Both the position numbers and the translations under genes were made by a program. This document shows, in pieces, positions 1 through 64,000 of a DNA stretch of 64,000 nt. Every line of letters begins with the position of its first letter. Positions within the stretch are counted from its first letter, which is position 1. The notes under the pieces were generated by a model that searched no databases, was not told where the DNA came from, and saw nothing but the letters and a program-made list of their open reading frames with translations. Source of the DNA: a virus; IMG/VR virus record IMGVR_UViG_3300021964_000039, positions 1 to 64,000 of that record; one strand, 5' to 3'.

Positions 1-2265
1 TCTGCTTTTGTATCTATAGTGAATATACCCGGATATGATAGCGTCACTGTTGATAATTTAAGCATTTCCGGAGTCAGAGGTACTGACTTAATTTATAACG
101 GTGATAATAGTTTAGCTCTTACAAATCGTATGTGGCAAGACTATCAACTTAGTACATACTCAATAGTAAATGGCCAGCTTAATATTGGCTCATCTTCAAA
201 CGGTGGTATTTTTGCATATATGCCTACACAAAAAGGAATAGTCTATAATTACAGCTTTGATTTAGTTCAATATAACTCGCCTGCAAGTACTCCTAGTTTA
301 CAGATTAGTGACGACGCACGGAGTGCAGAAACTTATGTCGACAGACAACTAGATACTGAAACTCCAGGCACTACTATTACAGGAACATTTGTTGCCAAAA
401 GCACAGGTACTGAGTTCAGGATAGGAAATATTGATAATGGTGATTTACTAATATTAGATAATTTTGAAGTGACTCCAGTGCCTGGACAAAATGATGTATT
501 AATAGAACCTGGAAAGATTAGTTTTGATGTTAATCCTGGATTCAACAGTATTGCGCTAGGCGGGCTCACAGGTGAAACAGCAATATTAGTAGGACATACT
601 GGAGATACTTTCTTAAGGACTACTATTGATGAACAACCTACTAGTACACTAGGTCCAAGTTCGTTTACAGAACAGCCAGCAGTACCTTTAGCAAGTGAAG
701 TTGCCAGCACAGGCTTTAATTGGGTTGACATTGCATATGGCGCAGGTGCATGGGTAGCAATAGATGAAAATGGATCAGTTACAGTAAGTTTAGATGATGG
801 ATTTACTTGGACAACATATTTCAATTCTTTCGATTTAGATGGTATAGAAACATTAGCTACTATCACTTTTGGTAACAATGCGTTTGTTGTTACAATTAAC
901 GATGGGGATAGAATGTTTGTTAGTGCTGATAAAGGTGCTACATGGGATGACAAAGAAATTATCAATGACTCAACTAGAAAAAATTGGATAGGATCTTATT
1001 CACAAGGTGTATTTGTTCTATCAAGTAATACCGGAGATCTAGTATATTCTCAAAATTGTAATACTTGGGAAACACTTCCTTCTGCAACAGGAGTTAATGC
1101 TATTATAGGTGGATATGATGTTAATAATGATCCTATGTGGTTAGCAACAGGTGCTAATCCAGGAGAAGATAGAATCATTACTGGCGGAGCTGTTCCATTA
1201 ATAAGAACTACACAAGCAAGCGGTAACATTAATGAAGTATTCATACTTGATCCAGGTAGCGGACTTACAACTCCTTTAGAAATTACTTTTGATGATCCAG
1301 GGCAGATAACTGAAGTTGAATACGATACAGAAGTAAAAAATAATGTTCTAGGACAACCTTCGTTTAATGATAGAGGTATAGCTTATGTAACTGCTCAATT
1401 TACAGTTACAGGAAATGGATTTGCTGAGATACTTCCGTTTGGTAATAAAATATTCTTAAAAGATGTAAGTAGATTGCCAGGTCCAGGTGATAACCTTAGG
1501 ATAGCTTCTATACCTGATACAATATTTTCAGTAACAAAAATTATTAATAGTTCGGGCAATGGACCTTTTGATTTAGAAATAAATCTTATTCCAAATATTG
1601 GAAGAAATGAATCACCAGATCACGATGAAGATATTAGTATTAGACAAAAGTATAGCCAGATTAGATTAACTGGTCATGACTTCTTAGATATAGGAAGTGG
1701 TAATTTTGATGATACAAATTACCCTGATTTATATGTATTTGGACAGACTAGTGCTAATAATACTCAACAGTTTAATGAAATTGATGAGTACGACGGTGGT
1801 AGAGTTTTCTATACAAGTACTGACCAAGATGGTAACTTTAGAGTTGGAGAATTGTTTAGTGTTGAACAGGCAAGAGGAACAGTAACTCTTAGTGCAGACT
1901 TTTTTGAAATTGATGGATTGACTGAACTTAGATTAGGTGCAATTAGAATCGGTGGAACTAATGCTGTTATTAACGAATTTAGTATAGATGCTACTTTTGC
2001 TGATAACAGTGATAATATTATTCCTACACAAAAAGCGATTAAAACTTATCTTGAAAATAGATTTTCAGGAGGTGGTGCAAATGTTAACACAAATACATTG
2101 CTTGCAGGTAGTGTAGAAATTACAGGATCACAAATTGGTTCTTTAGCTAATCTTACTGTGAATATTAATAATGTAGTTGACATAAACAAAGGTGTTAACG
2201 GTACGATGGCAGCAATGGCAATGTTTAATGCCGCTGGTATTAAGCAAGATATGGTAAATGGATAA
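1..2265 (+). CDS. Large virion structural/tail-appendage protein, 5'-truncated by the window edge
   Basis: Frame is open from base 1. Contains BNR/Asp-box-like motifs (SLDDGFTW, SADKGATW). The C-terminal domain QIRLTGHDFLDIG...GGRVFYTSTDQDGNFRVG is typical of T4-like aquatic phage structural proteins and is shared with the next ORF. Confidence 0.7.
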   Translation, partial: SAFVSIVNIPGYDSVTVDNLSISGVRGTDLIYNGDNSLALTNRMWQDYQLSTYSIVNGQLNIGSSSNGGIFAYMPTQKGIVYNYSFDLVQYNSPASTPSLQISDDARSAETYVDRQLDTETPGTTITGTFVAKSTGTEFRIGNIDNGDLLILDNFEVTPVPGQNDVLIEPGKISFDVNPGFNSIALGGLTGETAILVGHTGDTFLRTTIDEQPTSTLGPSSFTEQPAVPLASEVASTGFNWVDIAYGAGAWVAIDENGSVTVSLDDGFTWTTYFNSFDLDGIETLATITFGNNAFVVTINDGDRMFVSADKGATWDDKEIINDSTRKNWIGSYSQGVFVLSSNTGDLVYSQNCNTWETLPSATGVNAIIGGYDVNNDPMWLATGANPGEDRIITGGAVPLIRTTQASGNINEVFILDPGSGLTTPLEITFDDPGQITEVEYDTEVKNNVLGQPSFNDRGIAYVTAQFTVTGNGFAEILPFGNKIFLKDVSRLPGPGDNLRIASIPDTIFSVTKIINSSGNGPFDLEINLIPNIGRNESPDHDEDISIRQKYSQIRLTGHDFLDIGSGNFDDTNYPDLYVFGQTSANNTQQFNEIDEYDGGRVFYTSTDQDGNFRVGELFSVEQARGTVTLSADFFEIDGLTELRLGAIRIGGTNAVINEFSIDATFADNSDNIIPTQKAIKTYLENRFSGGGANVNTNTLLAGSVEITGSQIGSLANLTVNINNVVDINKGVNGTMAAMAMFNAAGIKQDMVNG

Positions 2266-2268
2266 ATA
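2263..2268 (+). promoter_or_regulatory. T4-like late promoter core TAAATA (overlaps the upstream stop codon)
   Basis: Motif recurs before structural genes. Confidence 0.55.
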
Positions 2269-2296
2269 GTTAAAATGTATTATTTTGGAGCAATAA

Positions 2297-5200
2297 ATGG
2301 CTGAATTTAAACTAGGTAGAATTAGATTTGTATGGAAAGGCACCTGGGCAACCACAACGGTGTATTACAAAGATGATGTTATTAGACTGGGTGGTCGTCT
2401 GTACATATGTATAACAGGACACACAAGTTCAGCTAATTTTGATACAGATTCAGCTAACTGGGAAACATTTAGTGATGGTACTACATGGAGAGGTCCTTGG
2501 ACTACTTCAACATATTACGGAATAAATGATATAGTAACTTACGGCGGATATTTGTATATCGCAAACGCAGGTCATACATCTGCAGCCACAAATGCTCTTG
2601 GTTTAGAAGATAATCAATCAGATTGGGATATATTTGCTGAAGGTTTTGATTGGCAAAATAATTGGGGTACAAGCACTAGATACAGAATTAATCAACTTGT
2701 AAAATATGGTGGAGCAGTATACCTATGTAATACAGGTCATACTTCTAATGCAGATCCAAATCTTGGTTTAGAAGCTGATTCCGCTAGTTGGGATTTGCTC
2801 GTTGAAGGACAAGAATGGAAATCCGATTGGACAATCAGCACAAAATATAAAAAATATGACATAGTAAAGTATGGTGGAACACTTTACATATGTAATACAG
2901 GACACGTATCAGCTGCTACAGATGCATTAGGCTTAGAAGATGATCAAGCTAAATGGGACATTTATCAGCAAGCATTTATATATCTGAGTAATTGGTTAAA
3001 CAATACAAGGTATAAAATAAATGATGTTGTTAGATATGGTGGAGATCTTTACATATGTACCCAAGGACATACTTCAGCTGCATTTCTTGAGGACAGTGTA
3101 GCAGGAAGTCTAGGACAAGATTCAGACAAATGGGAAATTTTTGTACCAGGACTACAATGGGACGATAGTTGGAGTCCTGAAACAGTTTATCAGCCAGGTG
3201 ATTTAGTTACATATGGAGGATACGTATATGTATCTCAAACAATTCACGTAGGTACAACTCCAAGTAACGGTAGTGACTGGCAAGTATTTACAACAGGATT
3301 TAAATTTAGAGGCGAGTGGGGAGAAGACTCAACCAACCAAGATTATAGAATAGGTGATGTAGTCAGACGAGGCGGATATACCTATATTGCAACGGTTGAC
3401 AATAATAATATTCCACCACCTGACGTTACAGCCTGGGATATTTTGAACACTGGCATATTATGGCAAGGTGATTGGACCAATGGAGTTATATATGCCGCAG
3501 GTGATGCTGTCAAATACGGAAATAACAGCTATATCTGTGTAGACGATCATACAAGTGATACTGCAACCAACAGACCAGATGTAGATATCAATGGTGATTT
3601 TTGGAACTTATTAGCGGGTGGTGCAGAATCTAGTGCTTTAACAACATCAGGCGACTTGTTATATTATGGTGGCGCAGGACCTACAAGGCTACCAATCGGA
3701 ACTATAGGACAGGCATTAACTGTTAATGCAAACGGAAATCCTGAATGGACTACTTTTGGAACATTAAACGATATTTGGTATGTCGCATTAGAAGGTACTG
3801 ATAATCCTAATCCGACTAATGGTGGAAACTTAGATCGACCGTGGCGTACTATAAAGTATGCTTGCCAACAAATAGATTTAGGTGCAAAAAATCCAAACGC
3901 AAAGCGTTTACTCGAACTAAACAGACAGTTTATACAACGAGAAGTAGTTGAATGGACAGATTATCAAATTGCAAACGATATATTACCTTTCACTAGTGCA
4001 TTTACCTATGATTCAACAAAATGTTATAGAGACATAGGGTACATAGTAGATGCTATGATATATGATATTACACATGGCGGAAACAAAAAAACTAGGGAAG
4101 CAGCAAGTATATATATTACCGGACCTGGACAATTCTATGTATTAGGACAAGAGGAAGAGACAGCAGCATCTATTGAATATGCTATTACTGTGATGGACGC
4201 TGTGTTGAATCAAACTGGACCGGCAACTAACTATCAACAAACTAACTCATACACTCCAGAAGTATTACAAATTACAAGTGGTCTTGTAGCAGAAGCAGGA
4301 ACTGTAGCAACTGTAACAAGTTATACTCAAAATATAGCAGATGTGGTAGCAGCCGGAACACTAGTCGATTTAGATGATCCTATTAGAGTTAATACAAGTA
4401 TTTTTGTTAAGACTGGTACGTTCTTAGAAACACTACCTATACCAGTTCCGGAATTAACTGCAATCGTAGGTGACGAGCTTAGAAGCACAAGAATTCAACC
4501 TAGAGGCAGCACAGTAGCAAGCGGAGATGTTACATACAGTCTAGCTGCTCTTGCACATCTTGAAAGTATAATAGGTGTCGTAGTCCAAGGCAATATTGTT
4601 ACTCCACAAACCAACAATAACGAAAGTCAAATTGCAGGTGTGGATGGTGTACCTTATGCTGATGCAACCGCGGCTACTACTATACAAAATCTTGTGCAAC
4701 AAGCACAGGATTATATTGATTACAGAGTAAACGGTGTATCAGGAGATTCAAGTGCTCCTGCATATGGTGGGTCAAACGATGGTACTGAAAACCAAAATAA
4801 TTACAATGCGGCTAGGCTTATTGAACTTAATAGAACTTTCTTAGTAGAAGATGTAATAAATTATATAGCTCAAACCTATCCAGCATACGTATACGATCAA
4901 GATCAATGTAGGAACGACCTAAATCATTACTTAACTGGATTTAAATGGGATCTACAATACGAAAGTAATTACAGAACGTTAAGTGCTGCTACTGCATATA
5001 TGAACGCCGTTGACGGAAGTTTAGAAGAAAATATGTTCTTATTAAGAAATGGAACAGGATTAAGAAATTGCACTGTTGACGGATTAACTGGTACATTGAG
5101 TGCAGCTAATGCATACGGAACTAGACGTCCAAGTGCAGGTGCATATGCATCATTAGATCCAGGTTGGGGACCAGATGATGAAAGATGCTGGATTACAGCA

Positions 5201-7129
5201 AGATCTCCTTATGTGCAAAATGTAACAACATTCGGTACAGGTTGTGTTGGATTAAAGATTGACGGTGATTTACATGCTGGCGGTAATGACTCTATTGTTG
5301 CAAACGATTTCACGCAGATTATAAGCGACGGTATAGGTGCTTGGGTTACAAACTTAGGACGTTCAGAGCTCGTATCGGTATTCTCATACTATGCTCACAT
5401 AGCTTACCTAGCAGAAAATGGTGGGAAAATACGTGCAACTAACGGTAACAACTCATACGGGGATTATGGATCCGTTGCAGAGGGTGTAGACAGCACTGAA
5501 AATCCTATCACCGCATCTGTAAACAACAGAAGTTTAGATGCACAGATATCAAGAGTGTTAGTCTCAGGAAGTGAAATTATACATGTAGAGTATAGCAATG
5601 CAGGTAGAGAATACACTACAGCAACTTACAACTTTACTGGTCCAGGATTTGGAGCCGCAGTATCTAGTGCAAACATTGAAAACGGCGGTGTATTTGAAGT
5701 TAGATTACGTAACCAAGCAGACGGTTCAACTGTTGGCGACACTTTTGGTGGTGAAGGTTACATAAGTAATGCTAACGTTGCGCAGGAAGGTGATACTACA
5801 ACACTCACACTTTCTGCTACTGAATCTGCTACAGCAGCATCTTATCAAGGAATGAGAATTGTTATTACAGCAGGTACAGGTGTTGGACAATATGGTTATA
5901 TACAAAGTTATGATCCTGCTACTAAGATTGCAACTATTTACAAAGATAGTGATGGCACAGCAGGTTGGGATACTTACAGAACGGGTGTAGCAATTGAAAG
6001 TACACTTAATGCTACTACACAATATATTGTAGAACCTAGAGTTACTTTTGCAGCCCCGGCAAGCGGATTATACGCTGACACAGCCAAAGCAAGAACAAGA
6101 GTTGCATCAAACAAAGTTGTAGAAATATTAATGATTGATCCAGGGAACGGATATACTTCAGCACCTGTATGTACAATTACTGATCCTAATGCTACACTAG
6201 AGGTGCCTATTGAAACAAGAATTGGAAACGGTGTTCTAAATCAGCCTACATTTAGTAACAGAGGAACAGGTTACACAACCAGTGCTTCTACTGTAACTGG
6301 CGATGGTTTCGCAGATTTATTCCAGAGTGGTTCTTCAATTTATGTTGAAGGATTAACTGAAGAACCAGATGCTGGATCTAATATAACTTTTGATAGTTTG
6401 CCGGGACAGTATTATAAGATTGTTACTATTAGAGAGTTAACAGGAACTCCAGATGGATTTGGCGGTTCAATTGCTCCTTACAGTGCTAACTTACAAATTA
6501 GTCCAGATTTAGGGATCGAAGAAGCTCCTAATCATGGCACAAATATTACTATCAGAAGAAGATTTAGTCAAGTAAGATTAACAGGACATGATTTCTTAGA
6601 TATCGGTACTGGTAACTTTGCTAACACAAATTATCCAAATTTACCATTAACTGATCCTGATCCAACATATGAAATTACAGAATCAGGAGGAGGACGAGTG
6701 TTCTACACAAGTACTGACCAAGATGGTAACTTTAGAGTTGGTGGCTTGTTTAATATTGAACAAGCAACTGGTATTGCAACACTCGATGTTGATGCTTTCA
6801 ATCTAGCAGGTTTGCAAGAACTTACTTTGGGTAATATTGCATTAGGATCAACTGGTGCAACAATTACAGAATTTAGTACTGATGGAACATTTACTGCAAA
6901 CTCAGATAATATTGTTCCTACACAAGCAGCAATTATAAGTTACATTGCTAGTCAAATAGGTGGCGGTGCAAGTTCTCTAAACGTAAACAGCTTAACAGCT
7001 GGTGTTGTGGAAATTAGTGGCCAACAAATAACTACAACAACTGGTGTTCCATTAAATATAACATCACCAGTAAATTTCACAGATAGTGTGAGAGGAACAC
7101 CTGTTGCACTAAGCTATTATTTAAGATAA
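2297..7129 (+). CDS. 1610-aa virion structural protein (N-terminal CBM5/12-like repeats, helical modules, beta-helix-like core, conserved C-terminal domain)
   Basis: About 8 repeats of W-x5-Y-x3-D-x-V-x-YGG-x2-YIC-x2-GH-x-S. C-terminal domain paralogous to the upstream ORF. SD GGAG and a TAAATA element upstream. Confidence 0.75.
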   Translation: MAEFKLGRIRFVWKGTWATTTVYYKDDVIRLGGRLYICITGHTSSANFDTDSANWETFSDGTTWRGPWTTSTYYGINDIVTYGGYLYIANAGHTSAATNALGLEDNQSDWDIFAEGFDWQNNWGTSTRYRINQLVKYGGAVYLCNTGHTSNADPNLGLEADSASWDLLVEGQEWKSDWTISTKYKKYDIVKYGGTLYICNTGHVSAATDALGLEDDQAKWDIYQQAFIYLSNWLNNTRYKINDVVRYGGDLYICTQGHTSAAFLEDSVAGSLGQDSDKWEIFVPGLQWDDSWSPETVYQPGDLVTYGGYVYVSQTIHVGTTPSNGSDWQVFTTGFKFRGEWGEDSTNQDYRIGDVVRRGGYTYIATVDNNNIPPPDVTAWDILNTGILWQGDWTNGVIYAAGDAVKYGNNSYICVDDHTSDTATNRPDVDINGDFWNLLAGGAESSALTTSGDLLYYGGAGPTRLPIGTIGQALTVNANGNPEWTTFGTLNDIWYVALEGTDNPNPTNGGNLDRPWRTIKYACQQIDLGAKNPNAKRLLELNRQFIQREVVEWTDYQIANDILPFTSAFTYDSTKCYRDIGYIVDAMIYDITHGGNKKTREAASIYITGPGQFYVLGQEEETAASIEYAITVMDAVLNQTGPATNYQQTNSYTPEVLQITSGLVAEAGTVATVTSYTQNIADVVAAGTLVDLDDPIRVNTSIFVKTGTFLETLPIPVPELTAIVGDELRSTRIQPRGSTVASGDVTYSLAALAHLESIIGVVVQGNIVTPQTNNNESQIAGVDGVPYADATAATTIQNLVQQAQDYIDYRVNGVSGDSSAPAYGGSNDGTENQNNYNAARLIELNRTFLVEDVINYIAQTYPAYVYDQDQCRNDLNHYLTGFKWDLQYESNYRTLSAATAYMNAVDGSLEENMFLLRNGTGLRNCTVDGLTGTLSAANAYGTRRPSAGAYASLDPGWGPDDERCWITARSPYVQNVTTFGTGCVGLKIDGDLHAGGNDSIVANDFTQIISDGIGAWVTNLGRSELVSVFSYYAHIAYLAENGGKIRATNGNNSYGDYGSVAEGVDSTENPITASVNNRSLDAQISRVLVSGSEIIHVEYSNAGREYTTATYNFTGPGFGAAVSSANIENGGVFEVRLRNQADGSTVGDTFGGEGYISNANVAQEGDTTTLTLSATESATAASYQGMRIVITAGTGVGQYGYIQSYDPATKIATIYKDSDGTAGWDTYRTGVAIESTLNATTQYIVEPRVTFAAPASGLYADTAKARTRVASNKVVEILMIDPGNGYTSAPVCTITDPNATLEVPIETRIGNGVLNQPTFSNRGTGYTTSASTVTGDGFADLFQSGSSIYVEGLTEEPDAGSNITFDSLPGQYYKIVTIRELTGTPDGFGGSIAPYSANLQISPDLGIEEAPNHGTNITIRRRFSQVRLTGHDFLDIGTGNFANTNYPNLPLTDPDPTYEITESGGGRVFYTSTDQDGNFRVGGLFNIEQATGIATLDVDAFNLAGLQELTLGNIALGSTGATITEFSTDGTFTANSDNIVPTQAAIISYIASQIGGGASSLNVNSLTAGVVEISGQQITTTTGVPLNITSPVNFTDSVRGTPVALSYYLR
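2330..3610 (+). repeat. Tandem ~50-aa Trp/Tyr-rich (chitin-binding CBM5/12-like) protein repeats
   Basis: Repeated YGGxxYICxxGHTS units in the translation. Confidence 0.65.
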
Positions 7130-7144
7130 CGGAGAAAAAACAAA

Positions 7145-7465
7145 ATGGCAAATGGAATATTAGCATCAGCAGACGTTACAGCGAGTACTCTTGTAACTCT
7201 GTATACAGTTCCGACAGATACATATACTGTTGCAAGTATAAATTTATGTAATCGGACAACAAATGAAGTGACAGTGAGAATAGCACTGTCTACAACCGGT
7301 ACACCAGGCAACGGAGAATACATAGAATATGATACTTCAGTTGTTGCTAACGGTGTGTTAGAACGCACAGGCATAGTATTAAATGACGGTGAAAATATTG
7401 TTGTTTATGCAGGTGGAACAGGCATAAGTGCAAACGTTTACGGTTTAGAAACACCAACAGTATAA
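7145..7465 (+). CDS. Small virion structural protein
   Basis: 106 aa, beta-rich, SD GGAG, inside the structural operon. Confidence 0.6.
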   Translation: MANGILASADVTASTLVTLYTVPTDTYTVASINLCNRTTNEVTVRIALSTTGTPGNGEYIEYDTSVVANGVLERTGIVLNDGENIVVYAGGTGISANVYGLETPTV

Positions 7466-7475
7466 GGAAAAAATA

Positions 7476-7928
7476 ATGGGTAGAAGAGTTACAACATCAA
7501 CGTCACCGGGAATAGTTCTTCCGCGTGGTACTGACGCTCAAAGACCAGCATCTGCATCTCCTGGAGATATTAGATATAATACAGATAGAAATTATATCGA
7601 ATTCTATAACAGCGTAAGTTGGCAGGTTGTAGGTGCATTTGAAAACGTTACTACTTCTTCTAATATAGTCGCATTAAACGGTCAACAAATTTTTGTAGAT
7701 ACAAGTGGAGGCACTGTACAAGTAACACTTCCTGCTTCTCCGTCAGTAGGTGATACAATAAGATTTTTTGATTTACGATTAACATTTGATACTAATGCGC
7801 TAACAATAGCAAGAAATGGTAATGTAATTCAAGGCGATGCAGCGGATATGACAGTATCAACAGAAGGTGCTTCCTTTGATTTAATATATTCAGGAACATC
7901 ATACGGTTGGCGAATATTCTCAGTATAA
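7476..7928 (+). CDS. Tail-fibre-associated protein
   Basis: LPRGTDAQRP...GDIRYNTD...IEFYN and VDTSGG..VTLPASPSVGD motifs typical of T4-like fibre segments. Confidence 0.6.
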   Translation: MGRRVTTSTSPGIVLPRGTDAQRPASASPGDIRYNTDRNYIEFYNSVSWQVVGAFENVTTSSNIVALNGQQIFVDTSGGTVQVTLPASPSVGDTIRFFDLRLTFDTNALTIARNGNVIQGDAADMTVSTEGASFDLIYSGTSYGWRIFSV

Positions 7929-7937
7929 GGAAAAAAA

Positions 7938-8774
7938 ATGGCTAGCTACGCAAGTTATAAGAAAATTACAACTGATAGAGTAGATCCGTTACCAAGTAAC
8001 AAACTTGCACCAGGTGCAGGAACTGCAAACTGTGTTGTTTGGATATACAATAACAGGGGGCTAACAAGGCAGAATTGTGCTAATGGCGGCGGATGTGTAT
8101 GTCAGGCGTGTGGAGCTTCTTGTACATGGACTGTTCCAGATAATGTTCATACAATAACATTTGAAATATGGAGCGGTGGAGGCGGTGGTGCCGGCGTAAG
8201 TTGCTGTAATTGCTGTTGGCACGGTCAACCCGGCGCAGGCGGCAACTATGCTATGAAAACTCTGAATGTTACACCTGGTGATACATATACAATATGTGCA
8301 GGAGGCTCATGGCCGTGTTCAAAGTCTCATACGTGTTTAGCAACAATGGGCTGTGCAAGTTACATTACAGGACCAGGATTAAGTAATTTTTGTGCGCAAG
8401 GCGGCTGTGGCGGTTGTATGCACGGTGGTAGTTGGGGACCACGTGTAAATAACGGCGGATGTGGAAATTGCGGTTGTTGTGGTTGCGGATTTCACGGTGC
8501 TGACTTCGGAGTAATGGGTACAGTAGGACAAATGTCAGGTGGAACAGGTTGTCATTGTAACGGAAGAACAGGATACAATGGTATGGCTCCATTTATTGGA
8601 ACAACCATGGCAAATTACACTACTGAAGCATGGTGTTCATGTGGCTGTTATATTACTTGGCCTGCAGGAGGCGGTACTACAGGGCAAAGTTCGTATTGCG
8701 GGGATAACGCACAATGTTGTGCCGGCGGATCCGGACAAGGAGGATCAGGAATTGTTAAGATTACAATGCAGTGA
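7938..8774 (+). CDS. Cys/Gly-rich putative fibre-tip/adhesin protein, paralog 1
   Basis: About 30 Cys in 278 aa. WTVP...FEIWSGGGGG...GAGG and terminal GGSGIVKIT glycine-rich domain. Confidence 0.65.
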   Translation: MASYASYKKITTDRVDPLPSNKLAPGAGTANCVVWIYNNRGLTRQNCANGGGCVCQACGASCTWTVPDNVHTITFEIWSGGGGGAGVSCCNCCWHGQPGAGGNYAMKTLNVTPGDTYTICAGGSWPCSKSHTCLATMGCASYITGPGLSNFCAQGGCGGCMHGGSWGPRVNNGGCGNCGCCGCGFHGADFGVMGTVGQMSGGTGCHCNGRTGYNGMAPFIGTTMANYTTEAWCSCGCYITWPAGGGTTGQSSYCGDNAQCCAGGSGQGGSGIVKITMQ

Positions 8775-8785
8775 TGGAGTATTAA

Positions 8786-9637
8786 ATGGCAAATTACGGT
8801 AATTATAAGAAAGTTATACCAGATCAATTTGAAGACGGTGCTTTAACAGCAGATAAACTAGCTCCGAAATCAACCAATCAATACTGCGTCTTTTATGTGT
8901 ATAATAATAGGGGATTCACTAGACAGTCATGTTCAAATGGCGGTGGGTGTATATGCCAAGCGTGTGGAGCTTCTTGTACATGGACAGTTCCTGCTAATGT
9001 ATCCAAAGCTATTTTTGAAATATGGAGCGGTGGCGGCGGCGGACCCGGCATCAACTGTTGTGGTACATGTAGTTTTGCTATCGGAGGTGCAGGCGGAAAT
9101 TATGCACTCAAATCTATATCTGTTACACCGGGAGACCAATATGCAATATGTGCCGGAGGTAGTTGGAATTGTGCTAGAGCATACGGTTGTTCAGCAAGTA
9201 TGGGCTGTGCAAGCTACGTGACTGGCAATAATTTGTCAAACTTTTGCGCTCAAGGTGCTCGCGGAGGTTGGATGTGTAATGGTGATGCATGGGGACCAAG
9301 AACCCACGGCACTTGTAATAACTGCGGAGCAGGCGGTTCAAACTGTGGATTTGCCGGTGCTGATTTTGGAATAAACGGCACCGTTGGTTGGAAAATGGGT
9401 CATTCAGGATGCCATTGTCAAGGCGCTGATTTACAGTTTTCAGGAACAGCACCTCTTATAGGAAAAGCAGTTGCTAATTCCCCTACCGAAGCATGGTGTT
9501 CGTGTGGTTGTTATATAAATTGGCCATCAGGAGGCGGTATGCCAGGAGTAAGTTCGTATTGCGGGGATTACGCACAATGTTGTGCAGCTGGGTCTGGTCA
9601 AGGAGGTTCAGGAATTGTTAAGATTACGTTTGCTTAA
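8786..9637 (+). CDS. Cys/Gly-rich putative fibre-tip/adhesin protein, paralog 2
   Basis: About 26 Cys in 283 aa, colinear with paralogs 1 and 3. Confidence 0.65.
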   Translation: MANYGNYKKVIPDQFEDGALTADKLAPKSTNQYCVFYVYNNRGFTRQSCSNGGGCICQACGASCTWTVPANVSKAIFEIWSGGGGGPGINCCGTCSFAIGGAGGNYALKSISVTPGDQYAICAGGSWNCARAYGCSASMGCASYVTGNNLSNFCAQGARGGWMCNGDAWGPRTHGTCNNCGAGGSNCGFAGADFGINGTVGWKMGHSGCHCQGADLQFSGTAPLIGKAVANSPTEAWCSCGCYINWPSGGGMPGVSSYCGDYAQCCAAGSGQGGSGIVKITFA

Positions 9638-9648
9638 GGAAAAAAATA

Positions 9649-10491
9649 ATGGCTAATTATGCAAGTTACAAAAAAGTAAATCCAGATCAAATCCCTGCTA
9701 ATGAACTACAGGCTGATAATTTTCAACCCGGTGCTGGAAATAATCTTGGTGTTTTGGTTGTAGGCCAGGCTAGAGGATTGTGTTGTCAGCAATGTGCTAA
9801 TGGCGGCGGATGTGTGTGCCAAGCATGTGGTGTGTCGTGTTCATGGACAGTTCCAGCTGGTACTAGCAGAGCAACATTTGAAGTTTGGAGCGGTGGCGGA
9901 TCTGGTGGCGGTGGTTGCCAGTGCTGTTGTTGTAAACACAGCCTAGGTGGTGCAGGCGGCACCTATGCTATAAAGAGTATTCCAGTCAGCCCTGGTGATA
10001 CATATACAATATGTGCTGGCGGAACATATAGATGTTCTGCAGTCAGACAATGTGTTGGCGGAATGGGTTGCGCAAGTTATGTAACTGGGCCTGGTTTGAG
10101 CAACTTCTGTGCCCAAGGAGGTTGTAGCGGTTGGGTTTGTGAAGGCGATGCATGGGGACCAAGAACTGGTAGAGCATGTGCTAATTGCGGTTGTTGCGGT
10201 TGTGGATTCCATGGTGCTGATTTTGGAATTATGGGAACTGTAGGTATGAGAACAGGCGGCGGCGGTTATAACTGTCGTAGAAAATCTGCACAAGGTGGCA
10301 ACCCTCCTGTTATTGGACAATGGGGCAACGTATCCGCATCAGAAGCATGGTGTTCTTGTGCATGTTATATTAAATGGCCTGCGGGAGGCGGAATGAGTGC
10401 AGTAGGAACATATGGTTGTTACACTTATGCAAACTGCTGTAACGCTGGTGGCCAAGGTGGCTCAGGAATAGTTAAAGTAACGTTTGCATAA
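9649..10491 (+). CDS. Cys/Gly-rich putative fibre-tip/adhesin protein, paralog 3
   Basis: About 31 Cys in 280 aa including CQCCCC, colinear with paralogs 1 and 2. Confidence 0.65.
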   Translation: MANYASYKKVNPDQIPANELQADNFQPGAGNNLGVLVVGQARGLCCQQCANGGGCVCQACGVSCSWTVPAGTSRATFEVWSGGGSGGGGCQCCCCKHSLGGAGGTYAIKSIPVSPGDTYTICAGGTYRCSAVRQCVGGMGCASYVTGPGLSNFCAQGGCSGWVCEGDAWGPRTGRACANCGCCGCGFHGADFGIMGTVGMRTGGGGYNCRRKSAQGGNPPVIGQWGNVSASEAWCSCACYIKWPAGGGMSAVGTYGCYTYANCCNAGGQGGSGIVKVTFA

Positions 10492-10494
10492 ATA
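10489..10494 (+). promoter_or_regulatory. Late promoter core TAAATA before the chaperone gene
   Basis: Recurrent motif, overlaps the stop codon. Confidence 0.55.
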
Positions 10495-10514
10495 TATACA
10501 AGGAGTATTAAGAC

Positions 10515-11246
10515 ATGGCAGACATAAGTGTTGAATTTACGTATAACGTGCCAGACAAATGGTTAGAAGATACGTTCGATGAAGGAAAAACGGATACGTA
10601 CACTTACGAGGGTCCGCAATTTCTCACATTTCAAATTGATAATGACACAGGCAGAGAAGTAGGATGGTGTTTAATACACCCTGAAGAATTAGAAAGACCT
10701 ACACCGCTCAATGTTACTAGAGTAACAGTTGACTGCGAGGAAGAACCGTTTCTATGTGAAATCGCAAATGATATAGGTAGAGATGATGCTGCAGAAATGA
10801 GATTTAATCGAACTTGGAGCATTGATGTTGCAGCTCCAGAAGGTTACGAACCTATTGAAATACCCGATGAATATGAACCACGGGACTTCTATGATGAATT
10901 CAACATTACATATGATTTCGATACCGATGAATTCAATATTCCAGTGCGTACTTGGATAACACTCAAAGGCATCAATCCTGACGATGTAACCTGGGAGCAT
11001 TTTAGGGCATATAGAAATAACTTACTAAAGGAAGCAGACGGCAGAGTAGATTCAACAATGCCGCAAGAGTTTATAGATCAATGGGTTGACTACAAAACTA
11101 AACTTCGAGATGCTCCGGAAACATTACAAGCAGCAGGTGTAACACCATTCCAAGCATCACTAATGTTGCCACCGGAACCGGAAGTAATGGAACAAACAAG
11201 TGTAGATCCATTTGAAGATCTATTAGGTGATCAAACTCCTACATAA
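10515..11246 (+). CDS. Tail fibre assembly chaperone-like protein
   Basis: C-terminal RAYRNNLLKEAD...W..YKTKLRDAP matches the phage tail assembly chaperone pattern. Directly follows the fibre genes. SD AGGAG. Confidence 0.6.
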   Translation: MADISVEFTYNVPDKWLEDTFDEGKTDTYTYEGPQFLTFQIDNDTGREVGWCLIHPEELERPTPLNVTRVTVDCEEEPFLCEIANDIGRDDAAEMRFNRTWSIDVAAPEGYEPIEIPDEYEPRDFYDEFNITYDFDTDEFNIPVRTWITLKGINPDDVTWEHFRAYRNNLLKEADGRVDSTMPQEFIDQWVDYKTKLRDAPETLQAAGVTPFQASLMLPPEPEVMEQTSVDPFEDLLGDQTPT

Positions 11247-11280
11247 ATCCACATTGTTAAAGAGCAGTGATTTTGTTCAA

Positions 11281-11327
11281 TAAATATCTTGCAATATTAA
11301 GTAAACTAGTGTAAACTAATATTGTAA
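11281..11327 (+). promoter_or_regulatory. Composite promoter of the enzyme cluster: TAAATA plus TTGCAA-17-TAAACT, with repeats
   Basis: TAAATA 11281-11286, TTGCAA 11289-11294, TAAACT 11312-11317. Confidence 0.45.
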
Positions 11328-11339
11328 TAGGAGATTAAA

Positions 11340-12389
11340 TTGAACAGATCCACTGCTTTTTTTATGAACGGCGGAGCAGGCCGTGTAATAAGTTCTATAC
11401 CTGCTTTCGAAAAATATGCTGAAGAAAATCCAGACGACAATTTCATTATTGTTTGTGAAGGAGGTATGGATTTTTTTAGAGGACATCCAACCTTGCACGG
11501 AAGATGTTATGACCATTGGCACAAAGGACTTTTTGAAGAACATATAAAGGATAGGAATTGTGTAAGTCCCGAACCTTACAGAGTTTGGGAATATTATAAT
11601 CAACAGTGTAGTTTAGCTCAAGCGTTTGATATTGCTATTTCAAACAAAGGAGTACGTGAGTTAAATATTCCAAAAATTTATCACAACAAACACGAAATAG
11701 TACAAGCATTTAATATACTAAAGGAAATTAAATCACAAACAGGATTGGATAAAGTTCTTGTAATTCAACCATTTGGAAGAACAACTGAAAATCATTCTGA
11801 TTTTATTATTGATGGTTCTAGCAGAAGTTTCACTTTAAATGACACAATAGAAATGATAGATGAATTTAAGAAAGACTATTCTGTGGTGCTTATGAGCGAA
11901 TTTCCAGTAACACTAGATGAAAAAAATACACATCCGGTTGCTATGCCAACTATTCCTGATTTAAGGATATGGAGTGCATTAATAGAAATTTCTGATCATT
12001 TCTTAGGATGCGATAGTGTTGGACAACATATTGCAAAAGCAGTAGGCACTACAGCAACAGTGGTTATTGGAAGCACATTTCCTGTTAATACTTCATATCC
12101 GGGACACAAAGACTTTGACATTTTTGATGTAGGAGAAGGAAAAAGAAAGTATAGCCCAATAAGACTTACTATGGAAGAAGAACAAGACAGATATAATGAT
12201 GAAGTAATGGAATTAACACAAAAAACAAAAAAAGAAATAATTGAAACAGTCAAAAAAAGATTAGGAAAAAGTACAAAATTTACCCAAAAAATGACTCAAA
12301 CGACTGCTCAGCAAAATGATGTTTGTCCTACACACGGAGTAGTACATAATCAGCAACCTGCACAAATATTAGGTAGAACAGGACAATAG
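11340..12389 (+). CDS. GT9-like (heptosyltransferase-like) glycosyltransferase
   Basis: N-terminal GGAGRVISSIPA and DHFLGCDSVGQHIAKAVGT resemble GT9 (g.GD...; d.fig.DSG..HlA.A.g). TTG start with SD AGGAG. Confidence 0.55.
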   Translation: MNRSTAFFMNGGAGRVISSIPAFEKYAEENPDDNFIIVCEGGMDFFRGHPTLHGRCYDHWHKGLFEEHIKDRNCVSPEPYRVWEYYNQQCSLAQAFDIAISNKGVRELNIPKIYHNKHEIVQAFNILKEIKSQTGLDKVLVIQPFGRTTENHSDFIIDGSSRSFTLNDTIEMIDEFKKDYSVVLMSEFPVTLDEKNTHPVAMPTIPDLRIWSALIEISDHFLGCDSVGQHIAKAVGTTATVVIGSTFPVNTSYPGHKDFDIFDVGEGKRKYSPIRLTMEEEQDRYNDEVMELTQKTKKEIIETVKKRLGKSTKFTQKMTQTTAQQNDVCPTHGVVHNQQPAQILGRTGQ

Positions 12390-12399
12390 GAGAACTTTT

Positions 12400-14193
12400 A
12401 TGCCACAATGGATAGCCGGAATAACTAGAGGACATAACGCTGGAGTTTGTTTGCTTAGAGACGGCGAAATAGTATTTTCTATTGAAGAAGAAAGACTATC
12501 CAGACAAAAATACGACGGCGGCCCCTTAGCGGCAATGCTAAAGATATTAGATTATACTGATAAACTTGACTACTTAGTTGTTGCCCATACACAACCTTTG
12601 TCACAAGCTCCGGCTATAGATTTTACAGGAGACAATGTCTATACAGGATTTGCTAGAAAACTTGGATTAATTGACCGCAAACAAGATTTAATTAATCATC
12701 CTCAAGTAATAGATTATTCCTTTGTCCATCATAAATTACATGCTAGTTGTGCCTTTTATAGATCTGGCTTTGAAAGTGCTACAGCAGTCATTGTTGACGG
12801 AGCAGGTTCATTTATTCCTATGAACTTTGGCTCTGATTCGGAAATGACTTGGGAGCTAGAAAGCTATTTTACATGCGAATATCCTGCAAAATTTAAGACT
12901 ATTTACAAGCATTTAGGAGGTAGAGGTCCTTGGTTAGGAGCCAAGATGCAAGTGTCTAGTTCTCGAGAAGGAGAGCAAGGTGAACATGAAATGATTATTG
13001 ACGATACCGGCGGTATAGTTAAAGGATACGAAGCTGTTACACAATACTGCGGTTGGGCACCTATCGAAGCAGGCAAGACTATGGGACTAGCACCTTACGG
13101 CAAACCAAATGATCTAATTCCTCCTATTTACACAGATGGCGGAGGTAGTGGTGAATGGAGAACTACTAATCGAAATTTAATTATACCTACATTTCCTAAC
13201 GGAGCTGCTGTAGCCGAAACAAGATTTACAGAATTAAATACTCCAGACGAGCCTATTGAAGATTTAACAAAATTACAAAATAGACGAGATTTAGCATATG
13301 CTGTACAAGCTGAAAGTCAACAAGAAGTATTAGATTTAATTATACAGGCTGTTGAGAAGACAGGAAACAAAAATGTTGTTTTAAGTGGAGGATATGGTTT
13401 AAATTGTGTAGCAAACTATTGGTATCTTGATAAGTTAAAGGAATATGATATCAACTTATATGTTGAACCTATATCAAGTGATGCAGGTACTGCTATTGGT
13501 GCAGCATTATTACATTATCATTTAATAGAAGAAGATAATTGTGTACGAGAGTACGGAGATAGTTTATATCTCGGACCAACATATACATATACCGAGTCAG
13601 AAGTAGACGAACTTATAGAAAAATATGATGGCGTATCTAAGTCAACAAATAAACAAGAGATTGCTAATTTAATAGCTGAAAAGAATATTGTTACAATTTT
13701 TCAAGGAGGGGCTGAAAGCGGACCTAGAGCATTAGGTAATAGAAGTATACTTTTTGATCCAACTTATGAAGACGGTAAAGACTTTGTAAATCAAGTAAAG
13801 CGCAGAGAATATTTCCGACCTTTTGCAGGTAGTATTTTACATGAACATGCACATGAATGGTTTGATATGAAAGGGTTGGAAGAGAGTCCTCATATGATGT
13901 ATGCTATGAACTGTCAGCCCGGCGTAGAAGAAAAGATTCCTTCAATTATTCATGTAGACGGAACTTGTAGAATACAAACAGTTAAACGTGAACAAAATCC
14001 ACATTACTATGACTTAATAAATGAATTTTATAAACTTAAAGATGTTCCTATAGTGTTTAATACAAGTTTTAATTTAGGTGGTGAACCGTTAGTAGAAACT
14101 TTAGATGATGCAGTCCGTACCCTAGTACATAGTGATATAGAATATCTATATCTTCCTGAATTAGAAAAACTTATCAAAATAGAAAACGAATGA
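12400..14193 (+). CDS. Carbamoyltransferase, NodU/CmcH/TobZ family
   Basis: GHNAG, EEERLSRQK, HHKLHA, GKTMGLAPYG, SGGYGLNCVAN, ESGPRALGNRSIL, KRREYFRPFA, HVDGTCRIQTV, NTSFNLGGEP. Confidence 0.93.
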   Translation: MPQWIAGITRGHNAGVCLLRDGEIVFSIEEERLSRQKYDGGPLAAMLKILDYTDKLDYLVVAHTQPLSQAPAIDFTGDNVYTGFARKLGLIDRKQDLINHPQVIDYSFVHHKLHASCAFYRSGFESATAVIVDGAGSFIPMNFGSDSEMTWELESYFTCEYPAKFKTIYKHLGGRGPWLGAKMQVSSSREGEQGEHEMIIDDTGGIVKGYEAVTQYCGWAPIEAGKTMGLAPYGKPNDLIPPIYTDGGGSGEWRTTNRNLIIPTFPNGAAVAETRFTELNTPDEPIEDLTKLQNRRDLAYAVQAESQQEVLDLIIQAVEKTGNKNVVLSGGYGLNCVANYWYLDKLKEYDINLYVEPISSDAGTAIGAALLHYHLIEEDNCVREYGDSLYLGPTYTYTESEVDELIEKYDGVSKSTNKQEIANLIAEKNIVTIFQGGAESGPRALGNRSILFDPTYEDGKDFVNQVKRREYFRPFAGSILHEHAHEWFDMKGLEESPHMMYAMNCQPGVEEKIPSIIHVDGTCRIQTVKREQNPHYYDLINEFYKLKDVPIVFNTSFNLGGEPLVETLDDAVRTLVHSDIEYLYLPELEKLIKIENE

Positions 14194-14939
14194 TCAAACA
14201 ACAAATACTAAGCCATATTGAAAATAATTTTTCCGATACGTATTCTATCCACGAAGAATATAGAAGCCATCCTTATTACTGTTTAATAGAGAAAAAAAAT
14301 TTTTTGCCGGCAAATATTGTAAAGATGCTCAGTGACGAATTGGATAATATTCCATTAGACAAGTGTAAGAAGTTTACTAGAAAAAGTAGTTGTATGTATG
14401 AACATAATAACCTTGATGAAACACCGATTGCAGATGCTGTAGTAAACACACTACATGGAAGTACATTTTTAAATTGGCTTCAAAAAGCCACCGGTACTGT
14501 AGATTTAATACCAGATCCTCATTTAATAGGAGCCGGTTATGCAAAAAGTTTTACAGGAGATAGTTTACAAGTACATACAGATTTTAATTGGAACGACCAA
14601 CTTAGGTTACACAGAATGTTAAGTGTTATAATTTATCTTAACGATGATTGGAATGACGACTGGGGAGGAAATTTAGAATTTTACGACACAGAAAGAAAAA
14701 CAAAAATAAATGAAGTGAAACCTGATAATGGTAATCTATTGATTTGGAGATATCATAATTTAGCCTATCACGGGTATCCTTCTCCAATGAAATGTCCCAA
14801 AAACAAATCAAGAAAAAATTTAAGATTATTTTACTATGTAAGTAATGCAAGTTACGATGATAGACATCCTCCGCATAGGAGTTTATATTGGTTTGATGAT
14901 AAAGAGAAAGTACCATACGACGTGCCATGGAAAAAATAA
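14190..14939 (+). CDS. 2OG-Fe(II) oxygenase
   Basis: HTD (HxD), IIYLN..W...WGGNLE, distal YHG, C-terminal R..L..FYY. Confidence 0.85.
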   Translation: MIKQQILSHIENNFSDTYSIHEEYRSHPYYCLIEKKNFLPANIVKMLSDELDNIPLDKCKKFTRKSSCMYEHNNLDETPIADAVVNTLHGSTFLNWLQKATGTVDLIPDPHLIGAGYAKSFTGDSLQVHTDFNWNDQLRLHRMLSVIIYLNDDWNDDWGGNLEFYDTERKTKINEVKPDNGNLLIWRYHNLAYHGYPSPMKCPKNKSRKNLRLFYYVSNASYDDRHPPHRSLYWFDDKEKVPYDVPWKK

Positions 14940-15445
14940 GTTTAGATTTACCAAATTTTAAATACAAAACACTACGTTATACCAACATGCATAATGTTGG
15001 ATATGAATCAAGAAGTAACAAATATGAAAAGCAAAACGAATTATATAGACGGGTAGGATACAACACAAAAAATTCTGCCTACAAACAAACTTTCGAAGTA
15101 GACCAAGATATAAACAATTTTGCATCTACATTATTTGAAAGATTTACAATAAGTGTAATGTGCCAAGCACCTGGACAAACATTGCCTGAACACTTAGATA
15201 CCTTTTACTCAATTAGTAAGAAGTTTAATGTAGATCCAAAAAAATGTTGTAGAGTGAATATTTTTTTAGAAGATTGGAAATCCGGTCATTATTTTGAAAT
15301 AAATGAAAATCCAGTCTTGCAATGGAAAGCAGGAGATGCTATAATTATAGAGTTAGATGAGCCTCATTTAAGTGGTAATATGGGGTTAACTAATAAGTAT
15401 ACCATGCAAGTTACAGGAGTTAAGGATGAATTTAAGAGGTGCTAA
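14927..15445 (+). CDS. Cupin/2OG-Fe(II) hydroxylase-like protein
   Basis: PGQTLPEHLD (HxD), W..GD, PHLSGN distal His. Confidence 0.65.
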   Translation: MEKISLDLPNFKYKTLRYTNMHNVGYESRSNKYEKQNELYRRVGYNTKNSAYKQTFEVDQDINNFASTLFERFTISVMCQAPGQTLPEHLDTFYSISKKFNVDPKKCCRVNIFLEDWKSGHYFEINENPVLQWKAGDAIIIELDEPHLSGNMGLTNKYTMQVTGVKDEFKRC

Positions 15446-16292
15446 ACCTATAAATGATAACAGCATAAGAGAATTTATTTCATCCATAGATAATAATAGT
15501 TTGTACGACGATTCTTTACCTGAGAAATTTATTCATAATTTTTTTGATTGGATAGTATCTAGCAAAAATAATAGTATCAAAGGTTTAGAAAATTTTACAA
15601 ATAGAAAACTTTGTGCTGGAACTGCTCAAGCATTTGATCACTTTTATTTGAAACACAAAAATAAACGATTTAGATTTTTTAAAGGCGAATTTATGTATCA
15701 TTCAGCATGTTTGAAAAATTATGGGAAATTCGAATTCCTTGAAAATGCTAGGTTAGATTATAATGACGCAGTAATAATTAGTATACCATTTAGTGATACA
15801 GGTAGCCAAAAAAACATCGACGAATTGCTGTTTAATTGCTATGGATTGGATATTCCAGTATTGCTAGATTTTGCATATTACCCTTGTACAAAAAATATAG
15901 AAATTAATCTAGATAAATTTTCAGCAGTAGAAACAGTTTGCTTTAGTATAAGCAAAGCCTTTTACGGAGCAGAATTTTTACGTGTAGGAATGAGATTACA
16001 AAAAGAAAATACTGACGACGGTATAGATGTCTTTAACAGTGTAGAGATGGTTAACCGTTGTTCTGTAAACATTGCCAATGAACTAATTAGAAATTACAGT
16101 GTAGATTATAACTGGCAAAAGTACAAAGAGGTATACAAAACAGTTATTAATGAAAATAATTTGTTAGAAACAGATTGTATTATGTTTGGATTAGGCGGTA
16201 AAGAATATGCTGATTATAATAGAGGCGGTGATGTTAATAGAGTATGTGTGTCTGAATTAATAGGAGAAAAGATTAATGGCATTAGTAAGTAG
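15426..16292 (+). CDS. PLP-dependent (fold type I) aminotransferase-like enzyme
   Basis: LLDFAYYP (DxAY), FSISKAF (Schiff-base Lys), LRVG. Confidence 0.7.
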   Translation: MNLRGAKPINDNSIREFISSIDNNSLYDDSLPEKFIHNFFDWIVSSKNNSIKGLENFTNRKLCAGTAQAFDHFYLKHKNKRFRFFKGEFMYHSACLKNYGKFEFLENARLDYNDAVIISIPFSDTGSQKNIDELLFNCYGLDIPVLLDFAYYPCTKNIEINLDKFSAVETVCFSISKAFYGAEFLRVGMRLQKENTDDGIDVFNSVEMVNRCSVNIANELIRNYSVDYNWQKYKEVYKTVINENNLLETDCIMFGLGGKEYADYNRGGDVNRVCVSELIGEKINGISK

Positions 16293-17337
16293 TCATAATG
16301 ACTGGGATCCTTTAGAGGAAATTTTTGTAGGAGTAGCGGATCACGCAAGAATTCCTACTATCGACGCAAGTACACATAGTTTTGGATTTGCAGACTTTTC
16401 TTATGATGATATTAAGGATTTAGAAGGACCAAGTCCGCAATGGGTTATAGATGAAGCAAATGAAGATTTAGATAACCTAGCAAATGAACTCCGTAAACTA
16501 GGTGTAATTGTAAGACGTCCAGAAGCAATCGATCATTCAAAATCATTTAAATCCCCAGATTGGGAAACTACAGGTTGGTATACATATTGTCCAAGAGATT
16601 TATTATTACCTTTAGATAATTTAATCATTGATTGTCCGGGAGCAATGAGAGCAAGACAGTACGAAACACTTGCATATCGTGATTTCTTATACGATGTAGT
16701 AGATAACGGTGGAGAATGGTTAAGTGCACCAAGACCTAGACTATTAGATAGTAGTTATCAACTAGATGATTTAAGTATTCCTACATTAACTAATGAAGAA
16801 ATAGTTTTTGATGCTCCTAATGTAGTTAGACTAGGTAAAGATTTAATTTATCAAGTTTCTAATTCAGGCAACTTGTGGGGATACAAATGGTTACGTAACT
16901 TGCTCGAACCACGTGGATACCGTATCCACCTAGCAGAAAAATTTTATAGTTATTCACATTTTGATTCAACTGTAATTCCTCTACGTCCAGGACTGGTATT
17001 GTTTAATGGCGATCGATGTACTCCTGATTGGTATCCACCTATATTTAAAGATTGGGATAAGATCTTCGTGCCCGGAGATCAAGTGATTGATATAGGCACA
17101 AACTTAGAAAACGGTGTTAGTCCTTGTTCAAAATATATAGGTTTAAACATGCTTAGTGTTAATGAAGAACTTGTAATTATAGATGAAAATCAACAATATG
17201 TCAGAAAAGAATTAGAAAAACATGGAATTGAAACTATTGGATTGCCCATGCGTCAAGCAAGAACATTAAGCGGCGGATTTCATTGTGTTACATTAGATAC
17301 AAAAAGAAAAGGACCCTGCGAGAATTATTTTGACTGA
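16276..17337 (+). CDS. Amidinotransferase, inosamine-phosphate amidinotransferase (StrB1)/AGAT family
   Basis: HNDWDPLEEIFVG, YCPRD, FDAPN (Asp), SHFDST (His), GGFHCVTLD (Cys): complete catalytic triad. Confidence 0.92.
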   Translation: MALVSSHNDWDPLEEIFVGVADHARIPTIDASTHSFGFADFSYDDIKDLEGPSPQWVIDEANEDLDNLANELRKLGVIVRRPEAIDHSKSFKSPDWETTGWYTYCPRDLLLPLDNLIIDCPGAMRARQYETLAYRDFLYDVVDNGGEWLSAPRPRLLDSSYQLDDLSIPTLTNEEIVFDAPNVVRLGKDLIYQVSNSGNLWGYKWLRNLLEPRGYRIHLAEKFYSYSHFDSTVIPLRPGLVLFNGDRCTPDWYPPIFKDWDKIFVPGDQVIDIGTNLENGVSPCSKYIGLNMLSVNEELVIIDENQQYVRKELEKHGIETIGLPMRQARTLSGGFHCVTLDTKRKGPCENYFD

Positions 17338-18193
17338 TAGAGGCTATCATATACCTTATCTTGAATGGATGATCACAACTAGTTGTGATCTAGCCTGTCC
17401 AGGATGTGATAGATTTATAGAATACGATCATAATTGGACTGAAAAATTACAAGACGTCAAACAGCGTATGGTTAAATGGTCAAAAAAGCTAGATCCAGAT
17501 AATCTGACATTAATAGGCGGTGAGCCGTTAATACATCCTGATTTATATGATATTATTAAACATGCTGCAAAATGCTTTGACCACAGCACTATAGAAATAT
17601 ATACTAACGGACTTTTACTACACAAAAAACCAAAATTATATAATACATTACGTAAGATTGGCAAAGCAAAGTTAAGTGTTACCTTACACAATAGGGATCC
17701 ACAAATAAGAAAATGGATTAATTATAACTTAGATAAACAATTTTTTCAAAAAGATAAATGGCGCAAAGTTGGAAAAAACTATTGGACTAGCGGAAATATT
17801 GAAATAGAAATAACCGACCCCACCAAAGGCGGTTGGTATGAATACCGCAAGAAAGTTAATGGACAACTGAAGCCATGGAATGATAATAATATAGAAAGTA
17901 GCTATAGTAACTGTACAGCTAACATTTATCCTATCATTTATAATAATAAGTTGTACAAGTGCCCTCCTATAAGTATGTTACTAACACAAGCAAAAAAATA
18001 TGGTTTGTTAAATGATAAAGATTGGGCACCTTATGTAAATTACACTCCATACAGTGTTGATGATAATTTAGAAGAATTTATTCAAAATATAAATTGTCCT
18101 CATGATATTTGCAATATGTGTCCTGCAAACCCTGTTCTTATAGAACAACCTGAGGCTGAAGTAAAGCATAATATGGAGAAATTAGTCATATGA
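17330..18193 (+). CDS. Radical SAM enzyme with C-terminal Cys cluster (SPASM/Twitch-like)
   Basis: CDLACPGC, GGEP, YTNG, later LYKCP and CNMCP. Confidence 0.85.
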   Translation: MTDRGYHIPYLEWMITTSCDLACPGCDRFIEYDHNWTEKLQDVKQRMVKWSKKLDPDNLTLIGGEPLIHPDLYDIIKHAAKCFDHSTIEIYTNGLLLHKKPKLYNTLRKIGKAKLSVTLHNRDPQIRKWINYNLDKQFFQKDKWRKVGKNYWTSGNIEIEITDPTKGGWYEYRKKVNGQLKPWNDNNIESSYSNCTANIYPIIYNNKLYKCPPISMLLTQAKKYGLLNDKDWAPYVNYTPYSVDDNLEEFIQNINCPHDICNMCPANPVLIEQPEAEVKHNMEKLVI

Positions 18194-19362
18194 AAAAAAT
18201 TCCTGTCTATGAGTTAAACCAAGCTGGCAGAGTATTTTCATTACTCACAGAAAATTTTTCAAATGTTTTAAACTTTACATATGGACATAATAATTATGAC
18301 ACAAAAAAATCTCTATTGTTTATTGAATATGTTGGGTTAGACTTAGGTGTATTAGATACATTAAGAGAGCTTTCTCTAAACACAAAGAAAAAATTCTTCT
18401 TGGTTATTGACGATACATATGAAGGATTACTTTCAAAAGAAGTACTACAAAAACATTTAGAATATATAGAATCATTACACGAAGTAATAGACGAATTTAT
18501 AATTTTATCAGCAAACAAAAGTATTTTTAATGAAATGGTAAATTTAGGTTATGAGAAAAACTTTATATACTTTAACACTCATTTATATCTTAGCAAGTAC
18601 GATGGTATTGATATACAAAATTCTACTGTCAGTGAAAGTGATTTACTAAGAAAGAAAAAATTTCTTTGTTTGAATAGACAAGAAAGACTTCATAGGATAC
18701 TAGTAGTAGACCATCTATGTAAGACTAAGCAACAAAGGCATGGTTTTATTAGTTGTCCGTTGTCCGACTATGGACTTGCATTTGAAAAAAAATTAGATTC
18801 AAGTTACTCGGAAGTTTTATTTTTTGATAAAGCATTATTAGATTACAAGTTCACTGATGAACAAAAAAATAGACTTAGTTCTATTTTACCTTTAGAATTA
18901 GACGTTCCAGATGAAATGCACAAAAGTTTGCGCAATGAAATGCCAGATACAAAAGCATATTTTGAAGAAAGTTATTTTAGTATAATCACTGAAGGTGATT
19001 TCTATACAGAAAACAAGCGCCAAATGTTCACAGAAAAAATTCTCAAAGCATTTATATATAAGCATCCTTTTGTAGTTGTAGGGTTGCCTGGCACATTATC
19101 ATTGCTAAGAGAACATGGATTTTTAACATTTCCGCAAATAATTGATGAGTCATATGATTCAATTGAAGACGATACAGAAAGATTAAATGCATGTTTAAGA
19201 GAGATTGACAAATTACTATCTTTAAATATTCACGAACTGAAAGATTTATATGAAAGTATAAACCCTATATTAGAACATAATAGAAAACTAGTGCTACAAT
19301 ATAATGCAATGCCAGCCCCGTCTTTACTAGTTAATATTATTCAGCAGTGGTTTTATAATTAA
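18190..19362 (+). CDS. Conserved phage protein, putative glycosyltransferase-like
   Basis: KKFLCLNR..R.HR, SYFSIITE, FTEKILK...HPF, GFLTF...IDESYD. A family that recurs in phage glyco-clusters; function inferred only. Confidence 0.45.
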   Translation: MKKIPVYELNQAGRVFSLLTENFSNVLNFTYGHNNYDTKKSLLFIEYVGLDLGVLDTLRELSLNTKKKFFLVIDDTYEGLLSKEVLQKHLEYIESLHEVIDEFIILSANKSIFNEMVNLGYEKNFIYFNTHLYLSKYDGIDIQNSTVSESDLLRKKKFLCLNRQERLHRILVVDHLCKTKQQRHGFISCPLSDYGLAFEKKLDSSYSEVLFFDKALLDYKFTDEQKNRLSSILPLELDVPDEMHKSLRNEMPDTKAYFEESYFSIITEGDFYTENKRQMFTEKILKAFIYKHPFVVVGLPGTLSLLREHGFLTFPQIIDESYDSIEDDTERLNACLREIDKLLSLNIHELKDLYESINPILEHNRKLVLQYNAMPAPSLLVNIIQQWFYN

Positions 19363-20281
19363 GATGATTGACTATAAATTCTTTATTAGGTATATCAATT
19401 ATTTCTAGTTCAGCTAACATAGCCTGTTTTTCTTCATCTTCTAAGTTTACAATATCTAATTCTCTTGGGTAAGTTAGGCAATTAATATACCATTCAAAAT
19501 CATTATCTACAACCCAAGAATGCAAGTCGCCTAGCATGAAATAGTTGTTACGATGTAATACTGTATTAATTTGTAATTGATATTTTTGTGCTGTAGTCCA
19601 TTCGACAAAATCTAATATTTTATCCCAATTTGCACCTTCACGGACTAAAGAATTATTAGTGCCATATCCGTCGATACTAAGAATAAATTTTACACTTTTG
19701 AATTGATCAAATATTTTTGTATCTTCAGGAATAAACATTCCATTTGTGTTATATATCAATTCAACTAAATTTTTTTCTTCTACTGTATTAATTACATTTA
19801 AATGTCTATTTGTTATTAATGGCTCCCCACCTAGAAATAATATTTTATTAACAGAGTTAGGCACATCAAAATCTTTAGTTTCTATTAGTTTGTATTTTGA
19901 CTGACCAAAAATTTCTTCTTCTTTTTTAATCCAACTTGTACTAAATTCACTATTACATCCGTCACATGCTAAATTACACAAATTATCTAATCCAATTTCT
20001 AAGTACTTTAAACTTATCTCATTTGTATTATATTTTTCATTAAATTCTTGTCTTAGACTTTTATGTCCAATACTTTCTTCATAGTAACATTTTTCACATT
20101 CAGCAATGTATTCGTTGTTTTGATTTTTTTCTCGTAACTTTTCATATGCATCATTTAATAACACGTTATCTAAATTTCCATCAAATATGCCAATAGGCTC
20201 CTTAAACCTACAGCAAGGATAAATTCTGTCTCCTGGCCTAATGTTTGTATGTTGCCAAAAAGCACTACATAGATGAGTCAT
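19337..20281 (-). CDS. Radical SAM enzyme with N-terminal SPASM/Twitch domain
   Basis: N-terminal LC...YPCC...CEKC, then CNLACDGC, GGEP, NTNG, SIDG. Confidence 0.85.
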   Translation of the reverse strand: MTHLCSAFWQHTNIRPGDRIYPCCRFKEPIGIFDGNLDNVLLNDAYEKLREKNQNNEYIAECEKCYYEESIGHKSLRQEFNEKYNTNEISLKYLEIGLDNLCNLACDGCNSEFSTSWIKKEEEIFGQSKYKLIETKDFDVPNSVNKILFLGGEPLITNRHLNVINTVEEKNLVELIYNTNGMFIPEDTKIFDQFKSVKFILSIDGYGTNNSLVREGANWDKILDFVEWTTAQKYQLQINTVLHRNNYFMLGDLHSWVVDNDFEWYINCLTYPRELDIVNLEDEEKQAMLAELEIIDIPNKEFIVNHLNYKTTAE

Positions 20282-21170
20282 AAGGCACTCCGTGTTTTTT
20301 AAATAATTTTAATATTTCTTTCTCTAATAATTTTTCTTTTTCGTGATATGTAATGATATTAGTATTTGCTAGTAATGCTCGTTTGTAACTTTCTGTAAAC
20401 ATGGCAGGCGGCATATTTTCTTTTATATTTCTATAAGGATCAAAAATACTTGTTGTTTTTGAAATATTGTCATCTATATGTTCAACACCTAAATTAACCA
20501 AGCATGGTATCTGTAAATCATTAGCATGTTGGTACACAATATCATAATTACAAATTACAGCGTCACAACAACTAACAATATAACCTAAATCATTAGATTT
20601 ATAATCATTATTGGGTAATAAATTTATATAGTTTACCTTGTCTGATAGAAATGTTTCTATGTGTTTAGCTGCTGTAGGTGAAAAACTGCGTAATTTTTTA
20701 TCATACCACATATCTTCGGTTACTATAAATTCTTCTTGCCAATTATCACTTAAATAATATGGTGCAACCAGTACATTACTGAAATTGTTTTTGTTTTGGT
20801 CTTGGATATATTTTTCTATTTGTAATTTTGTGTCTATAGTAGGCATATATGTTACAGGTGTTATGTATTGTTTTTTTCCTAATATGGTATAGCTAAGCCA
20901 GGCGTCTAAGCTAGGTTTGTTTTGTAGACATTCATACTGTGATTTATAATCTATAGTTGTTACTTCATTTGGAACAATTATATCTTCATAAACACGCTTA
21001 TCTTCCATGGTCCAAAATTTGTTACCTAATAGTGGGTTATTAAGGAATATACTATATTCTTGATCAAATATTACTGCAAAATCTTCACTATTTTCTGTAT
21101 ATTTTGCAAATATTTTTGCTGATATATAAGCAATAACATGATTACTATTTGTAAATAGAAACACTTTCAT
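20265..21170 (-). CDS. Divergent paralog of the GT9-like protein at 11340
   Basis: Colinear with 11340..12389: VLVAPY vs VLVIQPF, LRSFS vs SRSFT, CDAVIC vs SDHFLGC, SIFDP vs DIFDV. Confidence 0.45.
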   Translation of the reverse strand: MKVFLFTNSNHVIAYISAKIFAKYTENSEDFAVIFDQEYSIFLNNPLLGNKFWTMEDKRVYEDIIVPNEVTTIDYKSQYECLQNKPSLDAWLSYTILGKKQYITPVTYMPTIDTKLQIEKYIQDQNKNNFSNVLVAPYYLSDNWQEEFIVTEDMWYDKKLRSFSPTAAKHIETFLSDKVNYINLLPNNDYKSNDLGYIVSCCDAVICNYDIVYQHANDLQIPCLVNLGVEHIDDNISKTTSIFDPYRNIKENMPPAMFTESYKRALLANTNIITYHEKEKLLEKEILKLFKKHGVPYDSSM

Positions 21171-21775
21171 ATGCCTGTAACTCCAACACTGAATCTGATT
21201 ACTACTTTAGGTTCATCTGATAAATTTACAGTGAAGTGATTTCTCAAAAATCCTGGAAATATATAGACGGCAGATTCAGGAGTGTTATACATTTGGAAGT
21301 GTGAATTATATTTGTTTTCGGGTTTATTTTGTAAGTTTGAAAAATATTTGTTATCAACCACATGCTCAAAATTTATAAACCCAGAATTAGGAGCACTATG
21401 AACAAAATAATATCCCTGCCAAGTTGCATCACCGATATACGATTGTGTCAAACATCCAGGAGGAATAATTAGAAAATCCATATTAGTAAACGAAATATTA
21501 TATCTTGTGTTTAAGTTTGTCCTATCATTAACTGCTTTAGACCAATCACTAATTTGCGGAGATTCGCAGAATTCTGCAAATGCAATATTATTTTGTAAAT
21601 TATCAATAGATTGATATACGTCAACACTGTGAATAGTATTGAAGTTTGCATGTTTTTGTGAAACGTCTTCTATCACACGGGAAATTTTAGGTTTAAACTG
21701 ATTGTGCTCCAAAAACTGAAACACGTCTAAACTTATATCAAAAAGACTAATATTTTGTAAACCAGATTCATTCAT
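21167..21775 (-). CDS. Putative 2OG-Fe(II) oxygenase-like protein (TIGR02466-like), metal ligands degenerate
   Basis: WQGYYFV..P.NSG.I.F and IFPGFLRNH..VN.SDEP.V.I.F pattern; the usual HxH is absent. Confidence 0.55.
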   Translation of the reverse strand: MNESGLQNISLFDISLDVFQFLEHNQFKPKISRVIEDVSQKHANFNTIHSVDVYQSIDNLQNNIAFAEFCESPQISDWSKAVNDRTNLNTRYNISFTNMDFLIIPPGCLTQSYIGDATWQGYYFVHSAPNSGFINFEHVVDNKYFSNLQNKPENKYNSHFQMYNTPESAVYIFPGFLRNHFTVNLSDEPKVVIRFSVGVTGI

Positions 21776-21789
21776 AATTTAATGTAACA

Positions 21790-21799
21790 TATTTAAATA
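21790..21799. promoter_or_regulatory. Palindromic bidirectional late promoter TATTTAAATA
   Basis: Perfect palindrome containing TAAATA on both strands, between divergent genes. Confidence 0.6.
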
Positions 21800-21802
21800 G
21801 AA

Positions 21803-22702
21803 ATGTCAAGAAAGATGTCATTTATGAATAGATTATTTACATTTGGATGTAGTCATACAAGATACAATTGGCATACTTACGCAGATTTTGTAGCTTTACG
21901 ATATCCTATATTTCAAAATTGGGGATTCCCAGGACTAGGCAATAGAGCTATAGCAGAAAGATTAGCAGAAGCAGTTGTATCACAGAGTATAAATGAAAAC
22001 GACACAGTGATTGTTCAGTGGAGCAGTCATTTACGTAATGATTATGCTAAGACTGATGTTAAGAATGAACACGGAAATATGTGGTGGACAAAAGGACCTG
22101 TTTTTGCAGAACATAACATCAAAAAATATGGCAAGAAATGGTTTAACGAATTTTGGGACGAAAAAGCATATCTTATTCATAGCCTCAACAATATAGTTTT
22201 AGCAATAAACACTTTAGAAAATATAGGATGTAAATGGTTAATGACAATGGGTCCAGATCTAAGTACTGTTCAAACATCAGGAGAGGATTGGAATACTGGC
22301 TCTGGAACTATTGATAAATTTCCAGCAGATTTGATACACTACAAAAAATACATTTGGGAAACTTACAAACACAAATGGCTGCCGCCTATTATGCAAAAGA
22401 AAAAAGAATGGCCAGATTATGATATGTGGTTTAAGTATGAAGGCAATGACAGCGGAAACACCGAAATATTTGAAATTAAGGGCGATAAATTTAAGGATCA
22501 TCACATGAGTCCTGAACAATCATATATGTATGCAGAAATAGTCATAGAAAAATTAGGCTTAGAATTGGAATTAACAGAAACTGATATAGAAATAATTAAT
22601 TTTTACTTGGCAGCAAATAAACAATATCCTGGTTGGGTAGATTTTATTGAATTTATACTTTCGACGCCATGGGCCTTAACACAAGCACAACACGGGATTT
22701 GA
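21803..22702 (+). CDS. SGNH hydrolase/acyltransferase-like protein
   Basis: FTFGCSHT, NWGFPGLGN, VIVQWS, C-terminal DHH. An alternative start at the downstream MNRLF is possible. Confidence 0.55.
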   Translation: MSRKMSFMNRLFTFGCSHTRYNWHTYADFVALRYPIFQNWGFPGLGNRAIAERLAEAVVSQSINENDTVIVQWSSHLRNDYAKTDVKNEHGNMWWTKGPVFAEHNIKKYGKKWFNEFWDEKAYLIHSLNNIVLAINTLENIGCKWLMTMGPDLSTVQTSGEDWNTGSGTIDKFPADLIHYKKYIWETYKHKWLPPIMQKKKEWPDYDMWFKYEGNDSGNTEIFEIKGDKFKDHHMSPEQSYMYAEIVIEKLGLELELTETDIEIINFYLAANKQYPGWVDFIEFILSTPWALTQAQHGI

Positions 22703-22703
22703 C

Positions 22704-23264
22704 ATGAGTATACCTTTAATTGGATTAGATAGAGACGGAACAATAAACATAGACAAAGGATATATTAAAGATCCTGCAGATTTTGAACCTATTCCAGGTA
22801 GTTTAGAAGCGATAAAGTTAATACGAGAAAAGGGTTACGATGTAGTAATACTGTCTAATCAAGCTGGGATAATGAAAAAAATTATGACAGAGATTGATGT
22901 AGATAGAGTAAACTATCGTATGTTAGAGATGTTAGGCCAAATAGGATGCCCTAACATCAATGGTTTATACTATAGTATGACTAATCTTAAAGAAGATATA
23001 TATGCAAAACCTAATATAGGCATGTTTCAAAGAGCTGAAAAAGAAATTGGCGTAGATTGGAAGAACAGTTACTTTGTAGGAGACAAAATTAGTGATCTTA
23101 AAGCCGCAGTGAAGGCAAAATCAAAACCTATATTAGTCAAAACAGGACATGGGGAAGAAACCTTTACTAGACTAAACACATTTAGCCAAAAGGACCTGAA
23201 AAAAATTACACTAATTTATGACAACCTACTTGCGTTCGCGGAAACATTACCCGTTGTAGAATAA
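22704..23264 (+). CDS. gmhB: D-glycero-D-manno-heptose 1,7-bisphosphate phosphatase (HAD)
   Basis: LDRDGTIN, SNQAGI, KPNIGM, FVGDKISD, LVKTGHG. Confidence 0.88.
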   Translation: MSIPLIGLDRDGTINIDKGYIKDPADFEPIPGSLEAIKLIREKGYDVVILSNQAGIMKKIMTEIDVDRVNYRMLEMLGQIGCPNINGLYYSMTNLKEDIYAKPNIGMFQRAEKEIGVDWKNSYFVGDKISDLKAAVKAKSKPILVKTGHGEETFTRLNTFSQKDLKKITLIYDNLLAFAETLPVVE

Positions 23265-23267
23265 ATA
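23262..23267 (+). promoter_or_regulatory. Late promoter core TAAATA
   Basis: Overlaps the gmhB stop codon and precedes the structural module. Confidence 0.55.
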
Positions 23268-23285
23268 CTATAACAAGGGTGAAGT

Positions 23286-23762
23286 ATGATACAACAACTA
23301 AGAAAAGGTTTAGATAGTACAGTAGAATTTAACCGCACTAAAGGTTTCGCTACTGACCAAAAGTACCAAAAAATTTACGGCGAAACAAACATTGACGAAT
23401 TTTTCTTAGGAGATTTTGCTTCAGCATTCTATACGATAAATGTACAACTTGATAGCGATCGGAAAGAAGTATTCCAAATGATTGTAACTGCAAGACCTCT
23501 TAAAGTAACTGTAAGTGGGTATGGCAGAGTAAGTACTGTAACAAAATTAGTTGACATTGGTGCTACTGCTGATATAAGCAAATGTTATATTACAGCAACA
23601 CCAATAAGCACCGGCTTTGATGGTTGTAAGGTAGTATTGACTGCTAGATATTTTAATTGTATAGACCCATTACAACCACCTCCACCTGATGTAAAGACAT
23701 TCGATAGTGATTTTGGAAGATTTGATACTACTAAAGTTACATTTGATGCAGAGGATATTTAA
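23286..23762 (+). CDS. Virion structural protein (module A, copy 1)
   Basis: Paralog of 24917..25402 (GLD.T, F.GDFASA.Y...VQ.DS..KE). TAAATA upstream. Confidence 0.55.
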   Translation: MIQQLRKGLDSTVEFNRTKGFATDQKYQKIYGETNIDEFFLGDFASAFYTINVQLDSDRKEVFQMIVTARPLKVTVSGYGRVSTVTKLVDIGATADISKCYITATPISTGFDGCKVVLTARYFNCIDPLQPPPPDVKTFDSDFGRFDTTKVTFDAEDI

Positions 23763-24917
23763 ATGGCAAAAGAAATTATAAATGAGGGAACAGTTGCTAA
23801 TGACGGTACAGGCGATGCTTTAAGAGTAGGTGCAGTAAAGATCAATGCTAATTTTTCAGAGATTTACAATGCTATAGGAAATGGCAATACAGTTACTAGT
23901 GTAACTAACGCAAATGGTGAATTAGATTTACCATATAATGCTAACCAAGTTCATAAAGTTTCATTTAATGTTCCAGATCTTTCAACACTGAACACTATAG
24001 ATCCAGCAACTTATCAAGGTGCAATTATATCAGTTACAAATAAAGGACAATTATTTGTTGCTCACCAAAACGCTTGGCGAGGTGTACTAATGGATGCCAG
24101 TCAATCGGCCATTCCCAATTACACTGATCCTCTAAGCACAGTAGCATATAGTGGAGACTATGGTGATTTGCAAAATACTCCTAGCTTTGCAAATGTTCCT
24201 GTTGTGATAGATGACTTACAAGATGTCGATACTACAAGTATTACACCTGCTACAGGAACTGTGCTTAAATGGAACGGCGCACAATGGGTACCAGGAGCTG
24301 ATATTACAGCAGGAGGTACAGGAGTAGATAGTGATACTTTAGACGGACAAGACGGAAGTTATTATCTAAACTACAATAACTTTTTCAACAAACCAACTTT
24401 AACACTTGCAGGCATACTTGCAAACGGCAATAGTGCTGATAGAGGTATTTTTCCAAACGCTAACAACCAATACAAACTAGGCGATGTAAACTTAGTATGG
24501 TCAGAGGTACATGCAACTATATTTGAAGGAACTGCAACTTCAGCAGAATATGCTGACTTAGCTGAAATATATGAGCCTGATCAGGAATATCCAGCTGGCA
24601 CTGTTGTATGCCTTGGTGGTGAAAAAGAAATTACAAAAAGTAATAGTGTTGCAAGCACAAAAGTTTTAGGAGTTATTTCCACTTTACCAGCATATTTAAT
24701 GAACAAAAATGCAAAAGGCTTACCAGTTGCTTTGCAAGGAAGAGTCCCTTGTAAAGTACAAGGACCTGTTAGTAAAGGGGATATGCTAGTTAGTGGATTA
24801 GACGGTGTTGCTATTCCTACAGCAGAATTTGTAGGTGGAGCTATGATAGGAAAAAGTTTAGAAGATCATAATGAAGATTCAATAGCTACTATAGAAATTG
24901 TAGTTGGAGTACGATAA
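23763..24917 (+). CDS. Baseplate/fibre protein with T4 gp9/gp10-like N-terminus and C-terminal autocleaving-chaperone-like domain (module B, copy 1)
   Basis: MAKEIINEGTVANDGTGDALR...KINANFSEIY at the N-terminus; ATSAEYADLAEIY...GTVV...PVALQGRVPCKV at the C-terminus. Confidence 0.7.
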   Translation: MAKEIINEGTVANDGTGDALRVGAVKINANFSEIYNAIGNGNTVTSVTNANGELDLPYNANQVHKVSFNVPDLSTLNTIDPATYQGAIISVTNKGQLFVAHQNAWRGVLMDASQSAIPNYTDPLSTVAYSGDYGDLQNTPSFANVPVVIDDLQDVDTTSITPATGTVLKWNGAQWVPGADITAGGTGVDSDTLDGQDGSYYLNYNNFFNKPTLTLAGILANGNSADRGIFPNANNQYKLGDVNLVWSEVHATIFEGTATSAEYADLAEIYEPDQEYPAGTVVCLGGEKEITKSNSVASTKVLGVISTLPAYLMNKNAKGLPVALQGRVPCKVQGPVSKGDMLVSGLDGVAIPTAEFVGGAMIGKSLEDHNEDSIATIEIVVGVR

Positions 24918-25402
24918 TGCCAGCTAAGTTTCGCACAGGATTAGATAATACTATACAATTAAATGATAGCAAAGGTTTTTCATTTGTAGGACCGTGGACT
25001 AAAGTTTATAGTAACACTGTAATGGATAGATTTTATGTAGGAGACTTTGCTAGTGCTACATATTTTGTTTCTGTCCAATTTGACAGCAATGAAAAAGAAG
25101 CTATGCAAGTAAATGTAGTAGCAAGTCCAAATCAAGCTGCACTCAATATTGTTGGCAGGACTGGAATAGATGCTGCAAAACTTGTTGATATTTCCGCAGT
25201 TATAAATGAAAGTTATTGTGAAGTTATATTAAATCCACAACCTGATTATGAAGGAAGTAAAGTTTTATTTTCTGCAATATATTCAGGTACTATAGATAGT
25301 TTGACACCACCAACAGCAACAAGTGGTAGCGGGATAAATACTATTGATAATAGTACTGCAACTATTGATAATTCTAACGTGACGATTGACAGGACATCAT
25401 AA
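24917..25402 (+). CDS. Virion structural protein (module A, copy 2)
   Basis: Paralog of 23286..23762. Confidence 0.55.
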   Translation: MPAKFRTGLDNTIQLNDSKGFSFVGPWTKVYSNTVMDRFYVGDFASATYFVSVQFDSNEKEAMQVNVVASPNQAALNIVGRTGIDAAKLVDISAVINESYCEVILNPQPDYEGSKVLFSAIYSGTIDSLTPPTATSGSGINTIDNSTATIDNSNVTIDRTS

Positions 25403-26454
25403 TGGCAAAACAACAACTTAATGTAGGAACAGTGGCTAATGACGGTACAGGTGATAATCTCCGTGCAGCAAATATCAAAATTAATGATAACACTAACGAG
25501 ATATATTCTGCATTAGGAAATGGATCAAATTTACAAACTTTAGTTAATAATCAGCTAGAATTAGATGTTCCTGTAGATGCAAACAAAGTAAACAAAATTA
25601 GTTTTCATGTTGCATCAACAGCAGCTTTAAACACAGTAGATGCAAGTGCATATCATGGAGCAATATTGCATAACCATCAAACTGGTACAATTTATGTTGC
25701 TCATGCAGGATCATGGAATCCGTTGCTTATGGATACTAGTGGAGGACCTGTTACTAACTATACAGATCCACTCAGCACAGTTGCATATTCAGGAAGTTAC
25801 ACTGATTTAACAAACAAGCCGGCTTTTGCATTAAATGATATAGCAGATGTTGATACTGTTACTAATGCACCTAGTGCTGGAAGTGTACTAAAGTATGACG
25901 GTACTAAATGGGCTCCTGGTGTTGATGTAGCACAAGGTGGACAAGGAACGGATGCTGATACTTTAGATGGACAGGATAGTACATATTATTTAAATTATGC
26001 AAACTTAACAAATGTACCTACTACATATGCTTGGAGCACAATCACATCAACTCCGACTACAACTACAGGATACGGTATTGATAGCCTTTTTGATATAAAG
26101 AATGCTAATGAAATAATTGATATCAAAACAGGAGCATCAGGAACAGTAGTACATGATACAAGCAGTGCAAGTGTATTTTATCATACTTCAGTTGGTAGTA
26201 ATTTCACTGCAAACTTTACAAATTTACAAACAACTAACAATCGGGTCACATCGGTAGTTATTGCAATACAACAAGGTGCAACGGCTTATATTCCAAGTGC
26301 AGTCCAAGTAGGAGGCTCTCCTATTATCATCAAATGGCCTGGGGGATCTGCTCCGACCGGCAATGCAAATAAATTAGATATATTTTCGTTTAACATCTTT
26401 AGAACCGGTAATGCTTGGACAAATCTAACAGGAATATTATCAACATACGGTTAA
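25402..26454 (+). CDS. Baseplate/fibre protein with gp9/gp10-like N-terminus (module B, copy 2, different C-terminus)
   Basis: MAKQQLNVGTVANDGTGDNLR. Shares NYTDPLSTVAYSG and DTLDGQD..YYLNY with copy 1. Confidence 0.7.
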   Translation: MAKQQLNVGTVANDGTGDNLRAANIKINDNTNEIYSALGNGSNLQTLVNNQLELDVPVDANKVNKISFHVASTAALNTVDASAYHGAILHNHQTGTIYVAHAGSWNPLLMDTSGGPVTNYTDPLSTVAYSGSYTDLTNKPAFALNDIADVDTVTNAPSAGSVLKYDGTKWAPGVDVAQGGQGTDADTLDGQDSTYYLNYANLTNVPTTYAWSTITSTPTTTTGYGIDSLFDIKNANEIIDIKTGASGTVVHDTSSASVFYHTSVGSNFTANFTNLQTTNNRVTSVVIAIQQGATAYIPSAVQVGGSPIIIKWPGGSAPTGNANKLDIFSFNIFRTGNAWTNLTGILSTYG

Positions 26455-26478
26455 TTCTCAAGTAGATTTATCTAAGCA

Positions 26479-26484
26479 TAAATA
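26479..26484 (+). promoter_or_regulatory. Late promoter core TAAATA
   Basis: Intergenic, before structural genes. Confidence 0.55.
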
Positions 26485-26505
26485 TACTAAAGTGAGAATG
26501 TACTA

Positions 26506-27060
26506 ATGCCAGTTATTAATGAACAATTTAAATCTGATTTTGGCTTCGAAAGCAATAACTTTACTGTTGACGAAAACGGCAACATTACTGCTAAGAAAAT
26601 AGATGTTAAACAATTATTAATTGACGGTAATCCGTTTGTAGGTTCCGACCCTGATGAGCCTGTTGTTACCCCAGATCCTGACGATAGCACTATAGAATTT
26701 CCAACATCATTTGATAAATTATTAGTCAAGGGACCTTTTGTAGTACGACTAGGAGATAGTAGTGAAGTATTAACTATTAGGGACGGAGTTGTAGTGTTAG
26801 CTAGTGACGATGGTGGCACAATAGATAATATTGACATTGGATCTATAACACCAGCAGATGGTACATTTAATAATTTAGTTGTCAATACACAGGCAAATAT
26901 TGCCAATATCACTGTTACAGGCACAGCCGCTGTGACAGGCACAGCACAATTTACAAACAATATTGAAATAAGTGCAGATCCTACTAACCTTAACCATGCA
27001 ACACGTAAAGACTATGTAGACACACAGATTTCAGCATTTGCTATAGCATTTGGAGTTTAA
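26506..27060 (+). CDS. Virion structural protein
   Basis: GTIDNIDIG..TP..GTF and HATRKDYVD fibre-like motifs. TAAATA upstream. Confidence 0.55.
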   Translation: MPVINEQFKSDFGFESNNFTVDENGNITAKKIDVKQLLIDGNPFVGSDPDEPVVTPDPDDSTIEFPTSFDKLLVKGPFVVRLGDSSEVLTIRDGVVVLASDDGGTIDNIDIGSITPADGTFNNLVVNTQANIANITVTGTAAVTGTAQFTNNIEISADPTNLNHATRKDYVDTQISAFAIAFGV

Positions 27061-27065
27061 CTTAA

Positions 27066-30000
27066 ATGGCAAAAAGAAAAATAGAAAATTATATATTTTA
27101 TCCGGGATTAGGATTAAACGATAATCTTTATCCTAACGCATACTGGTTATTAGAAAATAATAAATCTTTCATACAAGAAGAAGTTGTTGCATGGATACAA
27201 GCTCAAGTAGATGCTGGAGTAGTAGGGTTTGTTGGATATACTTATAATACAGAAAAATGTAAGAGAGACACTGGATATGTAATTGATGCTTGGTTAACTG
27301 ATTTAAGATATGGTGGAAATGCTAATATTTCTAAAGTTGTTAGTTACTATTGGGATCAAGATGTAGCACAAGTTGACGGAAGTCGTACTCCAGAAATTGA
27401 AGTTTATAAGTTTCTTAAAGACACATTAATTACAAATCATATTTTAACAAATAACAGCTATAGTGCGTCTAATACAGTACTTCCTCAAGTTATAGATACT
27501 AATTACACATCGGAATCTGGAGCATCTAATAGAATTATTGAATTAGCAAATATAGTTATAAATGTTATTACAACAGGACTAAGTGCGCTACCTAGCACAA
27601 TATTTACAGGTGTAGGTCATATAAAGATGCCTGGAAAATATAGGCTAGAAGATCTTTTAATTATCACAGATGCTACTGCTAACGAAATTATTTACAATTT
27701 TGCAGCACCTGGATTAGGTGGCTCAGTCACATACGAAAAAAAATCAGACGACGATTTCCCTACATTTATTGATACAGCAGATTATGTAACCACACTTAAA
27801 TTACAAAAAAATACGGCATCTTCTAGTGCAGATAATGAAATACAATTATTTTCGGAAGAAAAAGAAATACGTACAAGACCTTTTGATTTTGGCACTGATG
27901 CTATTGAACGTATGCGTATTGCGCCTCCGCTATCAATGCTTGACGCTGACTTTGAGTACGGCTTACAGCCTACTAAATGGAGTGCTATTGGCATAATGCG
28001 CGGGTACCCTAGTGTGTACGAAATACCTGGGACAGATTTAGATATAGTCTCAGTTACTACTGATGCTTCAGCAGGAACTGGCGGAGTTGGCCAATCAAAG
28101 ATTACTGTTACGACAGTGTCTAAACATAATTATACCAATGAAACAGCAGTGGTAATTAAAGGCCTTGAACCAGGTATAAGTGGTGCTTTACGAGCTGAAG
28201 GAAGTTTTGTTCTAACTGATGTTATAGATGAATTTACATTTACTTATTTTGCAAAATCGAAAGTGGGATCTGCTCAAGGAGAAGATTTAGGTACTAATTT
28301 TACCTTGCTAAGGGAAGCAGGTTTTTATACAGGATCAGCAATAGGTAGCCCAGATTGGACTATAATTAGCCAAGGTACTAGTGGAAATATAACCCCGCAG
28401 TTTGCTTCACCTTTAGGTAGTACAAGATTAACAATGGTGTCAGGCAGTGATGTCCCTGAATTAGGAGCACCAATATCAAACCCTACGTATTTTCCTACTG
28501 GCACACAAGTTACAGGTGTAACAGGAACAGATGGTATTAACTTTGTAGGGTTACCTGGAGCAGATATTAACGCAGGAGATACAATAGCAACTTTCGGTGA
28601 CGTATCAGGAATACAAATAGGTCATGCTGTTGATAACGGAACTGGAGATGCACTTTTTGTGACTAATGTAGCTGGAAACAGTGTTACATTTGATCAGCAA
28701 TTTACAGACACATTTACAGCTGCGTACGGAGAATTTACAGGAGTTTCGGGAACTACAGTAGCAGGTACTGGAGCAGGAGCTCAATTTGATATAAGTAAAT
28801 CAGGCAATGTATATTCTATAGACGGAATAAATGGCGGAGCATCTTATAAGAAAGGTGACGCAATATTATTACCTGGCGATCTGTTAGGAGGTTCTACTCC
28901 AACAAATGATGCAACAGTAGTAGTTACTAGTGTAACAGGAGGATCAATCACAACAGCCGACATAACAGGCACTGCTTTTTCCGGAGATTTAGTATATACA
29001 GGAATAACATTAGGATATCAAAACGGAAATGGTAATGGTCCTGTAGATTTTGACGTCACTTTAGAAGATAATGTCTATTCTGTTACAGTTTCTTCACCTA
29101 ACACGAGTACAGGTTTTGCACAAGGAGATCTTCTTTTTATACAAGGAACTTCGTTCCCTCCAACAGGAAATGCAAGTAATGATTTAACTATTAAAGTTAC
29201 TAGTGTAGGAGCCAGCGGAGAAATTTTAAATGTTACAGCAAGTGGTACTGCGCCAGATGTAGAAGTTGACTATGCTAGTGTTTCTTACACAACTACCGGA
29301 GCAGGTGTAGGTTTAGATATTGATGTGCAAAAGCAAGGTGTAATATATTCAAACGTATTCTTAAGAAGTGCAGGTAGCGGATTTACTACAAGTGATACTG
29401 TAACAATTAGTGGTGTAGATCTAGGAGGTATTACACCTGATAATGACATCAAGTTACGAATAGTTGAAGTAGATGGATCGGGTGCAATTATTAGTTTTGA
29501 TGTAGAAGGTACTGATTTATCAAGTGCTGCTGTTGCTGCTAATAGAGACACGGTATTCAAGACAGCACAAATATTGTCTGGAGTAAATGCCGAATTTGAA
29601 ATAACTAATGACGGAACAATTTACACAGTAAGTGACATAACAAACGCAGGAACGGATTACGGCACAGACCAAACATTCCTAATTCCTGGTACTGTACTAG
29701 GAGGTGCAACTCCTACAAACGACCTAACATTACAAATAACTCAAGTGGACGGAAATGGAGCTATTATTTCAGTGACACCGAGCGGAGTGTCACCGGCAAT
29801 TCCTTCGTCATTTACCAATATTACAGGAGTTAATTTGCCAAATAACGGAGCTGGTGCAACGTTTGACATTGTAAACAGCAACGGAACCTATACTATCACT
29901 GTTAATGAAGCGGGTTTAAACTATCGTGAAGGCAATCAAATTAGCATTGACGGTGCTGATCTAGGAGGTGCCAATCCTGCAAATAACGCAACTGTTACAG

Positions 30001-32885
30001 TACAAACAACTACTATTACTGACGGTGTCGGAACTGCAACAATCACAGGTTCAGGATTTATAGGCAATACTATAAACTTTATTGGTTCTGTGACTTTGAG
30101 TGAACCATCTATACTAGCAGTACCATCACTAACAAACATTAATTTTGAAGCCTTAGCAACAATACAAGTTACTTGGCCATATGCTCATGGACTTATTCCG
30201 GGCAATAGCTTTATTGTTACCCAAACTAGTGATGATAACTCAAATAATCACGATTTGGTTGCAGGATCATACCTTGTAACAAGTGTGCCTGCAAGTAATG
30301 TTATTACCTATCAAGCAAGAGCTGAAGGATTTATAGATGATACTGGTATTGATAGTACAGGAACTAGTGCTGGAGTAGGAACAATTGAGGCTACTATATA
30401 TCCTAGACCTGATAGCTTTTTTGTACATAGACCATTTGATGGGGGCGTACAATTAGGCACAGGCGGACCGCAACACGGTGCACAGGCAATTCGTCAGAGC
30501 AAGAAATATATTCGTTATCAGTCAGGTAAAGGTATTATGTACACAACTGGTGCACTATTTGCACCAAGTTATGATTTGTTAAGTGTTACAGCAGATGGTG
30601 TAGAAGTAGGGGCAACAATAACTTGCGTAACAGACGATACAGATCACGGATTACAAATCGGCGGCATTGTGCGATTAATAGGTATTAATACTCCGGGATA
30701 TAATAGTGGTGCAGAAACTGCTGTACCGCCACAATTTGATTATACTGTTACTAATATTATAGATGAAAGAACATTTACAATTACAGCACAACGTAGACTA
30801 GGACACAATATTGCAGAACTAGGATTCGGAGCACAAGTTAGTGTTGTAGAATGGCATGGAGCTACAGTACGTTCAGGAATATTTGACGATCAAAACGGTA
30901 TTTTTTGGGAATATGACGGAAGAAATTTAAATGTAGTGCAGAGAACCGCTACAAGACAGCTTGCAGGTACTATTTCATGTACATCTGACAGCAATTTAAT
31001 AATAGGCACTAACACAAGATTTAGAGATCAGATCAAAGCAGGAGATAGGATTGTTATCAAGGGTATGACCCATGTAGTCACCAATTGTGTTAATCAAACA
31101 AGAATGACTGTAACTCCAGACTTTAGGGGTGTTAGTAACGTAACAGCCGCAAAGGCAAGTTTGATTGTTGACAAAAAAATTAGACAAGATGAGTGGAACT
31201 TGGACAAATTAGATGGCAACGGACCTAGCGGTTATGATATGGATCCAGCAAAGATGCAGATGATTGGAATACAATATTCATGGTATGGTGCAGGATTTAT
31301 TGATTATATGGTCAGAGGTAGTGATGGTAATTTTGTTTACTGCCACAGAATCAGAAATTCAAACGTAAATACCGAAGCATATATGAGGTCAGGTAACTTA
31401 CCAGTTCGTTATGAAGTAACTAATGAGGGTACACCTGGAAAACTACGGTCTAACATGTCTATATCAGATAATATTATACCACTTGAAGATGCAAGTTTCT
31501 TTCCTAATTCAGGCACTGTTTACATAGATAACGAGATGATGAGATATACAAACAAAGCAGGTAATGATCTAATTGGCGTAACAAGAAGTGCAACATTAAC
31601 AAACTTTTCCAGTGGAGCAACTCGTAACTATACAGCAGGACCTGCTGATGCACATGCAGATAATACTGGCGTAGTTCTAATTAGTAATACTATTACTCCT
31701 AACATTAGTCACTGGGGTAGTGCTTTCATTACAGACGGTAATTTTGATGATGACAGAGGATATATTTTCTCATACACAGAATCCGCACTAGAAATTAGTA
31801 CTACTAGAAGGTCAGCATTTCTAATGCGACTTGCACCTAGTGTTAGTAACGCTATTGTAGGAGATCTAGGAGAACGTGACCTACTTAATAGAGCACAGTT
31901 ATTACTACAAGGTATTGAGATTACATCAGATGGTTTTGATGGTTCTAATAATCCAATTCAAGGTGGTATTGTTGTTGAAGGCATACTCAATCCAAAAAAT
32001 TATCCTGTCAATCCTGACGACGTTGTGTGGTCAGGACTAAGCACACAGGCCCAAGGTGGTCAGCCTAGCTTTACCCAGATTGCATCTGGAGGCGGTATTA
32101 ACTGGACAGGTGGAGCAACACAAACTACTGCTGCTGTAAACTATCAGGGCGATATGACGGTAACAGGTATTCAAAATAGTTTTGAAGTTGATGCACAAGG
32201 CCAAGGTAGAGATGACTATGTTTGGGTTTTAGATAGTGTAATCCAGGCACAGGGTTTGCGAGCTGGCATGGTATGTAATACACCGCCATTTAACGGATTG
32301 AGGGTAACTGGTATTGGTAATTTAGATCCTGCCTTCGGAGACAGGCAACTCTTCTTTACCAACGACGCATCTAACACAGGCACAACTTATCCTCCTGGTG
32401 CTTTAAGCCTTTCATTTACATTTGCTACTGCACAAGGAAAAACTCCTGTAGCATATTTTGAAAAAGCCAGCTGGGATGCTAGTAATGCAGATGCTAACAC
32501 TGAAGTTGATCCAGCAGACACACAGTTTCCTGCAGGTACTACGGTAAACACTATTAGTAATCAAAAATTTGGTTCTACTGAATATGTAGAAGTTACATTT
32601 AACAATAGTTCAACTACCACTTTACAGGGCGGCAGCACTGTTACATTCCTATTTGGACAACCTGCATACGCACAACCAGGAGAAACTGTATTTTCATTTA
32701 TTGCACAACCAGGAGAGCGGGCCGATTTGACGTTAGAGTCTCTTAAGGAATTAACAAACACCACACTAGGTGGTAGAGGTACTTTCCCTAATGGTCCTGA
32801 CGTACTTGCTATTAATATATATAAAGTTTCAGGATCAGCTACAAATGGTAATCTAATTATACGTTGGGGAGAGGCTCAGGCTTAG
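27066..32885 (+). CDS. 1939-aa virion structural protein
   Basis: Thr/Gly-rich beta protein with DADFEYGLQPTKW and RQSKKYIRYQSGKG motifs and about 5 internal LGGxTPxND repeats. Confidence 0.7.
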   Translation: MAKRKIENYIFYPGLGLNDNLYPNAYWLLENNKSFIQEEVVAWIQAQVDAGVVGFVGYTYNTEKCKRDTGYVIDAWLTDLRYGGNANISKVVSYYWDQDVAQVDGSRTPEIEVYKFLKDTLITNHILTNNSYSASNTVLPQVIDTNYTSESGASNRIIELANIVINVITTGLSALPSTIFTGVGHIKMPGKYRLEDLLIITDATANEIIYNFAAPGLGGSVTYEKKSDDDFPTFIDTADYVTTLKLQKNTASSSADNEIQLFSEEKEIRTRPFDFGTDAIERMRIAPPLSMLDADFEYGLQPTKWSAIGIMRGYPSVYEIPGTDLDIVSVTTDASAGTGGVGQSKITVTTVSKHNYTNETAVVIKGLEPGISGALRAEGSFVLTDVIDEFTFTYFAKSKVGSAQGEDLGTNFTLLREAGFYTGSAIGSPDWTIISQGTSGNITPQFASPLGSTRLTMVSGSDVPELGAPISNPTYFPTGTQVTGVTGTDGINFVGLPGADINAGDTIATFGDVSGIQIGHAVDNGTGDALFVTNVAGNSVTFDQQFTDTFTAAYGEFTGVSGTTVAGTGAGAQFDISKSGNVYSIDGINGGASYKKGDAILLPGDLLGGSTPTNDATVVVTSVTGGSITTADITGTAFSGDLVYTGITLGYQNGNGNGPVDFDVTLEDNVYSVTVSSPNTSTGFAQGDLLFIQGTSFPPTGNASNDLTIKVTSVGASGEILNVTASGTAPDVEVDYASVSYTTTGAGVGLDIDVQKQGVIYSNVFLRSAGSGFTTSDTVTISGVDLGGITPDNDIKLRIVEVDGSGAIISFDVEGTDLSSAAVAANRDTVFKTAQILSGVNAEFEITNDGTIYTVSDITNAGTDYGTDQTFLIPGTVLGGATPTNDLTLQITQVDGNGAIISVTPSGVSPAIPSSFTNITGVNLPNNGAGATFDIVNSNGTYTITVNEAGLNYREGNQISIDGADLGGANPANNATVTVQTTTITDGVGTATITGSGFIGNTINFIGSVTLSEPSILAVPSLTNINFEALATIQVTWPYAHGLIPGNSFIVTQTSDDNSNNHDLVAGSYLVTSVPASNVITYQARAEGFIDDTGIDSTGTSAGVGTIEATIYPRPDSFFVHRPFDGGVQLGTGGPQHGAQAIRQSKKYIRYQSGKGIMYTTGALFAPSYDLLSVTADGVEVGATITCVTDDTDHGLQIGGIVRLIGINTPGYNSGAETAVPPQFDYTVTNIIDERTFTITAQRRLGHNIAELGFGAQVSVVEWHGATVRSGIFDDQNGIFWEYDGRNLNVVQRTATRQLAGTISCTSDSNLIIGTNTRFRDQIKAGDRIVIKGMTHVVTNCVNQTRMTVTPDFRGVSNVTAAKASLIVDKKIRQDEWNLDKLDGNGPSGYDMDPAKMQMIGIQYSWYGAGFIDYMVRGSDGNFVYCHRIRNSNVNTEAYMRSGNLPVRYEVTNEGTPGKLRSNMSISDNIIPLEDASFFPNSGTVYIDNEMMRYTNKAGNDLIGVTRSATLTNFSSGATRNYTAGPADAHADNTGVVLISNTITPNISHWGSAFITDGNFDDDRGYIFSYTESALEISTTRRSAFLMRLAPSVSNAIVGDLGERDLLNRAQLLLQGIEITSDGFDGSNNPIQGGIVVEGILNPKNYPVNPDDVVWSGLSTQAQGGQPSFTQIASGGGINWTGGATQTTAAVNYQGDMTVTGIQNSFEVDAQGQGRDDYVWVLDSVIQAQGLRAGMVCNTPPFNGLRVTGIGNLDPAFGDRQLFFTNDASNTGTTYPPGALSLSFTFATAQGKTPVAYFEKASWDASNADANTEVDPADTQFPAGTTVNTISNQKFGSTEYVEVTFNNSSTTTLQGGSTVTFLFGQPAYAQPGETVFSFIAQPGERADLTLESLKELTNTTLGGRGTFPNGPDVLAINIYKVSGSATNGNLIIRWGEAQA
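28760..30060 (+). repeat. About 5 internal ~85-aa protein repeats (G..LGG.TP.ND.T..V..V...G.I)
   Basis: LLGGSTPTND, FPPTGNASND, DLGGITPDND, VLGGATPTND, DLGGANPANN in the translation. Confidence 0.6.
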
Positions 32886-33249
32886 GCTTTTGACTATCTC
32901 CAGGACCAATTCTGTAGTTATCTTCTACACTATCTGCGGTGCTTACTTCTGTAATACTACTGTTAGGCATCATTGCTTCTAATTGATGAGGCATCAATGG
33001 AGGATTGTGCCAAGTATCGCCTTCCTTTAAATGTACCTGCTTTAGTTCTGCTGTTTCGGTGTCAATATACCTTAACAAAAATTGTCCGCTGTTTACAAAC
33101 CATGTTTCGTCTTTTTCTTTATGAAAATGCATACTAAATTTATTACCTGGTTTGGTAAACACTAACAGTTTACCGCAATAATTTTCAGTAGAAGCAAAAA
33201 TTAATTCATATCCCCAACCCTTTTCAACCATACCGCTTAGTCTTGTCAT
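32857..33249 (-). CDS. Cupin, sugar-phosphate isomerase-like
   Basis: KGWGYE, FSMHFH..KDETW, PHQL, EVST..DNYR; last gene of the hldE-hldD operon. Confidence 0.7.
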   Translation of the reverse strand: MTRLSGMVEKGWGYELIFASTENYCGKLLVFTKPGNKFSMHFHKEKDETWFVNSGQFLLRYIDTETAELKQVHLKEGDTWHNPPLMPHQLEAMMPNSSITEVSTADSVEDNYRIGPGDSQKPKPEPLPNV

Positions 33250-34061
33250 TTTGTGTCCTCTTTTATATAATCTAGCACATTTGTAAATTTGTAATCTATG
33301 TGAGACTTTAATTTATCCAAGTTCGCACATGTATAATATTGATATTGCGATTTTAGTTGCTCAGGCATCGGTATATAATTGATATTACAATTATACTTTT
33401 TCTCATATGCTTTTGCTATGCTTTCAAAACTGGTAGGTAATCCTGTCCCTAAATTAAATATTCCTGATACATCTTTTGACATAAATTGTTCATGAATGTT
33501 GCAGACGTCGCCTACATATACAAAATCTCTTTTACATTCACTACTATTTTCAAATAATACAATTTCGCCTTCTTGGGCTTGTTTTTTAAATTTACTAATG
33601 GGGCTTGCTTGATCTAATTTGTGATCCTCGTGCGGACCATAAACATTAAAGTATCTAAATCCTTGAACTAAGATGTCAAAGTCATTGTGGAGAGTTACAA
33701 ATCTATCAAACAAATATTTGCTCCAAGCATAAGGACTTTGAGGCAATAATGGAGCATCTTCTACAAAATGCTTCCATGGTCCATATACACTTGCACTACT
33801 AGCATACTGCAAATTAGTACCTTGCATATCACAAATTTGTAGTAACCTCATACTAAAGTCCAGATTCTGTTGCATTACAAGCTCAACGTCTGTTTCAGTT
33901 GTACTGCTAATCGCACCTAAATGAACAACCCAATCATAAGCAGAACAGTCAGGAACTGTGTTAGGTACGTAATCCCAAACTTCAACATCATGCGATGCTT
34001 GGAGATGTGCAACCATATTTTGTCCAATGAAGCCTTGATGTCCTGTAATGAGTATTTTCAT
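33246..34061 (-). CDS. hldD: ADP-L-glycero-D-manno-heptose 6-epimerase
   Basis: ITG..GFIG, HLGAISSTTE, YASSASVYG, YAWSK, FRYFNVYGPHEDHK, RDFVYV, YQYYTCA. Confidence 0.9.
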   Translation of the reverse strand: MKILITGHQGFIGQNMVAHLQASHDVEVWDYVPNTVPDCSAYDWVVHLGAISSTTETDVELVMQQNLDFSMRLLQICDMQGTNLQYASSASVYGPWKHFVEDAPLLPQSPYAWSKYLFDRFVTLHNDFDILVQGFRYFNVYGPHEDHKLDQASPISKFKKQAQEGEIVLFENSSECKRDFVYVGDVCNIHEQFMSKDVSGIFNLGTGLPTSFESIAKAYEKKYNCNINYIPMPEQLKSQYQYYTCANLDKLKSHIDYKFTNVLDYIKEDTK

Positions 34062-35305
34062 GCTTGGTACCTTTTAAGAATATTTGTTGTACTATAGTTT
34101 TCTCTATGAGGAAATATTATAACCTGGGCAATATCGCTGCCAACAACTTCTTCTGAATTATAGTCTCCGCCCTTCACTATAACATCTGGTTCTAATTCCT
34201 TAATTAATTTATACGGAGTGTCTTCATCAAAAATAATAACTTCGTCTGCAATGTTTAAACTTTCAATAAACTCTTTACGTTCTTGTTGATTTAATTTTGG
34301 CCTATTAGGACCTTTTAACCTACGTATGCTTTCGTCGCTGTTTATACCTACTATAAGGCGGCGTCCTTTACTCTTTGCAAACTTTAGTAATTCAATATGT
34401 CCTACGTGTATAATATCAAAACAACCATTAGTAAATACTATGCCTGTATTAAGATAATCTTTTGTAACAGCAACTACACCTCTTTGTTCTACTGTTCTAG
34501 CACTAGCATAGCAAGCCTTACGACATGCTCCTGGTATATCAATACCTTGTTGATATAGATGTGCTATTACAGCTAGTACTGTATCTCCTGCACCTGTAAC
34601 ATCTGCAACTTCAATTGCTTCTTCTTTGTAGTGCCAAGTTTCTCCTAGTTTATTAACAACATAAAGACCATCGGAACCTGCTGTAATTACTAACCAACTC
34701 CAGTTAAATTCTAATAATTTTTGTTTAGCAATTTCAATATTAAACTTTCCGAACCACTGCTCATATTCTTTCATATTAGGTTTAATTAGGAAAACATTTC
34801 TATAAATTTCTGGTCCTTGTTTAGGATCAACAAATACATTTTTTGTAATATTTACAATTTGGGTAATTAAATCATAATCAACAGTGCCTTTATTATAATC
34901 ACTTATAAGAACGGTATCTTCTTTAGACAAGCCTCTGATGAGACGTTCACGTATATTACCGTTGTAATGATCTTCTCTATCCCAGCGCATAATATGTTGG
35001 CCGTTAGATCCAACTAATCTAGTTTTGGTAGTTGTAACCAAAGCATCATGATCTATCTCGGCTTGAAGATTAGTATTTCCAACTAACTCGATTATTTTGT
35101 ATCCTTCTTTATCGGATGCAATAGCACCAAATAGAGATACATTATTATCCAATGAAAATAAGTTTACTGCTAAATTTCCTGCACCTCCTAAACTAAATGT
35201 TTGAGATTCTTCTAGCAAAATTGGAACAGGAGCTTCAGGACTTATTCGGGTCGTGGACCCTGTAATCCACCTATCTAACATTAAATCACCGTAAACTTTA
35301 AACAT
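34058..35305 (-). CDS. hldE: Bifunctional heptose-7-phosphate kinase / heptose-1-phosphate adenylyltransferase
   Basis: GDLMLD, RISPEAPVP, GGAGN, SDYNKG, DVTGAGDT (kinase) plus FTNGCFDIIHVGH, GINSDES.RRLKG..RP, KGGDY, YSTT (nucleotidyltransferase). Confidence 0.93.
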   Translation of the reverse strand: MFKVYGDLMLDRWITGSTTRISPEAPVPILLEESQTFSLGGAGNLAVNLFSLDNNVSLFGAIASDKEGYKIIELVGNTNLQAEIDHDALVTTTKTRLVGSNGQHIMRWDREDHYNGNIRERLIRGLSKEDTVLISDYNKGTVDYDLITQIVNITKNVFVDPKQGPEIYRNVFLIKPNMKEYEQWFGKFNIEIAKQKLLEFNWSWLVITAGSDGLYVVNKLGETWHYKEEAIEVADVTGAGDTVLAVIAHLYQQGIDIPGACRKACYASARTVEQRGVVAVTKDYLNTGIVFTNGCFDIIHVGHIELLKFAKSKGRRLIVGINSDESIRRLKGPNRPKLNQQERKEFIESLNIADEVIIFDEDTPYKLIKELEPDVIVKGGDYNSEEVVGSDIAQVIIFPHRENYSTTNILKRYQA

Positions 35306-35311
35306 ATTTTA

Positions 35312-35340
35312 ATTATACACTTTTTGTTAACTTTAGTCAA
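35312..35340 (-). promoter_or_regulatory. sigma70-type promoter for the hldE operon (TTGACT-17-TATAAT), probably leaderless
   Basis: Minus strand TTGACT (35340-35335), 17-bp spacer, TATAAT (35317-35312), then 6 nt to the ATG; no SD. Confidence 0.75.
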
Positions 35341-35773
35341 GCATAGATAAGACGTCTATTACAGTTTGTAGCTTTGTTTGATTTGTTTTGTTTTGTAAAG
35401 TATTACGCAAACCTTGATGTAAAGGTTTTGGCCACGAACCTAAACTTACCCAAGCGTAACCAGTATGTTCGTCATTTAATAAAGGTATAAATTCGTTATC
35501 TACTAAACAAAGGTAAGTATGAAAAAGGAATTTTTCATCATTAGAAATAAATGTTTCTAGAGGAATAGTTTTGAGTATTTTATGGCTATTGCCTATTTCT
35601 TCTATGATTTCTCGTTGTAACCCCTCCCAAGGTGTTTCGTGGTCTTCTGTTGTACCACCTACTAACCCCCAAAGATTATTTTGTTTGCCTTTTGCTCTAT
35701 AAAGGAAGAGAAATCTCTCTGTAGATTTACTGAAAAAAAGTGCACCACTACATACTATCTTACTATCTTGCAT
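35333..35773 (-). CDS. NUDIX hydrolase
   Basis: WGLVGG...HETPWEGLQREIIEEIG Nudix box and LNDEH. Start placed at MQDSK to avoid overlap (ORF track begins at 35824). Confidence 0.85.
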   Translation of the reverse strand: MQDSKIVCSGALFFSKSTERFLFLYRAKGKQNNLWGLVGGTTEDHETPWEGLQREIIEEIGNSHKILKTIPLETFISNDEKFLFHTYLCLVDNEFIPLLNDEHTGYAWVSLGSWPKPLHQGLRNTLQNKTNQTKLQTVIDVLSMLD

Positions 35774-35783
35774 ATAGTAATTA

Positions 35784-37214
35784 TCAAGAGAGCGAAATTC
35801 TCCAACTGCCTCTTGGATAGTCACCGTCTACACTTAACAACCATTCATTACCATTCCATCTATATTGTGTGCTGGTATTAATATTTGTTGTATATACAGG
35901 AGTATATGCACTATCATCAATATTATTTTCACTGGAATCAAATACTATACGCCAATTGTTTCCATTCCATTCAATAATATCATTTGCACCTGCAACAAAA
36001 TCTGTGCCATCTGCATTTTTCCATGCATCCGGACCATCAGTGTTTTCATCGCTGCCTATATTTTCTAATAATAATAATCTTATACCATTTGATTTTATAT
36101 TAGAAGGATTGAAATTAGTAGGATCTATAATATAATCCACTGTTGTTTTACCCTCAATAGTACTATTATCTGGATAAGTGTCTGTGTCCCAATTAATAGA
36201 AAGTTTTGTCGGATCTATCAAATTAAGACTAAATGTACCCACAATTTGATTGCCGGTGTCAATTTGTGTTAGATAAATTGTACTCACGCCTGCACTATAA
36301 CTGCCAGGGTGTGCATCTAACACTCCTCGCCAATCAATATTACCTACTACATTTTTGTCAATGATTTGTGCAGTATCACCATCAATATACACACCATAAT
36401 TTTGATAGTTAGTTGCTTCTACTTGTGTTGTGTAATCTGTTTGAGCTATTACACCTCCGAAATCGTTACGTACCTTGCCTGATTTTATACTATCGTCGTA
36501 TGCAATAACATCAGGCATGCTAAGTCCTAGATCAATTTCACCTGTGTCTTCATTGAATATACTTGCAATTATATTTGTTACTACTCCTAACTTTTTAACC
36601 TTTACAGGTGGAGATATGTATATAGGTGTAGAAAATTGTAGTGTTGCAATATCTATTTCAGAATCAACTCCTACCGGAATACTTCTATTACTAAATGTTA
36701 CATCCTCTAAATTCACAACTGTCAAACTTGTCCAATCTACAAAATTGTCAGTGGTTTGGATTTCTAAACTAGGATTAAACAACGTTAGTATTTGTTCAAG
36801 TATCTGAAGTTTTTGTTCTGTATTTGTACTCCAAATATCAGCATTTATTGTAAGAGTATACGGGGTAGGCATCAAACGTTCAACTGTATAGTTCTTTCCC
36901 TGGTAATCTAAATACTCTTCGCTATTTTCATCATATGCACGTTCCCGTATGTGTAGTTTACTTACATAACTAGCATCGGCTGTTCTTTCTCTATCCATAG
37001 CCAAATTATTAATATGTATTGCTATACGAGGAGCAGACGGAATTTTATTTTCGCTATTGTCTCTGATAATACCAGCAACTTGTCTAGTTAAGTCACCATA
37101 TGTTACTGGTATTTTTGTAAGATTTCCCTTACCATCAGAATACTCAAAATTACTCAAAAGTCTAACCATTTGAGTAACATAACGTCTAATCTGTCCGTCG
37201 TAGAAATACTGCAT
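35784..37214 (-). CDS. gp15: Tail terminator / sheath stabilizer, T4 gp15-like, with C-terminal extension
   Basis: MQYFYDGQIRRY, KIPVTYG, PTPYTL, QILEQIL..FNP. Confidence 0.7.
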   Translation of the reverse strand: MQYFYDGQIRRYVTQMVRLLSNFEYSDGKGNLTKIPVTYGDLTRQVAGIIRDNSENKIPSAPRIAIHINNLAMDRERTADASYVSKLHIRERAYDENSEEYLDYQGKNYTVERLMPTPYTLTINADIWSTNTEQKLQILEQILTLFNPSLEIQTTDNFVDWTSLTVVNLEDVTFSNRSIPVGVDSEIDIATLQFSTPIYISPPVKVKKLGVVTNIIASIFNEDTGEIDLGLSMPDVIAYDDSIKSGKVRNDFGGVIAQTDYTTQVEATNYQNYGVYIDGDTAQIIDKNVVGNIDWRGVLDAHPGSYSAGVSTIYLTQIDTGNQIVGTFSLNLIDPTKLSINWDTDTYPDNSTIEGKTTVDYIIDPTNFNPSNIKSNGIRLLLLENIGSDENTDGPDAWKNADGTDFVAGANDIIEWNGNNWRIVFDSSENNIDDSAYTPVYTTNINTSTQYRWNGNEWLLSVDGDYPRGSWRISLS

Positions 37215-37217
37215 AAC

Positions 37218-38135
37218 TTAGATATTGTTTATAGCGTTTATGATATCATCAACTGTAGAGCCAGAACCTGCAGCAGGAAGAGCATCTTGTAATTCTTCAA
37301 TAGGAATCATTCTCTTCCATTGGCCATCAATATAGAAATTATTTTCATGATTATCTCTATCATAAACCCAAAGACCATTTGCTCCGTCTGTCTCAACGTT
37401 TATAGCTCCGCCTACAACTTTATTTGCATCTGCTAAATCAGTGGTTGTATCAGTTGCAAGTGATGCTAGTTGGTTATTAGCAACTCTAGCAGTTCTATAA
37501 CCTCCGCTACCTACAATTCTTACAACACCGTCTAGTCTTGCTTCCCATTGCATAGCTTGGTCAACTGTTACAACACTAATACCACTACCATCTGTAGGAG
37601 CTGCATTAAAGACTAAACCACCTTTAGTATTTGAAGTGTCATTGTCATACCCAGCTTCTAGGTAGGCTTGGTTTACAACAAAATTATCATTTAATCCAAA
37701 ACCATTTCCTGCTGCAACTTTAACTTCTGCATTAATAGGTCTGCCAAAATTCCATTCGCCGGAAGCGCCTAGCCCAGGGTCAAAACTTAGTTGACCAGTC
37801 CCTAAGTATAGAGTAGTTCCGCTTAAATATAAGTCTCTAAATTTAAACGCAGAGCTACCTAAGTCGTATGCTTCGTCTGAATCTGGAATTAAACTTCCGA
37901 GTATATTTTGTCCGCTAACTGGTGGATTATCACCAAATGTATTAAAGGCACTACTAATATCTATAGTATTACCTCCGGTAATTGTAAGATTAGATCCGTT
38001 TAAACTAATAGTTTGATTGTCACTATCAGCTGCACTTTCTAAAGTTTGCACTCTCCCGTCAAGGTCGGAAAAGTTACCATCAAGTTCGGCAAATGTTAGC
38101 TCGCTCCCTTTGGTATTTCTAAGTGTGATTGGCAT
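37218..38135 (-). CDS. Virion fibre-like protein
   Basis: ITLRNTKGSELTFAELDGNF and LIPDSDEAYDLGSS..KFRDLYLSG motifs. Confidence 0.55.
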   Translation of the reverse strand: MPITLRNTKGSELTFAELDGNFSDLDGRVQTLESAADSDNQTISLNGSNLTITGGNTIDISSAFNTFGDNPPVSGQNILGSLIPDSDEAYDLGSSAFKFRDLYLSGTTLYLGTGQLSFDPGLGASGEWNFGRPINAEVKVAAGNGFGLNDNFVVNQAYLEAGYDNDTSNTKGGLVFNAAPTDGSGISVVTVDQAMQWEARLDGVVRIVGSGGYRTARVANNQLASLATDTTTDLADANKVVGGAINVETDGANGLWVYDRDNHENNFYIDGQWKRMIPIEELQDALPAAGSGSTVDDIINAINNI

Positions 38136-38159
38136 TATATATCTCCTTTATGTTGCTAA

Positions 38160-39350
38160 TCAATTGTCTGGTTTAGCTCTTAGAGCCTTACTCAAACTTT
38201 GCCTTTCGGGTACTGTTTCTCCCCCTATGTTATTTGTACTGGTATTATTTATGAATTTACCTTTTTGGTGGTTTCTAGTATCTGTGTTAGACAATGTTAC
38301 TCTAACATCGTCAACAATCTTCAACCATCTGTTTCCATCAAATCTAAACATTCTTTTAGGCAAAAAATCTGTTCTTAAGAAGTAGTCACCCTTGTCAGCA
38401 TTGTTAGGAAAACTTATCCCCATGCCAAAATTTGCTCCGTTAGGTGCTTCTTCTGTTCCTAATAAATATCCTTCATATCCTAGTTTAGCAGGTTTGTGTG
38501 CTAATTTTTCGGGATTAATATTTGCTGTATACCCTTGTATAACATATGCAGGTGAAACATATGTTCCTGGATCAGTCCCAGGCTGAGTTGCATCGACATC
38601 AATACTTCCATCTTCATTTGTAGCTAGTGTATAATAATGACTAATATCATATCCACTTTCTGGTGCATCTGCTTCTGCCTGTGCAACTACCGCATCATTA
38701 ATTTGCATTTCTTTTTCAAATGTAGACAATACATCTCTTAAAGTTTCATTAGTATCTTCACCTGCTGGCAAATCAAGTATTTCTTTAAATTCTTGTCCGT
38801 CATATATTTGCTTCATTTTTAATCTATATAAATGAGGATACCAAGTTGGCGAAAATCCTTCAGACGCTCTACTTACATCATCAATTACATAGAAACGCTT
38901 TAGAGCAACACTGAAATCGTTTAATGCATATTCATCTTTTAGATGCGGCAATTCTATAACATCACCGGGCATTAATTTTCTTCCTATAGTTTTGACACTA
39001 TTTCTAATATGAACAGTCATGAATAGTGTGTCGTTATCAAGAAACAACCCAAATTGACTGAGGTTGAAATCTATATCCTGTACATTGTAAATGCCGCGCA
39101 ATGTGTAAATGTCCGGATCATACTTTCTATCTCTATTTTCTAAGAATAGTAAATCTTGAATATTTGTTTCTGCAACGCTATTATACCTAGGTGAATCTGC
39201 TGTTGCGTCTTCACTTTCAGGATTTTCGGGACCTAAGTATTTGTGTACCAATACATCGGTGCCGCCGACAGTAAACATTTCTAAGATTTGTCTATCTAGA
39301 AATTCATAATCTTTTCCGCGTTCAGGTTTGTATAAACTAAGTCTTGGCAT
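38160..39350 (-). CDS. gp14: Neck protein, T4 gp14-like
   Basis: DLLFLENRDRKY, LSQFGLF...D.LF, PGDVIELPH; position next to the gp13- and gp15-like genes. Confidence 0.65.
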   Translation of the reverse strand: MPRLSLYKPERGKDYEFLDRQILEMFTVGGTDVLVHKYLGPENPESEDATADSPRYNSVAETNIQDLLFLENRDRKYDPDIYTLRGIYNVQDIDFNLSQFGLFLDNDTLFMTVHIRNSVKTIGRKLMPGDVIELPHLKDEYALNDFSVALKRFYVIDDVSRASEGFSPTWYPHLYRLKMKQIYDGQEFKEILDLPAGEDTNETLRDVLSTFEKEMQINDAVVAQAEADAPESGYDISHYYTLATNEDGSIDVDATQPGTDPGTYVSPAYVIQGYTANINPEKLAHKPAKLGYEGYLLGTEEAPNGANFGMGISFPNNADKGDYFLRTDFLPKRMFRFDGNRWLKIVDDVRVTLSNTDTRNHQKGKFINNTSTNNIGGETVPERQSLSKALRAKPDN

Positions 39351-39355
39351 ATGTA

Positions 39356-39372
39356 TATTTATTCGATAAATA
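39356..39372. promoter_or_regulatory. Back-to-back late promoters TATTTAT-tcg-ATAAATA driving divergent gp14 and gp13
   Basis: Perfect 7-bp inverted repeat; each arm is a T4-like late promoter core. Confidence 0.7.
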
Positions 39373-39390
39373 CTAATGGAGAATATAACT

Positions 39391-40149
39391 ATGTCAGCAC
39401 ACGCTACACAAAAACAAGAAATTTTTGATTATGTAAATGCATTTTTAGGCGGCGGAATGGTCGATGTTGAACTTGATCCTATCCACTACGAAACGGCATT
39501 GAAGAAAGCGTTATCTAAGTTTAGACAACGATCAGACAATAGCGTCGAGGAAAGCTACTTATTTTTTGATACAGTAGTTGATCAAAACGAATATACACTA
39601 CCTAACGAAGTTATAGAAGTACGCAAAATATTTAGAAGAAGTGTGGGTTCAAGAACAGGCGGCGGCGATGGCGGAAGTATCTTTGAGCCATTCAATCTTG
39701 CTTATACAAACACCTATCTATTAGCAAGTTCAAACATGGGAGGACTAGCTACATATGATTTGTTTAGTCAATATCAAGAATTAGTCGGCAGAATGTTTGG
39801 ATCATTTATTGAATTTAAATGGAATAGTACCTCCAAAAAATTAACACTACTGCAACGTCCTAGAGCAGAAGAAACGCTTATGTTGTATGCATACAACTAT
39901 AGACCAGACAGTGAATTACTTAATGACTACCTTGCAAGCCAATGGATTAAAGACTATACGCTTGCAGGCTGTAAGTATATGCTAGGCGAAGCTAGAGAAA
40001 AATTTGCTACTATCGCTGGACCACAAGGTGGTACTAGTCTTAATGGTGCAAGTCTTAAAGCCGAAGCCCAGGGCGAAATGGAAAAATTAGATCAAGAAGT
40101 GTCACTTGCTGTTTCAGGTGGTACAGGATATAGTTTCTTAATAGGTTGA
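39391..40149 (+). CDS. gp13: Neck protein, T4 gp13-like
   Basis: LGGGMVDVELD, W.KDY.LA..K..LG..R.KF..I.GP.GG..LNG..L..EA. SD GGAG favours ATG 39391 (track start 39376). Confidence 0.8.
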   Translation: MSAHATQKQEIFDYVNAFLGGGMVDVELDPIHYETALKKALSKFRQRSDNSVEESYLFFDTVVDQNEYTLPNEVIEVRKIFRRSVGSRTGGGDGGSIFEPFNLAYTNTYLLASSNMGGLATYDLFSQYQELVGRMFGSFIEFKWNSTSKKLTLLQRPRAEETLMLYAYNYRPDSELLNDYLASQWIKDYTLAGCKYMLGEAREKFATIAGPQGGTSLNGASLKAEAQGEMEKLDQEVSLAVSGGTGYSFLIG

Positions 40150-40174
40150 CAAATCCTTTTGTATATCGTATAAT
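40146..40174 (+). promoter_or_regulatory. Consensus sigma70 promoter TTGACA-17-TATAAT for the dNMP kinase
   Basis: Perfect consensus with 17-bp spacer. Confidence 0.85.
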
Positions 40175-40201
40175 ATGATATAGTATAAGGAAAGGTTAAT
40201 C

Positions 40202-40813
40202 ATGGTAATTGGAATCTGTGGACTAATAGGCAGCGGCAAAGATACGGTCGCAAAATTTCTAATAGAAAATCATGGATATGAAAAAATCTCTTTTGCAGAT
40301 TCATTGAAAGATGGTGTTTCTACTGTTTTTGGATGGGACAGAGAAATGCTTGAAGGACAAACTGATGAATCTCGACAATGGAGAGAAGAACCTGATGAAT
40401 TTTGGTCCAAAGAAACAGGCAAAAAAATTACTCCACGTTTAATTTTACAACTTTTTGGAACCGACTGTATGCGTAACGGATTTTATGATGGCATATGGGT
40501 AAGTTTAACAAAAAAGAAAATATTAGAAAATCCGGAAACAAACTATGTTATACCTGATGTTAGATTTTCTAATGAAGCACAAATGATTAAAGATATCAAC
40601 GGAAAAGTATGGAGAATACGTAGAGGTCCTGATCCAGTTTGGTTTCGTATGTATCAAGACATAGGTGTAGAGCCAACGGACGTACACGAAAGTGAATGGA
40701 GATGGGCAAATGTATCATTTGATACTATTGTTGATAATTTTGGCACCATAGATGATCTCAAAAATCTGGTTTCAAATCACCTTGCTTCCACCGAACTCCT
40801 TCTTTCTGCATAA
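40202..40813 (+). CDS. gp1: Deoxynucleoside monophosphate kinase (T4 gp1-like)
   Basis: GICGLIGSGKDT, SFADSLK, TPRLILQLFGTD, DVRFSNE, HESE. Confidence 0.9.
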   Translation: MVIGICGLIGSGKDTVAKFLIENHGYEKISFADSLKDGVSTVFGWDREMLEGQTDESRQWREEPDEFWSKETGKKITPRLILQLFGTDCMRNGFYDGIWVSLTKKKILENPETNYVIPDVRFSNEAQMIKDINGKVWRIRRGPDPVWFRMYQDIGVEPTDVHESEWRWANVSFDTIVDNFGTIDDLKNLVSNHLASTELLLSA

Positions 40814-41096
40814 TACGTTGGCAGTTTGCACATATAGTTTTTAAGTTTAAAGGCGAGCAATTATTCAAGTTTCCATCAACATGGAAAACATTAAATTGTT
40901 CAGGATGTGTAGATTTATAATTACACTTCTCACAGAATGACTTTTTTTTGTATCCTGCTTGTTTCCATTTAGGTATACCGTGACTAACACCTCCATGCGT
41001 TAAACACATCTCGCATTTTTTCCTATAGTAAATTTTATTACCTTTTTTGTAATTTATTGCCGCTGGTCTAAATCCGCATACACATAATGGTCTCAT
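40758..41096 (-). CDS. Small Zn-finger/HNH-like protein
   Basis: CxC, CxxC, CxxC, HVDGNLNN...NLKTICANC. Confidence 0.7.
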   Translation of the reverse strand: MRPLCVCGFRPAAINYKKGNKIYYRKKCEMCLTHGGVSHGIPKWKQAGYKKKSFCEKCNYKSTHPEQFNVFHVDGNLNNCSPLNLKTICANCQRIMQKEGVRWKQGDLKPDF

Positions 41097-41165
41097 ATTG
41101 TATTTACCTCACCTTTTCATCACCTTTTTTCGGTGTTAACAGTACTGATTTTTCTATCTGATGGC

Positions 41166-41171
41166 TAAATA
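41166..41171 (+). promoter_or_regulatory. Late promoter core TAAATA before the tail sheath gene
   Basis: Intergenic, recurrent motif. Confidence 0.6.
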
Positions 41172-41209
41172 ACATTAATAAAGAATTTTGAATTCATAGG
41201 AGAATTATA

Positions 41210-44200
41210 ATGGCATTGACATCACCAGGAGTTCAGGTTAGTGTAATAGACGAAAGTTTTTATACTTCAGCACAACCAGGAACAGTTCCAATGTTGCTTG
41301 TAGCGTCAGCACAAGACAAAGCAAATGCTGCTGGAACAGGCATAGCACAAGGAACAAGACAAGCAAACGCTGGTAACCCATATCTAGTTACAAGTCAAAG
41401 AGACTTAGTAGAGTTATTTGGTGAACCAGTATTTTATACAGATACAAATAACAATCCAGTACATGGCGGAGAACTTAATGAATATGGACTTCAGGCTGCA
41501 TATTCATTATTAGGTGTTAGTAATAGAGCATATATTGTTCGTGCAGACATAGATCTAGCATCACTAACTCCTAGTGCTAACGCTCCTGCTGCAAATCCGC
41601 AATCAGGAGAATATTGGTTTGATATTGCAAGTTCTTTGTACGGAATTTTTGAATGGAACGGCAATGCTGTAACAACTACTAATGGACAAACATTCACAAA
41701 TAAGACTCCTAGAATTATAAATGCACAAGGTGATGTTGTAAACTTTAGTACAGGAGATTATACTCCTAAAGCGTCTATTGGTGCTATTGGCGAATATGCC
41801 TTAGTAACTGTAACAAGTGTAAACAAGTTATGGTATAAGAATAGTGCTGGAACATGGGTCACAGTTGGTAGTTCTGCTTGGACAGCAAGTTGGCCAACAG
41901 TAAGAAGTGGTACAAGTAATCCAACAATTAATCCTGCAGATTCATTTGATATCAACAGTACACCAATTACAGGTTGGGGAGGAAACTCCGTAACTGATCT
42001 TGCAGGCTATATTAACTCACTTAGCTTAGGTGCTGGCGGTGCAGGTGCAGTAACAGCAGCCGTTGTAGACAACAGACTAGAGCTATACAGCGCAGGTAAT
42101 CCTGTAATAATTGGTGCAGGAACAGGTACTATACTTTCAGATCTTGATATTACAGCTACTACATTCCAAGCTCCTGCATTGCAAATTAGCACACATACTA
42201 ATGTACCACAGTTTAAATCAAATGGTACTAATAATCCAACAGGTTCTATATGGGTTAAGACTACACAACCAAATGGCGGCGCAAAATATAGCGTTAAGCG
42301 TTGGAATGCAACAACAGCACTTTGGGAAGCACTATCATCACCAATATATGATACAAACCATGCTGCACTGTATGGTTTGGATGTAGCTGGCGGTGGCAAG
42401 AATTTACCAGTTGGGTCAATTTATATTCAAAGCAATCCAACAGAAGATAGTCCAACAGAAGCTTCATTTAAGATTATGCGTAGAGCAGTTTCAGGTGATA
42501 CAGCAGTAACTAGTGCAGCAATTACAGGACTAAGTGTTACTGGCGGAGCCGGCGGCGGCGCAGTATACAACTTTGATATTCAAGAATCAATTGTTGGTAA
42601 TTCAGCCCTTAATCCTGCAATCACTGTAACATTTACTGCTACAAATGCAGCTACAGATGCAGAAGATATAGCGGCAGCTATTAACAGCGCAGGCTTTGTA
42701 AATATTGTTGCAAGCGTAGATAGTTCTAATAAACTTAGTATAGCACATACAGCAGGCGGAGAGTTCCGTATTGCAGACACTGACGGAGCACTAGCAGATA
42801 TAGGTTACACAGCATTTAATAATGCAACCTCAACAGGCACACCTAATCTTTATGCCGCACCAGCAGGTGATACAACAAATGATTTTGTAGCAACAAACTG
42901 GAATGTACTTTCATATACAGCAAGCGTAGATGCTCCAACTTCGTTAACAGATAACAATACACTATGGTATAATAGTGTAGTTGATGAAGTGGACATTATG
43001 GTACATAACGGCAGTACTTGGGTAGGATACTTAGATTCTACAAGTCCATACTATGCCGCGCAAGCAGGTAATCAAACCGATCCTGTAGGACCAATTGTTT
43101 CTGCAACACAACCTGAAGAGCAAAGTGATGGTAGCGATCTTAAAGAAGGTGATATTTGGATTGACACTTCTGATTTAGAAAACTATCCTAGAATTTACAA
43201 GTATAATGCAACATTGTTAAGATGGATTGAAGTTGATACTTCAGATCAGACTACAGAAGATGGCATCTTATTTGCAGATGCACGTTGGACTGATGCAGGA
43301 TATGATGCAACTAATGTAGCATCTAGTATTACAGACTTGTTGGTTAGTAATTACTTAGATCCAGACGCTCCAGATCCTGCACTTTATCCAAGAGGAATGT
43401 TATTATGGAATACACGCAGAAGCGGATTTAATGTTAAGAGATTTGTAAGAAACTACATTGATTTAACAACAACTAACCCAAGATTTAACAATGAAGATAT
43501 GAATGATCTAACAACAGGTCAAAAATATTATCCACATCGTTGGGTTACTGAATCAGCTAACCAAGCAAACGGAGCAGGATCTTTTGGTCGCAATGCTCAA
43601 CGCAAAGTGATTGTACAAGCACTACAAGCTGAAATAAACAGTAATGAAGAAATTAGAGATGAACAGTCAAAGCAATTTAATATTATTGCTACTCCAGGCT
43701 ATTCAGAACTAATTGGAGAAATGGTAACACTTAACTATGACAGAGGATTAACAGCATTTGTACTTGGTGATTCCCCTGCAAGGCTAACAAGTGATGCTAC
43801 TTCATTGTCAGAATGGTCAACTAATGTAAACCAGGCAGTTGAAGATAATTCAAACGGGCTAGTTAGTTTTGACGAATATTTGGCTGTGTTCTATCCATGG
43901 GGTATAACATCAGACAATGCAGGAAATAATATTGTTGTTCCACCAAGTCATATGATGCTACGTACTATTGCATTAAGTGACCAGGTTAGCTTCCCATGGT
44001 TTGCACCAGCCGGAACTAGAAGAGGAAATATTACAAATGCAACTGCTGCAGGTTTTGTAAACAGTGAAGGAGAATTTGTAAGTATATCTCTAAACGAAGG
44101 ACAGCGAGATACACTTTATTCAAATAAAGTCAATCCTATATCATTCTTAACTGGTGCAGGTTTGGTTAACTTTGGACAAAAGACTAGAGCTCCAAATGAT

Positions 44201-44527
44201 AGTGCATTAGATAGAATTAATGTTGCTAGATTGGTAATTTATTTGAGATCACAACTACAGTCATTGTCAAAGCCGTTCATATTTGAACCAAATGATAAGA
44301 TAACTAGAGATGAAATAAAGCAAGCTACAGAAAGCCTATTATTAGAACTAGTAGGACAAAGAGCATTGTATGACTTCTTAGTTGTATGCGATGAAACTAA
44401 CAATACTCCAGCTAGAATTGATAGAAATGAACTATACTTAGACATTGCTATTGAACCGGTTAAAGCAGTTGAGTTTATTTACATACCTCTTAGACTTAAG
44501 AACACCGGAGAAATTGCGGCTCTTTAA
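41210..44527 (+). CDS. gp18: Contractile tail sheath protein with a large internal insertion
   Basis: MALTSPGVQVSVIDES, PWFAPAGTRRG, RDTLY..KVNPI, GQKT, SALDRINVARL, FEPND..TR, VVCDETNNTP..IDRNEL..DIAIEP.KA.EFIYI. Confidence 0.95.
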   Translation: MALTSPGVQVSVIDESFYTSAQPGTVPMLLVASAQDKANAAGTGIAQGTRQANAGNPYLVTSQRDLVELFGEPVFYTDTNNNPVHGGELNEYGLQAAYSLLGVSNRAYIVRADIDLASLTPSANAPAANPQSGEYWFDIASSLYGIFEWNGNAVTTTNGQTFTNKTPRIINAQGDVVNFSTGDYTPKASIGAIGEYALVTVTSVNKLWYKNSAGTWVTVGSSAWTASWPTVRSGTSNPTINPADSFDINSTPITGWGGNSVTDLAGYINSLSLGAGGAGAVTAAVVDNRLELYSAGNPVIIGAGTGTILSDLDITATTFQAPALQISTHTNVPQFKSNGTNNPTGSIWVKTTQPNGGAKYSVKRWNATTALWEALSSPIYDTNHAALYGLDVAGGGKNLPVGSIYIQSNPTEDSPTEASFKIMRRAVSGDTAVTSAAITGLSVTGGAGGGAVYNFDIQESIVGNSALNPAITVTFTATNAATDAEDIAAAINSAGFVNIVASVDSSNKLSIAHTAGGEFRIADTDGALADIGYTAFNNATSTGTPNLYAAPAGDTTNDFVATNWNVLSYTASVDAPTSLTDNNTLWYNSVVDEVDIMVHNGSTWVGYLDSTSPYYAAQAGNQTDPVGPIVSATQPEEQSDGSDLKEGDIWIDTSDLENYPRIYKYNATLLRWIEVDTSDQTTEDGILFADARWTDAGYDATNVASSITDLLVSNYLDPDAPDPALYPRGMLLWNTRRSGFNVKRFVRNYIDLTTTNPRFNNEDMNDLTTGQKYYPHRWVTESANQANGAGSFGRNAQRKVIVQALQAEINSNEEIRDEQSKQFNIIATPGYSELIGEMVTLNYDRGLTAFVLGDSPARLTSDATSLSEWSTNVNQAVEDNSNGLVSFDEYLAVFYPWGITSDNAGNNIVVPPSHMMLRTIALSDQVSFPWFAPAGTRRGNITNATAAGFVNSEGEFVSISLNEGQRDTLYSNKVNPISFLTGAGLVNFGQKTRAPNDSALDRINVARLVIYLRSQLQSLSKPFIFEPNDKITRDEIKQATESLLLELVGQRALYDFLVVCDETNNTPARIDRNELYLDIAIEPVKAVEFIYIPLRLKNTGEIAAL

Positions 44528-44544
44528 TAGCTGAAGAAATGTGA

Positions 44545-44550
44545 TAAATA
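44545..44550 (+). promoter_or_regulatory. Late promoter core TAAATA before the tail tube gene
   Basis: Intergenic, recurrent motif. Confidence 0.6.
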
Positions 44551-44570
44551 ATAGTAACAGGAGATATTAA

Positions 44571-45197
44571 ATGGCTATTTCAACACTATCAAAATTAACT
44601 GTGCCGCTAGATAGCGATAACAGTGCAACTAATCAGGGCTTATTAATGCCTAAGTTGCAGTATCGCTTTAGAGTGACACTGGAAAACTTTGGTGTGTCGA
44701 CTCCTACAACAGAGCTTACAAAACAAGTTATGGACGTTACTCGTCCAACAGTATCGTTTGATCAAATTACTCTTGATGCATATAACTCACGTGTGTATTT
44801 GGCAGGTAAGCATACTTGGGAGCCGATTACACTTAACTTGCGTGAAGACGTAAACAATAATGTACAAAAACTTGTTGGCGAACAGTTACAGAAACAATTC
44901 GACTTCTTCGAACAGGCAAGTGCTGCATCAGGTATAGATTATAAGTTCTTAACAAGAATGGAAATACTTGACGGTGGTAACGGTATAAATGAACCAAATG
45001 TATTAGAAACTTTTGAATTATACGGTTGTTACATAGAAAATGCAAATTATAACAGTTTAAATTATACAACTAATGATCCTGTTAATGTAACACTACAAAT
45101 ACGTTATGATAATGCTATCCAATCACCACAAGGTACAGGTATTGGTACAGCAATCGGACGTACTACAAATACTTTAGTTACCGGCGGCGGCCTATAA
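44571..45197 (+). CDS. gp19: Tail tube protein
   Basis: PKLQYRFRV, RP..F, GK..W..IT, follows the sheath gene. Confidence 0.85.
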   Translation: MAISTLSKLTVPLDSDNSATNQGLLMPKLQYRFRVTLENFGVSTPTTELTKQVMDVTRPTVSFDQITLDAYNSRVYLAGKHTWEPITLNLREDVNNNVQKLVGEQLQKQFDFFEQASAASGIDYKFLTRMEILDGGNGINEPNVLETFELYGCYIENANYNSLNYTTNDPVNVTLQIRYDNAIQSPQGTGIGTAIGRTTNTLVTGGGL

Positions 45198-45220
45198 TAA
45201 CAAAATAATAGCCAATATAG

Positions 45221-45241
45221 AAAGGGGACTTAGTCCCCTTT
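45221..45241 (+). terminator. Intrinsic terminator after the tail tube gene
   Basis: AAAGGGGACT-T-AGTCCCCTTT inverted repeat. Confidence 0.7.
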
Positions 45242-45274
45242 CCTTATGATTATATACGTACTTTAAACATAAGA

Positions 45275-45280
45275 TAAATA
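45275..45280 (+). promoter_or_regulatory. Late promoter TAAATA, 5 nt before the ATG
   Basis: TAAATA-ATAGT-ATG. Confidence 0.6.
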
Positions 45281-45285
45281 ATAGT

Positions 45286-46377
45286 ATGGCAGGTAACAAT
45301 AATTTTGCAGACAATTTACTATCGGGTCTCCTAAATCCTAAAGGAAATTTAGGTGATTTCCAACATGCGGCACGTCTTTATGTTGATGATTATTTCAGGT
45401 TAGCACCTAAAACTAAATTTCTATATTTTGTTAACTGGAAAATAAATGAAGAAGTACAACAACTTTTTCTTAAAGGAGCCCAGCAAAAACATTTATTAGA
45501 AGCTGCTCTACTTGTTAAATCTATTGATTTGCCGTCATTAGACATGCGTGTTGAAACAAAGAATTCTTACAATAGAAAGAAGAATTACCATACAGGCATA
45601 ACCTATGATCCTATAAATGTTACAATGCATGACGATAATTATAGCACAACAACTGCTTTACTAGAAGCATATTACAGATACAACTATGCTGACGGTAATG
45701 CACTTAAAGAACAAAACGACCCAAGGTATGCATCTAGAAATACATACGGTAATAGTGAAACTAGAAAATATAAGTACGGATTAGATTATAGTTATGCTAA
45801 TAATCCTTTACAGATTAAAAGACCTTTCTTTGATAGTTTTGATATATACCAATTTTCGAGAAAATTCTTTACAAAATTTAGTTTAATAAATCCTATCATA
45901 ACTAATATTCAACACGATACCATGGACCAGTCTGATGGACAAACACCATCACAAAATAGATTTTCACTAATGTACGAAGCAGTAGTATACGGCCAAGGAG
46001 AAATTAAAGATGGTGATCCTGCAGGATTTGCTGAAATACATTATGACAAAACACCAAGTCCTCTAAGTTTAGAAGGTGGTGGTATTTCAAGTTTCTTTGG
46101 CTCAGGAGGAGCAATTGAAGGCGTAGGGAAATTGGGATTATTACTAGGTGGTGAAAACCCATCTTTGTTGACAGCTGCTATAGTTGCAGGTAACCTTGCA
46201 AATAACTCAAAAGATTTAGATAGCGAAAAATTTAAAGCTGAAGCGACTGCAATAACAATCAATCAAATAACAAGTATTCAACCTGAGGATGTTTCTGGAC
46301 AATATTCAAGTATAAGTGCTGATATTCCAGTAACTGGTAATGAACCAGTCACATCAACAGACCAAAGGAAAGCATAA
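45286..46377 (+). CDS. Tail-tube-fold baseplate protein (gp54/gp48-like)
   Basis: VKSIDLP, YNRK, YDPINVTMHDD tube-like motifs. Confidence 0.55.
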   Translation: MAGNNNFADNLLSGLLNPKGNLGDFQHAARLYVDDYFRLAPKTKFLYFVNWKINEEVQQLFLKGAQQKHLLEAALLVKSIDLPSLDMRVETKNSYNRKKNYHTGITYDPINVTMHDDNYSTTTALLEAYYRYNYADGNALKEQNDPRYASRNTYGNSETRKYKYGLDYSYANNPLQIKRPFFDSFDIYQFSRKFFTKFSLINPIITNIQHDTMDQSDGQTPSQNRFSLMYEAVVYGQGEIKDGDPAGFAEIHYDKTPSPLSLEGGGISSFFGSGGAIEGVGKLGLLLGGENPSLLTAAIVAGNLANNSKDLDSEKFKAEATAITINQITSIQPEDVSGQYSSISADIPVTGNEPVTSTDQRKA

Positions 46378-46388
46378 GGAAGACAAAA

Positions 46389-46763
46389 ATGCAAACAGAC
46401 TACAATGAAGCAATTATAAGTAAAAAAGATAGTGCAGATTCTGTTGTTGGTTACTTTGATACATATTTTGATGCACCTATTTCATATGCACAAAATGAAT
46501 TAGATGCTGTAGTAGGATTTTTCCAAAATGCAGGCTTTGGACAAGAGTCAGCAACTAGTATCGCAGGAGTATTGTTGTTTCAAGCAAAATTAGAAAATGT
46601 TCCAGTAATGAAACTAATTGATACATTAAAGCAATACACACCTCCACAACTATCACAAGTAGTGAGCCAGATTGTAAATAATTATAGATCTAATACTAGT
46701 GCAATAGGTTACAAAAGTGACAGACCACCTAGTGATTATGCAAGTAGAAACATAAAGGCTTAA
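46389..46763 (+). CDS. Hypothetical protein (tail/baseplate region)
   Basis: 124-aa ORF with SD, coupled to its neighbours. Confidence 0.5.
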   Translation: MQTDYNEAIISKKDSADSVVGYFDTYFDAPISYAQNELDAVVGFFQNAGFGQESATSIAGVLLFQAKLENVPVMKLIDTLKQYTPPQLSQVVSQIVNNYRSNTSAIGYKSDRPPSDYASRNIKA

Positions 46764-46765
46764 TA

Positions 46766-47200
46766 ATGGCCAAATTCGCTCAGGGTAAGTTTAAACCCAA
46801 AAATCCTGACAAATATATGGGAAACAGAACTCCTACTTATCGCAGTAGTTGGGAATTTGCATTTATGAGATTTTGTGATGAACATCCTAGTGTATCAAAA
46901 TGGGCTAGTGAGAGTATTAAAATTCCTTATAGGAATCCATTAACAGGTAAGCAAACAATTTATGTTCCTGATTTTTTTGTAGTATATATTGACAAAAAAG
47001 GAAAACAACGAGTTGAACTAATAGAAGTCAAACCCGAAAATCAAACTATAAGAGAAAAGTTAGGTAGAAGCAAAGCAAATCAGGCGCATTGGGTTTTGAA
47101 TCAAGCAAAATGGGAAGCGGCTAGAGCATATTGCAAACAAAAAGGAATATTCTTTAGAATAGTAAACGAGTCTGATATATTTCATAACGGAAGAAGATAA
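46766..47200 (+). CDS. gp4: Head completion nuclease, T4 gp4-like
   Basis: GKFKPKNPDKY, YRSSWE, WASE.I.IPY, Y.PDF, IEVKP, NQAKWEAA. Confidence 0.9.
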   Translation: MAKFAQGKFKPKNPDKYMGNRTPTYRSSWEFAFMRFCDEHPSVSKWASESIKIPYRNPLTGKQTIYVPDFFVVYIDKKGKQRVELIEVKPENQTIREKLGRSKANQAHWVLNQAKWEAARAYCKQKGIFFRIVNESDIFHNGRR

Positions 47201-47817
47201 TGGCAATTATGGTAAAAGACCCCTACCACGCAACATTTATACATATTGCAAAAACAGGAGGCAGTAGCGTTACTGTTTGGTTAAAAAGTAATTTTGATGT
47301 GTATACTACAAAAACTAAGATGGGCGCAGATGTATACCAAACTAAAAGAGTATTTGATACAGATAATATTGGTTGGACGTTTTGTACAGTAAGAAATCCT
47401 TGGAGGATTGCAGTTAGCTGGTATAGTTTTTTGTGCTTACAAAATCAAGGACGTATAAAGCATGTATTAGAATCAGATCAGGTGTTATCAAATAAGAAAA
47501 AATATAATTTAGATTATTTGTATGCTGAAAAAAGTAGATTAGAAAAAGGGTTTGAAAGATGGGTAACGTATGGACTAAGAACACCTTTGTGGAAAAAAGC
47601 TGAACAGTGTGATTATGTTATGAAATTAGAAACCATACATAGAGATTTCAAAGAAGTACAAAAAAGATTAGGATGCTATACAGTGTTACCTCATCTTATG
47701 AGAAGTGATATTAACCGTGCAAGTTGGCAGTCATACTATACAAATAAAGAAACTATAGATATTGTAGCAAATCATTACAAAAAAGATATTGAACTGTATG
47801 GGTACGACTTCAGCTAA
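47200..47817 (+). CDS. Sulfotransferase (family 2)
   Basis: FIHIAKTGGSS (5'-PSB), VRNPW..AVSWY (3'-PB), Y..DIE..GY.F. Confidence 0.8.
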   Translation: MAIMVKDPYHATFIHIAKTGGSSVTVWLKSNFDVYTTKTKMGADVYQTKRVFDTDNIGWTFCTVRNPWRIAVSWYSFLCLQNQGRIKHVLESDQVLSNKKKYNLDYLYAEKSRLEKGFERWVTYGLRTPLWKKAEQCDYVMKLETIHRDFKEVQKRLGCYTVLPHLMRSDINRASWQSYYTNKETIDIVANHYKKDIELYGYDFS

Positions 47818-47841
47818 ATAGTAGTATATTATGGAAGTGTC

Positions 47842-48336
47842 ATGACTAAAAAATTAGAAGAATTATTAAATTTACCTGATAGTAAAGAAATAATAGACGA
47901 AGCAAAAACAAAAGAAACAAAAACCGAAATTGTTGAATCAGAACAAACAATTAGAGACATTGCCGAGTTTGATAAAATTGCTGGAGCTTTACCTAGTGTA
48001 AAAGGTTTAGGCGAAAAAGCAGACGTAGAGTTAGATGATATTGCACAACGGGCTTTAAGCAGTTATGAAGATTTAATGGATCTAGGAATGAATGTTGAAA
48101 GCAGATACAGTGGCAGGGTATTTGAAGTTGCAGGTAGTATGTTAAAAACTAGTTTAGATGCAAAAGTTGCTAAACTAGATAAAAAACTGAAAATGATAGA
48201 CCTACAACTTAAAAAAGAAAAATTAGATAAAGACAGCTCATCAAGCGACGGTGACCTTGTTAACGGGGAAGGCTATGTTGTTACAGATAGAAACAGCCTA
48301 CTTGAACGGTTAAAAGGCATGCAGAATGATAAATAG
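47842..48336 (+). CDS. Putative terminase small subunit
   Basis: Helical protein with R.FEVA..ML motif reminiscent of gp16; lies upstream of the large terminase. Confidence 0.45.
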   Translation: MTKKLEELLNLPDSKEIIDEAKTKETKTEIVESEQTIRDIAEFDKIAGALPSVKGLGEKADVELDDIAQRALSSYEDLMDLGMNVESRYSGRVFEVAGSMLKTSLDAKVAKLDKKLKMIDLQLKKEKLDKDSSSSDGDLVNGEGYVVTDRNSLLERLKGMQNDK

Positions 48337-48357
48337 TTTATAAGATAGGATGTTACA

Positions 48358-48915
48358 ATGAAAACATTTAAAGATTTTTTGACAGAAGGCAAAAAGACCT
48401 ATAGTTTCAAAATTGGTATTGCGGGTCAGTTGCCTGAAAACATAGAAGATACTTTAGAAACTTGCTTGGAAAAATACAATATAGTAAATTTTTCTAAGTC
48501 AAAGACAACTCCTATACAAGAAAGACCACTAGATTTTCCGCAGTTACAAAATATGGAAGTAACTTATTTTGAAACTGAAGTAAATTATCCTACTACTGTA
48601 CAGGTAATGCAAGAGTATTTGGCAAGAGGTTGTGATATTGATCAAGGACACATTATTGTTCGTAGTCCTGATGAACCACAAGAGCTTTATCAAGCACCTA
48701 AATCAGAAGAACCTTATGAAGCAATGCTTACAAAAGAAGATATGGGCGGTGAGAGCGCACAAGATAGTGTAGCCGGAAATCGTGTTATGGACCTGCTTAA
48801 AGAGCTAGAAGTAGCTAGAAAAGAAAGAGGACATGACGGTGCTGAAGGTGCTCCAACTGGTGAATCAAGTGATATTACACTAGAAACAAACGACAAAAGC
48901 CCGATAGGAAGTTAA
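48358..48915 (+). CDS. Putative prohead core/internal head protein
   Basis: N-terminal MKTFKDFLTE resembles the T4 capsid-targeting sequence. Late promoter upstream. Confidence 0.45.
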   Translation: MKTFKDFLTEGKKTYSFKIGIAGQLPENIEDTLETCLEKYNIVNFSKSKTTPIQERPLDFPQLQNMEVTYFETEVNYPTTVQVMQEYLARGCDIDQGHIIVRSPDEPQELYQAPKSEEPYEAMLTKEDMGGESAQDSVAGNRVMDLLKELEVARKERGHDGAEGAPTGESSDITLETNDKSPIGS

Positions 48916-48917
48916 TT

Positions 48918-49685
48918 ATGGAATTAAAAAATTTACTACAACAAATGAAAGACATTGAAACTGCAGAGGCATTAAAAGAGAATCCTATGCCATCAGGAAT
49001 GCCTCCAATGGGTGCTCCACAAATGGACCAAGGATCTCCAGTTTCAATGAATGTAAGTCTTAATGCTAGTGGAAAAGATCACGTTGAAGATTTAATAGAT
49101 ATGATGAAAAACGCTGGCTTAGGTAGTGCAAAAGAAGTAGATCAAGATATGATGCCTGTAAGACAAGATATGGAAAGACTACAAAAAGTTTTTTCTAAAG
49201 GTGATGATAAAGATGGTAAACTTGATTTAGATATAGATGGTGATAATCAGCCTGATTTAGATACCGAAGGTTATGACAACGAACCTGAAGATGAATATCA
49301 AGATACAGAATATATGACTAAAGATTTGTCAGGTGGCCTAAATAGAGAAAAAGATAAACATGCATTGAGAGCAAAAGATCCAGCAATTCATGTAGAAGAT
49401 ATTAAAGCAATTCTTCAATCAGCATTATCTGAAAAAATGAAGAGCAAAAAAAGCAAAAAACCAAATGATGGTAATCTCGCAAACAATGCTAAGCCATATG
49501 ATAAAGTAACAAGAGCAGACGTTATTGCAGGAGCTACTGGCAATGACGAAATGGGCGGCAAGAAAAAGAAAAGTGAAGACATTGCTATTGAAGGCCGTGG
49601 CAAGAAAAATAAAAAGAAGATGGAAGATATAAAAACTGTCGAAGGCAGAGGACGCGGCAGAGGACGCGGCAAAGGAAAAAAATAA
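48918..49685 (+). CDS. Low-complexity acidic protein with basic RG-repeat tail (putative internal head/DNA-binding protein)
   Basis: Acidic core; C-terminus ...EGRGKKNKKK...EGRGRGRGRGKGKK. Confidence 0.45.
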   Translation: MELKNLLQQMKDIETAEALKENPMPSGMPPMGAPQMDQGSPVSMNVSLNASGKDHVEDLIDMMKNAGLGSAKEVDQDMMPVRQDMERLQKVFSKGDDKDGKLDLDIDGDNQPDLDTEGYDNEPEDEYQDTEYMTKDLSGGLNREKDKHALRAKDPAIHVEDIKAILQSALSEKMKSKKSKKPNDGNLANNAKPYDKVTRADVIAGATGNDEMGGKKKKSEDIAIEGRGKKNKKKMEDIKTVEGRGRGRGRGKGKK

Positions 49686-49688
49686 ATC

Positions 49689-49715
49689 AATAGCGCCGGA
49701 AGGCGCTATTTTTTT
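49689..49715 (+). terminator. Intrinsic terminator
   Basis: AATAGCGCC-GGAA-GGCGCTATT followed by a T run. Confidence 0.85.
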
Positions 49716-49718
49716 GGT

Positions 49719-49724
49719 TAAATA
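49719..49724 (+). promoter_or_regulatory. Late promoter TAAATA, 5 nt before the terminase ATG
   Basis: TAAATA-CTTTC-ATG right after the terminator. Confidence 0.65.
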
Positions 49725-49729
49725 CTTTC

Positions 49730-51310
49730 ATGAGTAAATCACTTGACGGCGTATTAACTAAAAAAGCCAATCAAAAAGAAACATATTCTGAAGAGCAAAT
49801 TGCAGACATAATGGCGTGTATGGATCCTGCTGATGGATATCTATACTTTGCACGTAAGTTTGCATTTATACAGCATCCGGTAAAGGGCAAATTACTTTTT
49901 GATCCTTTTGAGTACCAAGTAAGGTTATTACACAGTTATCATAATCATCGATTTAACATCAATATGTTGCCAAGGCAGACAGGTAAAACTACCTGTGCGG
50001 CAATATATCTTATATGGTATGCAATGTTTCATCCTGACCAAACAATATTAATTGCAGCTCACAAATACACAGGCTCACAAGAAATCATGCAACGCATACG
50101 ATATGTTTATGAAACCTGTCCTGACCATATTCGTGCAGGTGTTACAAATTATAATAAGGGTAGTATTGAATTTGAAAATGGATCACGTATAGTAAGTGCA
50201 ACTACAACGGGCAACACAGGACGTGGTATGTCCATATCATTACTATACTGTGACGAGTTTGCATTTGTACAACCTAATATTGCAGACGAATTTTGGACTT
50301 CAATATCTCCTACACTTGCAACAGGTGGTCGTGCTATTATTACAAGTACTCCTAACTCAGACGAAGATACATTTGCCAATATTTGGAAACAAGCAGAACA
50401 AAAATTTGATGAACATGGCAACGAAAGTGATACAGGTGTAAACGGATTCTTTTCATTTACTTGTCATTGGAATGAACACCCTGACAGAGATGAAGAATGG
50501 AAATCGGCTGAAATTGGGCGTATTGGTGAAGAAAGATTTAGACGAGAATATGGATGCGAGTTTCTAGTATTTGATGAAACATTAATCAATAGCATACATC
50601 TTGTTACTATGGAGGGAATAAGTCCTATATTAAACATGGGCCAAACAAGATGGTATAAAAAACCTACTAGCCAATACACATATGCAGTAGCTCTTGATCC
50701 TAGTATGGGCACCGGAGGCGATTTTGCAGCAATACAAGTTTTTGAATTACCTACATATAAACAAGTAGCTGAGTGGCAACACAACCAAACTGCTATACCC
50801 GGGCAAATACGTGTACTGGCAGATATTTGCAATTACATAAAACAAGAATGTAAAACAGATACAAATATATACTGGAGTGTAGAAAACAATGGAATTGGTG
50901 AAGCGGCACTAATTGTAATAAATGATTTCGGAGAAGAGAATATATCCGGGATGTTTGTAAGTGAACCTATACGCAAAGGACATGTTCGCAAATTCCGTAA
51001 AGGATTTAACACTACGCACAGTACCAAAATTACTGCATGTAGTAGATTAAAAACTATGATAGAAAATGATAAGATGTCTGTGTGTAGTAAACCTTTAATA
51101 TCTGAATTAAAAAATTATGTTGCCACAGGAAGTAGTTATCAAGCAAAAGTAGGTCATAACGATGATTTAATAAGTGCAACATTGTTAGCATTAAGAATGA
51201 TGGCAGTAATGAAAGATTGGGATCCGCGAGTGTATAATACATTTACGCAGGCAGAGTCAGATGAGGATTATGACCCGCCAATGCCTATATTCATTACTAA
51301 CAGTTATTGA
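49730..51310 (+). CDS. gp17: Terminase large subunit
   Basis: PRQTGKT (Walker A), LLYCDEFAF (Walker B), ITSTPN, F.REY.CEF, ALDPSMG.GGD, VENN, HNDDL. Confidence 0.95.
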   Translation: MSKSLDGVLTKKANQKETYSEEQIADIMACMDPADGYLYFARKFAFIQHPVKGKLLFDPFEYQVRLLHSYHNHRFNINMLPRQTGKTTCAAIYLIWYAMFHPDQTILIAAHKYTGSQEIMQRIRYVYETCPDHIRAGVTNYNKGSIEFENGSRIVSATTTGNTGRGMSISLLYCDEFAFVQPNIADEFWTSISPTLATGGRAIITSTPNSDEDTFANIWKQAEQKFDEHGNESDTGVNGFFSFTCHWNEHPDRDEEWKSAEIGRIGEERFRREYGCEFLVFDETLINSIHLVTMEGISPILNMGQTRWYKKPTSQYTYAVALDPSMGTGGDFAAIQVFELPTYKQVAEWQHNQTAIPGQIRVLADICNYIKQECKTDTNIYWSVENNGIGEAALIVINDFGEENISGMFVSEPIRKGHVRKFRKGFNTTHSTKITACSRLKTMIENDKMSVCSKPLISELKNYVATGSSYQAKVGHNDDLISATLLALRMMAVMKDWDPRVYNTFTQAESDEDYDPPMPIFITNSY

Positions 51311-51316
51311 TAAATA
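51311..51316 (+). promoter_or_regulatory. Late promoter TAAATA, 5 nt before the ATG
   Basis: TAAATA-GTAAT-ATG. Confidence 0.6.
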
Positions 51317-51321
51317 GTAAT

Positions 51322-53769
51322 ATGAATATTGATATAGTTGCACAAGATTTATTTGATAAGATAAGAGGAACATTTCCTAATATTACAATAGGAGATGAAA
51401 TGGGTTCGGTTGTAAACGAACCTGCAAAAGCAAGATTTTTTGAATTTTCATATAATCCTGTTACAGATGATAAAGTAAGCATAAGTTTATCAGGTAAAGA
51501 CGGAGTTAGTGTAATGTATTCAAAAAACATTGTTGCAAGTGATATTCAAGAAGACAAGGACAAATGGTATAACTTTCTCAGAGAGCTTAGACAATTTGCA
51601 AGAAAAAGACTTTTGAATTTTGACACGAGAGATATAACAAAAAGTAATTTAAACAAAAGAGATTATCAATATTTGGCAAAAGCATCTGGAGAGGATACAA
51701 TGACTGAATCTAAATTATACGGCACAAGCAGACTTAGTTATCAAGACGTTGATGGCGCAAGGCTTGTGATAAAGCATAACAAACCTGTAAACCAAGACTT
51801 AGCAGCAGGCAGAACGCAAAATATTAGTAGCATATACATAGAAAGTTCTGAAGGAGAACGGTTTAAGTATCCGTATAAACATTTAACAGGTGCAAGAGCA
51901 ATGGCACGCCACGTTGCAGAAGGCGGAAATGCATATGATGACTTTGGTAAACACATTGTAGGATTATCAGAAGAACTATCAAAATTGCGTAAATTTAAAA
52001 ATTATATGTCCAGGTCATCTGTCATGGCAGAAGGATTAGCTGATTATTTGCCAACAGTAAATGAAAGAATACAGTCAGTCAAAAAGACAATAGAAAATCT
52101 ACAGAAAAAGTCATACTATGATACATTTAAAGAAACATACCAAGCTCCAGTATTAGAAGACGTTCCCCTAGAAGTTGCAGAAAACTGGATCGATCAACTT
52201 ACTATCCGCCAGTTTAATGAGGAACTAAAAGATATATTCCCTTATATATACAATCTTGTTAGCGAAGCTTCACTAGCAGAAGAAATTGGCCCAGAAGAAC
52301 TATTAGGCGAAGAAAGAGACGATGAAAAAATTGCTAAAGAATTAATGCAAAAAGGCTATGACAGCGACAACAGTGATGAAGAACTTCAAAATGCAATGAT
52401 TGAGCTAGGCTACGGAAAATATATGACTCGTGACCGTGATCTTATTGGTGATGTGTTAGATAGACTACACGATATGACTCATGGAGAAGATGACGGCCAG
52501 CCTAGTTCATATGACGAGTATCAAGATTTGTATGGTGGTGACGAAGACTTTGGCGGCTACGACGAAGCAATCGAATCTAGCATAGAAAGGTTAATGGGCC
52601 AGTTTGGCGAAGCTGATAAAACAGATGTATTGTTCCAAATTGAAGACGAGGATGGCGACAAGTACGAAGTTGTAAAATACATGGGCAAGGTTGTTGCATT
52701 TGATGCAAATCCAGAAGAACTGTCAGGTGGCGGAATGGGTCCATATGAGTATGATCCAAAGACTGGTACTATCGAAACTGAAAACGGTCCTAAGAAAACA
52801 AGAAAAATTGACGACCAAACATTTGGCGAAGCAGGTGATGAAGGCGGAATGAAACAAGCCCAAATAGAAGTACAAGATTGGTTTGAAAAATTCAACGAAT
52901 ACAAAGGAACAAATGGCGATGATCTAGCACAAGGATGGATACGTGCTACATTAGATACAGGCATTATGGCAGATGCTTATGACGAAAACGAAGTTGAAGC
53001 ATTTAACAAAATGAAAGGTTATCCAACAGACGAGATTGATACAAGTTGGCAAAAAGATGACTTTGCAGACTTTACTTCAAATAAATCAGGTGCTAGTCCA
53101 ATAACAGCCGCAATGTTTTCTACAATTAATGCTATAATGGACAAATACGGTATAGATGAAGAAGATGTCGATGATATGTCAAAAGCGGATGATCCATCAT
53201 ATGGCAAACCTGGTATGCGTGATGAAAGCGACGACACAGATTCTAAAGAACAAAAGACACCATTAGGCGAATTCATACTATCATATTACGATAGGCAATC
53301 AGGCGAATTTCCAAAAGGCGAAACTGCCGTATTAACCATGATAGAAAAAGATTACGGTGAAGAGTTCATAGAACCCGCAAAGGCGTTCATAGAATCAATA
53401 TACCAAGTAGTTGAAAAAGTTAACAATAGTTCAGTAGAACCAATGGATGCTACTGATATGCAAGAAGAAGAAGGCAGAGAACTAAACGATGCTGACAAAA
53501 AAGTCATGCAAAAACTAACCAGCATGGTTAAACAAAAGCAAAAAGAAATGCAAGACGCAAGAAAAGGCGGATATGACGAAGACGCAAGAATGATTGCGAG
53601 TCAACTAGAAGACTTCTACAGTATTGCTGAACTAATCAAAGGCAATAGACCAATGGGCTTAGACAATTCAGTAATGGATCTAGTACATGATATGTACGAC
53701 GAAGTTGGTGCAAAGTTTGATGAAGGCAACGAAGAACTAGATAGAATTAGAGGATTAGCCGGACTTTAA
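51322..53769 (+). CDS. Large acidic hypothetical protein (probable head/core-associated)
   Basis: ATG 5 nt after TAAATA (track start 51307 is TTG). N-terminal GERFKYP...GARAMARH domain, acidic middle, C-terminal RIRGLAGL. Confidence 0.6.
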   Translation: MNIDIVAQDLFDKIRGTFPNITIGDEMGSVVNEPAKARFFEFSYNPVTDDKVSISLSGKDGVSVMYSKNIVASDIQEDKDKWYNFLRELRQFARKRLLNFDTRDITKSNLNKRDYQYLAKASGEDTMTESKLYGTSRLSYQDVDGARLVIKHNKPVNQDLAAGRTQNISSIYIESSEGERFKYPYKHLTGARAMARHVAEGGNAYDDFGKHIVGLSEELSKLRKFKNYMSRSSVMAEGLADYLPTVNERIQSVKKTIENLQKKSYYDTFKETYQAPVLEDVPLEVAENWIDQLTIRQFNEELKDIFPYIYNLVSEASLAEEIGPEELLGEERDDEKIAKELMQKGYDSDNSDEELQNAMIELGYGKYMTRDRDLIGDVLDRLHDMTHGEDDGQPSSYDEYQDLYGGDEDFGGYDEAIESSIERLMGQFGEADKTDVLFQIEDEDGDKYEVVKYMGKVVAFDANPEELSGGGMGPYEYDPKTGTIETENGPKKTRKIDDQTFGEAGDEGGMKQAQIEVQDWFEKFNEYKGTNGDDLAQGWIRATLDTGIMADAYDENEVEAFNKMKGYPTDEIDTSWQKDDFADFTSNKSGASPITAAMFSTINAIMDKYGIDEEDVDDMSKADDPSYGKPGMRDESDDTDSKEQKTPLGEFILSYYDRQSGEFPKGETAVLTMIEKDYGEEFIEPAKAFIESIYQVVEKVNNSSVEPMDATDMQEEEGRELNDADKKVMQKLTSMVKQKQKEMQDARKGGYDEDARMIASQLEDFYSIAELIKGNRPMGLDNSVMDLVHDMYDEVGAKFDEGNEELDRIRGLAGL

Positions 53770-53788
53770 TAGTTTGGCTAATCTTTTT
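53753..53788 (+). terminator. Intrinsic terminator
   Basis: GATTAGCC...GGCTAATC followed by TTTTT. Confidence 0.55.
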
Positions 53789-53818
53789 CAAAAAAATCAA
53801 TAATTTAGCAGAAAGTGG

Positions 53819-53847
53819 TTGACTTATGCTAAATAATATCGTATAGT
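53819..53847 (+). promoter_or_regulatory. sigma70-type promoter TTGACT-17-TATAGT with a nested late TAAATA, upstream of gp32
   Basis: -35 at 53819-53824, -10 at 53842-53847, TAAATA at 53830-53835. Confidence 0.7.
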
Positions 53848-53910
53848 ACATAATGTGCTATACAAATTTAGGCACAGTCATAAAGGCAAAACATTAAGGA
53901 GGCATATATT

Positions 53911-54918
53911 ATGGCATCACTAGCAGAAATTAGAGCAAAGCTCAAAGAACAAGAATCGAGAACAGGTGGCAATTCAAATACCCCTGGCGATAACGCAATT
54001 TACCCATTTTGGAATATGAAAGAAGGCGAGAGTTCAACTCTACGTTTCCTTCCTGATGGTAACTCCGATAATACTTTCTTTTGGACAGAACGTTTAATGA
54101 TTAAACTTCCGTTCGCTGGTATTAAGGGCGAAACTGATTCACGTCCTGTACAAGTACAAATTCCATGTATGGAAATGTACGGCGAGACATGTAATATTCT
54201 TAACGAAGTGCGTGGCTGGTTCAAAGATCCGAGTCTAGAAGACATGGGTCGTAAGTACTGGAAAAAGCGTTCTTATATTTTCCAAGGCTTTGTAACAGAC
54301 AACCCATTAGCCGATGATAGTACTCCGGAAAATCCAATCCGTAGATTTATTATTGGTCCACAAATCTTCCAGATCATTAAGCAGGCACTTATGGATCCAG
54401 ATATGGAAGAACTACCAACAGATTACACTGCTGGTGTTGACTTCCGTCTTAACAAAACAAGTAAAGGCGGTTATGCAGACTATTCAACATCTAACTGGGC
54501 ACGTAGAGAACGTCCACTAGGTGATGCAGAGATGGCTGCTGTAAACCAAAATGGTTTATTTAATTTAAGTGATTTCCTACCTAAAAAGCCAGGTGAAGTA
54601 GAAGTTAAAGTAATGCAGGAAATGTTTGAAGCGTCAGTAGATGGTGAAGCATATGATCCAGATCGTTGGAGTCAATATTTCCGCCCAGCAGGGATGCAAG
54701 CACGTACAGGTGATCCAAATGTTTCATCGACAAACGGTACTGCTACTTCTAGATCCGAACCTGTAGCACAACCAACGCCAACGCCGGCACCTGCTCCAGT
54801 AGTAGAACCTGCACCTGCTCCAGAGGCAACTCCGGCAGCAACGACTGAAGCTGCACCTACAGAAGGTGGTAATGCTCAAGACATTCTAGCAATGATTAGA
54901 AGTCGTCAAGGACAATAA
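53911..54918 (+). CDS. gp32: Single-stranded DNA-binding protein, T4 gp32-like
   Basis: LRFLPD, YWKKRSY, G.DF.L.K...GGYADY..S.W, Pro/Ala-rich tail; upstream of uvsX; SD AAGGAGG. Confidence 0.85.
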   Translation: MASLAEIRAKLKEQESRTGGNSNTPGDNAIYPFWNMKEGESSTLRFLPDGNSDNTFFWTERLMIKLPFAGIKGETDSRPVQVQIPCMEMYGETCNILNEVRGWFKDPSLEDMGRKYWKKRSYIFQGFVTDNPLADDSTPENPIRRFIIGPQIFQIIKQALMDPDMEELPTDYTAGVDFRLNKTSKGGYADYSTSNWARRERPLGDAEMAAVNQNGLFNLSDFLPKKPGEVEVKVMQEMFEASVDGEAYDPDRWSQYFRPAGMQARTGDPNVSSTNGTATSRSEPVAQPTPTPAPAPVVEPAPAPEATPAATTEAAPTEGGNAQDILAMIRSRQGQ

Positions 54919-54930
54919 TAATATATTATG

Positions 54931-54999
54931 ACAGCTATTAACGAAACCGAAGTAGAGATTCACGGTTTACCTGTCAAAACTTCAAAAGTTAATAGCTGT
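54931..54999 (+). other. Structured intergenic RNA element between gp32 and uvsX
   Basis: Perfect 12-bp inverted repeat ACAGCTATTAAC/GTTAATAGCTGT enclosing the inner stem AAACCG/CGGTTT. Confidence 0.55.
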
Positions 55000-55024
55000 T
55001 TGCTTTTTGGTTTAGGAGAAATAA

Positions 55025-56110
55025 ATGGCAACGAAGGCTTTTGATCCGACAAAGTTTCGGACACAATTAACAAAATCCATTACAGGCATGAGTGCAGGAT
55101 TTAACGATCCTACTGATTGGATTTCAACTGGTAATTTTGCACTCAATTATCTTATCTCAGGAGACTTCAACAAAGGTGTTCCGATGGGTAAGGTAACAGT
55201 GTTTGCTGGTGAATCCGGCGCAGGTAAATCATATATCTGTGCAGGTAACATTGTGAAACACGCACAAGATCAAGGCATCTTTGTAGTACTAATTGACTCA
55301 GAGAATGCACTTGATGAATCGTGGCTACATGCATTAGATGTAGACACGTCAGAAGAAAAACTACTCAAACTAAACATGTCGATGATTGATGATGTTGCTA
55401 AAACTATTTCAACATTCATGACAGACTACAAAACAATGGCAGAAGAAGACCGTCCTAAGGTACTGTTTGTAATTGATAGTTTGGGTATGTTATTAACACC
55501 TACTGATGTTGATCAGTTTAACAAAGGTGATATGAAAGGTGATATGGGTCGTAAGCCTAAAGCACTAACATCGCTTGTACGTAACACAGTTAACATGATT
55601 GGCTCACATAATGTAGGCTTAGTATGTACTAACCACACTTATGCATCACAGGATATGTTTGATCCAGATGATAAGATTTCAGGCGGACAAGGCTTTATCT
55701 ATGCATCAAGTATCGTAGTTGCAATGAAGAAATTGAAACTAAAAGAAGATGAAGACGGTAATAAAGTCAGTCAAGTTATGGGTATCCGTGCAGGATGCAA
55801 AGTTATGAAAACACGTTATGCAAAACCGTTTGAAGGTGTGCAGGTAAAGATTCCATACGAAACAGGTATGAATCCTTACAGCGGACTATTTGAATTGTTT
55901 GAAGCAAAAGGTGTTGTAGAAAAACAAGGTAATAGATACAAATACACAACAATCGACGGCGAAGAAGTACTTGAATATCGTAAAAATTGGACAGGAAATC
56001 TACTTGACAAAGTTATGTTAGAATATGCAAATAAGGAGTCTTTGGTAAATACCTCTGATGATGCAGAAAATGACACATCTAATGTTGAGGAGCTAGTCGA
56101 TGCTGAATGA
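55025..56110 (+). CDS. uvsX: RecA-like recombinase UvsX
   Basis: ISTG..ALN, AGESGAGKS, IDSENA, VIDSLG, DMGR, NHTY, SGG.G..Y.SS. Confidence 0.93.
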   Translation: MATKAFDPTKFRTQLTKSITGMSAGFNDPTDWISTGNFALNYLISGDFNKGVPMGKVTVFAGESGAGKSYICAGNIVKHAQDQGIFVVLIDSENALDESWLHALDVDTSEEKLLKLNMSMIDDVAKTISTFMTDYKTMAEEDRPKVLFVIDSLGMLLTPTDVDQFNKGDMKGDMGRKPKALTSLVRNTVNMIGSHNVGLVCTNHTYASQDMFDPDDKISGGQGFIYASSIVVAMKKLKLKEDEDGNKVSQVMGIRAGCKVMKTRYAKPFEGVQVKIPYETGMNPYSGLFELFEAKGVVEKQGNRYKYTTIDGEEVLEYRKNWTGNLLDKVMLEYANKESLVNTSDDAENDTSNVEELVDAE

Positions 56111-56336
56111 AGATCAGATTGCCGATTTGTGGTTAGTATTTAAAGATTGTTTAGACAAAAAACAAGTTGAAGTAGCAGCAGAAAAGTTTATTGACTTTCT
56201 TGCAGATTATGGTGTATCAGATGAAACATTACGTGAAGTAATAGGAACTGATGCAGAACTTGAGGAAGCAATTACATACTACTTAGACGATGACGGTGTA
56301 GATGATGATGACGATTACAATGAATGGGATGACTAA
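56100..56336 (+). CDS. Small acidic hypothetical protein
   Basis: 78 aa, SD GAGGAG, between uvsX and uvsY. Confidence 0.6.
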   Translation: MLNEDQIADLWLVFKDCLDKKQVEVAAEKFIDFLADYGVSDETLREVIGTDAELEEAITYYLDDDGVDDDDDYNEWDD

Positions 56337-56791
56337 TGGGTTGGTACTCTGAAGTATCTAGAGACATAAGCAAAATACCCGATGCTATACATTTTTTCGA
56401 AGCAGAATTAGAAGAAGCGAAAAAAGAATGTAGATTAAGCGGTAATGTTGAACGTGCTTCTTCGTCTATGCCAGGAATTGTAGAACATAGATTTAATCAA
56501 CTTCAAGAAATTGAAGCAATATTAAATTATATGAATATAGAGCTACGCAGGTTGCGTAGCTCATTTTTCAAAAAATATCTCGAAAACTACCAACGAGCTC
56601 TGTCTAGTCGTGACGTAGAAAAATACGTTGACGGCGAGGCAGACGTTGTTGACTATGAAAAGATTATCAACGAATTTGCACTAATGCGTAACAAATGGTT
56701 AGGTGTTCTAAAAGCACTTGATCAAAAGCAATGGCAGATTACTAATATTGTAAAATTAAGGGTTGCAGGCATGGAGGATGCTTCGCTTTGA
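56336..56791 (+). CDS. uvsY: Recombination mediator UvsY-like
   Basis: Helical 151-aa protein, D..KY.DG..D...K.W.I.N..K.R..G pattern, downstream of uvsX. Confidence 0.7.
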   Translation: MGWYSEVSRDISKIPDAIHFFEAELEEAKKECRLSGNVERASSSMPGIVEHRFNQLQEIEAILNYMNIELRRLRSSFFKKYLENYQRALSSRDVEKYVDGEADVVDYEKIINEFALMRNKWLGVLKALDQKQWQITNIVKLRVAGMEDASL

Positions 56792-57477
56792 TTGATACTT
56801 ACATAATTAGAATGAAAGGTAATGCCATATCAGAAGATCTTGCTAGTGAATTAGTAGCATCATTAGAAGCAAATGATATTACACACAATTTTTTCGATGC
56901 AATTCACGGTGATCAAATTGAAGATTGTTGGCAAAGGCAAGGTTTAAAGTTTTTTCATAAACTAAAGCCTTCCCGTAAACTACCTGGAATTAAAGGTTGC
57001 TTCTTAAGTCATTATATGTTATGGCTCAAGTCATTTAATGAAAATAAACCTTTGTTAATATTTGAACACGATGCAATCGTAGTCAAACCTATCTCAGAAA
57101 AAATAATAGATTTACCTTACGATGTGTTAAATTTAGACTTTGCTAGTAGGGTAGTAGAAAACTATCATGATTATGTTAAGCAAGATTTTGGCACATCAAT
57201 ACACAAATGGGTGCCACAACCAACGACAAAAGGGCTATCGTCTAAACTAAACAAAGCAAGTATTAAAGGTTTACATGCTTATATTATTAAACCGCAAGGT
57301 GCAAAACGTTTGACAGATTATATAAGACGTACTGGAGTTTTGCCAGCAGATATTGCTGTTAATTCTATAGCTTGTGACTTGCGATATACAAAAACTTGTT
57401 ATGCAATGGTAAATCCTAAATACTGGATAGATGCAAAAAACGGATCAAAGCATTCCTTTACAAGAGCTAAACCATGA
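56788..57477 (+). CDS. Glycosyltransferase family 25-like
   Basis: FFDAIHG, GCFLSHY.LW, LIFEHDA, HAYII.P.GAK.L, PAD. Confidence 0.8.
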   Translation: MIDTYIIRMKGNAISEDLASELVASLEANDITHNFFDAIHGDQIEDCWQRQGLKFFHKLKPSRKLPGIKGCFLSHYMLWLKSFNENKPLLIFEHDAIVVKPISEKIIDLPYDVLNLDFASRVVENYHDYVKQDFGTSIHKWVPQPTTKGLSSKLNKASIKGLHAYIIKPQGAKRLTDYIRRTGVLPADIAVNSIACDLRYTKTCYAMVNPKYWIDAKNGSKHSFTRAKP

Positions 57478-58109
57478 ATATTGCTTGTGTATTAAAAGTA
57501 CAAAAGAGTAAGAATGCTATCTATACTACTGAATGGGTTGATAAACTTTACAGAGGTGTGAAACGTAATTTAGATACAAAGTTTAATTTCTATTGCTTAA
57601 CAAATGTAGAAACCAAATATGATGATATTCCATTAACTTCCGAAAGCGACGGATTTTGGAATAAAATAGAATTATTCAAAAAAGATTTATTTCAAGGACC
57701 GACTTTATATTTAGATTTAGATGTAGTTATTTGTAATAATATAACAAATCTTGTATACAATATGCGCCGTCATAAGTTCTTAATGACAAAAGAACCTTAT
57801 AAACAAATTAGTAATAGTAGTATTATGTTTTGGATAGGAGACTACAGCTACCTTTATAATAATTATATTGCTGACCAAAAAAATATTTGTGCAGAATATT
57901 CAAGAGTACCTAGGTATGGTGATCAGGCATACATTGCAGAAAATGTAAATCATAATTTTGTTGAAGAAATTGATCCAACTGCAATTAATTGGAAACATCA
58001 TGAAGTGAAAACAGAAATTAATAATCCTAAGTTTTTGATTTTCACAAGTAAACACCAAAAGCCTAGCAATAACAAAGACTTAAAAATAGTGAGAAAGAAC
58101 TGGATATGA
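57474..58109 (+). CDS. GT-A fold glycosyltransferase
   Basis: FYCLT, W.KI.LF, LYLDLDVVI (DxD), NSS.M.W, GDQ.YI. Confidence 0.75.
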   Translation: MNIACVLKVQKSKNAIYTTEWVDKLYRGVKRNLDTKFNFYCLTNVETKYDDIPLTSESDGFWNKIELFKKDLFQGPTLYLDLDVVICNNITNLVYNMRRHKFLMTKEPYKQISNSSIMFWIGDYSYLYNNYIADQKNICAEYSRVPRYGDQAYIAENVNHNFVEEIDPTAINWKHHEVKTEINNPKFLIFTSKHQKPSNNKDLKIVRKNWI

Positions 58110-58645
58110 AAGCACGAGAAAGAGTTATTCAACATATACCTAAAGGAGCAATTGGTGTAGAGATAGGAGTGCATCTAGGAGATTATTCGCAAAGAATACT
58201 AGATATATCTAAACCTAAATTATTATATCTTGTTGACCCATGGACGGTATTTCATAACGACGAACACGCCGACTCGTGGTACGGTGTGAATAATGTTAAT
58301 CAAAAAATTATGGACGAACGCTATGAATTAGTTCTAAATAGATTTGCAGATAATGATGCTGTAAAAGTAATTAGAGCAAAATCTACTGATGCTGCTGATA
58401 CTTTCGAAGACTTTAGTTTAGATTATATTTACTTAGATGGCGATCATTCTTACGAGGGCGTATGTGCTGACTTTGACGCTTATTTTCCTAAATTAAAGCG
58501 TAAAGGATTTATATACGGAGATGATTATATTGCAAATAATTGGTGGGGTGCAGGTGTGATTGATGCAGTGCATAAAAATCTCCACGAAAAAGATCTGCAA
58601 GTTGTGTTTATAACTGAATCACAATTTTGTATTCAAAAGTTGTAA
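58106..58645 (+). CDS. Class I SAM-dependent methyltransferase
   Basis: GVEIGV..G, LVDPW, DYIYLDGDHSYEG, G.I.GDDY. Confidence 0.85.
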   Translation: MKARERVIQHIPKGAIGVEIGVHLGDYSQRILDISKPKLLYLVDPWTVFHNDEHADSWYGVNNVNQKIMDERYELVLNRFADNDAVKVIRAKSTDAADTFEDFSLDYIYLDGDHSYEGVCADFDAYFPKLKRKGFIYGDDYIANNWWGAGVIDAVHKNLHEKDLQVVFITESQFCIQKL

Positions 58646-59301
58646 TTAAATATATTCAAATCTCTACCGTACAGGCGTTCAACTATACGTCTACTATGTT
58701 TTGTATAAACATTTCTATAGTTCGGTAGAGATACATTGCTAATATTTCTTATTGGCATTGCTACTTTACTTCCGGTGATTTGCTTTATTTTTTCAAATTC
58801 TGTTGCTAAGTTTTCTAATTTAATAATATTATCTACTACTATCTTACCATCTATTGTAACATAATCACACATATTAGCCCACGAAGCTAAGTCTCCTTCG
58901 CCGCCCGGATAAAAAATTTTCATGTTACCGTCAAATATTGTCCATGGTTTATGCAAATAATTTTCAACCCATGCGTCAAATCCTTTATGCCAAACTGCAA
59001 GTTCATCTTTGACTTGGCCATTCTTATCTGCTAACTTGTTTATATGAATTTCTAAAATTTGTTTTCTGTATTTGTAAAAACTTAAAGCTCTGTCAAAAGG
59101 ATTTCGTATTATTGTAAAGCTAGGCATGTTAGTATTAACAGTAATTAGGTCCGAATGTGTAATCGGAGCATGTATTCTTTCATTTAATTTGCCGTAAGTT
59201 TGTTTATACCAACGTCTAATACTTGTACCTGCAGCTTTAGGTATGTGAACAAACAAAATTGGGTTGCAATTATTTTTGTTTGTTTTTGGCCAGTAGCTCA
59301 T
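58633..59301 (-). CDS. Sulfotransferase (family 2)
   Basis: FVHIPKAAGTSI, IRNPFDRALSFY, Y..DL..FNY.F. Start at the ATGA overlap with the upstream gene. Confidence 0.85.
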   Translation of the reverse strand: MSYWPKTNKNNCNPILFVHIPKAAGTSIRRWYKQTYGKLNERIHAPITHSDLITVNTNMPSFTIIRNPFDRALSFYKYRKQILEIHINKLADKNGQVKDELAVWHKGFDAWVENYLHKPWTIFDGNMKIFYPGGEGDLASWANMCDYVTIDGKIVVDNIIKLENLATEFEKIKQITGSKVAMPIRNISNVSLPNYRNVYTKHSRRIVERLYGRDLNIFNYNF

Positions 59302-59927
59302 TTTTCGTATTCCCATTTTGAAGGATCATACAATGGATTTTTCCAAAATAATGATTCTAATTCTTCATCCCAAACAAATGTATCTAATTCATTTGTAATT
59401 TTGTATCTACATAAATTTAAATCCCATCCTACATTTCCATAAGGAAGTTTGTCTTTAGGAGGACTTAATTCAAACAATTCAATGTGGTAATTATTTTTTT
59501 CGGCTAATTTAGAAAAGAATTGCGGGTAAGGATGCCAACAACTTCCGGCCGCAGCATGATCTAATCTTTTTTCTGCTTGAGGAACCCAATGCACTATATA
59601 AGTTCCAACTTTACAAAGCTCATGCACACATTTCCAAAATGTTCTCTGTACAGTTACGTGTTCACTAGTTCCAATATTTGTAATAAAATCAAATGTATTG
59701 TGTCCTGACAATGATTTAATTTGATAAGCTGCATTATCTAATCTTAGATCAATTGGTATAGCACCATCTTCTGCATTGATATCAACACTAGTATACGACT
59801 TAGCACCGTTTGTTAGATATTCATCTCGATAGCATCCTGCTTTTGATCTCTTATTTCCAAATTCTAATATGTCAAAATTTTCGTAGTCGGGATATAACCG
59901 CGAAGTATATTTAGGTATTGTTTCCAT
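59298..59927 (-). CDS. SAM-dependent methyltransferase-like protein
   Basis: ILEFG, YTSVDIN, FDFITNIGTSEHV. Confidence 0.7.
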   Translation of the reverse strand: METIPKYTSRLYPDYENFDILEFGNKRSKAGCYRDEYLTNGAKSYTSVDINAEDGAIPIDLRLDNAAYQIKSLSGHNTFDFITNIGTSEHVTVQRTFWKCVHELCKVGTYIVHWVPQAEKRLDHAAAGSCWHPYPQFFSKLAEKNNYHIELFELSPPKDKLPYGNVGWDLNLCRYKITNELDTFVWDEELESLFWKNPLYDPSKWEYEK

Positions 59928-59944
59928 TATTTTCCTTCCGCAAA

Positions 59945-59958
59945 TATTTAGTTAAATA
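59945..59958. promoter_or_regulatory. Back-to-back late promoters TATTTA-gt-TAAATA between divergent methyltransferase genes
   Basis: Inverted TAAATA pair in a 51-bp divergent intergenic region. Confidence 0.6.
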
Positions 59959-59978
59959 CACATATAAAGGACATACCA

Positions 59979-60557
59979 ATGGAAATACAAAAGAAAAAAT
60001 ATAAATGGCTTAATAGTTGGAACTTACCGTGGCACACTAGTGATAGAAAAGAACGGTTTGAAATATTAGATAACTATTTAGAAAGTCCTCCTAGATCAAT
60101 ACTTGATATAGGTTGTGGACTTGCAAGAGAGTCAGAATATTTCCAAAAAAAATATGGTACTGAGTTGTATTTGCTAGATGGTGATTTTGATCAAACAAAA
60201 GAAAAGCCCAGAGATAATCAATGGGGCAGTGCAGAATCATTTAGATTCTATAGTCCAGTGCAAGAATTATTAGATTCATATGATAGCAGGAATATAGATT
60301 ATACATTTGTAGATGCGTTGAATCCTGTTATCCATCCTGATAAGAAGTTTGATGTAATTTATAGTTTACTAAGTTGTGGGTTTCATTATCCAGCATCTAC
60401 ATATAAAGGTTTAATACAAATGCATTCTAATAATGAAACAAAAATAATAATAGATTGTAGGTTTGATACATTAGAATCTCAAAAACAAGACTTTGAAATA
60501 ATAAAAATTATAAAAGAATATGACCATTACTATAAATTAGAAATAAAATTTAAGTAG
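59979..60557 (+). CDS. Class I SAM-dependent methyltransferase
   Basis: ILDIGCGLA, FDVIYSLLSCGFHYP. Confidence 0.8.
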   Translation: MEIQKKKYKWLNSWNLPWHTSDRKERFEILDNYLESPPRSILDIGCGLARESEYFQKKYGTELYLLDGDFDQTKEKPRDNQWGSAESFRFYSPVQELLDSYDSRNIDYTFVDALNPVIHPDKKFDVIYSLLSCGFHYPASTYKGLIQMHSNNETKIIIDCRFDTLESQKQDFEIIKIIKEYDHYYKLEIKFK

Positions 60558-60572
60558 AATAATATACGCACA

Positions 60573-60578
60573 TAAATA
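60573..60578 (+). promoter_or_regulatory. Late promoter TAAATA, 5 nt before the ATG
   Basis: TAAATA-TTGGT-ATG. Confidence 0.6.
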
Positions 60579-60583
60579 TTGGT

Positions 60584-61354
60584 ATGAAACAGATTGTATT
60601 AGTCACAGGCGGTTTTGATCCTCTTCATTCAGGGCACATTGAATATTTCAAAGCTGCAAAAGAACTTGGAGACGAATTACATGTTGGATTAAATAGCGAC
60701 GAATGGCTTATTAATAAAAAAGGTAAACCATTTATGCCATTTAAAGAACGACTTACTGTAATTGAGAATTTAAGTGTAGTAGATAGAGTCATCTCATTTG
60801 ACGACAGTGATGGTAGTGCTTGTGGTGCAATATATAAGACAATAGCAACTCACGGAGATATAAAAGTCATATTTGCTAATGGTGGCGACAGAACTAACAC
60901 TACTACACCTGAATATAAAACCTACGGCGATATATCTAACGTAGAATTTGTATTTGGTGTGGGAGGCGAAGATAAGAAAAACTCAAGCAGTTGGATCCTT
61001 AAAGAATGGAGTCAGCCTACCACCGAGCGTGCCTGGGGAAGATACACTGTGCTAGACAAAGGCGATGGTTGGCAAGTAAAACAACTTGCGTTCGATGCAG
61101 GTAAAGAATTAAGTGATCAAAGACACAAAAAACGGTCAGAACACTGGCATGTTGTCGAAGGCGAAATCAAAATGGAACTAGAAGAATATAACGACTGGGT
61201 AAAAGTTACTAAAATTCTTAGATCCGGTGATAGTATAGATATTCCAATACGCTCTTGGCACAAAGCAACTAATATAGGAGATAAACCGGCCAAAGTTATC
61301 GAAGTTTGGCTCGGTAACGAATTATCAGAAGACGATATAGAAAGAAGAGACTAA
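60584..61354 (+). CDS. Cytidylyltransferase-like nucleotidyltransferase fused to a mannose-6-P-isomerase-type cupin
   Basis: TGGFDPLHSGH, GLNSDEWL..KKG, FANGGDR, NSSS; then RAWGRY, LS.QRH..RSEHW, WH, IEV..G..LSEDDIER. Confidence 0.85.
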   Translation: MKQIVLVTGGFDPLHSGHIEYFKAAKELGDELHVGLNSDEWLINKKGKPFMPFKERLTVIENLSVVDRVISFDDSDGSACGAIYKTIATHGDIKVIFANGGDRTNTTTPEYKTYGDISNVEFVFGVGGEDKKNSSSWILKEWSQPTTERAWGRYTVLDKGDGWQVKQLAFDAGKELSDQRHKKRSEHWHVVEGEIKMELEEYNDWVKVTKILRSGDSIDIPIRSWHKATNIGDKPAKVIEVWLGNELSEDDIERRD

Positions 61355-62028
61355 TGAAAGTATTTGTAGGATATGATACAAGAGAAGATATCGCATATCA
61401 AGTTTGTAAACATAGTATATTAAGATACCAACCTGAGGCTGAAGTTTATCCTTTAAAACAACAAGAATTAAGAGATGCCGGTTGGTATACTAGACCTATT
61501 GATAAACTTGCAAGCACAGAATTTACCTTCACACGATTTTTGGTCCCTGAATTATCTCAATTTAACGGCTGGGCAGTCTTTATGGATTGTGATATGATAT
61601 TAACAACAGACATCCAAGAACTATTTGACCAAGCAGACGATCAATATGCAGTCATGTGTGTCAAACATGATTATAAGGTTAAAGAAGGTACAAAGATGGA
61701 TGGTCAAAAACAAACTGTTTATCCGCGCAAAAATTGGTCAAGTATGGTGCTATTTAATTGCGGACATCCTTCAAATGCAGTATTGACACAGCAACTTGTT
61801 AATGATCCTGAAGTTAATGGTGCCTACTTACACAGATTTAGTTGGTTGAATGATGAAGAAATTGGCGAACTAGATCATACTTGGAACTACTTAGTGGGTG
61901 TGTATAACGACATAGAGTCACCAAAGCTCATACACTATACAGAAGGCGGTCCATGGTTTGAAAATTACAGATACTGTGAATTTCATAATTTATGGAAGCA
62001 ACAACTACAGGAAATGATGAATGACTAA
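61354..62028 (+). CDS. GT-A (GT8-like) glycosyltransferase
   Basis: FVGYD.RE, STEFTFTRFLVP, FMDCDM, YPRKNWSS, LHRFSW, HYTEGGPW. Confidence 0.8.
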   Translation: MKVFVGYDTREDIAYQVCKHSILRYQPEAEVYPLKQQELRDAGWYTRPIDKLASTEFTFTRFLVPELSQFNGWAVFMDCDMILTTDIQELFDQADDQYAVMCVKHDYKVKEGTKMDGQKQTVYPRKNWSSMVLFNCGHPSNAVLTQQLVNDPEVNGAYLHRFSWLNDEEIGELDHTWNYLVGVYNDIESPKLIHYTEGGPWFENYRYCEFHNLWKQQLQEMMND

Positions 62029-62827
62029 AAAACAAATGTTATTTGTTGACAGAGAAGATGCAATAGTAAAGTGTCTTGCTGAGTCAACCACAGCAAACTT
62101 TATCGATGCTAATGAGAGAGACAAATATCCAGACATACCTTTTGGTATACGTAGTATGACTAAGCGTAAATTAATACGTGCTTTGTGGAAAGAAAAAAGA
62201 GATTTCTACTACATTGACACAGGCTATTTAGGAAATTTAGGTAAGAGGAAAGATTATCATAGACTTGTAAAAAACAATGTTCAACATGTGGATACAGTGT
62301 TAGACGTTCCAGCAGACAGGTACGAAGCATTATGTGAAAGATATCCTTATGTAAGATATGTAGGCAGAAGAAACTTAAATGGCGGACCTATCCTACTAGT
62401 TACACCTAGTGATAAACCTACAAAATTCTATAACATAGATCGTAAACAATGGGTAGAGTCAACTGTCAACGAAATAAGAAAATATACAGATAGACAAATT
62501 ATCGTTAGGGATAAACCATTACGCAGAGATAGAGTACAAGATGGTAGTATCATACAACAATTTAAAAAAGATAATATACATTCGTTAGTAACTTATAATA
62601 GTATTGCTGCTGTAGAAGCTGTACATTTTGGAATACCTGCTTTTTGTTTAGCACCTAATGCAGCATCGCATGTGTGTTCTACAAATTTAAGTGAAATTGA
62701 AAATCCTAAATATCCTGCAGATATCGAAGTTATACGCTTGTTACGGTATCTTTGTTATTGTCAGTACACTCCAGCAGAACTGGCAAATGGGTACGCTCTA
62801 AGAATTCAAAAGGAACTTGGCCTATGA
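62021..62827 (+). CDS. Putative capsule-synthesis-like (GT-B) glycosyltransferase
   Basis: YYIDTGY, IIVRDKP, LVTYNSIAAVEA...GIP. Confidence 0.5.
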   Translation: MTKKQMLFVDREDAIVKCLAESTTANFIDANERDKYPDIPFGIRSMTKRKLIRALWKEKRDFYYIDTGYLGNLGKRKDYHRLVKNNVQHVDTVLDVPADRYEALCERYPYVRYVGRRNLNGGPILLVTPSDKPTKFYNIDRKQWVESTVNEIRKYTDRQIIVRDKPLRRDRVQDGSIIQQFKKDNIHSLVTYNSIAAVEAVHFGIPAFCLAPNAASHVCSTNLSEIENPKYPADIEVIRLLRYLCYCQYTPAELANGYALRIQKELGL

Positions 62828-63762
62828 CTCAAATGACAGTTTATTCTTATTTAAAATGTATACCGCCTGGGAATAAAAATCAAGAAAAGCCAGCTATACT
62901 AAAGAACTTTATAAAAGGAGTGAAAGCAGTTGGAGACATAGGGCAAATATACGATGATTACAATTGGCGCAAATCAGACGTAGCTATCATACAAGGTTTT
63001 GTTCATGAAAAAAGTAAAAACGTACCTCACTTGCAACTACGTAAATCAATTTTGGATCTACAAAAACAAAATGATGGTAGAACAATAATTGCTGATGCAA
63101 ATTTATTTTTGTATGCAGATCAAGGTAATTCAAAAACTTATCTACGTTATAGCTATGATGGCATCTTTCCTAATACAGGAGAATATTGTGATGATAACCC
63201 TAATCCAGATCGCTGGGACAAAATTAGCACAGATTTAGGAATACATTTGAAGCCTTGGAAGACAGGAGGAAAGTATGTTTTGATTTGTTGTCAACGTGAC
63301 GGCGGCTGGAGTATGCAAGGAAATAGGGTAGTTCCGTGGGTTAACAGTATTATTAGAGCAATCAAGGATTATACAAATAAACCTATTAAAATTAGATTTC
63401 ATCCTGGCGATAAGAAAAAAGACCAGCATATGAGATACATATGGAGACTACATAGAAATAAAGTAAAGTTTTCACAGCCTAGCAGCACATTATTAGATGA
63501 TTTACAAGATGCTCATTGTGTGATCAATCATAACAGTAGTCCTGGAGTTGTAGCAGCCATAGAAGGCGTACCAGTATTCTTGTTAGATCCTAACCGTAGT
63601 CAAGCAAAAGACGTTGCTAATCAAGATCTACGTAACATCGAAAATATCCAAAACTTTGATAGAGAATTATGGATACAGCGTGTAGCACAAAGTCACTGGA
63701 CATTAGACGAGCTGAGTAACGGACAGGCATGGGAACATATGAAAAAATATGCAAGGAAATAA
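62824..63762 (+). CDS. Putative capsule-synthesis-like (GT-B) glycosyltransferase, related to the upstream gene
   Basis: IKIRFHP, VINHNSSPGV.AAIEGVP. ATGA overlap start (track start 62752). Confidence 0.5.
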   Translation: MTQMTVYSYLKCIPPGNKNQEKPAILKNFIKGVKAVGDIGQIYDDYNWRKSDVAIIQGFVHEKSKNVPHLQLRKSILDLQKQNDGRTIIADANLFLYADQGNSKTYLRYSYDGIFPNTGEYCDDNPNPDRWDKISTDLGIHLKPWKTGGKYVLICCQRDGGWSMQGNRVVPWVNSIIRAIKDYTNKPIKIRFHPGDKKKDQHMRYIWRLHRNKVKFSQPSSTLLDDLQDAHCVINHNSSPGVVAAIEGVPVFLLDPNRSQAKDVANQDLRNIENIQNFDRELWIQRVAQSHWTLDELSNGQAWEHMKKYARK

Positions 63763-63763
63763 A

Positions 63764-64000
63764 ATGGATATTACTTTAGTTACTACATTCCACCAAGAAG
63801 GGTTGGATCTTTACGGTCAAAGATTTATAGATAGTTTTGCAAAAAATATAGACAAACAAATTAAGCTGCTAGTATATGCAGAAAATTGTAGTCCTGTAAA
63901 TCCAGATCCAGATCAAATTAAAATATTCGATCAATTTGAAGCATTACCTAAATTAAATGCCTTCAAATCACAGTGGGGAGATGTACCAAAAGCCAACGGG
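63764..64000 (+). CDS. Putative nucleotide-sugar transferase, 3'-truncated by the window edge
   Basis: MDITLVTTFHQEGLDLYGQRFIDSF... open to the end of the window, inside the glyco-cluster. Confidence 0.45.
   Translation, partial: MDITLVTTFHQEGLDLYGQRFIDSFAKNIDKQIKLLVYAENCSPVNPDPDQIKIFDQFEALPKLNAFKSQWGDVPKANG

Follow-up and report, generated by a model that had tools for sequence, protein, structure and literature searches.

Cysteine-rich genes in a fixed fibre module

The window, the whole 64,000-nucleotide stretch of DNA that was analysed (IMG/VR record IMGVR_UViG_3300021964_000039), comes from an uncultured estuarine T4-like cyanophage and carries three consecutive genes on the + strand, here called copies A, B, and C, each predicted to encode a Cys-rich head protein of the TNF-like/glycine-rich type. 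Copy A (7938..8774) encodes 278 aa with 30 Cys (10.8%) and 59 Gly, copy B (8786..9637) encodes 283 aa with 26 Cys (9.2%) and 54 Gly, and copy C (9649..10491) encodes 280 aa with 31 Cys (11.1%) and 60 Gly, Gly making up 19-21% of the residues. The first-pass annotation had described three colinear paralogs of ~280 aa with 26-31 Cys, and its ORF coordinates proved exact, with lengths and Cys counts in agreement. The Cys motifs it had reported on a glycine-rich scaffold were likewise found in the translations (CVCQAC, CCNCC, CGNCGCCGC/CANCGCCGC, and WCSCGC), with WCSCAC replacing WCSCGC in copy C. Compared to the median Cys content of 1.0% among the 55 ORFs of at least 150 aa in the window, where the top value apart from copies A-C was 3.3%, the Cys enrichment of the three proteins is far beyond chance. 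The identity to copy A was 64% for copy B and 58% for copy C. Long identical DNA blocks, a sign of gene conversion, were absent among the three copies in the window, the shared blocks being 63-82% identical. All three proteins matched phrog_4205 (E 1e-29, 2e-27, and 7e-31 for copies A, B, and C, respectively). Copy A also scored 25.8 bits against PF21722 (Gly_rich_2; cut-off 24.3), and copies B and C had no match to this family at E 0.1; among 51 close homologues, 14 matched it at E 0.01 and most fell below the Pfam threshold. No near-identical record was found among cultured phages by megablast.

The triplet is part of a module with the order long fibre, 106-aa protein, gp9/10-N-like connector, three Cys-rich genes, Tfa-type chaperone, GT9-like glycosyltransferase, and carbamoyltransferase. 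The long tail fibre protein (2297..7129, + strand; 1610 aa) matched phrog_9851 'tail fiber protein' (E 7e-211) and is homologous to the S-SSM7 fibre SSSM7_113. The gene that follows (7145..7465, + strand) encodes a small conserved fibre-module protein of 106 aa (phrog_11338 'tail fiber protein', E 7e-10), and homologues such as S-CAM3 gp160 and P-SSM2 PSSM2_302 precede the triplet in related loci. The connector (7476..7928, + strand; 150 aa) has a T4 gp9/gp10 N-terminal-like domain (PF07880, E 1.4e-6, over the cut-off), and aligned with the last 139 residues of the 1477-aa SSSM7_113 at 50% identity (E 2e-40), indicating that the S-SSM7 fibre ends in a fused connector. The placement of the connector directly upstream of the triplet is conserved in related loci, and by sequence comparison it is the probable distal end of the long fibre.

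Downstream of copy C lies a gene for a tail-fibre assembly chaperone (10515..11246, + strand; 243 aa) with an N-terminal beta domain and C-terminal helices, which matched phrog_4912 'tail fiber assembly' (E 1.8e-5). PF16778 (Phage_tail_APC) matched 30 of 30 chaperone orthologues, with a best E of 1.8e-10, and in 122 of 125 loci a chaperone homologue immediately follows the triplet. The AF2 model of the chaperone had a pLDDT of 90.8, and neither Foldseek nor VIA-align returned a convincing match to its fold, Pam3 gp25 included. The position given to the triplet in the first-pass annotation, behind fibre genes and ahead of a chaperone and radical SAM genes, thus agrees with the 1610-aa fibre gene and the two small fibre-module genes before it, the PF16778-type chaperone after it, and the radical SAM genes 6.8 kb further on.

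Copy number and phylogeny in related phages

Relatives of the triplet proteins are encoded in more than 560 IMG/VR stretches, and the cultured carriers of Cys-rich members are S-CAM1/3, S-SSM7, S-SSM6a, Sf-FS3, and P-SSM2/5. Exactly three copies were present in 104 of the 105 related loci with intact flanks; P-SSM2 has two. Clustered at 90, 70, and 50% identity, these loci represent 57, 27, and 10 distinct triplets, respectively, and the three-copy state holds across 10 lineages that are less than 50% identical. This fixed set of three genes argues for a stoichiometry other than a homotrimer of one gene product. The earlier suggestion of a heteromeric assembly therefore gains strong comparative support from the near-invariant copy number, the heteromer itself being something that we infer.

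In the 37 loci that form the main lineage of the window's type, orthologous clades are position-specific (support 0.98-1.0), and a deep tree read by its branching order alone shows such clades also in the MP/MGR/MAR superclade and in the S-CAM3 type. In the window, S-SSM7, and two further loci (L012 and L058), the copies cluster by genome, indicating that position-specific roles are not evident everywhere. The three copies evolve at similar rates, and each has variable loop segments. A short N-terminal motif, MA.Y.SYKK, is conserved and common to the three copies in the window's type. In one subfamily (L087-type), each copy is followed by an ORF of its own of about 150-170 aa, possibly a dedicated chaperone of that copy, an arrangement equally consistent with a mixed head and with three separate ones. 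Our literature search returned nothing on PF21722, on Cys-rich fibre proteins of cyanophages, or on the virion proteomes of carriers; the proteome phages S-PM2, Syn9, and S-SM1 are not among the cultured phages with Cys-rich members.

Predicted fold and its relatives

The AF2 model of copy A (pLDDT 70.9) was weakest in the Cys-rich loops (residues 91-93 and 163-174) and of low confidence at residues 1-30. The predicted fold is a jelly-roll sandwich with loops forming a glycine-rich lattice. Using VIA-align, we obtained a Z of 17.7 against Pam3 gp24 (7ypx_A; 200 residues, rmsd 3.1), 11.8 against the Bxb1 tail-tip chain 9d93_Qa, and 7.4-9.8 against ALK glycine-rich domains (7nx3_A, Z 9.8); weak matches included C1q and TNF-family heads (Z 3.2-3.7). 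Foldseek also matched the model to 7ypx_A (E 1.3e-5). The close-family sequence profile had no match in the PDB at E 10, and a wider profile built from divergent family members matched only RemZ (residues 4-198, E 1.3e-3).

Pam3 gp24 (PDB 7YPX, 7YFW; PMC9608196, PMC9942802) is the tail-fibre head of a freshwater myocyanophage, thought to bind the receptor via its distal loops, and the triplet proteins are predicted to share its TNF-like jelly roll and glycine-rich loop lattice, although sequence identity is only about 18-20%. In copy A, GGGGGAG (residues 80-86) and GGSGQGGSG (263-271), both conserved in the three copies, are the counterparts of the GGGGxGG motifs in the first and last Pam3 loops (PMC9608196), and a Tfa-type chaperone gene lies directly downstream in both phages (gp25 in Pam3). 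Pam3 gp24 is the product of one gene and forms a homotrimer (PMC9608196) via a long N-terminal helical shaft, whereas the triplet consists of three differentiated genes and lacks the shaft: in the copy A model, residues 1-30 contain only two 3-residue helices. A long N-terminal extension is present in P-SSM2-type relatives. The two also differ in Cys, which makes up ~10% of residues in the triplet, whereas the Pam3 papers searched name a single Cys for gp24, Cys28, by which the fibre is linked to the wedge.

The first-pass annotation had compared the proteins with the T-even gp38 adhesin and placed them at a fibre tip. The gp38 analogy is fair in that S16 gp38, a polyglycine-II sandwich that caps the distal tip of the gp37 fibre as a monomer, is likewise a small adhesin rich in glycine, whose gene follows that of the long fibre and whose glycine motifs are separated by variable loops. 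It nevertheless differs in having a beta-helix middle domain in place of the TNF-like domain (PMC9608196) and in being a single gene that is not Cys-rich; gp38 (6F45) was absent among the fold matches listed for copy A, and the closest solved relative is Pam3 gp24. The fibre-tip reading gains support from the fold, the synteny, and the chaperone, and from fold and synteny we infer that the triplet proteins are present in the virion.

Relatives with the same fold are poor in Cys or lack it. The aligned part of Flavobacterium RemZ (PDB 8GL8 chain D, PF21722) contains 0 Cys and has Gly, Ala, or Ser where the phage proteins have CC or CCC. In the cultured cyanomyovirus Syn9, gp36, gp38, and gp39 are glycine-rich and follow fibre genes, as in the triplet, and gp38 is predicted to adopt the fold of the triplet proteins (BFVD, E 4.2e-8), but their Cys content is only 0.8-2.5% (gp36 2.5%, gp38 0.8%). 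The TNF-like/glycine-rich fold thus needs no Cys enrichment in marine cyanomyoviruses, and the low Cys of RemZ, Syn9 gp36, and gp38 indicates that the Cys are an added feature of the triplet. Judged by sequence and model, the triplet appears to be a Cys-packed, three-gene version of the known TNF-like/glycine-rich head used by tail fibres in host recognition, set apart from Pam3 gp24 by its Cys load and triplication.

Complement C1q, whose heterotrimeric TNF-like head combines chains A, B, and C encoded in tandem by three genes, served as a working analogy, since both have three tandem paralogous genes and a jelly roll of the TNF/C1q type. For the triplet the heterotrimer is only presumed, there is no detectable sequence relationship, and C1q has collagen stalks and no glycine-rich lattice.

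Assembly and chemistry of the putative head

On balance, the three genes probably encode distinct chains of a receptor-binding head of the Pam3 gp24 type, likely combined in a mixed trimer with Cys-braced glycine loops. A mixed A-B-C trimer is the most likely assembly because the Pam3 fold is trimeric and three differentiated genes are kept in a conserved order. One chain from each gene would enter the trimer, each with a TNF-like jelly roll whose inter-strand loops would rise into the glycine-rich lattice. The trimer would fold on the downstream chaperone, which would depart afterwards, like gp25 in Pam3, and the MA.Y.SYKK N-terminus would dock on the connector. The Cys would brace the loops, most likely by disulfides formed once the virion exits the reducing cytoplasm or, alternatively, through metal-thiolate sites, two options that the first-pass annotation had already raised. 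Contact with the host receptor would fall to the variable residues that lie between Cys.

A stricter version, which we put forward tentatively and hold to be plausible but short of probable, is an obligate A-B-C heterotrimer resembling C1q, in which a dense network of disulfide or metal-thiolate Cys would staple the glycine lattice and which may carry a decoration added by the GT9-like enzyme and the carbamoyltransferase. To our knowledge, a C1q-like heterotrimeric head is otherwise without example in phage fibres. In phage fibres and their receptor-binding heads, a single gene product usually forms a homotrimer. A three-chain head, if real, would alter both the encoding and the evolution of host range, one surface giving way to three that co-evolve, and it would concern a large group of uncultured aquatic T4-like cyanophages.

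The strongest competitor, though we judge it somewhat unlikely, is that each gene forms its own homotrimeric head, the three heads recognizing different receptors and occupying separate sites on a branched connector, much as in multi-tailspike phages with their gp10-like adaptors. The gp9/gp10 N-terminal-like domain of the upstream connector would suit this arrangement, as would the homotrimeric state of Pam3 gp24 (PMC9608196), the possible dedicated chaperones of the L087-type copies, and the similar rates and variable loops of all three proteins. Receptor-binding arrays, however, usually gain and lose members, yet three copies persist in nearly all intact loci and across the 10 lineages. The single chaperone gene that serves three copies in most lineages and the one N-terminal docking motif common to the copies in the window's type also speak against separate heads.

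Phage assembly takes place in a reducing cytoplasm, and despite this the triplet carries ~90 Cys, ten times the norm of this phage, which makes it a tractable case for the acquisition of disulfides or metal by a virion. About 25 Cys are conserved, and the model places almost all of them in glycine-rich loops and at strand ends; in copy A, 26 of the 30 lie outside predicted strands. Conservation in both close and distant members extends to 13 Cys. As to disulfides, the neighbouring glycine strands in Pam3 are about 5 Å apart, a spacing that would suit disulfide staples, and disulfides do exist in one cyanophage virion, the Pam3 fibres being disulfide-linked to the wedge (PMC9942802). A search for the thiol oxidase Erv1/ALR (PF04777) gave no match, but the control genomes gave none either. 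Glutaredoxins were present in S-SSM7 and in one of the searched long contigs, a finding that favours neither chemistry.

The Cys may instead bind metal (Zn, Fe/Fe-S) in the reducing cytoplasm, with metal-thiolate clusters holding the loops, a chemistry that would fit either assembly model but that we consider doubtful. Several observations point towards it besides the reducing site of assembly. Cys counts per protein were even in 117 cases and odd in 102, and the triplet sums ranged over 85-91; this absence of an even-number bias is unlike the expectation for a fully disulfide-paired protein. CxxC and CxC motifs abound, distant members retain C160, C175, C178, and C183 as a set, and in the close set the two Cys of the CxxC pair C55/C58 come and go jointly (phi 0.89). 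The only other pair standing out in the close set, C115/C146, is mutually exclusive, and Cys covariation in the distant set was noisy; taken as a whole, covariation favours neither disulfides nor metal. Metal sites known in phage fibres, however, use His on the threefold axis, and His is scarce in the triplet (2-6 per chain). Model confidence is low, not high, in the Cys-rich loops, and a Cys load of this size would require many metal ions per virion.

A further proposal, compatible with the mixed trimer but improbable by our estimate, is that the downstream GT9-like enzyme glycosylates the head proteins or the fibre, perhaps with a phage-made heptose, and that the carbamoyltransferase decorates the sugar. 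Bacterial GT9-type heptosyltransferases that modify adhesins exist (TibC/AAH). In 120 of 125 loci, a homologue of the module-linked gene for the GT9-like (heptosyltransferase-like) protein (11340..12389, + strand) comes after the chaperone, a median of 0.9 kb downstream of the triplet. The GT9-like gene is present in the same cultured cyanophages as the Cys-rich proteins (S-SSM7, S-SSM6a, Sf-FS3, S-CAM1/3, and P-SSM2/5; S-CAM1 itself was not read), and ADP-heptose pathway genes follow in S-SSM7, P-SSM2, and S-CAM3. The GT9 assignment is weak, however, with PF01075 matching 5 of 12 orthologues (best E 1.1e-4), a faint RfaQ hint (E 1.6e-3), and no match to PDB sequences, and the enzymes could alter host surface glycans instead. 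The NodU/Nol-type carbamoyltransferase (12400..14193, + strand; PF16861, E 1.4e-58; PF02543, E 7.5e-26) is syntenic in related loci, yet it is also present in many cyanophages without the triplet. Through its constant link to the triplet, the GT9-like gene offers a concrete candidate function for the 'LPS gene clusters' in the genomes of large cyanophages, a question left open by Sullivan et al. 2010 (PMC3037559).

Very improbable is the remaining idea of the first-pass annotation, that the triplet proteins are substrates of neighbouring radical SAM/SPASM enzymes that introduce thioether or similar cross-links: two radical SAM genes (17330-18193, 6.8 kb beyond the triplet, and 19337-20281 on the - strand), one with a SPASM match, do lie 6.8-9.8 kb downstream in the window and have similarly placed homologues in four loci (L010, L024, L026, and L056), but a homologue of either gene occurred in only 4 of the 50 related loci having 8 kb of downstream sequence, the genes are 70-100 kb away in other long contigs, and the complete genomes of S-SSM7, S-CAM3, and P-SSM2 and a 100%-complete IMG/VR record (G006), all with Cys-rich family members, have no PF04055 at E 1e-3, which refutes the proposal as a general mechanism. 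A sactipeptide-like RiPP was also considered and rejected, since these four PF04055-free genomes break the obligate co-occurrence with a maturase and the proteins, at 278-283 aa with a full predicted structural-domain fold, are not short leader-plus-core precursors. Between the chaperone and the radical SAM genes lie the GT9-like gene, the carbamoyltransferase, a 2OG oxygenase, and other enzymes, and a weak aminotransferase-like match was seen among the genes around the radical SAM genes of the window.

Predicted fold and gene context of the cysteine-rich triplet

ORF calling confirmed three tandem + strand genes, copies A (7938-8774), B (8786-9637) and C (9649-10491), at exactly the positions proposed in the first-pass annotation. 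They encode proteins of 278, 283 and 280 aa containing 30, 26 and 31 Cys, respectively, and 19-21% Gly, and copies B and C share 64% and 58% identity with copy A. Across the window's 55 ORFs of at least 150 aa the median Cys content is 1.0%, and the richest of them after the triplet reaches 3.3%, demonstrating that the enrichment is real and specific to these three genes. Copy A passed the Pfam cut-off for PF21722 (Gly_rich_2), and all three copies matched phrog_4205 (function unknown). We recovered 233 close homologues in 90% clusters, 471 representative clusters in an exhaustive search for the family, and more than 560 IMG/VR stretches encoding relatives; no published description of these proteins was found in the literature.

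An AlphaFold2 model built from 51 homologues (pLDDT 70.9, pTM 0.71) matched gp24, the tail fibre of cyanophage Pam3, with a Foldseek E of 1.3e-5 and a VIA-align Z of 17.7 (200 residues, rmsd 3.1); VIA-align ranked a Bxb1 tail-tip chain (Z 11.8) and the glycine-rich domain of ALK (Z 7.4-9.8) next. The trimeric Pam3 gp24 consists of a helical shaft at the N-terminus, a TNF-like domain and, at the distal end, a glycine-rich domain with loops believed to bind the receptor through their tips; the chaperone gp25, encoded downstream, folds gp24 in a 3:3 complex (PMC9608196). Unlike gp24, the window proteins have no helical shaft; their residues 1-30 form a short, low-confidence segment starting with the conserved motif MA.Y.SYKK.

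Upstream of the triplet lie a long fibre (1610 aa), a 106-aa fibre-module protein and a 150-aa connector (7476-7928) with a T4 gp9/gp10 N-terminal-like domain. The connector is 50% identical to the final 139 residues of SSSM7_113, the S-SSM7 long fibre, which is homologous to that of the window. Downstream, a 243-aa protein (10515-11246) belongs to a tail-fibre assembly chaperone family (PF16778 in 30/30 orthologues, best E 1.8e-10). The model of this protein (pLDDT 90.8) combines a beta domain at the N-terminus with helices at the C-terminus, which is also the modular plan of Pam3 gp25; Foldseek and VIA-align searches with this fold gave no convincing match. Gene order was constant in the close-family loci: fibre, 106-aa protein, connector, A, B, C, chaperone, GT9-like gene and carbamoyltransferase. 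Together, the gp24-like predicted fold and the fibre and chaperone context lend good support to the earlier reading of the Cys-rich proteins as a fibre tip, and we conclude that they are a Cys-rich, three-gene form of an already known kind of phage fibre head. Two loci of a divergent subfamily (L087 3598-7187 and L088 3504-7123) carry a separate 146-169-aa ORF after each Cys-rich gene, perhaps three dedicated chaperones in place of one shared.

Copy number and assembly

Of 79 loci retrieved using the close family, 69 had three complete copies; in the other 12, judging by coordinates, the contig end adjoins the cluster. In a second scan with a divergent subfamily and a family HMM count, limited to loci flanked on each side by 1 kb or more, exactly three copies were seen in 104/105 loci, corresponding to 57, 27 and 10 distinct triplets at 90%, 70% and 50% identity, respectively. 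Triplets also occur in the cultured phages S-SSM7, Sf-FS3 and S-CAM3. The only exception was P-SSM2, with two copies (L002 7725-10591, PSSM2_304-306) of 355-356 aa and 36 Cys, each bearing a long N-terminal extension, and a Cys-free 225-aa protein between them. An annotated 109-aa CDS of S-SSM7 (SSSM7_117, L001 12542-12871) overlaps the third of the Cys-rich genes in a different reading frame and was probably called in error.

Across the 37 distinct loci of the window-type main lineage, genes in the first, second and third position each formed a clade of their own (support 0.98-1.0). The deep tree, by topology only, showed such position-specific clades for the S-CAM3 type and across five lineages within the MP/MGR/MAR superclade. 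Copies from the same genome clustered together between superclades and in a few genomes, the window, S-SSM7, L012 and L058 among them, so the triplication was either repeated or homogenised. We found no long identical DNA blocks of recent gene conversion among the window's copies. Either way, three copies were kept or regained, and since the solved relative of this fold is trimeric, the constant number points to a mixed trimer with one chain from each gene. Three separate homotrimers, rather than a mixed trimer, are possible. In line with the candidate heteromeric tip of the first-pass annotation, a three-chain head is the best-supported assembly given the constant three copies, but is unproven.

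Conservation and chemistry of the cysteines

Thirteen Cys are common to close and distant members (copy A positions 62, 89, 90, 120, 133, 152, 160, 175, 178, 183, 207, 233 and 261), the close family conserves about 25, and 26 of the 30 in copy A lie off the predicted strands within glycine-rich loops. Relatives sharing the domain are not Cys-rich (none in the 195 aligned residues of bacterial RemZ; 2.5% and 0.8% in Syn9 gp36 and gp38), indicating that the Cys were added to the scaffold in this clade of phages. In Syn9 (L165 13856-17328), glycine-rich gp36, gp38 and gp39 follow the fibre genes, with Cys at just 0.8-2.5%; gp38 has the same predicted fold as the Cys-rich proteins, and gp39 resembles an internally duplicated or frameshifted gp38 copy.

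Cys counts showed no even-number bias per protein (117 even vs 102 odd) or per triplet (sums 85-91); not every Cys can therefore belong to an obligate intramolecular pair. In close-family proteins, the two Cys of the CxxC pair C55/C58 were gained or lost together (44 both, 200 neither, 9 one only), and C115 and C146 were mutually exclusive (together in 0/253). Both patterns fit disulfide partners or metal ligands alike, and metal binding by the Cys is the main rival explanation. We favour a putative disulfide bracing after release, because work on Pam3 shows that functional disulfides can exist in cyanophage virions (PMC9942802) and places adjacent glycine strands approximately 5 Å apart (PMC9608196), a spacing that would suit disulfides.

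Neighbouring enzymes and source of the DNA

As one option, the first-pass annotation proposed that the triplet supplies substrates for the adjacent radical SAM/SPASM enzymes. The window contains a radical SAM gene (17330-18193) and, on the - strand, a 314-aa ORF (19337-20281) with weak radical SAM and SPASM hits. PF04055 was not found in the complete genomes of S-SSM7, S-CAM3 and P-SSM2 or in one 100%-complete IMG/VR record, all of which encode Cys-rich family proteins, and a homologue of either gene was present in only 4/50 related loci with 8 kb downstream. The distance from triplet to radical SAM gene in other long contigs was 70-100 kb. These results refute modification by such enzymes as a requirement; the link characterises the sub-lineage to which the window belongs rather than the protein family. 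In the 314-aa ORF the usual domain order is reversed, the SPASM hit (residues 5-66) preceding the radical SAM core (101-243), and the ORF shares a 17-nt overlap with the upstream ORF 20265-21170.

The fibre-head module is followed by a 349-aa GT9-like (heptosyltransferase-like) protein (11340-12389) and a NodU-type carbamoyltransferase (12400-14193), the pair spanning 11340-14193. GT9-like orthologues lay downstream of the triplet in 120/125 loci; PF01075 (glycosyltransferase family 9) was matched by 5/12 orthologues (best E 1.1e-4), and the window's copy gave a weak RfaQ hint. Among cultured phages, the GT9-like gene was seen in the cyanophages that also encode the Cys-rich proteins; the carbamoyltransferase has a wider distribution. 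Possible targets for decoration by the two enzymes are the fibre and the host surface.

The window covers the initial 64 kb of an IMG/VR viral contig 80 kb long. DNA near-identical to positions 7400-11300 came mostly from estuary metagenome runs of several studies, and the phage is therefore estuarine rather than open-ocean. A further three runs, annotated as soil metagenome, contained 44-74% of the words of the same region.

Follow-up and report, generated by a model that had tools for sequence, protein, structure and literature searches.

Amidinotransferases share a mechanism in which a catalytic cysteine takes up the amidino group of arginine covalently, ornithine leaves and a primary amine is converted to a guanidino group. 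Homologues of these enzymes have already been annotated in phages, namely in CP220 (2010) and S-SCSM2R (2025). In the T4-like Campylobacter phages CP220 and CPt10, a 'glycine amidinotransferase' is located amid several radical SAM genes (Timms et al. 2010, PMC2853527). The cultured Synechococcus phage S-SCSM2R carries a '2OG-Fe(II) oxygenase' (ORF308) and an 'inosamine amidinotransferase' (ORF309), and the homologue was filed under antibiotic synthesis genes without tests (PMC12801897). Pelagimyophages and cyanomyophages have a hypervariable island within the structural module, described as the host recognition cluster (HRC), where fibre genes occur together with genes for GT8, rfaE/HldE, UDP-glucose dehydrogenase and radical SAM enzymes (Zaragoza-Solas et al. 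2020, PMC7029224).

The stretch of DNA analysed here (the window, 64,000 nucleotides of an IMG/VR record) is from an uncultured estuarine giant (jumbo) phage. Its viral origin, assumed in an earlier reading made from the sequence only, is borne out by the IMG/VR record and by the presence of tail sheath, TerL, gp32, UvsX and gp9/10-like genes, and TerL is 54% identical to that of jumbo phages such as PA5oct. A megablast search of positions 11000-22000 against cultured phages gave no match. Fibre proteins are encoded at 2297-7129 and 7938-10491, the latter being Cys/Gly-rich fibre-tip paralogues, while gp9/10-like genes are found at 23763-26454, HldE/SDR genes at 33246-35305 and gp15 at 35784-37214; the window also holds a dNMP kinase gene. 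This arrangement of fibre genes and glycan-type genes within a structural module matches the HRC concept (PMC7029224), but the gene triad described below does not appear in that account and the phage itself is nearer to the jumbo phages (PA5oct) by its TerL. The T4 late-promoter motif TATAAATA was absent throughout the window, and scans of the window for sigma-70 promoters and terminators gave chance-level results only. The amidinotransferase gene (AMT) and the genes considered with it are as follows.

11340..12389, + strand: U349, possible GT9 heptosyltransferase-like protein (NCBIfam matches far short of the cut-off: RfaQ, E 0.0016; heptosyltransferase III, E 0.014)
12400..14193, + strand: NodU/TobZ-family carbamoyltransferase (Pfam Carbam_trans_N and Carbam_trans_C, E 1e-58)
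14190..14939, + strand: OXY, 2OG-Fe(II) oxygenase (Pfam 2OG-FeII_Oxy_3, E 1.4e-15; in 47 related loci)
14927..15445, + strand: C172, small double-stranded beta-helix (cupin / Fe-oxygenase-like) protein, 172 aa
15426..16292, + strand: P288, divergent virus-specific class I/II (HisC-like) PLP aminotransferase-fold enzyme, 288 aa
16276..17337, + strand: AMT, StrB1-type L-arginine amidinotransferase, 353 aa (PDB 1bwd match, catalytic residues, tree)
17330..18193, + strand: RS1, radical SAM enzyme (Pfam Radical_SAM, E 2.7e-12; in 48 related loci)
18190..19362, + strand: U390, phage-specific family (invariant R169, E268 and E282-K283; in 50 related loci)
19337..20281, - strand: RS2, N-terminal-twitch radical SAM protein (NCBIfam NF033640, 205.6 bits, cut-off 170; in 53 related loci)
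20265..21170, - strand: U301, kept beside RS2 in related loci (synteny)
21167..21775, - strand: U202, TIGR02466 / putative 2OG-Fe(II) oxygenase-like protein (TIGR02466 E 1.7e-9, below cut-off; 2OG-FeII_Oxy_5 E 0.004)
22704..23264, + strand: HAD phosphatase, GmhB-like (Pfam PNK3P, Hydrolase_like, HAD)
32857..35305, - strand: cupin, NAD-dependent epimerase/dehydratase and HldE-like kinase/nucleotidyltransferase (Pfam Cupin_2, Epimerase, PfkB and CTP_transf_like)
60584..62827, + strand: cytidylyltransferase-like/mannose-6-P-isomerase (PMI) fusion, GT8 and GT-like gene (Pfam, synteny)

The genes at 32857..35305 form a sugar-nucleotide set of the ADP-heptose type, as judged from their domains. U301 had no family match in Pfam or NCBIfam, and U390 matched no Pfam, NCBIfam or solved-structure (PDB) profile; the nearest named Atlas clusters to U390 were Glyco_transf_10 at 0.80, a level often reached by chance, so that it is possibly a GT10-like transferase, as a lead only.

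Comparison with solved structures confirmed that the ORF at 16276-17337 encodes a full-length amidinotransferase of the AGAT/StrB1 family within the pentein superfamily, as judged from its residues and alignment. In a phmmer search of the PDB, all seven distinct sequences matched, which represent four proteins (StrB1, HsvA, AGAT variants and SxtG), aligned over residues 2-353 with E values from 4e-95 to 1e-53. StrB1 (1bwd, EC 2.1.4.2) was the top match over the full length (E 4.1e-95, 322 bits), followed by HsvA (200 bits), AGAT (198) and SxtG (186). No Pfam or NCBIfam family was found above threshold for AMT, arginine deiminase (ADI) matches being sub-threshold only. Alignment with Streptomyces griseus StrB1 gave 46% identity over 351 columns with 7 gap positions, in which D108, D179, H228, D230 and C337 of AMT are paired with D108, D179, H227, D229 and C332 of StrB1. 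The Asp-His-Cys triad reported in the sequence-only reading is therefore intact (D179, H228, C337), and all five segments that it had quoted as colinear with StrB1 at similar length were found and confirmed by the alignment. Across 82 viral AMT homologues, the triad, D108 and D230 are kept, with D179 replaced by E in four. AMT evolves under purifying selection (dN/dS 0.04-0.19).

The same reading had claimed that AMT is StrB1-like rather than AGAT/CyrA-like and had proposed an alignment and a tree as the check. We built a tree of 119 rows by a quick LG+G4 run with SH-aLRT support, not a full bootstrap search, in which the clades were anchored by PDB look-ups (P0202 = StrB1, P0275 = SxtG-like, P0292 = AGAT-like). 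A deep split (SH-aLRT 100/100) places AMT and StrB1 on one side and AGAT, SxtG and HsvA on the other, and StrB1 and the phage AMT share a clade of 56 rows (support 99). The claim thus holds, with 322 bits for StrB1 against 198 for AGAT; membership of the AGAT/CyrA group was rejected, AMT lying outside that clade and scoring lower against it. AGAT/CyrA/SxtG/HsvA enzymes have the superfamily, fold and catalytic mechanism in common with the phage AMT, but they are across the 100-support split, score 186-200 bits and carry extra insertions. AGAT has 13 extra residues at about query positions 158-175, with further gaps; at the sequence level, the architecture of AMT is the short StrB1 form that is devoid of the AGAT-specific insertions.

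The StrB1 likeness nevertheless stands for the type and not for orthology. The phage enzyme is of the same length as StrB1, colinear and matching in all catalytic residues, yet at 46% identity it falls into a viral clade of its own (12 rows, support 98), apart from the actinobacterial StrB1 orthologue group (8 rows, support 99). Its partners also differ, being a HisC-like class I/II PLP enzyme, not one of the StsC/DegT type, and a conserved cupin. The acceptor of the phage AMT probably differs from that of StrB1.

The overlap with an upstream PLP enzyme, another point of the sequence-only reading, was also found: AMT begins with ATG within the last 17 nt of P288 and a GGAG Shine-Dalgarno sequence is present 11-14 nt upstream. 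On the basis of this overlap and the Shine-Dalgarno sequence, C172, P288 and AMT may be translationally coupled. Judging by fold and motifs, we regard P288 as a fold-type I PLP enzyme of class I/II. Its invariant residues in the alignment are D148 (in PVLxDxAY), S176-K177 (SxSK), R186, R266 and R272, among which the PLP-lysine K177, the pyridine-N aspartate D148 and the phosphate-binding R186 match HisC motifs. The profile match to HisC has an E value of 0.019, and the AF2 model (pLDDT 89.5) retrieved HisC 1uu1 by Foldseek at E 6e-13, with HisC, CobD, AspAT and GntC as the nearest folds. In the ESM Atlas, P288 falls in viral 'aminotransferase class I/II' clusters. There was no Pfam match at threshold; given its short length (288 aa) and a score under the PF00155 threshold, P288 is a divergent member of the class. 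An assignment to the StsC/DegT sugar/cyclitol aminotransferases was rejected on the HisC-like profile and Foldseek matches.

C172 carries an invariant H89-x-D91...H147 motif in the alignment, with no invariant Arg or Lys after the distal His, and its profile matches to cupins, AtsK and proline hydroxylase were weak. With an AF2 model of pLDDT 92, Foldseek returned weak matches (TM ~0.43) to the AsqJ/SptF 2OG oxygenases and small cupins, and small metal cupins and isomerases scored as well as oxygenases. C172 is homologous to ORF308 of S-SCSM2R (hhalign 99.7%). The two loci are thus alike in that a C172 homologue is directly upstream of a StrB1-side AMT, and they differ in that the S-SCSM2R AMT is 41% identical to ours, belongs to a different subclade and is partnered by a short DegT/AHBA-synthase-type PLP protein. 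Five annotated glycosyltransferases flank the S-SCSM2R AMT, with a radical SAM gene around. The CP220/CPt10 loci resemble the window in having an amidinotransferase among radical SAM genes and then sugar-transferase-like genes; in CP220 the AMT is flanked by two nucleotide-diphospho-sugar transferases and a PAP2 phosphatase. However, the CP220 AMT is 26% identical to that of the window and is on another branch of the StrB1-side clade. The CP220 annotation contains no P288 homologue, and gp085, a 173-aa protein upstream of the CP220 AMT, was rejected as a homologue of C172.

In size, the AMT clade amounts to 2803 protein clusters (E <= 1e-10), and it is represented at no fewer than 212 IMG/VR loci. 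Among approximately 82 related IMG/VR loci the core triad was conserved, with C172 found in 73, P288 in 75 and AMT in 80 (AMT identity down to 63%); radical SAM, glycosyltransferase-like and sugar-nucleotide genes are usually nearby, and in 24 loci the cytidylyltransferase-like/PMI fusion, GT8 and GT-like genes are directly downstream of the cassette. Many relatives have the cassette adjoining gp32/UvsX, not the fibre genes. In the 344-kb, 99%-complete relative G001, which has nine U390 paralogues, the triad is apart from the main radical SAM array. Divergent loci carry UDP-glucose-dehydrogenase-like genes, an NAD epimerase/dehydratase beside P288, and GT1 and GT29-like genes. Viral AMTs of a second type have a fragment of a DegT/StrS sugar aminotransferase as their partner. 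A cluster on one Bdellovibrionota chromosome, comparable to the phage cassette, contains an AMT, five RS2-like radical SAM genes, two genes resembling P288 and one resembling U390, as well as SDRs and UDP-glucose-dehydrogenase-like genes. A cyanobacterial StrB1-like gene (in G218) has no neighbours in common with the phage cassette. Searches of five related phage records, including G001, found no inositol-phosphate synthase (PF07994), Gfo/Idh/MocA dehydrogenase (PF01408), ThyA-type (dCMP/dUMP) hydroxymethylase (PF00303) or TGT/DpdA (PF01702). A cyclitol could be supplied by the host.

The reading that we favour, with a probability of about 0.5, is that the three genes form a module in which AMT acts last and guanidinylates an amino sugar or amino-polyol phosphate destined for a glycoconjugate; what is proposed here includes the order of the steps, the nature of the acceptor and product, and the target. 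C172 would prepare or position a carbonyl or hydroxyl, P288 would install the amine, and AMT would amidinate it in the final step of the module. AMT is predicted to be active and L-arginine-dependent, with Cys337 holding the amidino group, ornithine being released and the primary amine becoming a guanidino group. The radical SAM, oxygenase and carbamoyltransferase neighbours may then tailor the guanidino unit, and the glycosyltransferase-like proteins may transfer it onto the glycoconjugate. The likeliest acceptor would be an amino sugar or amino-polyol phosphate, with glycine and scyllo-inosamine phosphate less favoured. The surrounding genes make an amino sugar plausible as acceptor; a cyclitol phosphate is less likely. 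A sugar-gene context of AMT is found in three independent phage lineages (the window; the divergent loci; S-SCSM2R with CP220), and in the window it consists of the carbamoyltransferase, HldE-like gene, SDR, HAD phosphatase, GT8 and cytidylyltransferase/PMI. Gene neighbourhood is an association, not proof. Since the locus is tied to the fibre/baseplate host recognition region, the glycoconjugate may be on the virion or the infected-cell envelope. More tentatively, and with the odds against it, the product of the triad might be a guanidino sugar or polyol phosphate on phage fibres, the virion or the infected-cell envelope, forming a permanently cationic glycan decoration. Among the surface glycans of phages and bacteria we know of no such guanidino decoration; if the idea is true, its effect could be to tune the binding of receptors or to block superinfecting phages.

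The enzymes with the nearest folds to P288 (HisC, CobD, AspAT, GntC) have amino acids or phosphorylated amines as substrates, and an amino-acid-like or phospho-alcohol acceptor fits this as well as a sugar does. The module might accordingly use an acceptor other than a sugar and yield a small guanidino compound, either free or phospho-activated, from a precursor of the amino-acid or phospho-amine type. Examples are an amino acid that has been hydroxylated or transaminated, and an amino-alcohol phosphate that the cytidylyltransferase-like enzyme would activate afterwards. StrB1 itself acts on a phosphorylated amine, the invariant C-terminal R266 and R272 of P288 could bind a carboxylate or phosphate, and in 24 loci the cassette has a CTP_transf_like fusion gene behind it. 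We consider this rather unlikely, as AMT has glycosyltransferase and sugar-nucleotide genes next to it in three phage lineages and no gene for a transporter or for export came to light. The position of the cluster between fibre and baseplate genes raises another explanation, in which virion proteins or a peptide, such as the fibre-tip paralogues at 7938-10491, are modified post-translationally: radical SAM enzymes and hydroxylases would act on the protein itself and AMT would amidinate a side-chain amine. Radical SAM/SPASM-type enzymes and P4H-like or Asp/Asn-hydroxylase-like oxygenases are indeed often peptide-directed. To our knowledge, however, no member of the amidinotransferase family amidinates protein, it is not obvious what a PLP aminotransferase would do to a protein, and in many relatives the cassette is located beside gp32/UvsX instead of the fibre genes; we regard the proposal as improbable.

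That same location, together with the dNMP kinase in the window, would suit hypermodification of phage DNA, in which a sugar or amine is added to a base and then guanidinylated. T4-like phages are known to hypermodify bases by means of glycosyltransferases and of PLP and radical SAM enzymes, but neither PF00303 nor PF01702 was found in the five related records and we regard this reading as very improbable. We give equally little credence to a true StrB1 orthologue making a streptidine-like guanidino-cyclitol 'antibiotic', as proposed for S-SCSM2R (PMC12801897). StrB1 is the best solved relative, the JGI and NCBI pipelines label relatives as inosamine-phosphate amidinotransferase, and the phage homologue has been classed among antibiotic synthesis genes (PMC12801897); against this stand the separate viral and actinobacterial clades, the absence of PF07994 and PF01408 from the five records and an aminotransferase partner that is not of StsC/DegT type. 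Lastly, relatives are auto-annotated as 'glycine amidinotransferase', which would make AMT an auxiliary metabolic gene for guanidinoacetate or creatine-like compounds. This is scarcely credible given the 100-support split from AGAT/SxtG/HsvA and the bit scores of 322 and 198, and it leaves the obligatory PLP and cupin partners unexplained.

Amidinotransferases are few in number, and those characterised each mark out a distinctive pathway of metabolism or natural-product synthesis. The enzyme described here represents a large viral clade with two obligatory partners, in a region of marine T4-like and jumbo phages that is thought to govern host recognition. Identification of its acceptor would test if the labels 'glycine amidinotransferase', 'creatine AMG' and 'antibiotic synthesis gene' are misleading, and would provide the first chemical handle on the widespread radical-SAM/glycosyltransferase islands of phages, which have been unexplained since CP220 was reported in 2010.

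The amidinotransferase gene of the window lies in a cassette, whose genes are listed below together with their occurrence among 82 IMG/VR loci fetched from the 212 that were matched.

Genes of the cassette (window coordinates, strand where assigned, description, loci with the gene)
14190-14939: 2OG-Fe(II) oxygenase, OXY; 47/82
14927-15445 (+): C172, double-stranded beta-helix model with the motif H89-x-D91...H147; 73/82
15426-16292 (+): P288, class I/II PLP aminotransferase by fold and motifs; 75/82
16276-17337 (+): AMT, amidinotransferase of 353 aa, ATG start, GGAG 11-14 nt upstream; 80/82
17330-18193: radical SAM protein, RS1; 48/82
18190-19362: U390, phage-specific family; 50/82
19337-20281 (-): N-terminal-twitch radical SAM protein, RS2; 53/82
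20265-21170 (-): U301
21167-21775 (-): U202, putative 2OG-Fe(II) oxygenase-like; 37/82

In a phmmer search of all PDB sequences, the best match of AMT was Streptomyces griseus StrB1 (1bwd; E 4.1e-95, 322 bits, residues 2-351), with weaker matches to HsvA (200 bits), AGAT (198) and SxtG (186). BLASTP against the StrB1 reference P0202, taken from the protein collection, gave 46% identity over 351 columns with just 7 gap positions, bearing out the resemblance proposed in the sequence-only reading; all five peptide segments which it quoted are present in the ORF. The Asp-His-Cys triad described there is indeed intact: Cys337, His228 and Asp179, together with Asp108 and Asp230, align with C332, H227, D179, D108 and D229 of StrB1. 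These residues are kept in 82 viral homologues, with D179 replaced by Glu in four, and pairwise dN/dS against relatives was 0.04-0.19, with dS high and near saturation. AMT is thus an intact gene that evolves under purifying selection, and it very probably encodes a StrB1-type amidinotransferase that is active and depends on arginine.

A tree of 119 rows was built from representatives at 50% identity, named StrB1 proteins, viral homologues and the S-SCSM2R and CP220 phage proteins (IQ-TREE quick mode, LG+G4, SH-aLRT support). A deep split (100/100) separates 38 rows, including P0275 (best PDB match SxtG, 348 bits) and P0292 (AGAT, 375 bits), from 81 rows holding StrB1 and P0278, which scores best to StrB1. 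AMT falls on the StrB1 side, as had been proposed, and not with AGAT/CyrA; a 56-row clade (support 99) unites it with actinobacterial StrB1. Within this clade it sits in a separate 12-row viral clade (98), which rules out calling it a StrB1 orthologue. The enzyme had been recognised correctly; within its known family it is a distinct viral variant. The S-SCSM2R enzyme belongs to a different subclade and that of CP220 to a further StrB1-side branch. The viral clade also includes a 3.7-kb contig assigned to Synechococcus lacustris (L082/L088), which carries close homologues of AMT, P288 and C172; another close homologue, partial and 93% identical, is P0028 from a Psychroflexus MAG bin. Such short contigs and bins probably represent phage DNA in cellular assemblies, and their host signal is unreliable.

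P288, the upstream ORF whose end overlaps the start of AMT by 17 nt, had no Pfam or PHROG match. An alignment of 17 homologues showed D148 in PVLxDxAY, S176-K177 in SxSK and R186 to be invariant, and the derived profile matched histidinol-phosphate aminotransferase (E 0.019) with exactly those motifs aligned. The AlphaFold model is confident (pLDDT 89.5, pTM 0.90) and, by Foldseek, matches HisC, AspB, CobD and other class I/II aminotransferases at E 6e-13 and below; the ESM Atlas places P288 in viral 'aminotransferase class I/II' clusters. The earlier suggestion of a PLP enzyme therefore holds. Its family, though, is that of the aminotransferases for amino acids and phospho-amines rather than the DegT/StsC type for sugars or cyclitols.

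H89-x-D91...H147 of C172 is invariant in the alignment, and its model is a confident double-stranded beta-helix (pLDDT 92) that resembles, at low TM-score, both 2OG oxygenases (AsqJ, SptF) and small metal cupins. By hhalign (99.7%), C172 is a homologue of the '2OG-Fe(II) oxygenase' of cyanophage S-SCSM2R, whose gene directly precedes the amidinotransferase of that phage.

C172, P288 and AMT are kept together down to 63% AMT identity while the genes around them vary. Comparison of loci L015-L047 with the window (14190-21775, 53911-63762) placed the cassette at two alternative genome positions, either behind the fibre genes and a carbamoyltransferase, as in the window, or between gp32-UvsX and a cytidylyltransferase/mannose-6-phosphate isomerase fusion gene with GT8 genes, which suggests that its genes travel together. 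Divergent loci contain further genes, namely UDP-glucose-dehydrogenase-like genes, an NAD epimerase/dehydratase beside P288, GT1 and GT29-like genes, and genes for methyltransferases, SAM synthetase, oxygenases resembling Asp/Asn hydroxylases and additional radical SAM enzymes. P288 and AMT, normally overlapping, are separated by insertions in L028-L030, L007 and L033-L037: a 185-206-aa 2OG-Fe(II) oxygenase in some loci, a 73-aa ORF and a 96-aa PAAR-motif ORF in others, and a 370-aa ORF without family in divergent ones. Just downstream of the cassette, several relatives carry a full-length tryptophan-halogenase-family flavoenzyme (L030:15014-16609, Pfam E 1.5e-93; compare 'PrnA' in S-SCSM2R, L085:16683-18092), which is absent from the window. 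A second viral AMT type, preceded by a truncated (~200 aa) DegT/DnrJ/EryC1/StrS-family protein, occurs in L076/L078/L079 (~14085-15660), and some phages hold two AMTs of different subclades within one locus. In S-SCSM2R (region L085 6293-9960) the single AMT belongs to the subclade of this second type, and a short gene of the AHBA-synthase/DegT type precedes it by a few genes.

The window belongs to an 80-kb IMG/VR record, estimated 22% complete, and encodes tail sheath, tail tube, TerL (closest to Pseudomonas jumbo phage PA5oct, 54%), gp32, UvsX and gp9/10-like and gp15-like proteins, as well as an HldE-like kinase/nucleotidyltransferase, SDR epimerase, cupin and HAD phosphatase. Its DNA recurs almost whole in metagenomes labelled estuary and 'soil'; marine runs contained a ~0.2 share, uninformative on habitat, and none of the runs searched that contained it was an RNA run. 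The T4-type late promoter core TATAAATA occurs on neither strand of window 1-64000, where shuffled sequences would give ~12.6 copies (sd 3.5); either this T4-like jumbo phage relies on a different late-promoter motif or it avoids the word. Three tandem paralogues (7938-10491, ~280 aa, Gly_rich_2 match), with a local GC content of 46% versus ~35% elsewhere, lie immediately before the enzyme cluster, flanked by the fibre genes and a weak tail-assembly-chaperone match.

In the relative G001 (IMG/VR record of 344 kb, 99% complete, containing L050), ten N_Twi_rSAM genes exceed the NF033640 cut-off; five of these form a single array (232.8-240.2 kb), and nine U390 paralogues are scattered genome-wide. 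The gene set is not confined to phages, since a ~20-kb cluster on a Bdellovibrionota chromosome (2.2-Mb contig; L107+L108, G759:C1:1858000-1879000) contains an AMT, five RS2-like radical SAMs, a U390-like gene, two P288-like PLP genes, SDRs, UDPG-DH-like genes and a DegT fragment; a homologue of C172 was not found in it.

Earlier publications have annotated phage homologues of AMT. In Campylobacter phages CP220 and CPt10, five radical SAM genes and a 'putative glycine amidinotransferase' make up an interchangeable module (Timms et al. 2010, PMC2853527). A 2025 paper placed the 'inosamine amidinotransferase' of S-SCSM2R among 'antibiotic synthesis genes' and, in the virion proteome, detected a further amidinotransferase as well as a prolyl hydroxylase (PMC12801897). 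Zaragoza-Solas et al. (2020, PMC7029224) defined a host recognition cluster of fibres, GT8, rfaE, UDP-glucose dehydrogenase and radical SAM genes, proposed to modify the host O-chain. None of the three reports contains an amidinotransferase test.

We propose, with a probability of about 0.5, that C172, P288 and AMT would act in this order, AMT last, so that an amino sugar or amino-polyol phosphate would receive a guanidino group, and that this product would become part of a glycoconjugate connected with the fibre/baseplate region. This reading is favoured because of the conserved adjacency, the translational coupling and the sugar-nucleotide/glycosyltransferase context, which recurs in three lineages of phages and one of bacteria. 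Its main weakness is the HisC-like P288, which would suit an amino-acid-like or phospho-alcohol acceptor equally well, an alternative that we consider unlikely overall.

Searches of G000 and four related phage records, G001 among them, found no inositol-phosphate synthase (PF07994) or Gfo/Idh/MocA dehydrogenase (PF01408). This weighs against a streptidine-like pathway complete in the phage itself and makes a streptidine-like cyclitol a less likely product. The same records yielded no ThyA-type hydroxymethylase (PF00303) or TGT/DpdA (PF01702); this speaks against the two most familiar routes to base hypermodification in DNA, and DNA modification is likewise less likely, as are modification of protein by the cassette and amidination of glycine by AMT.
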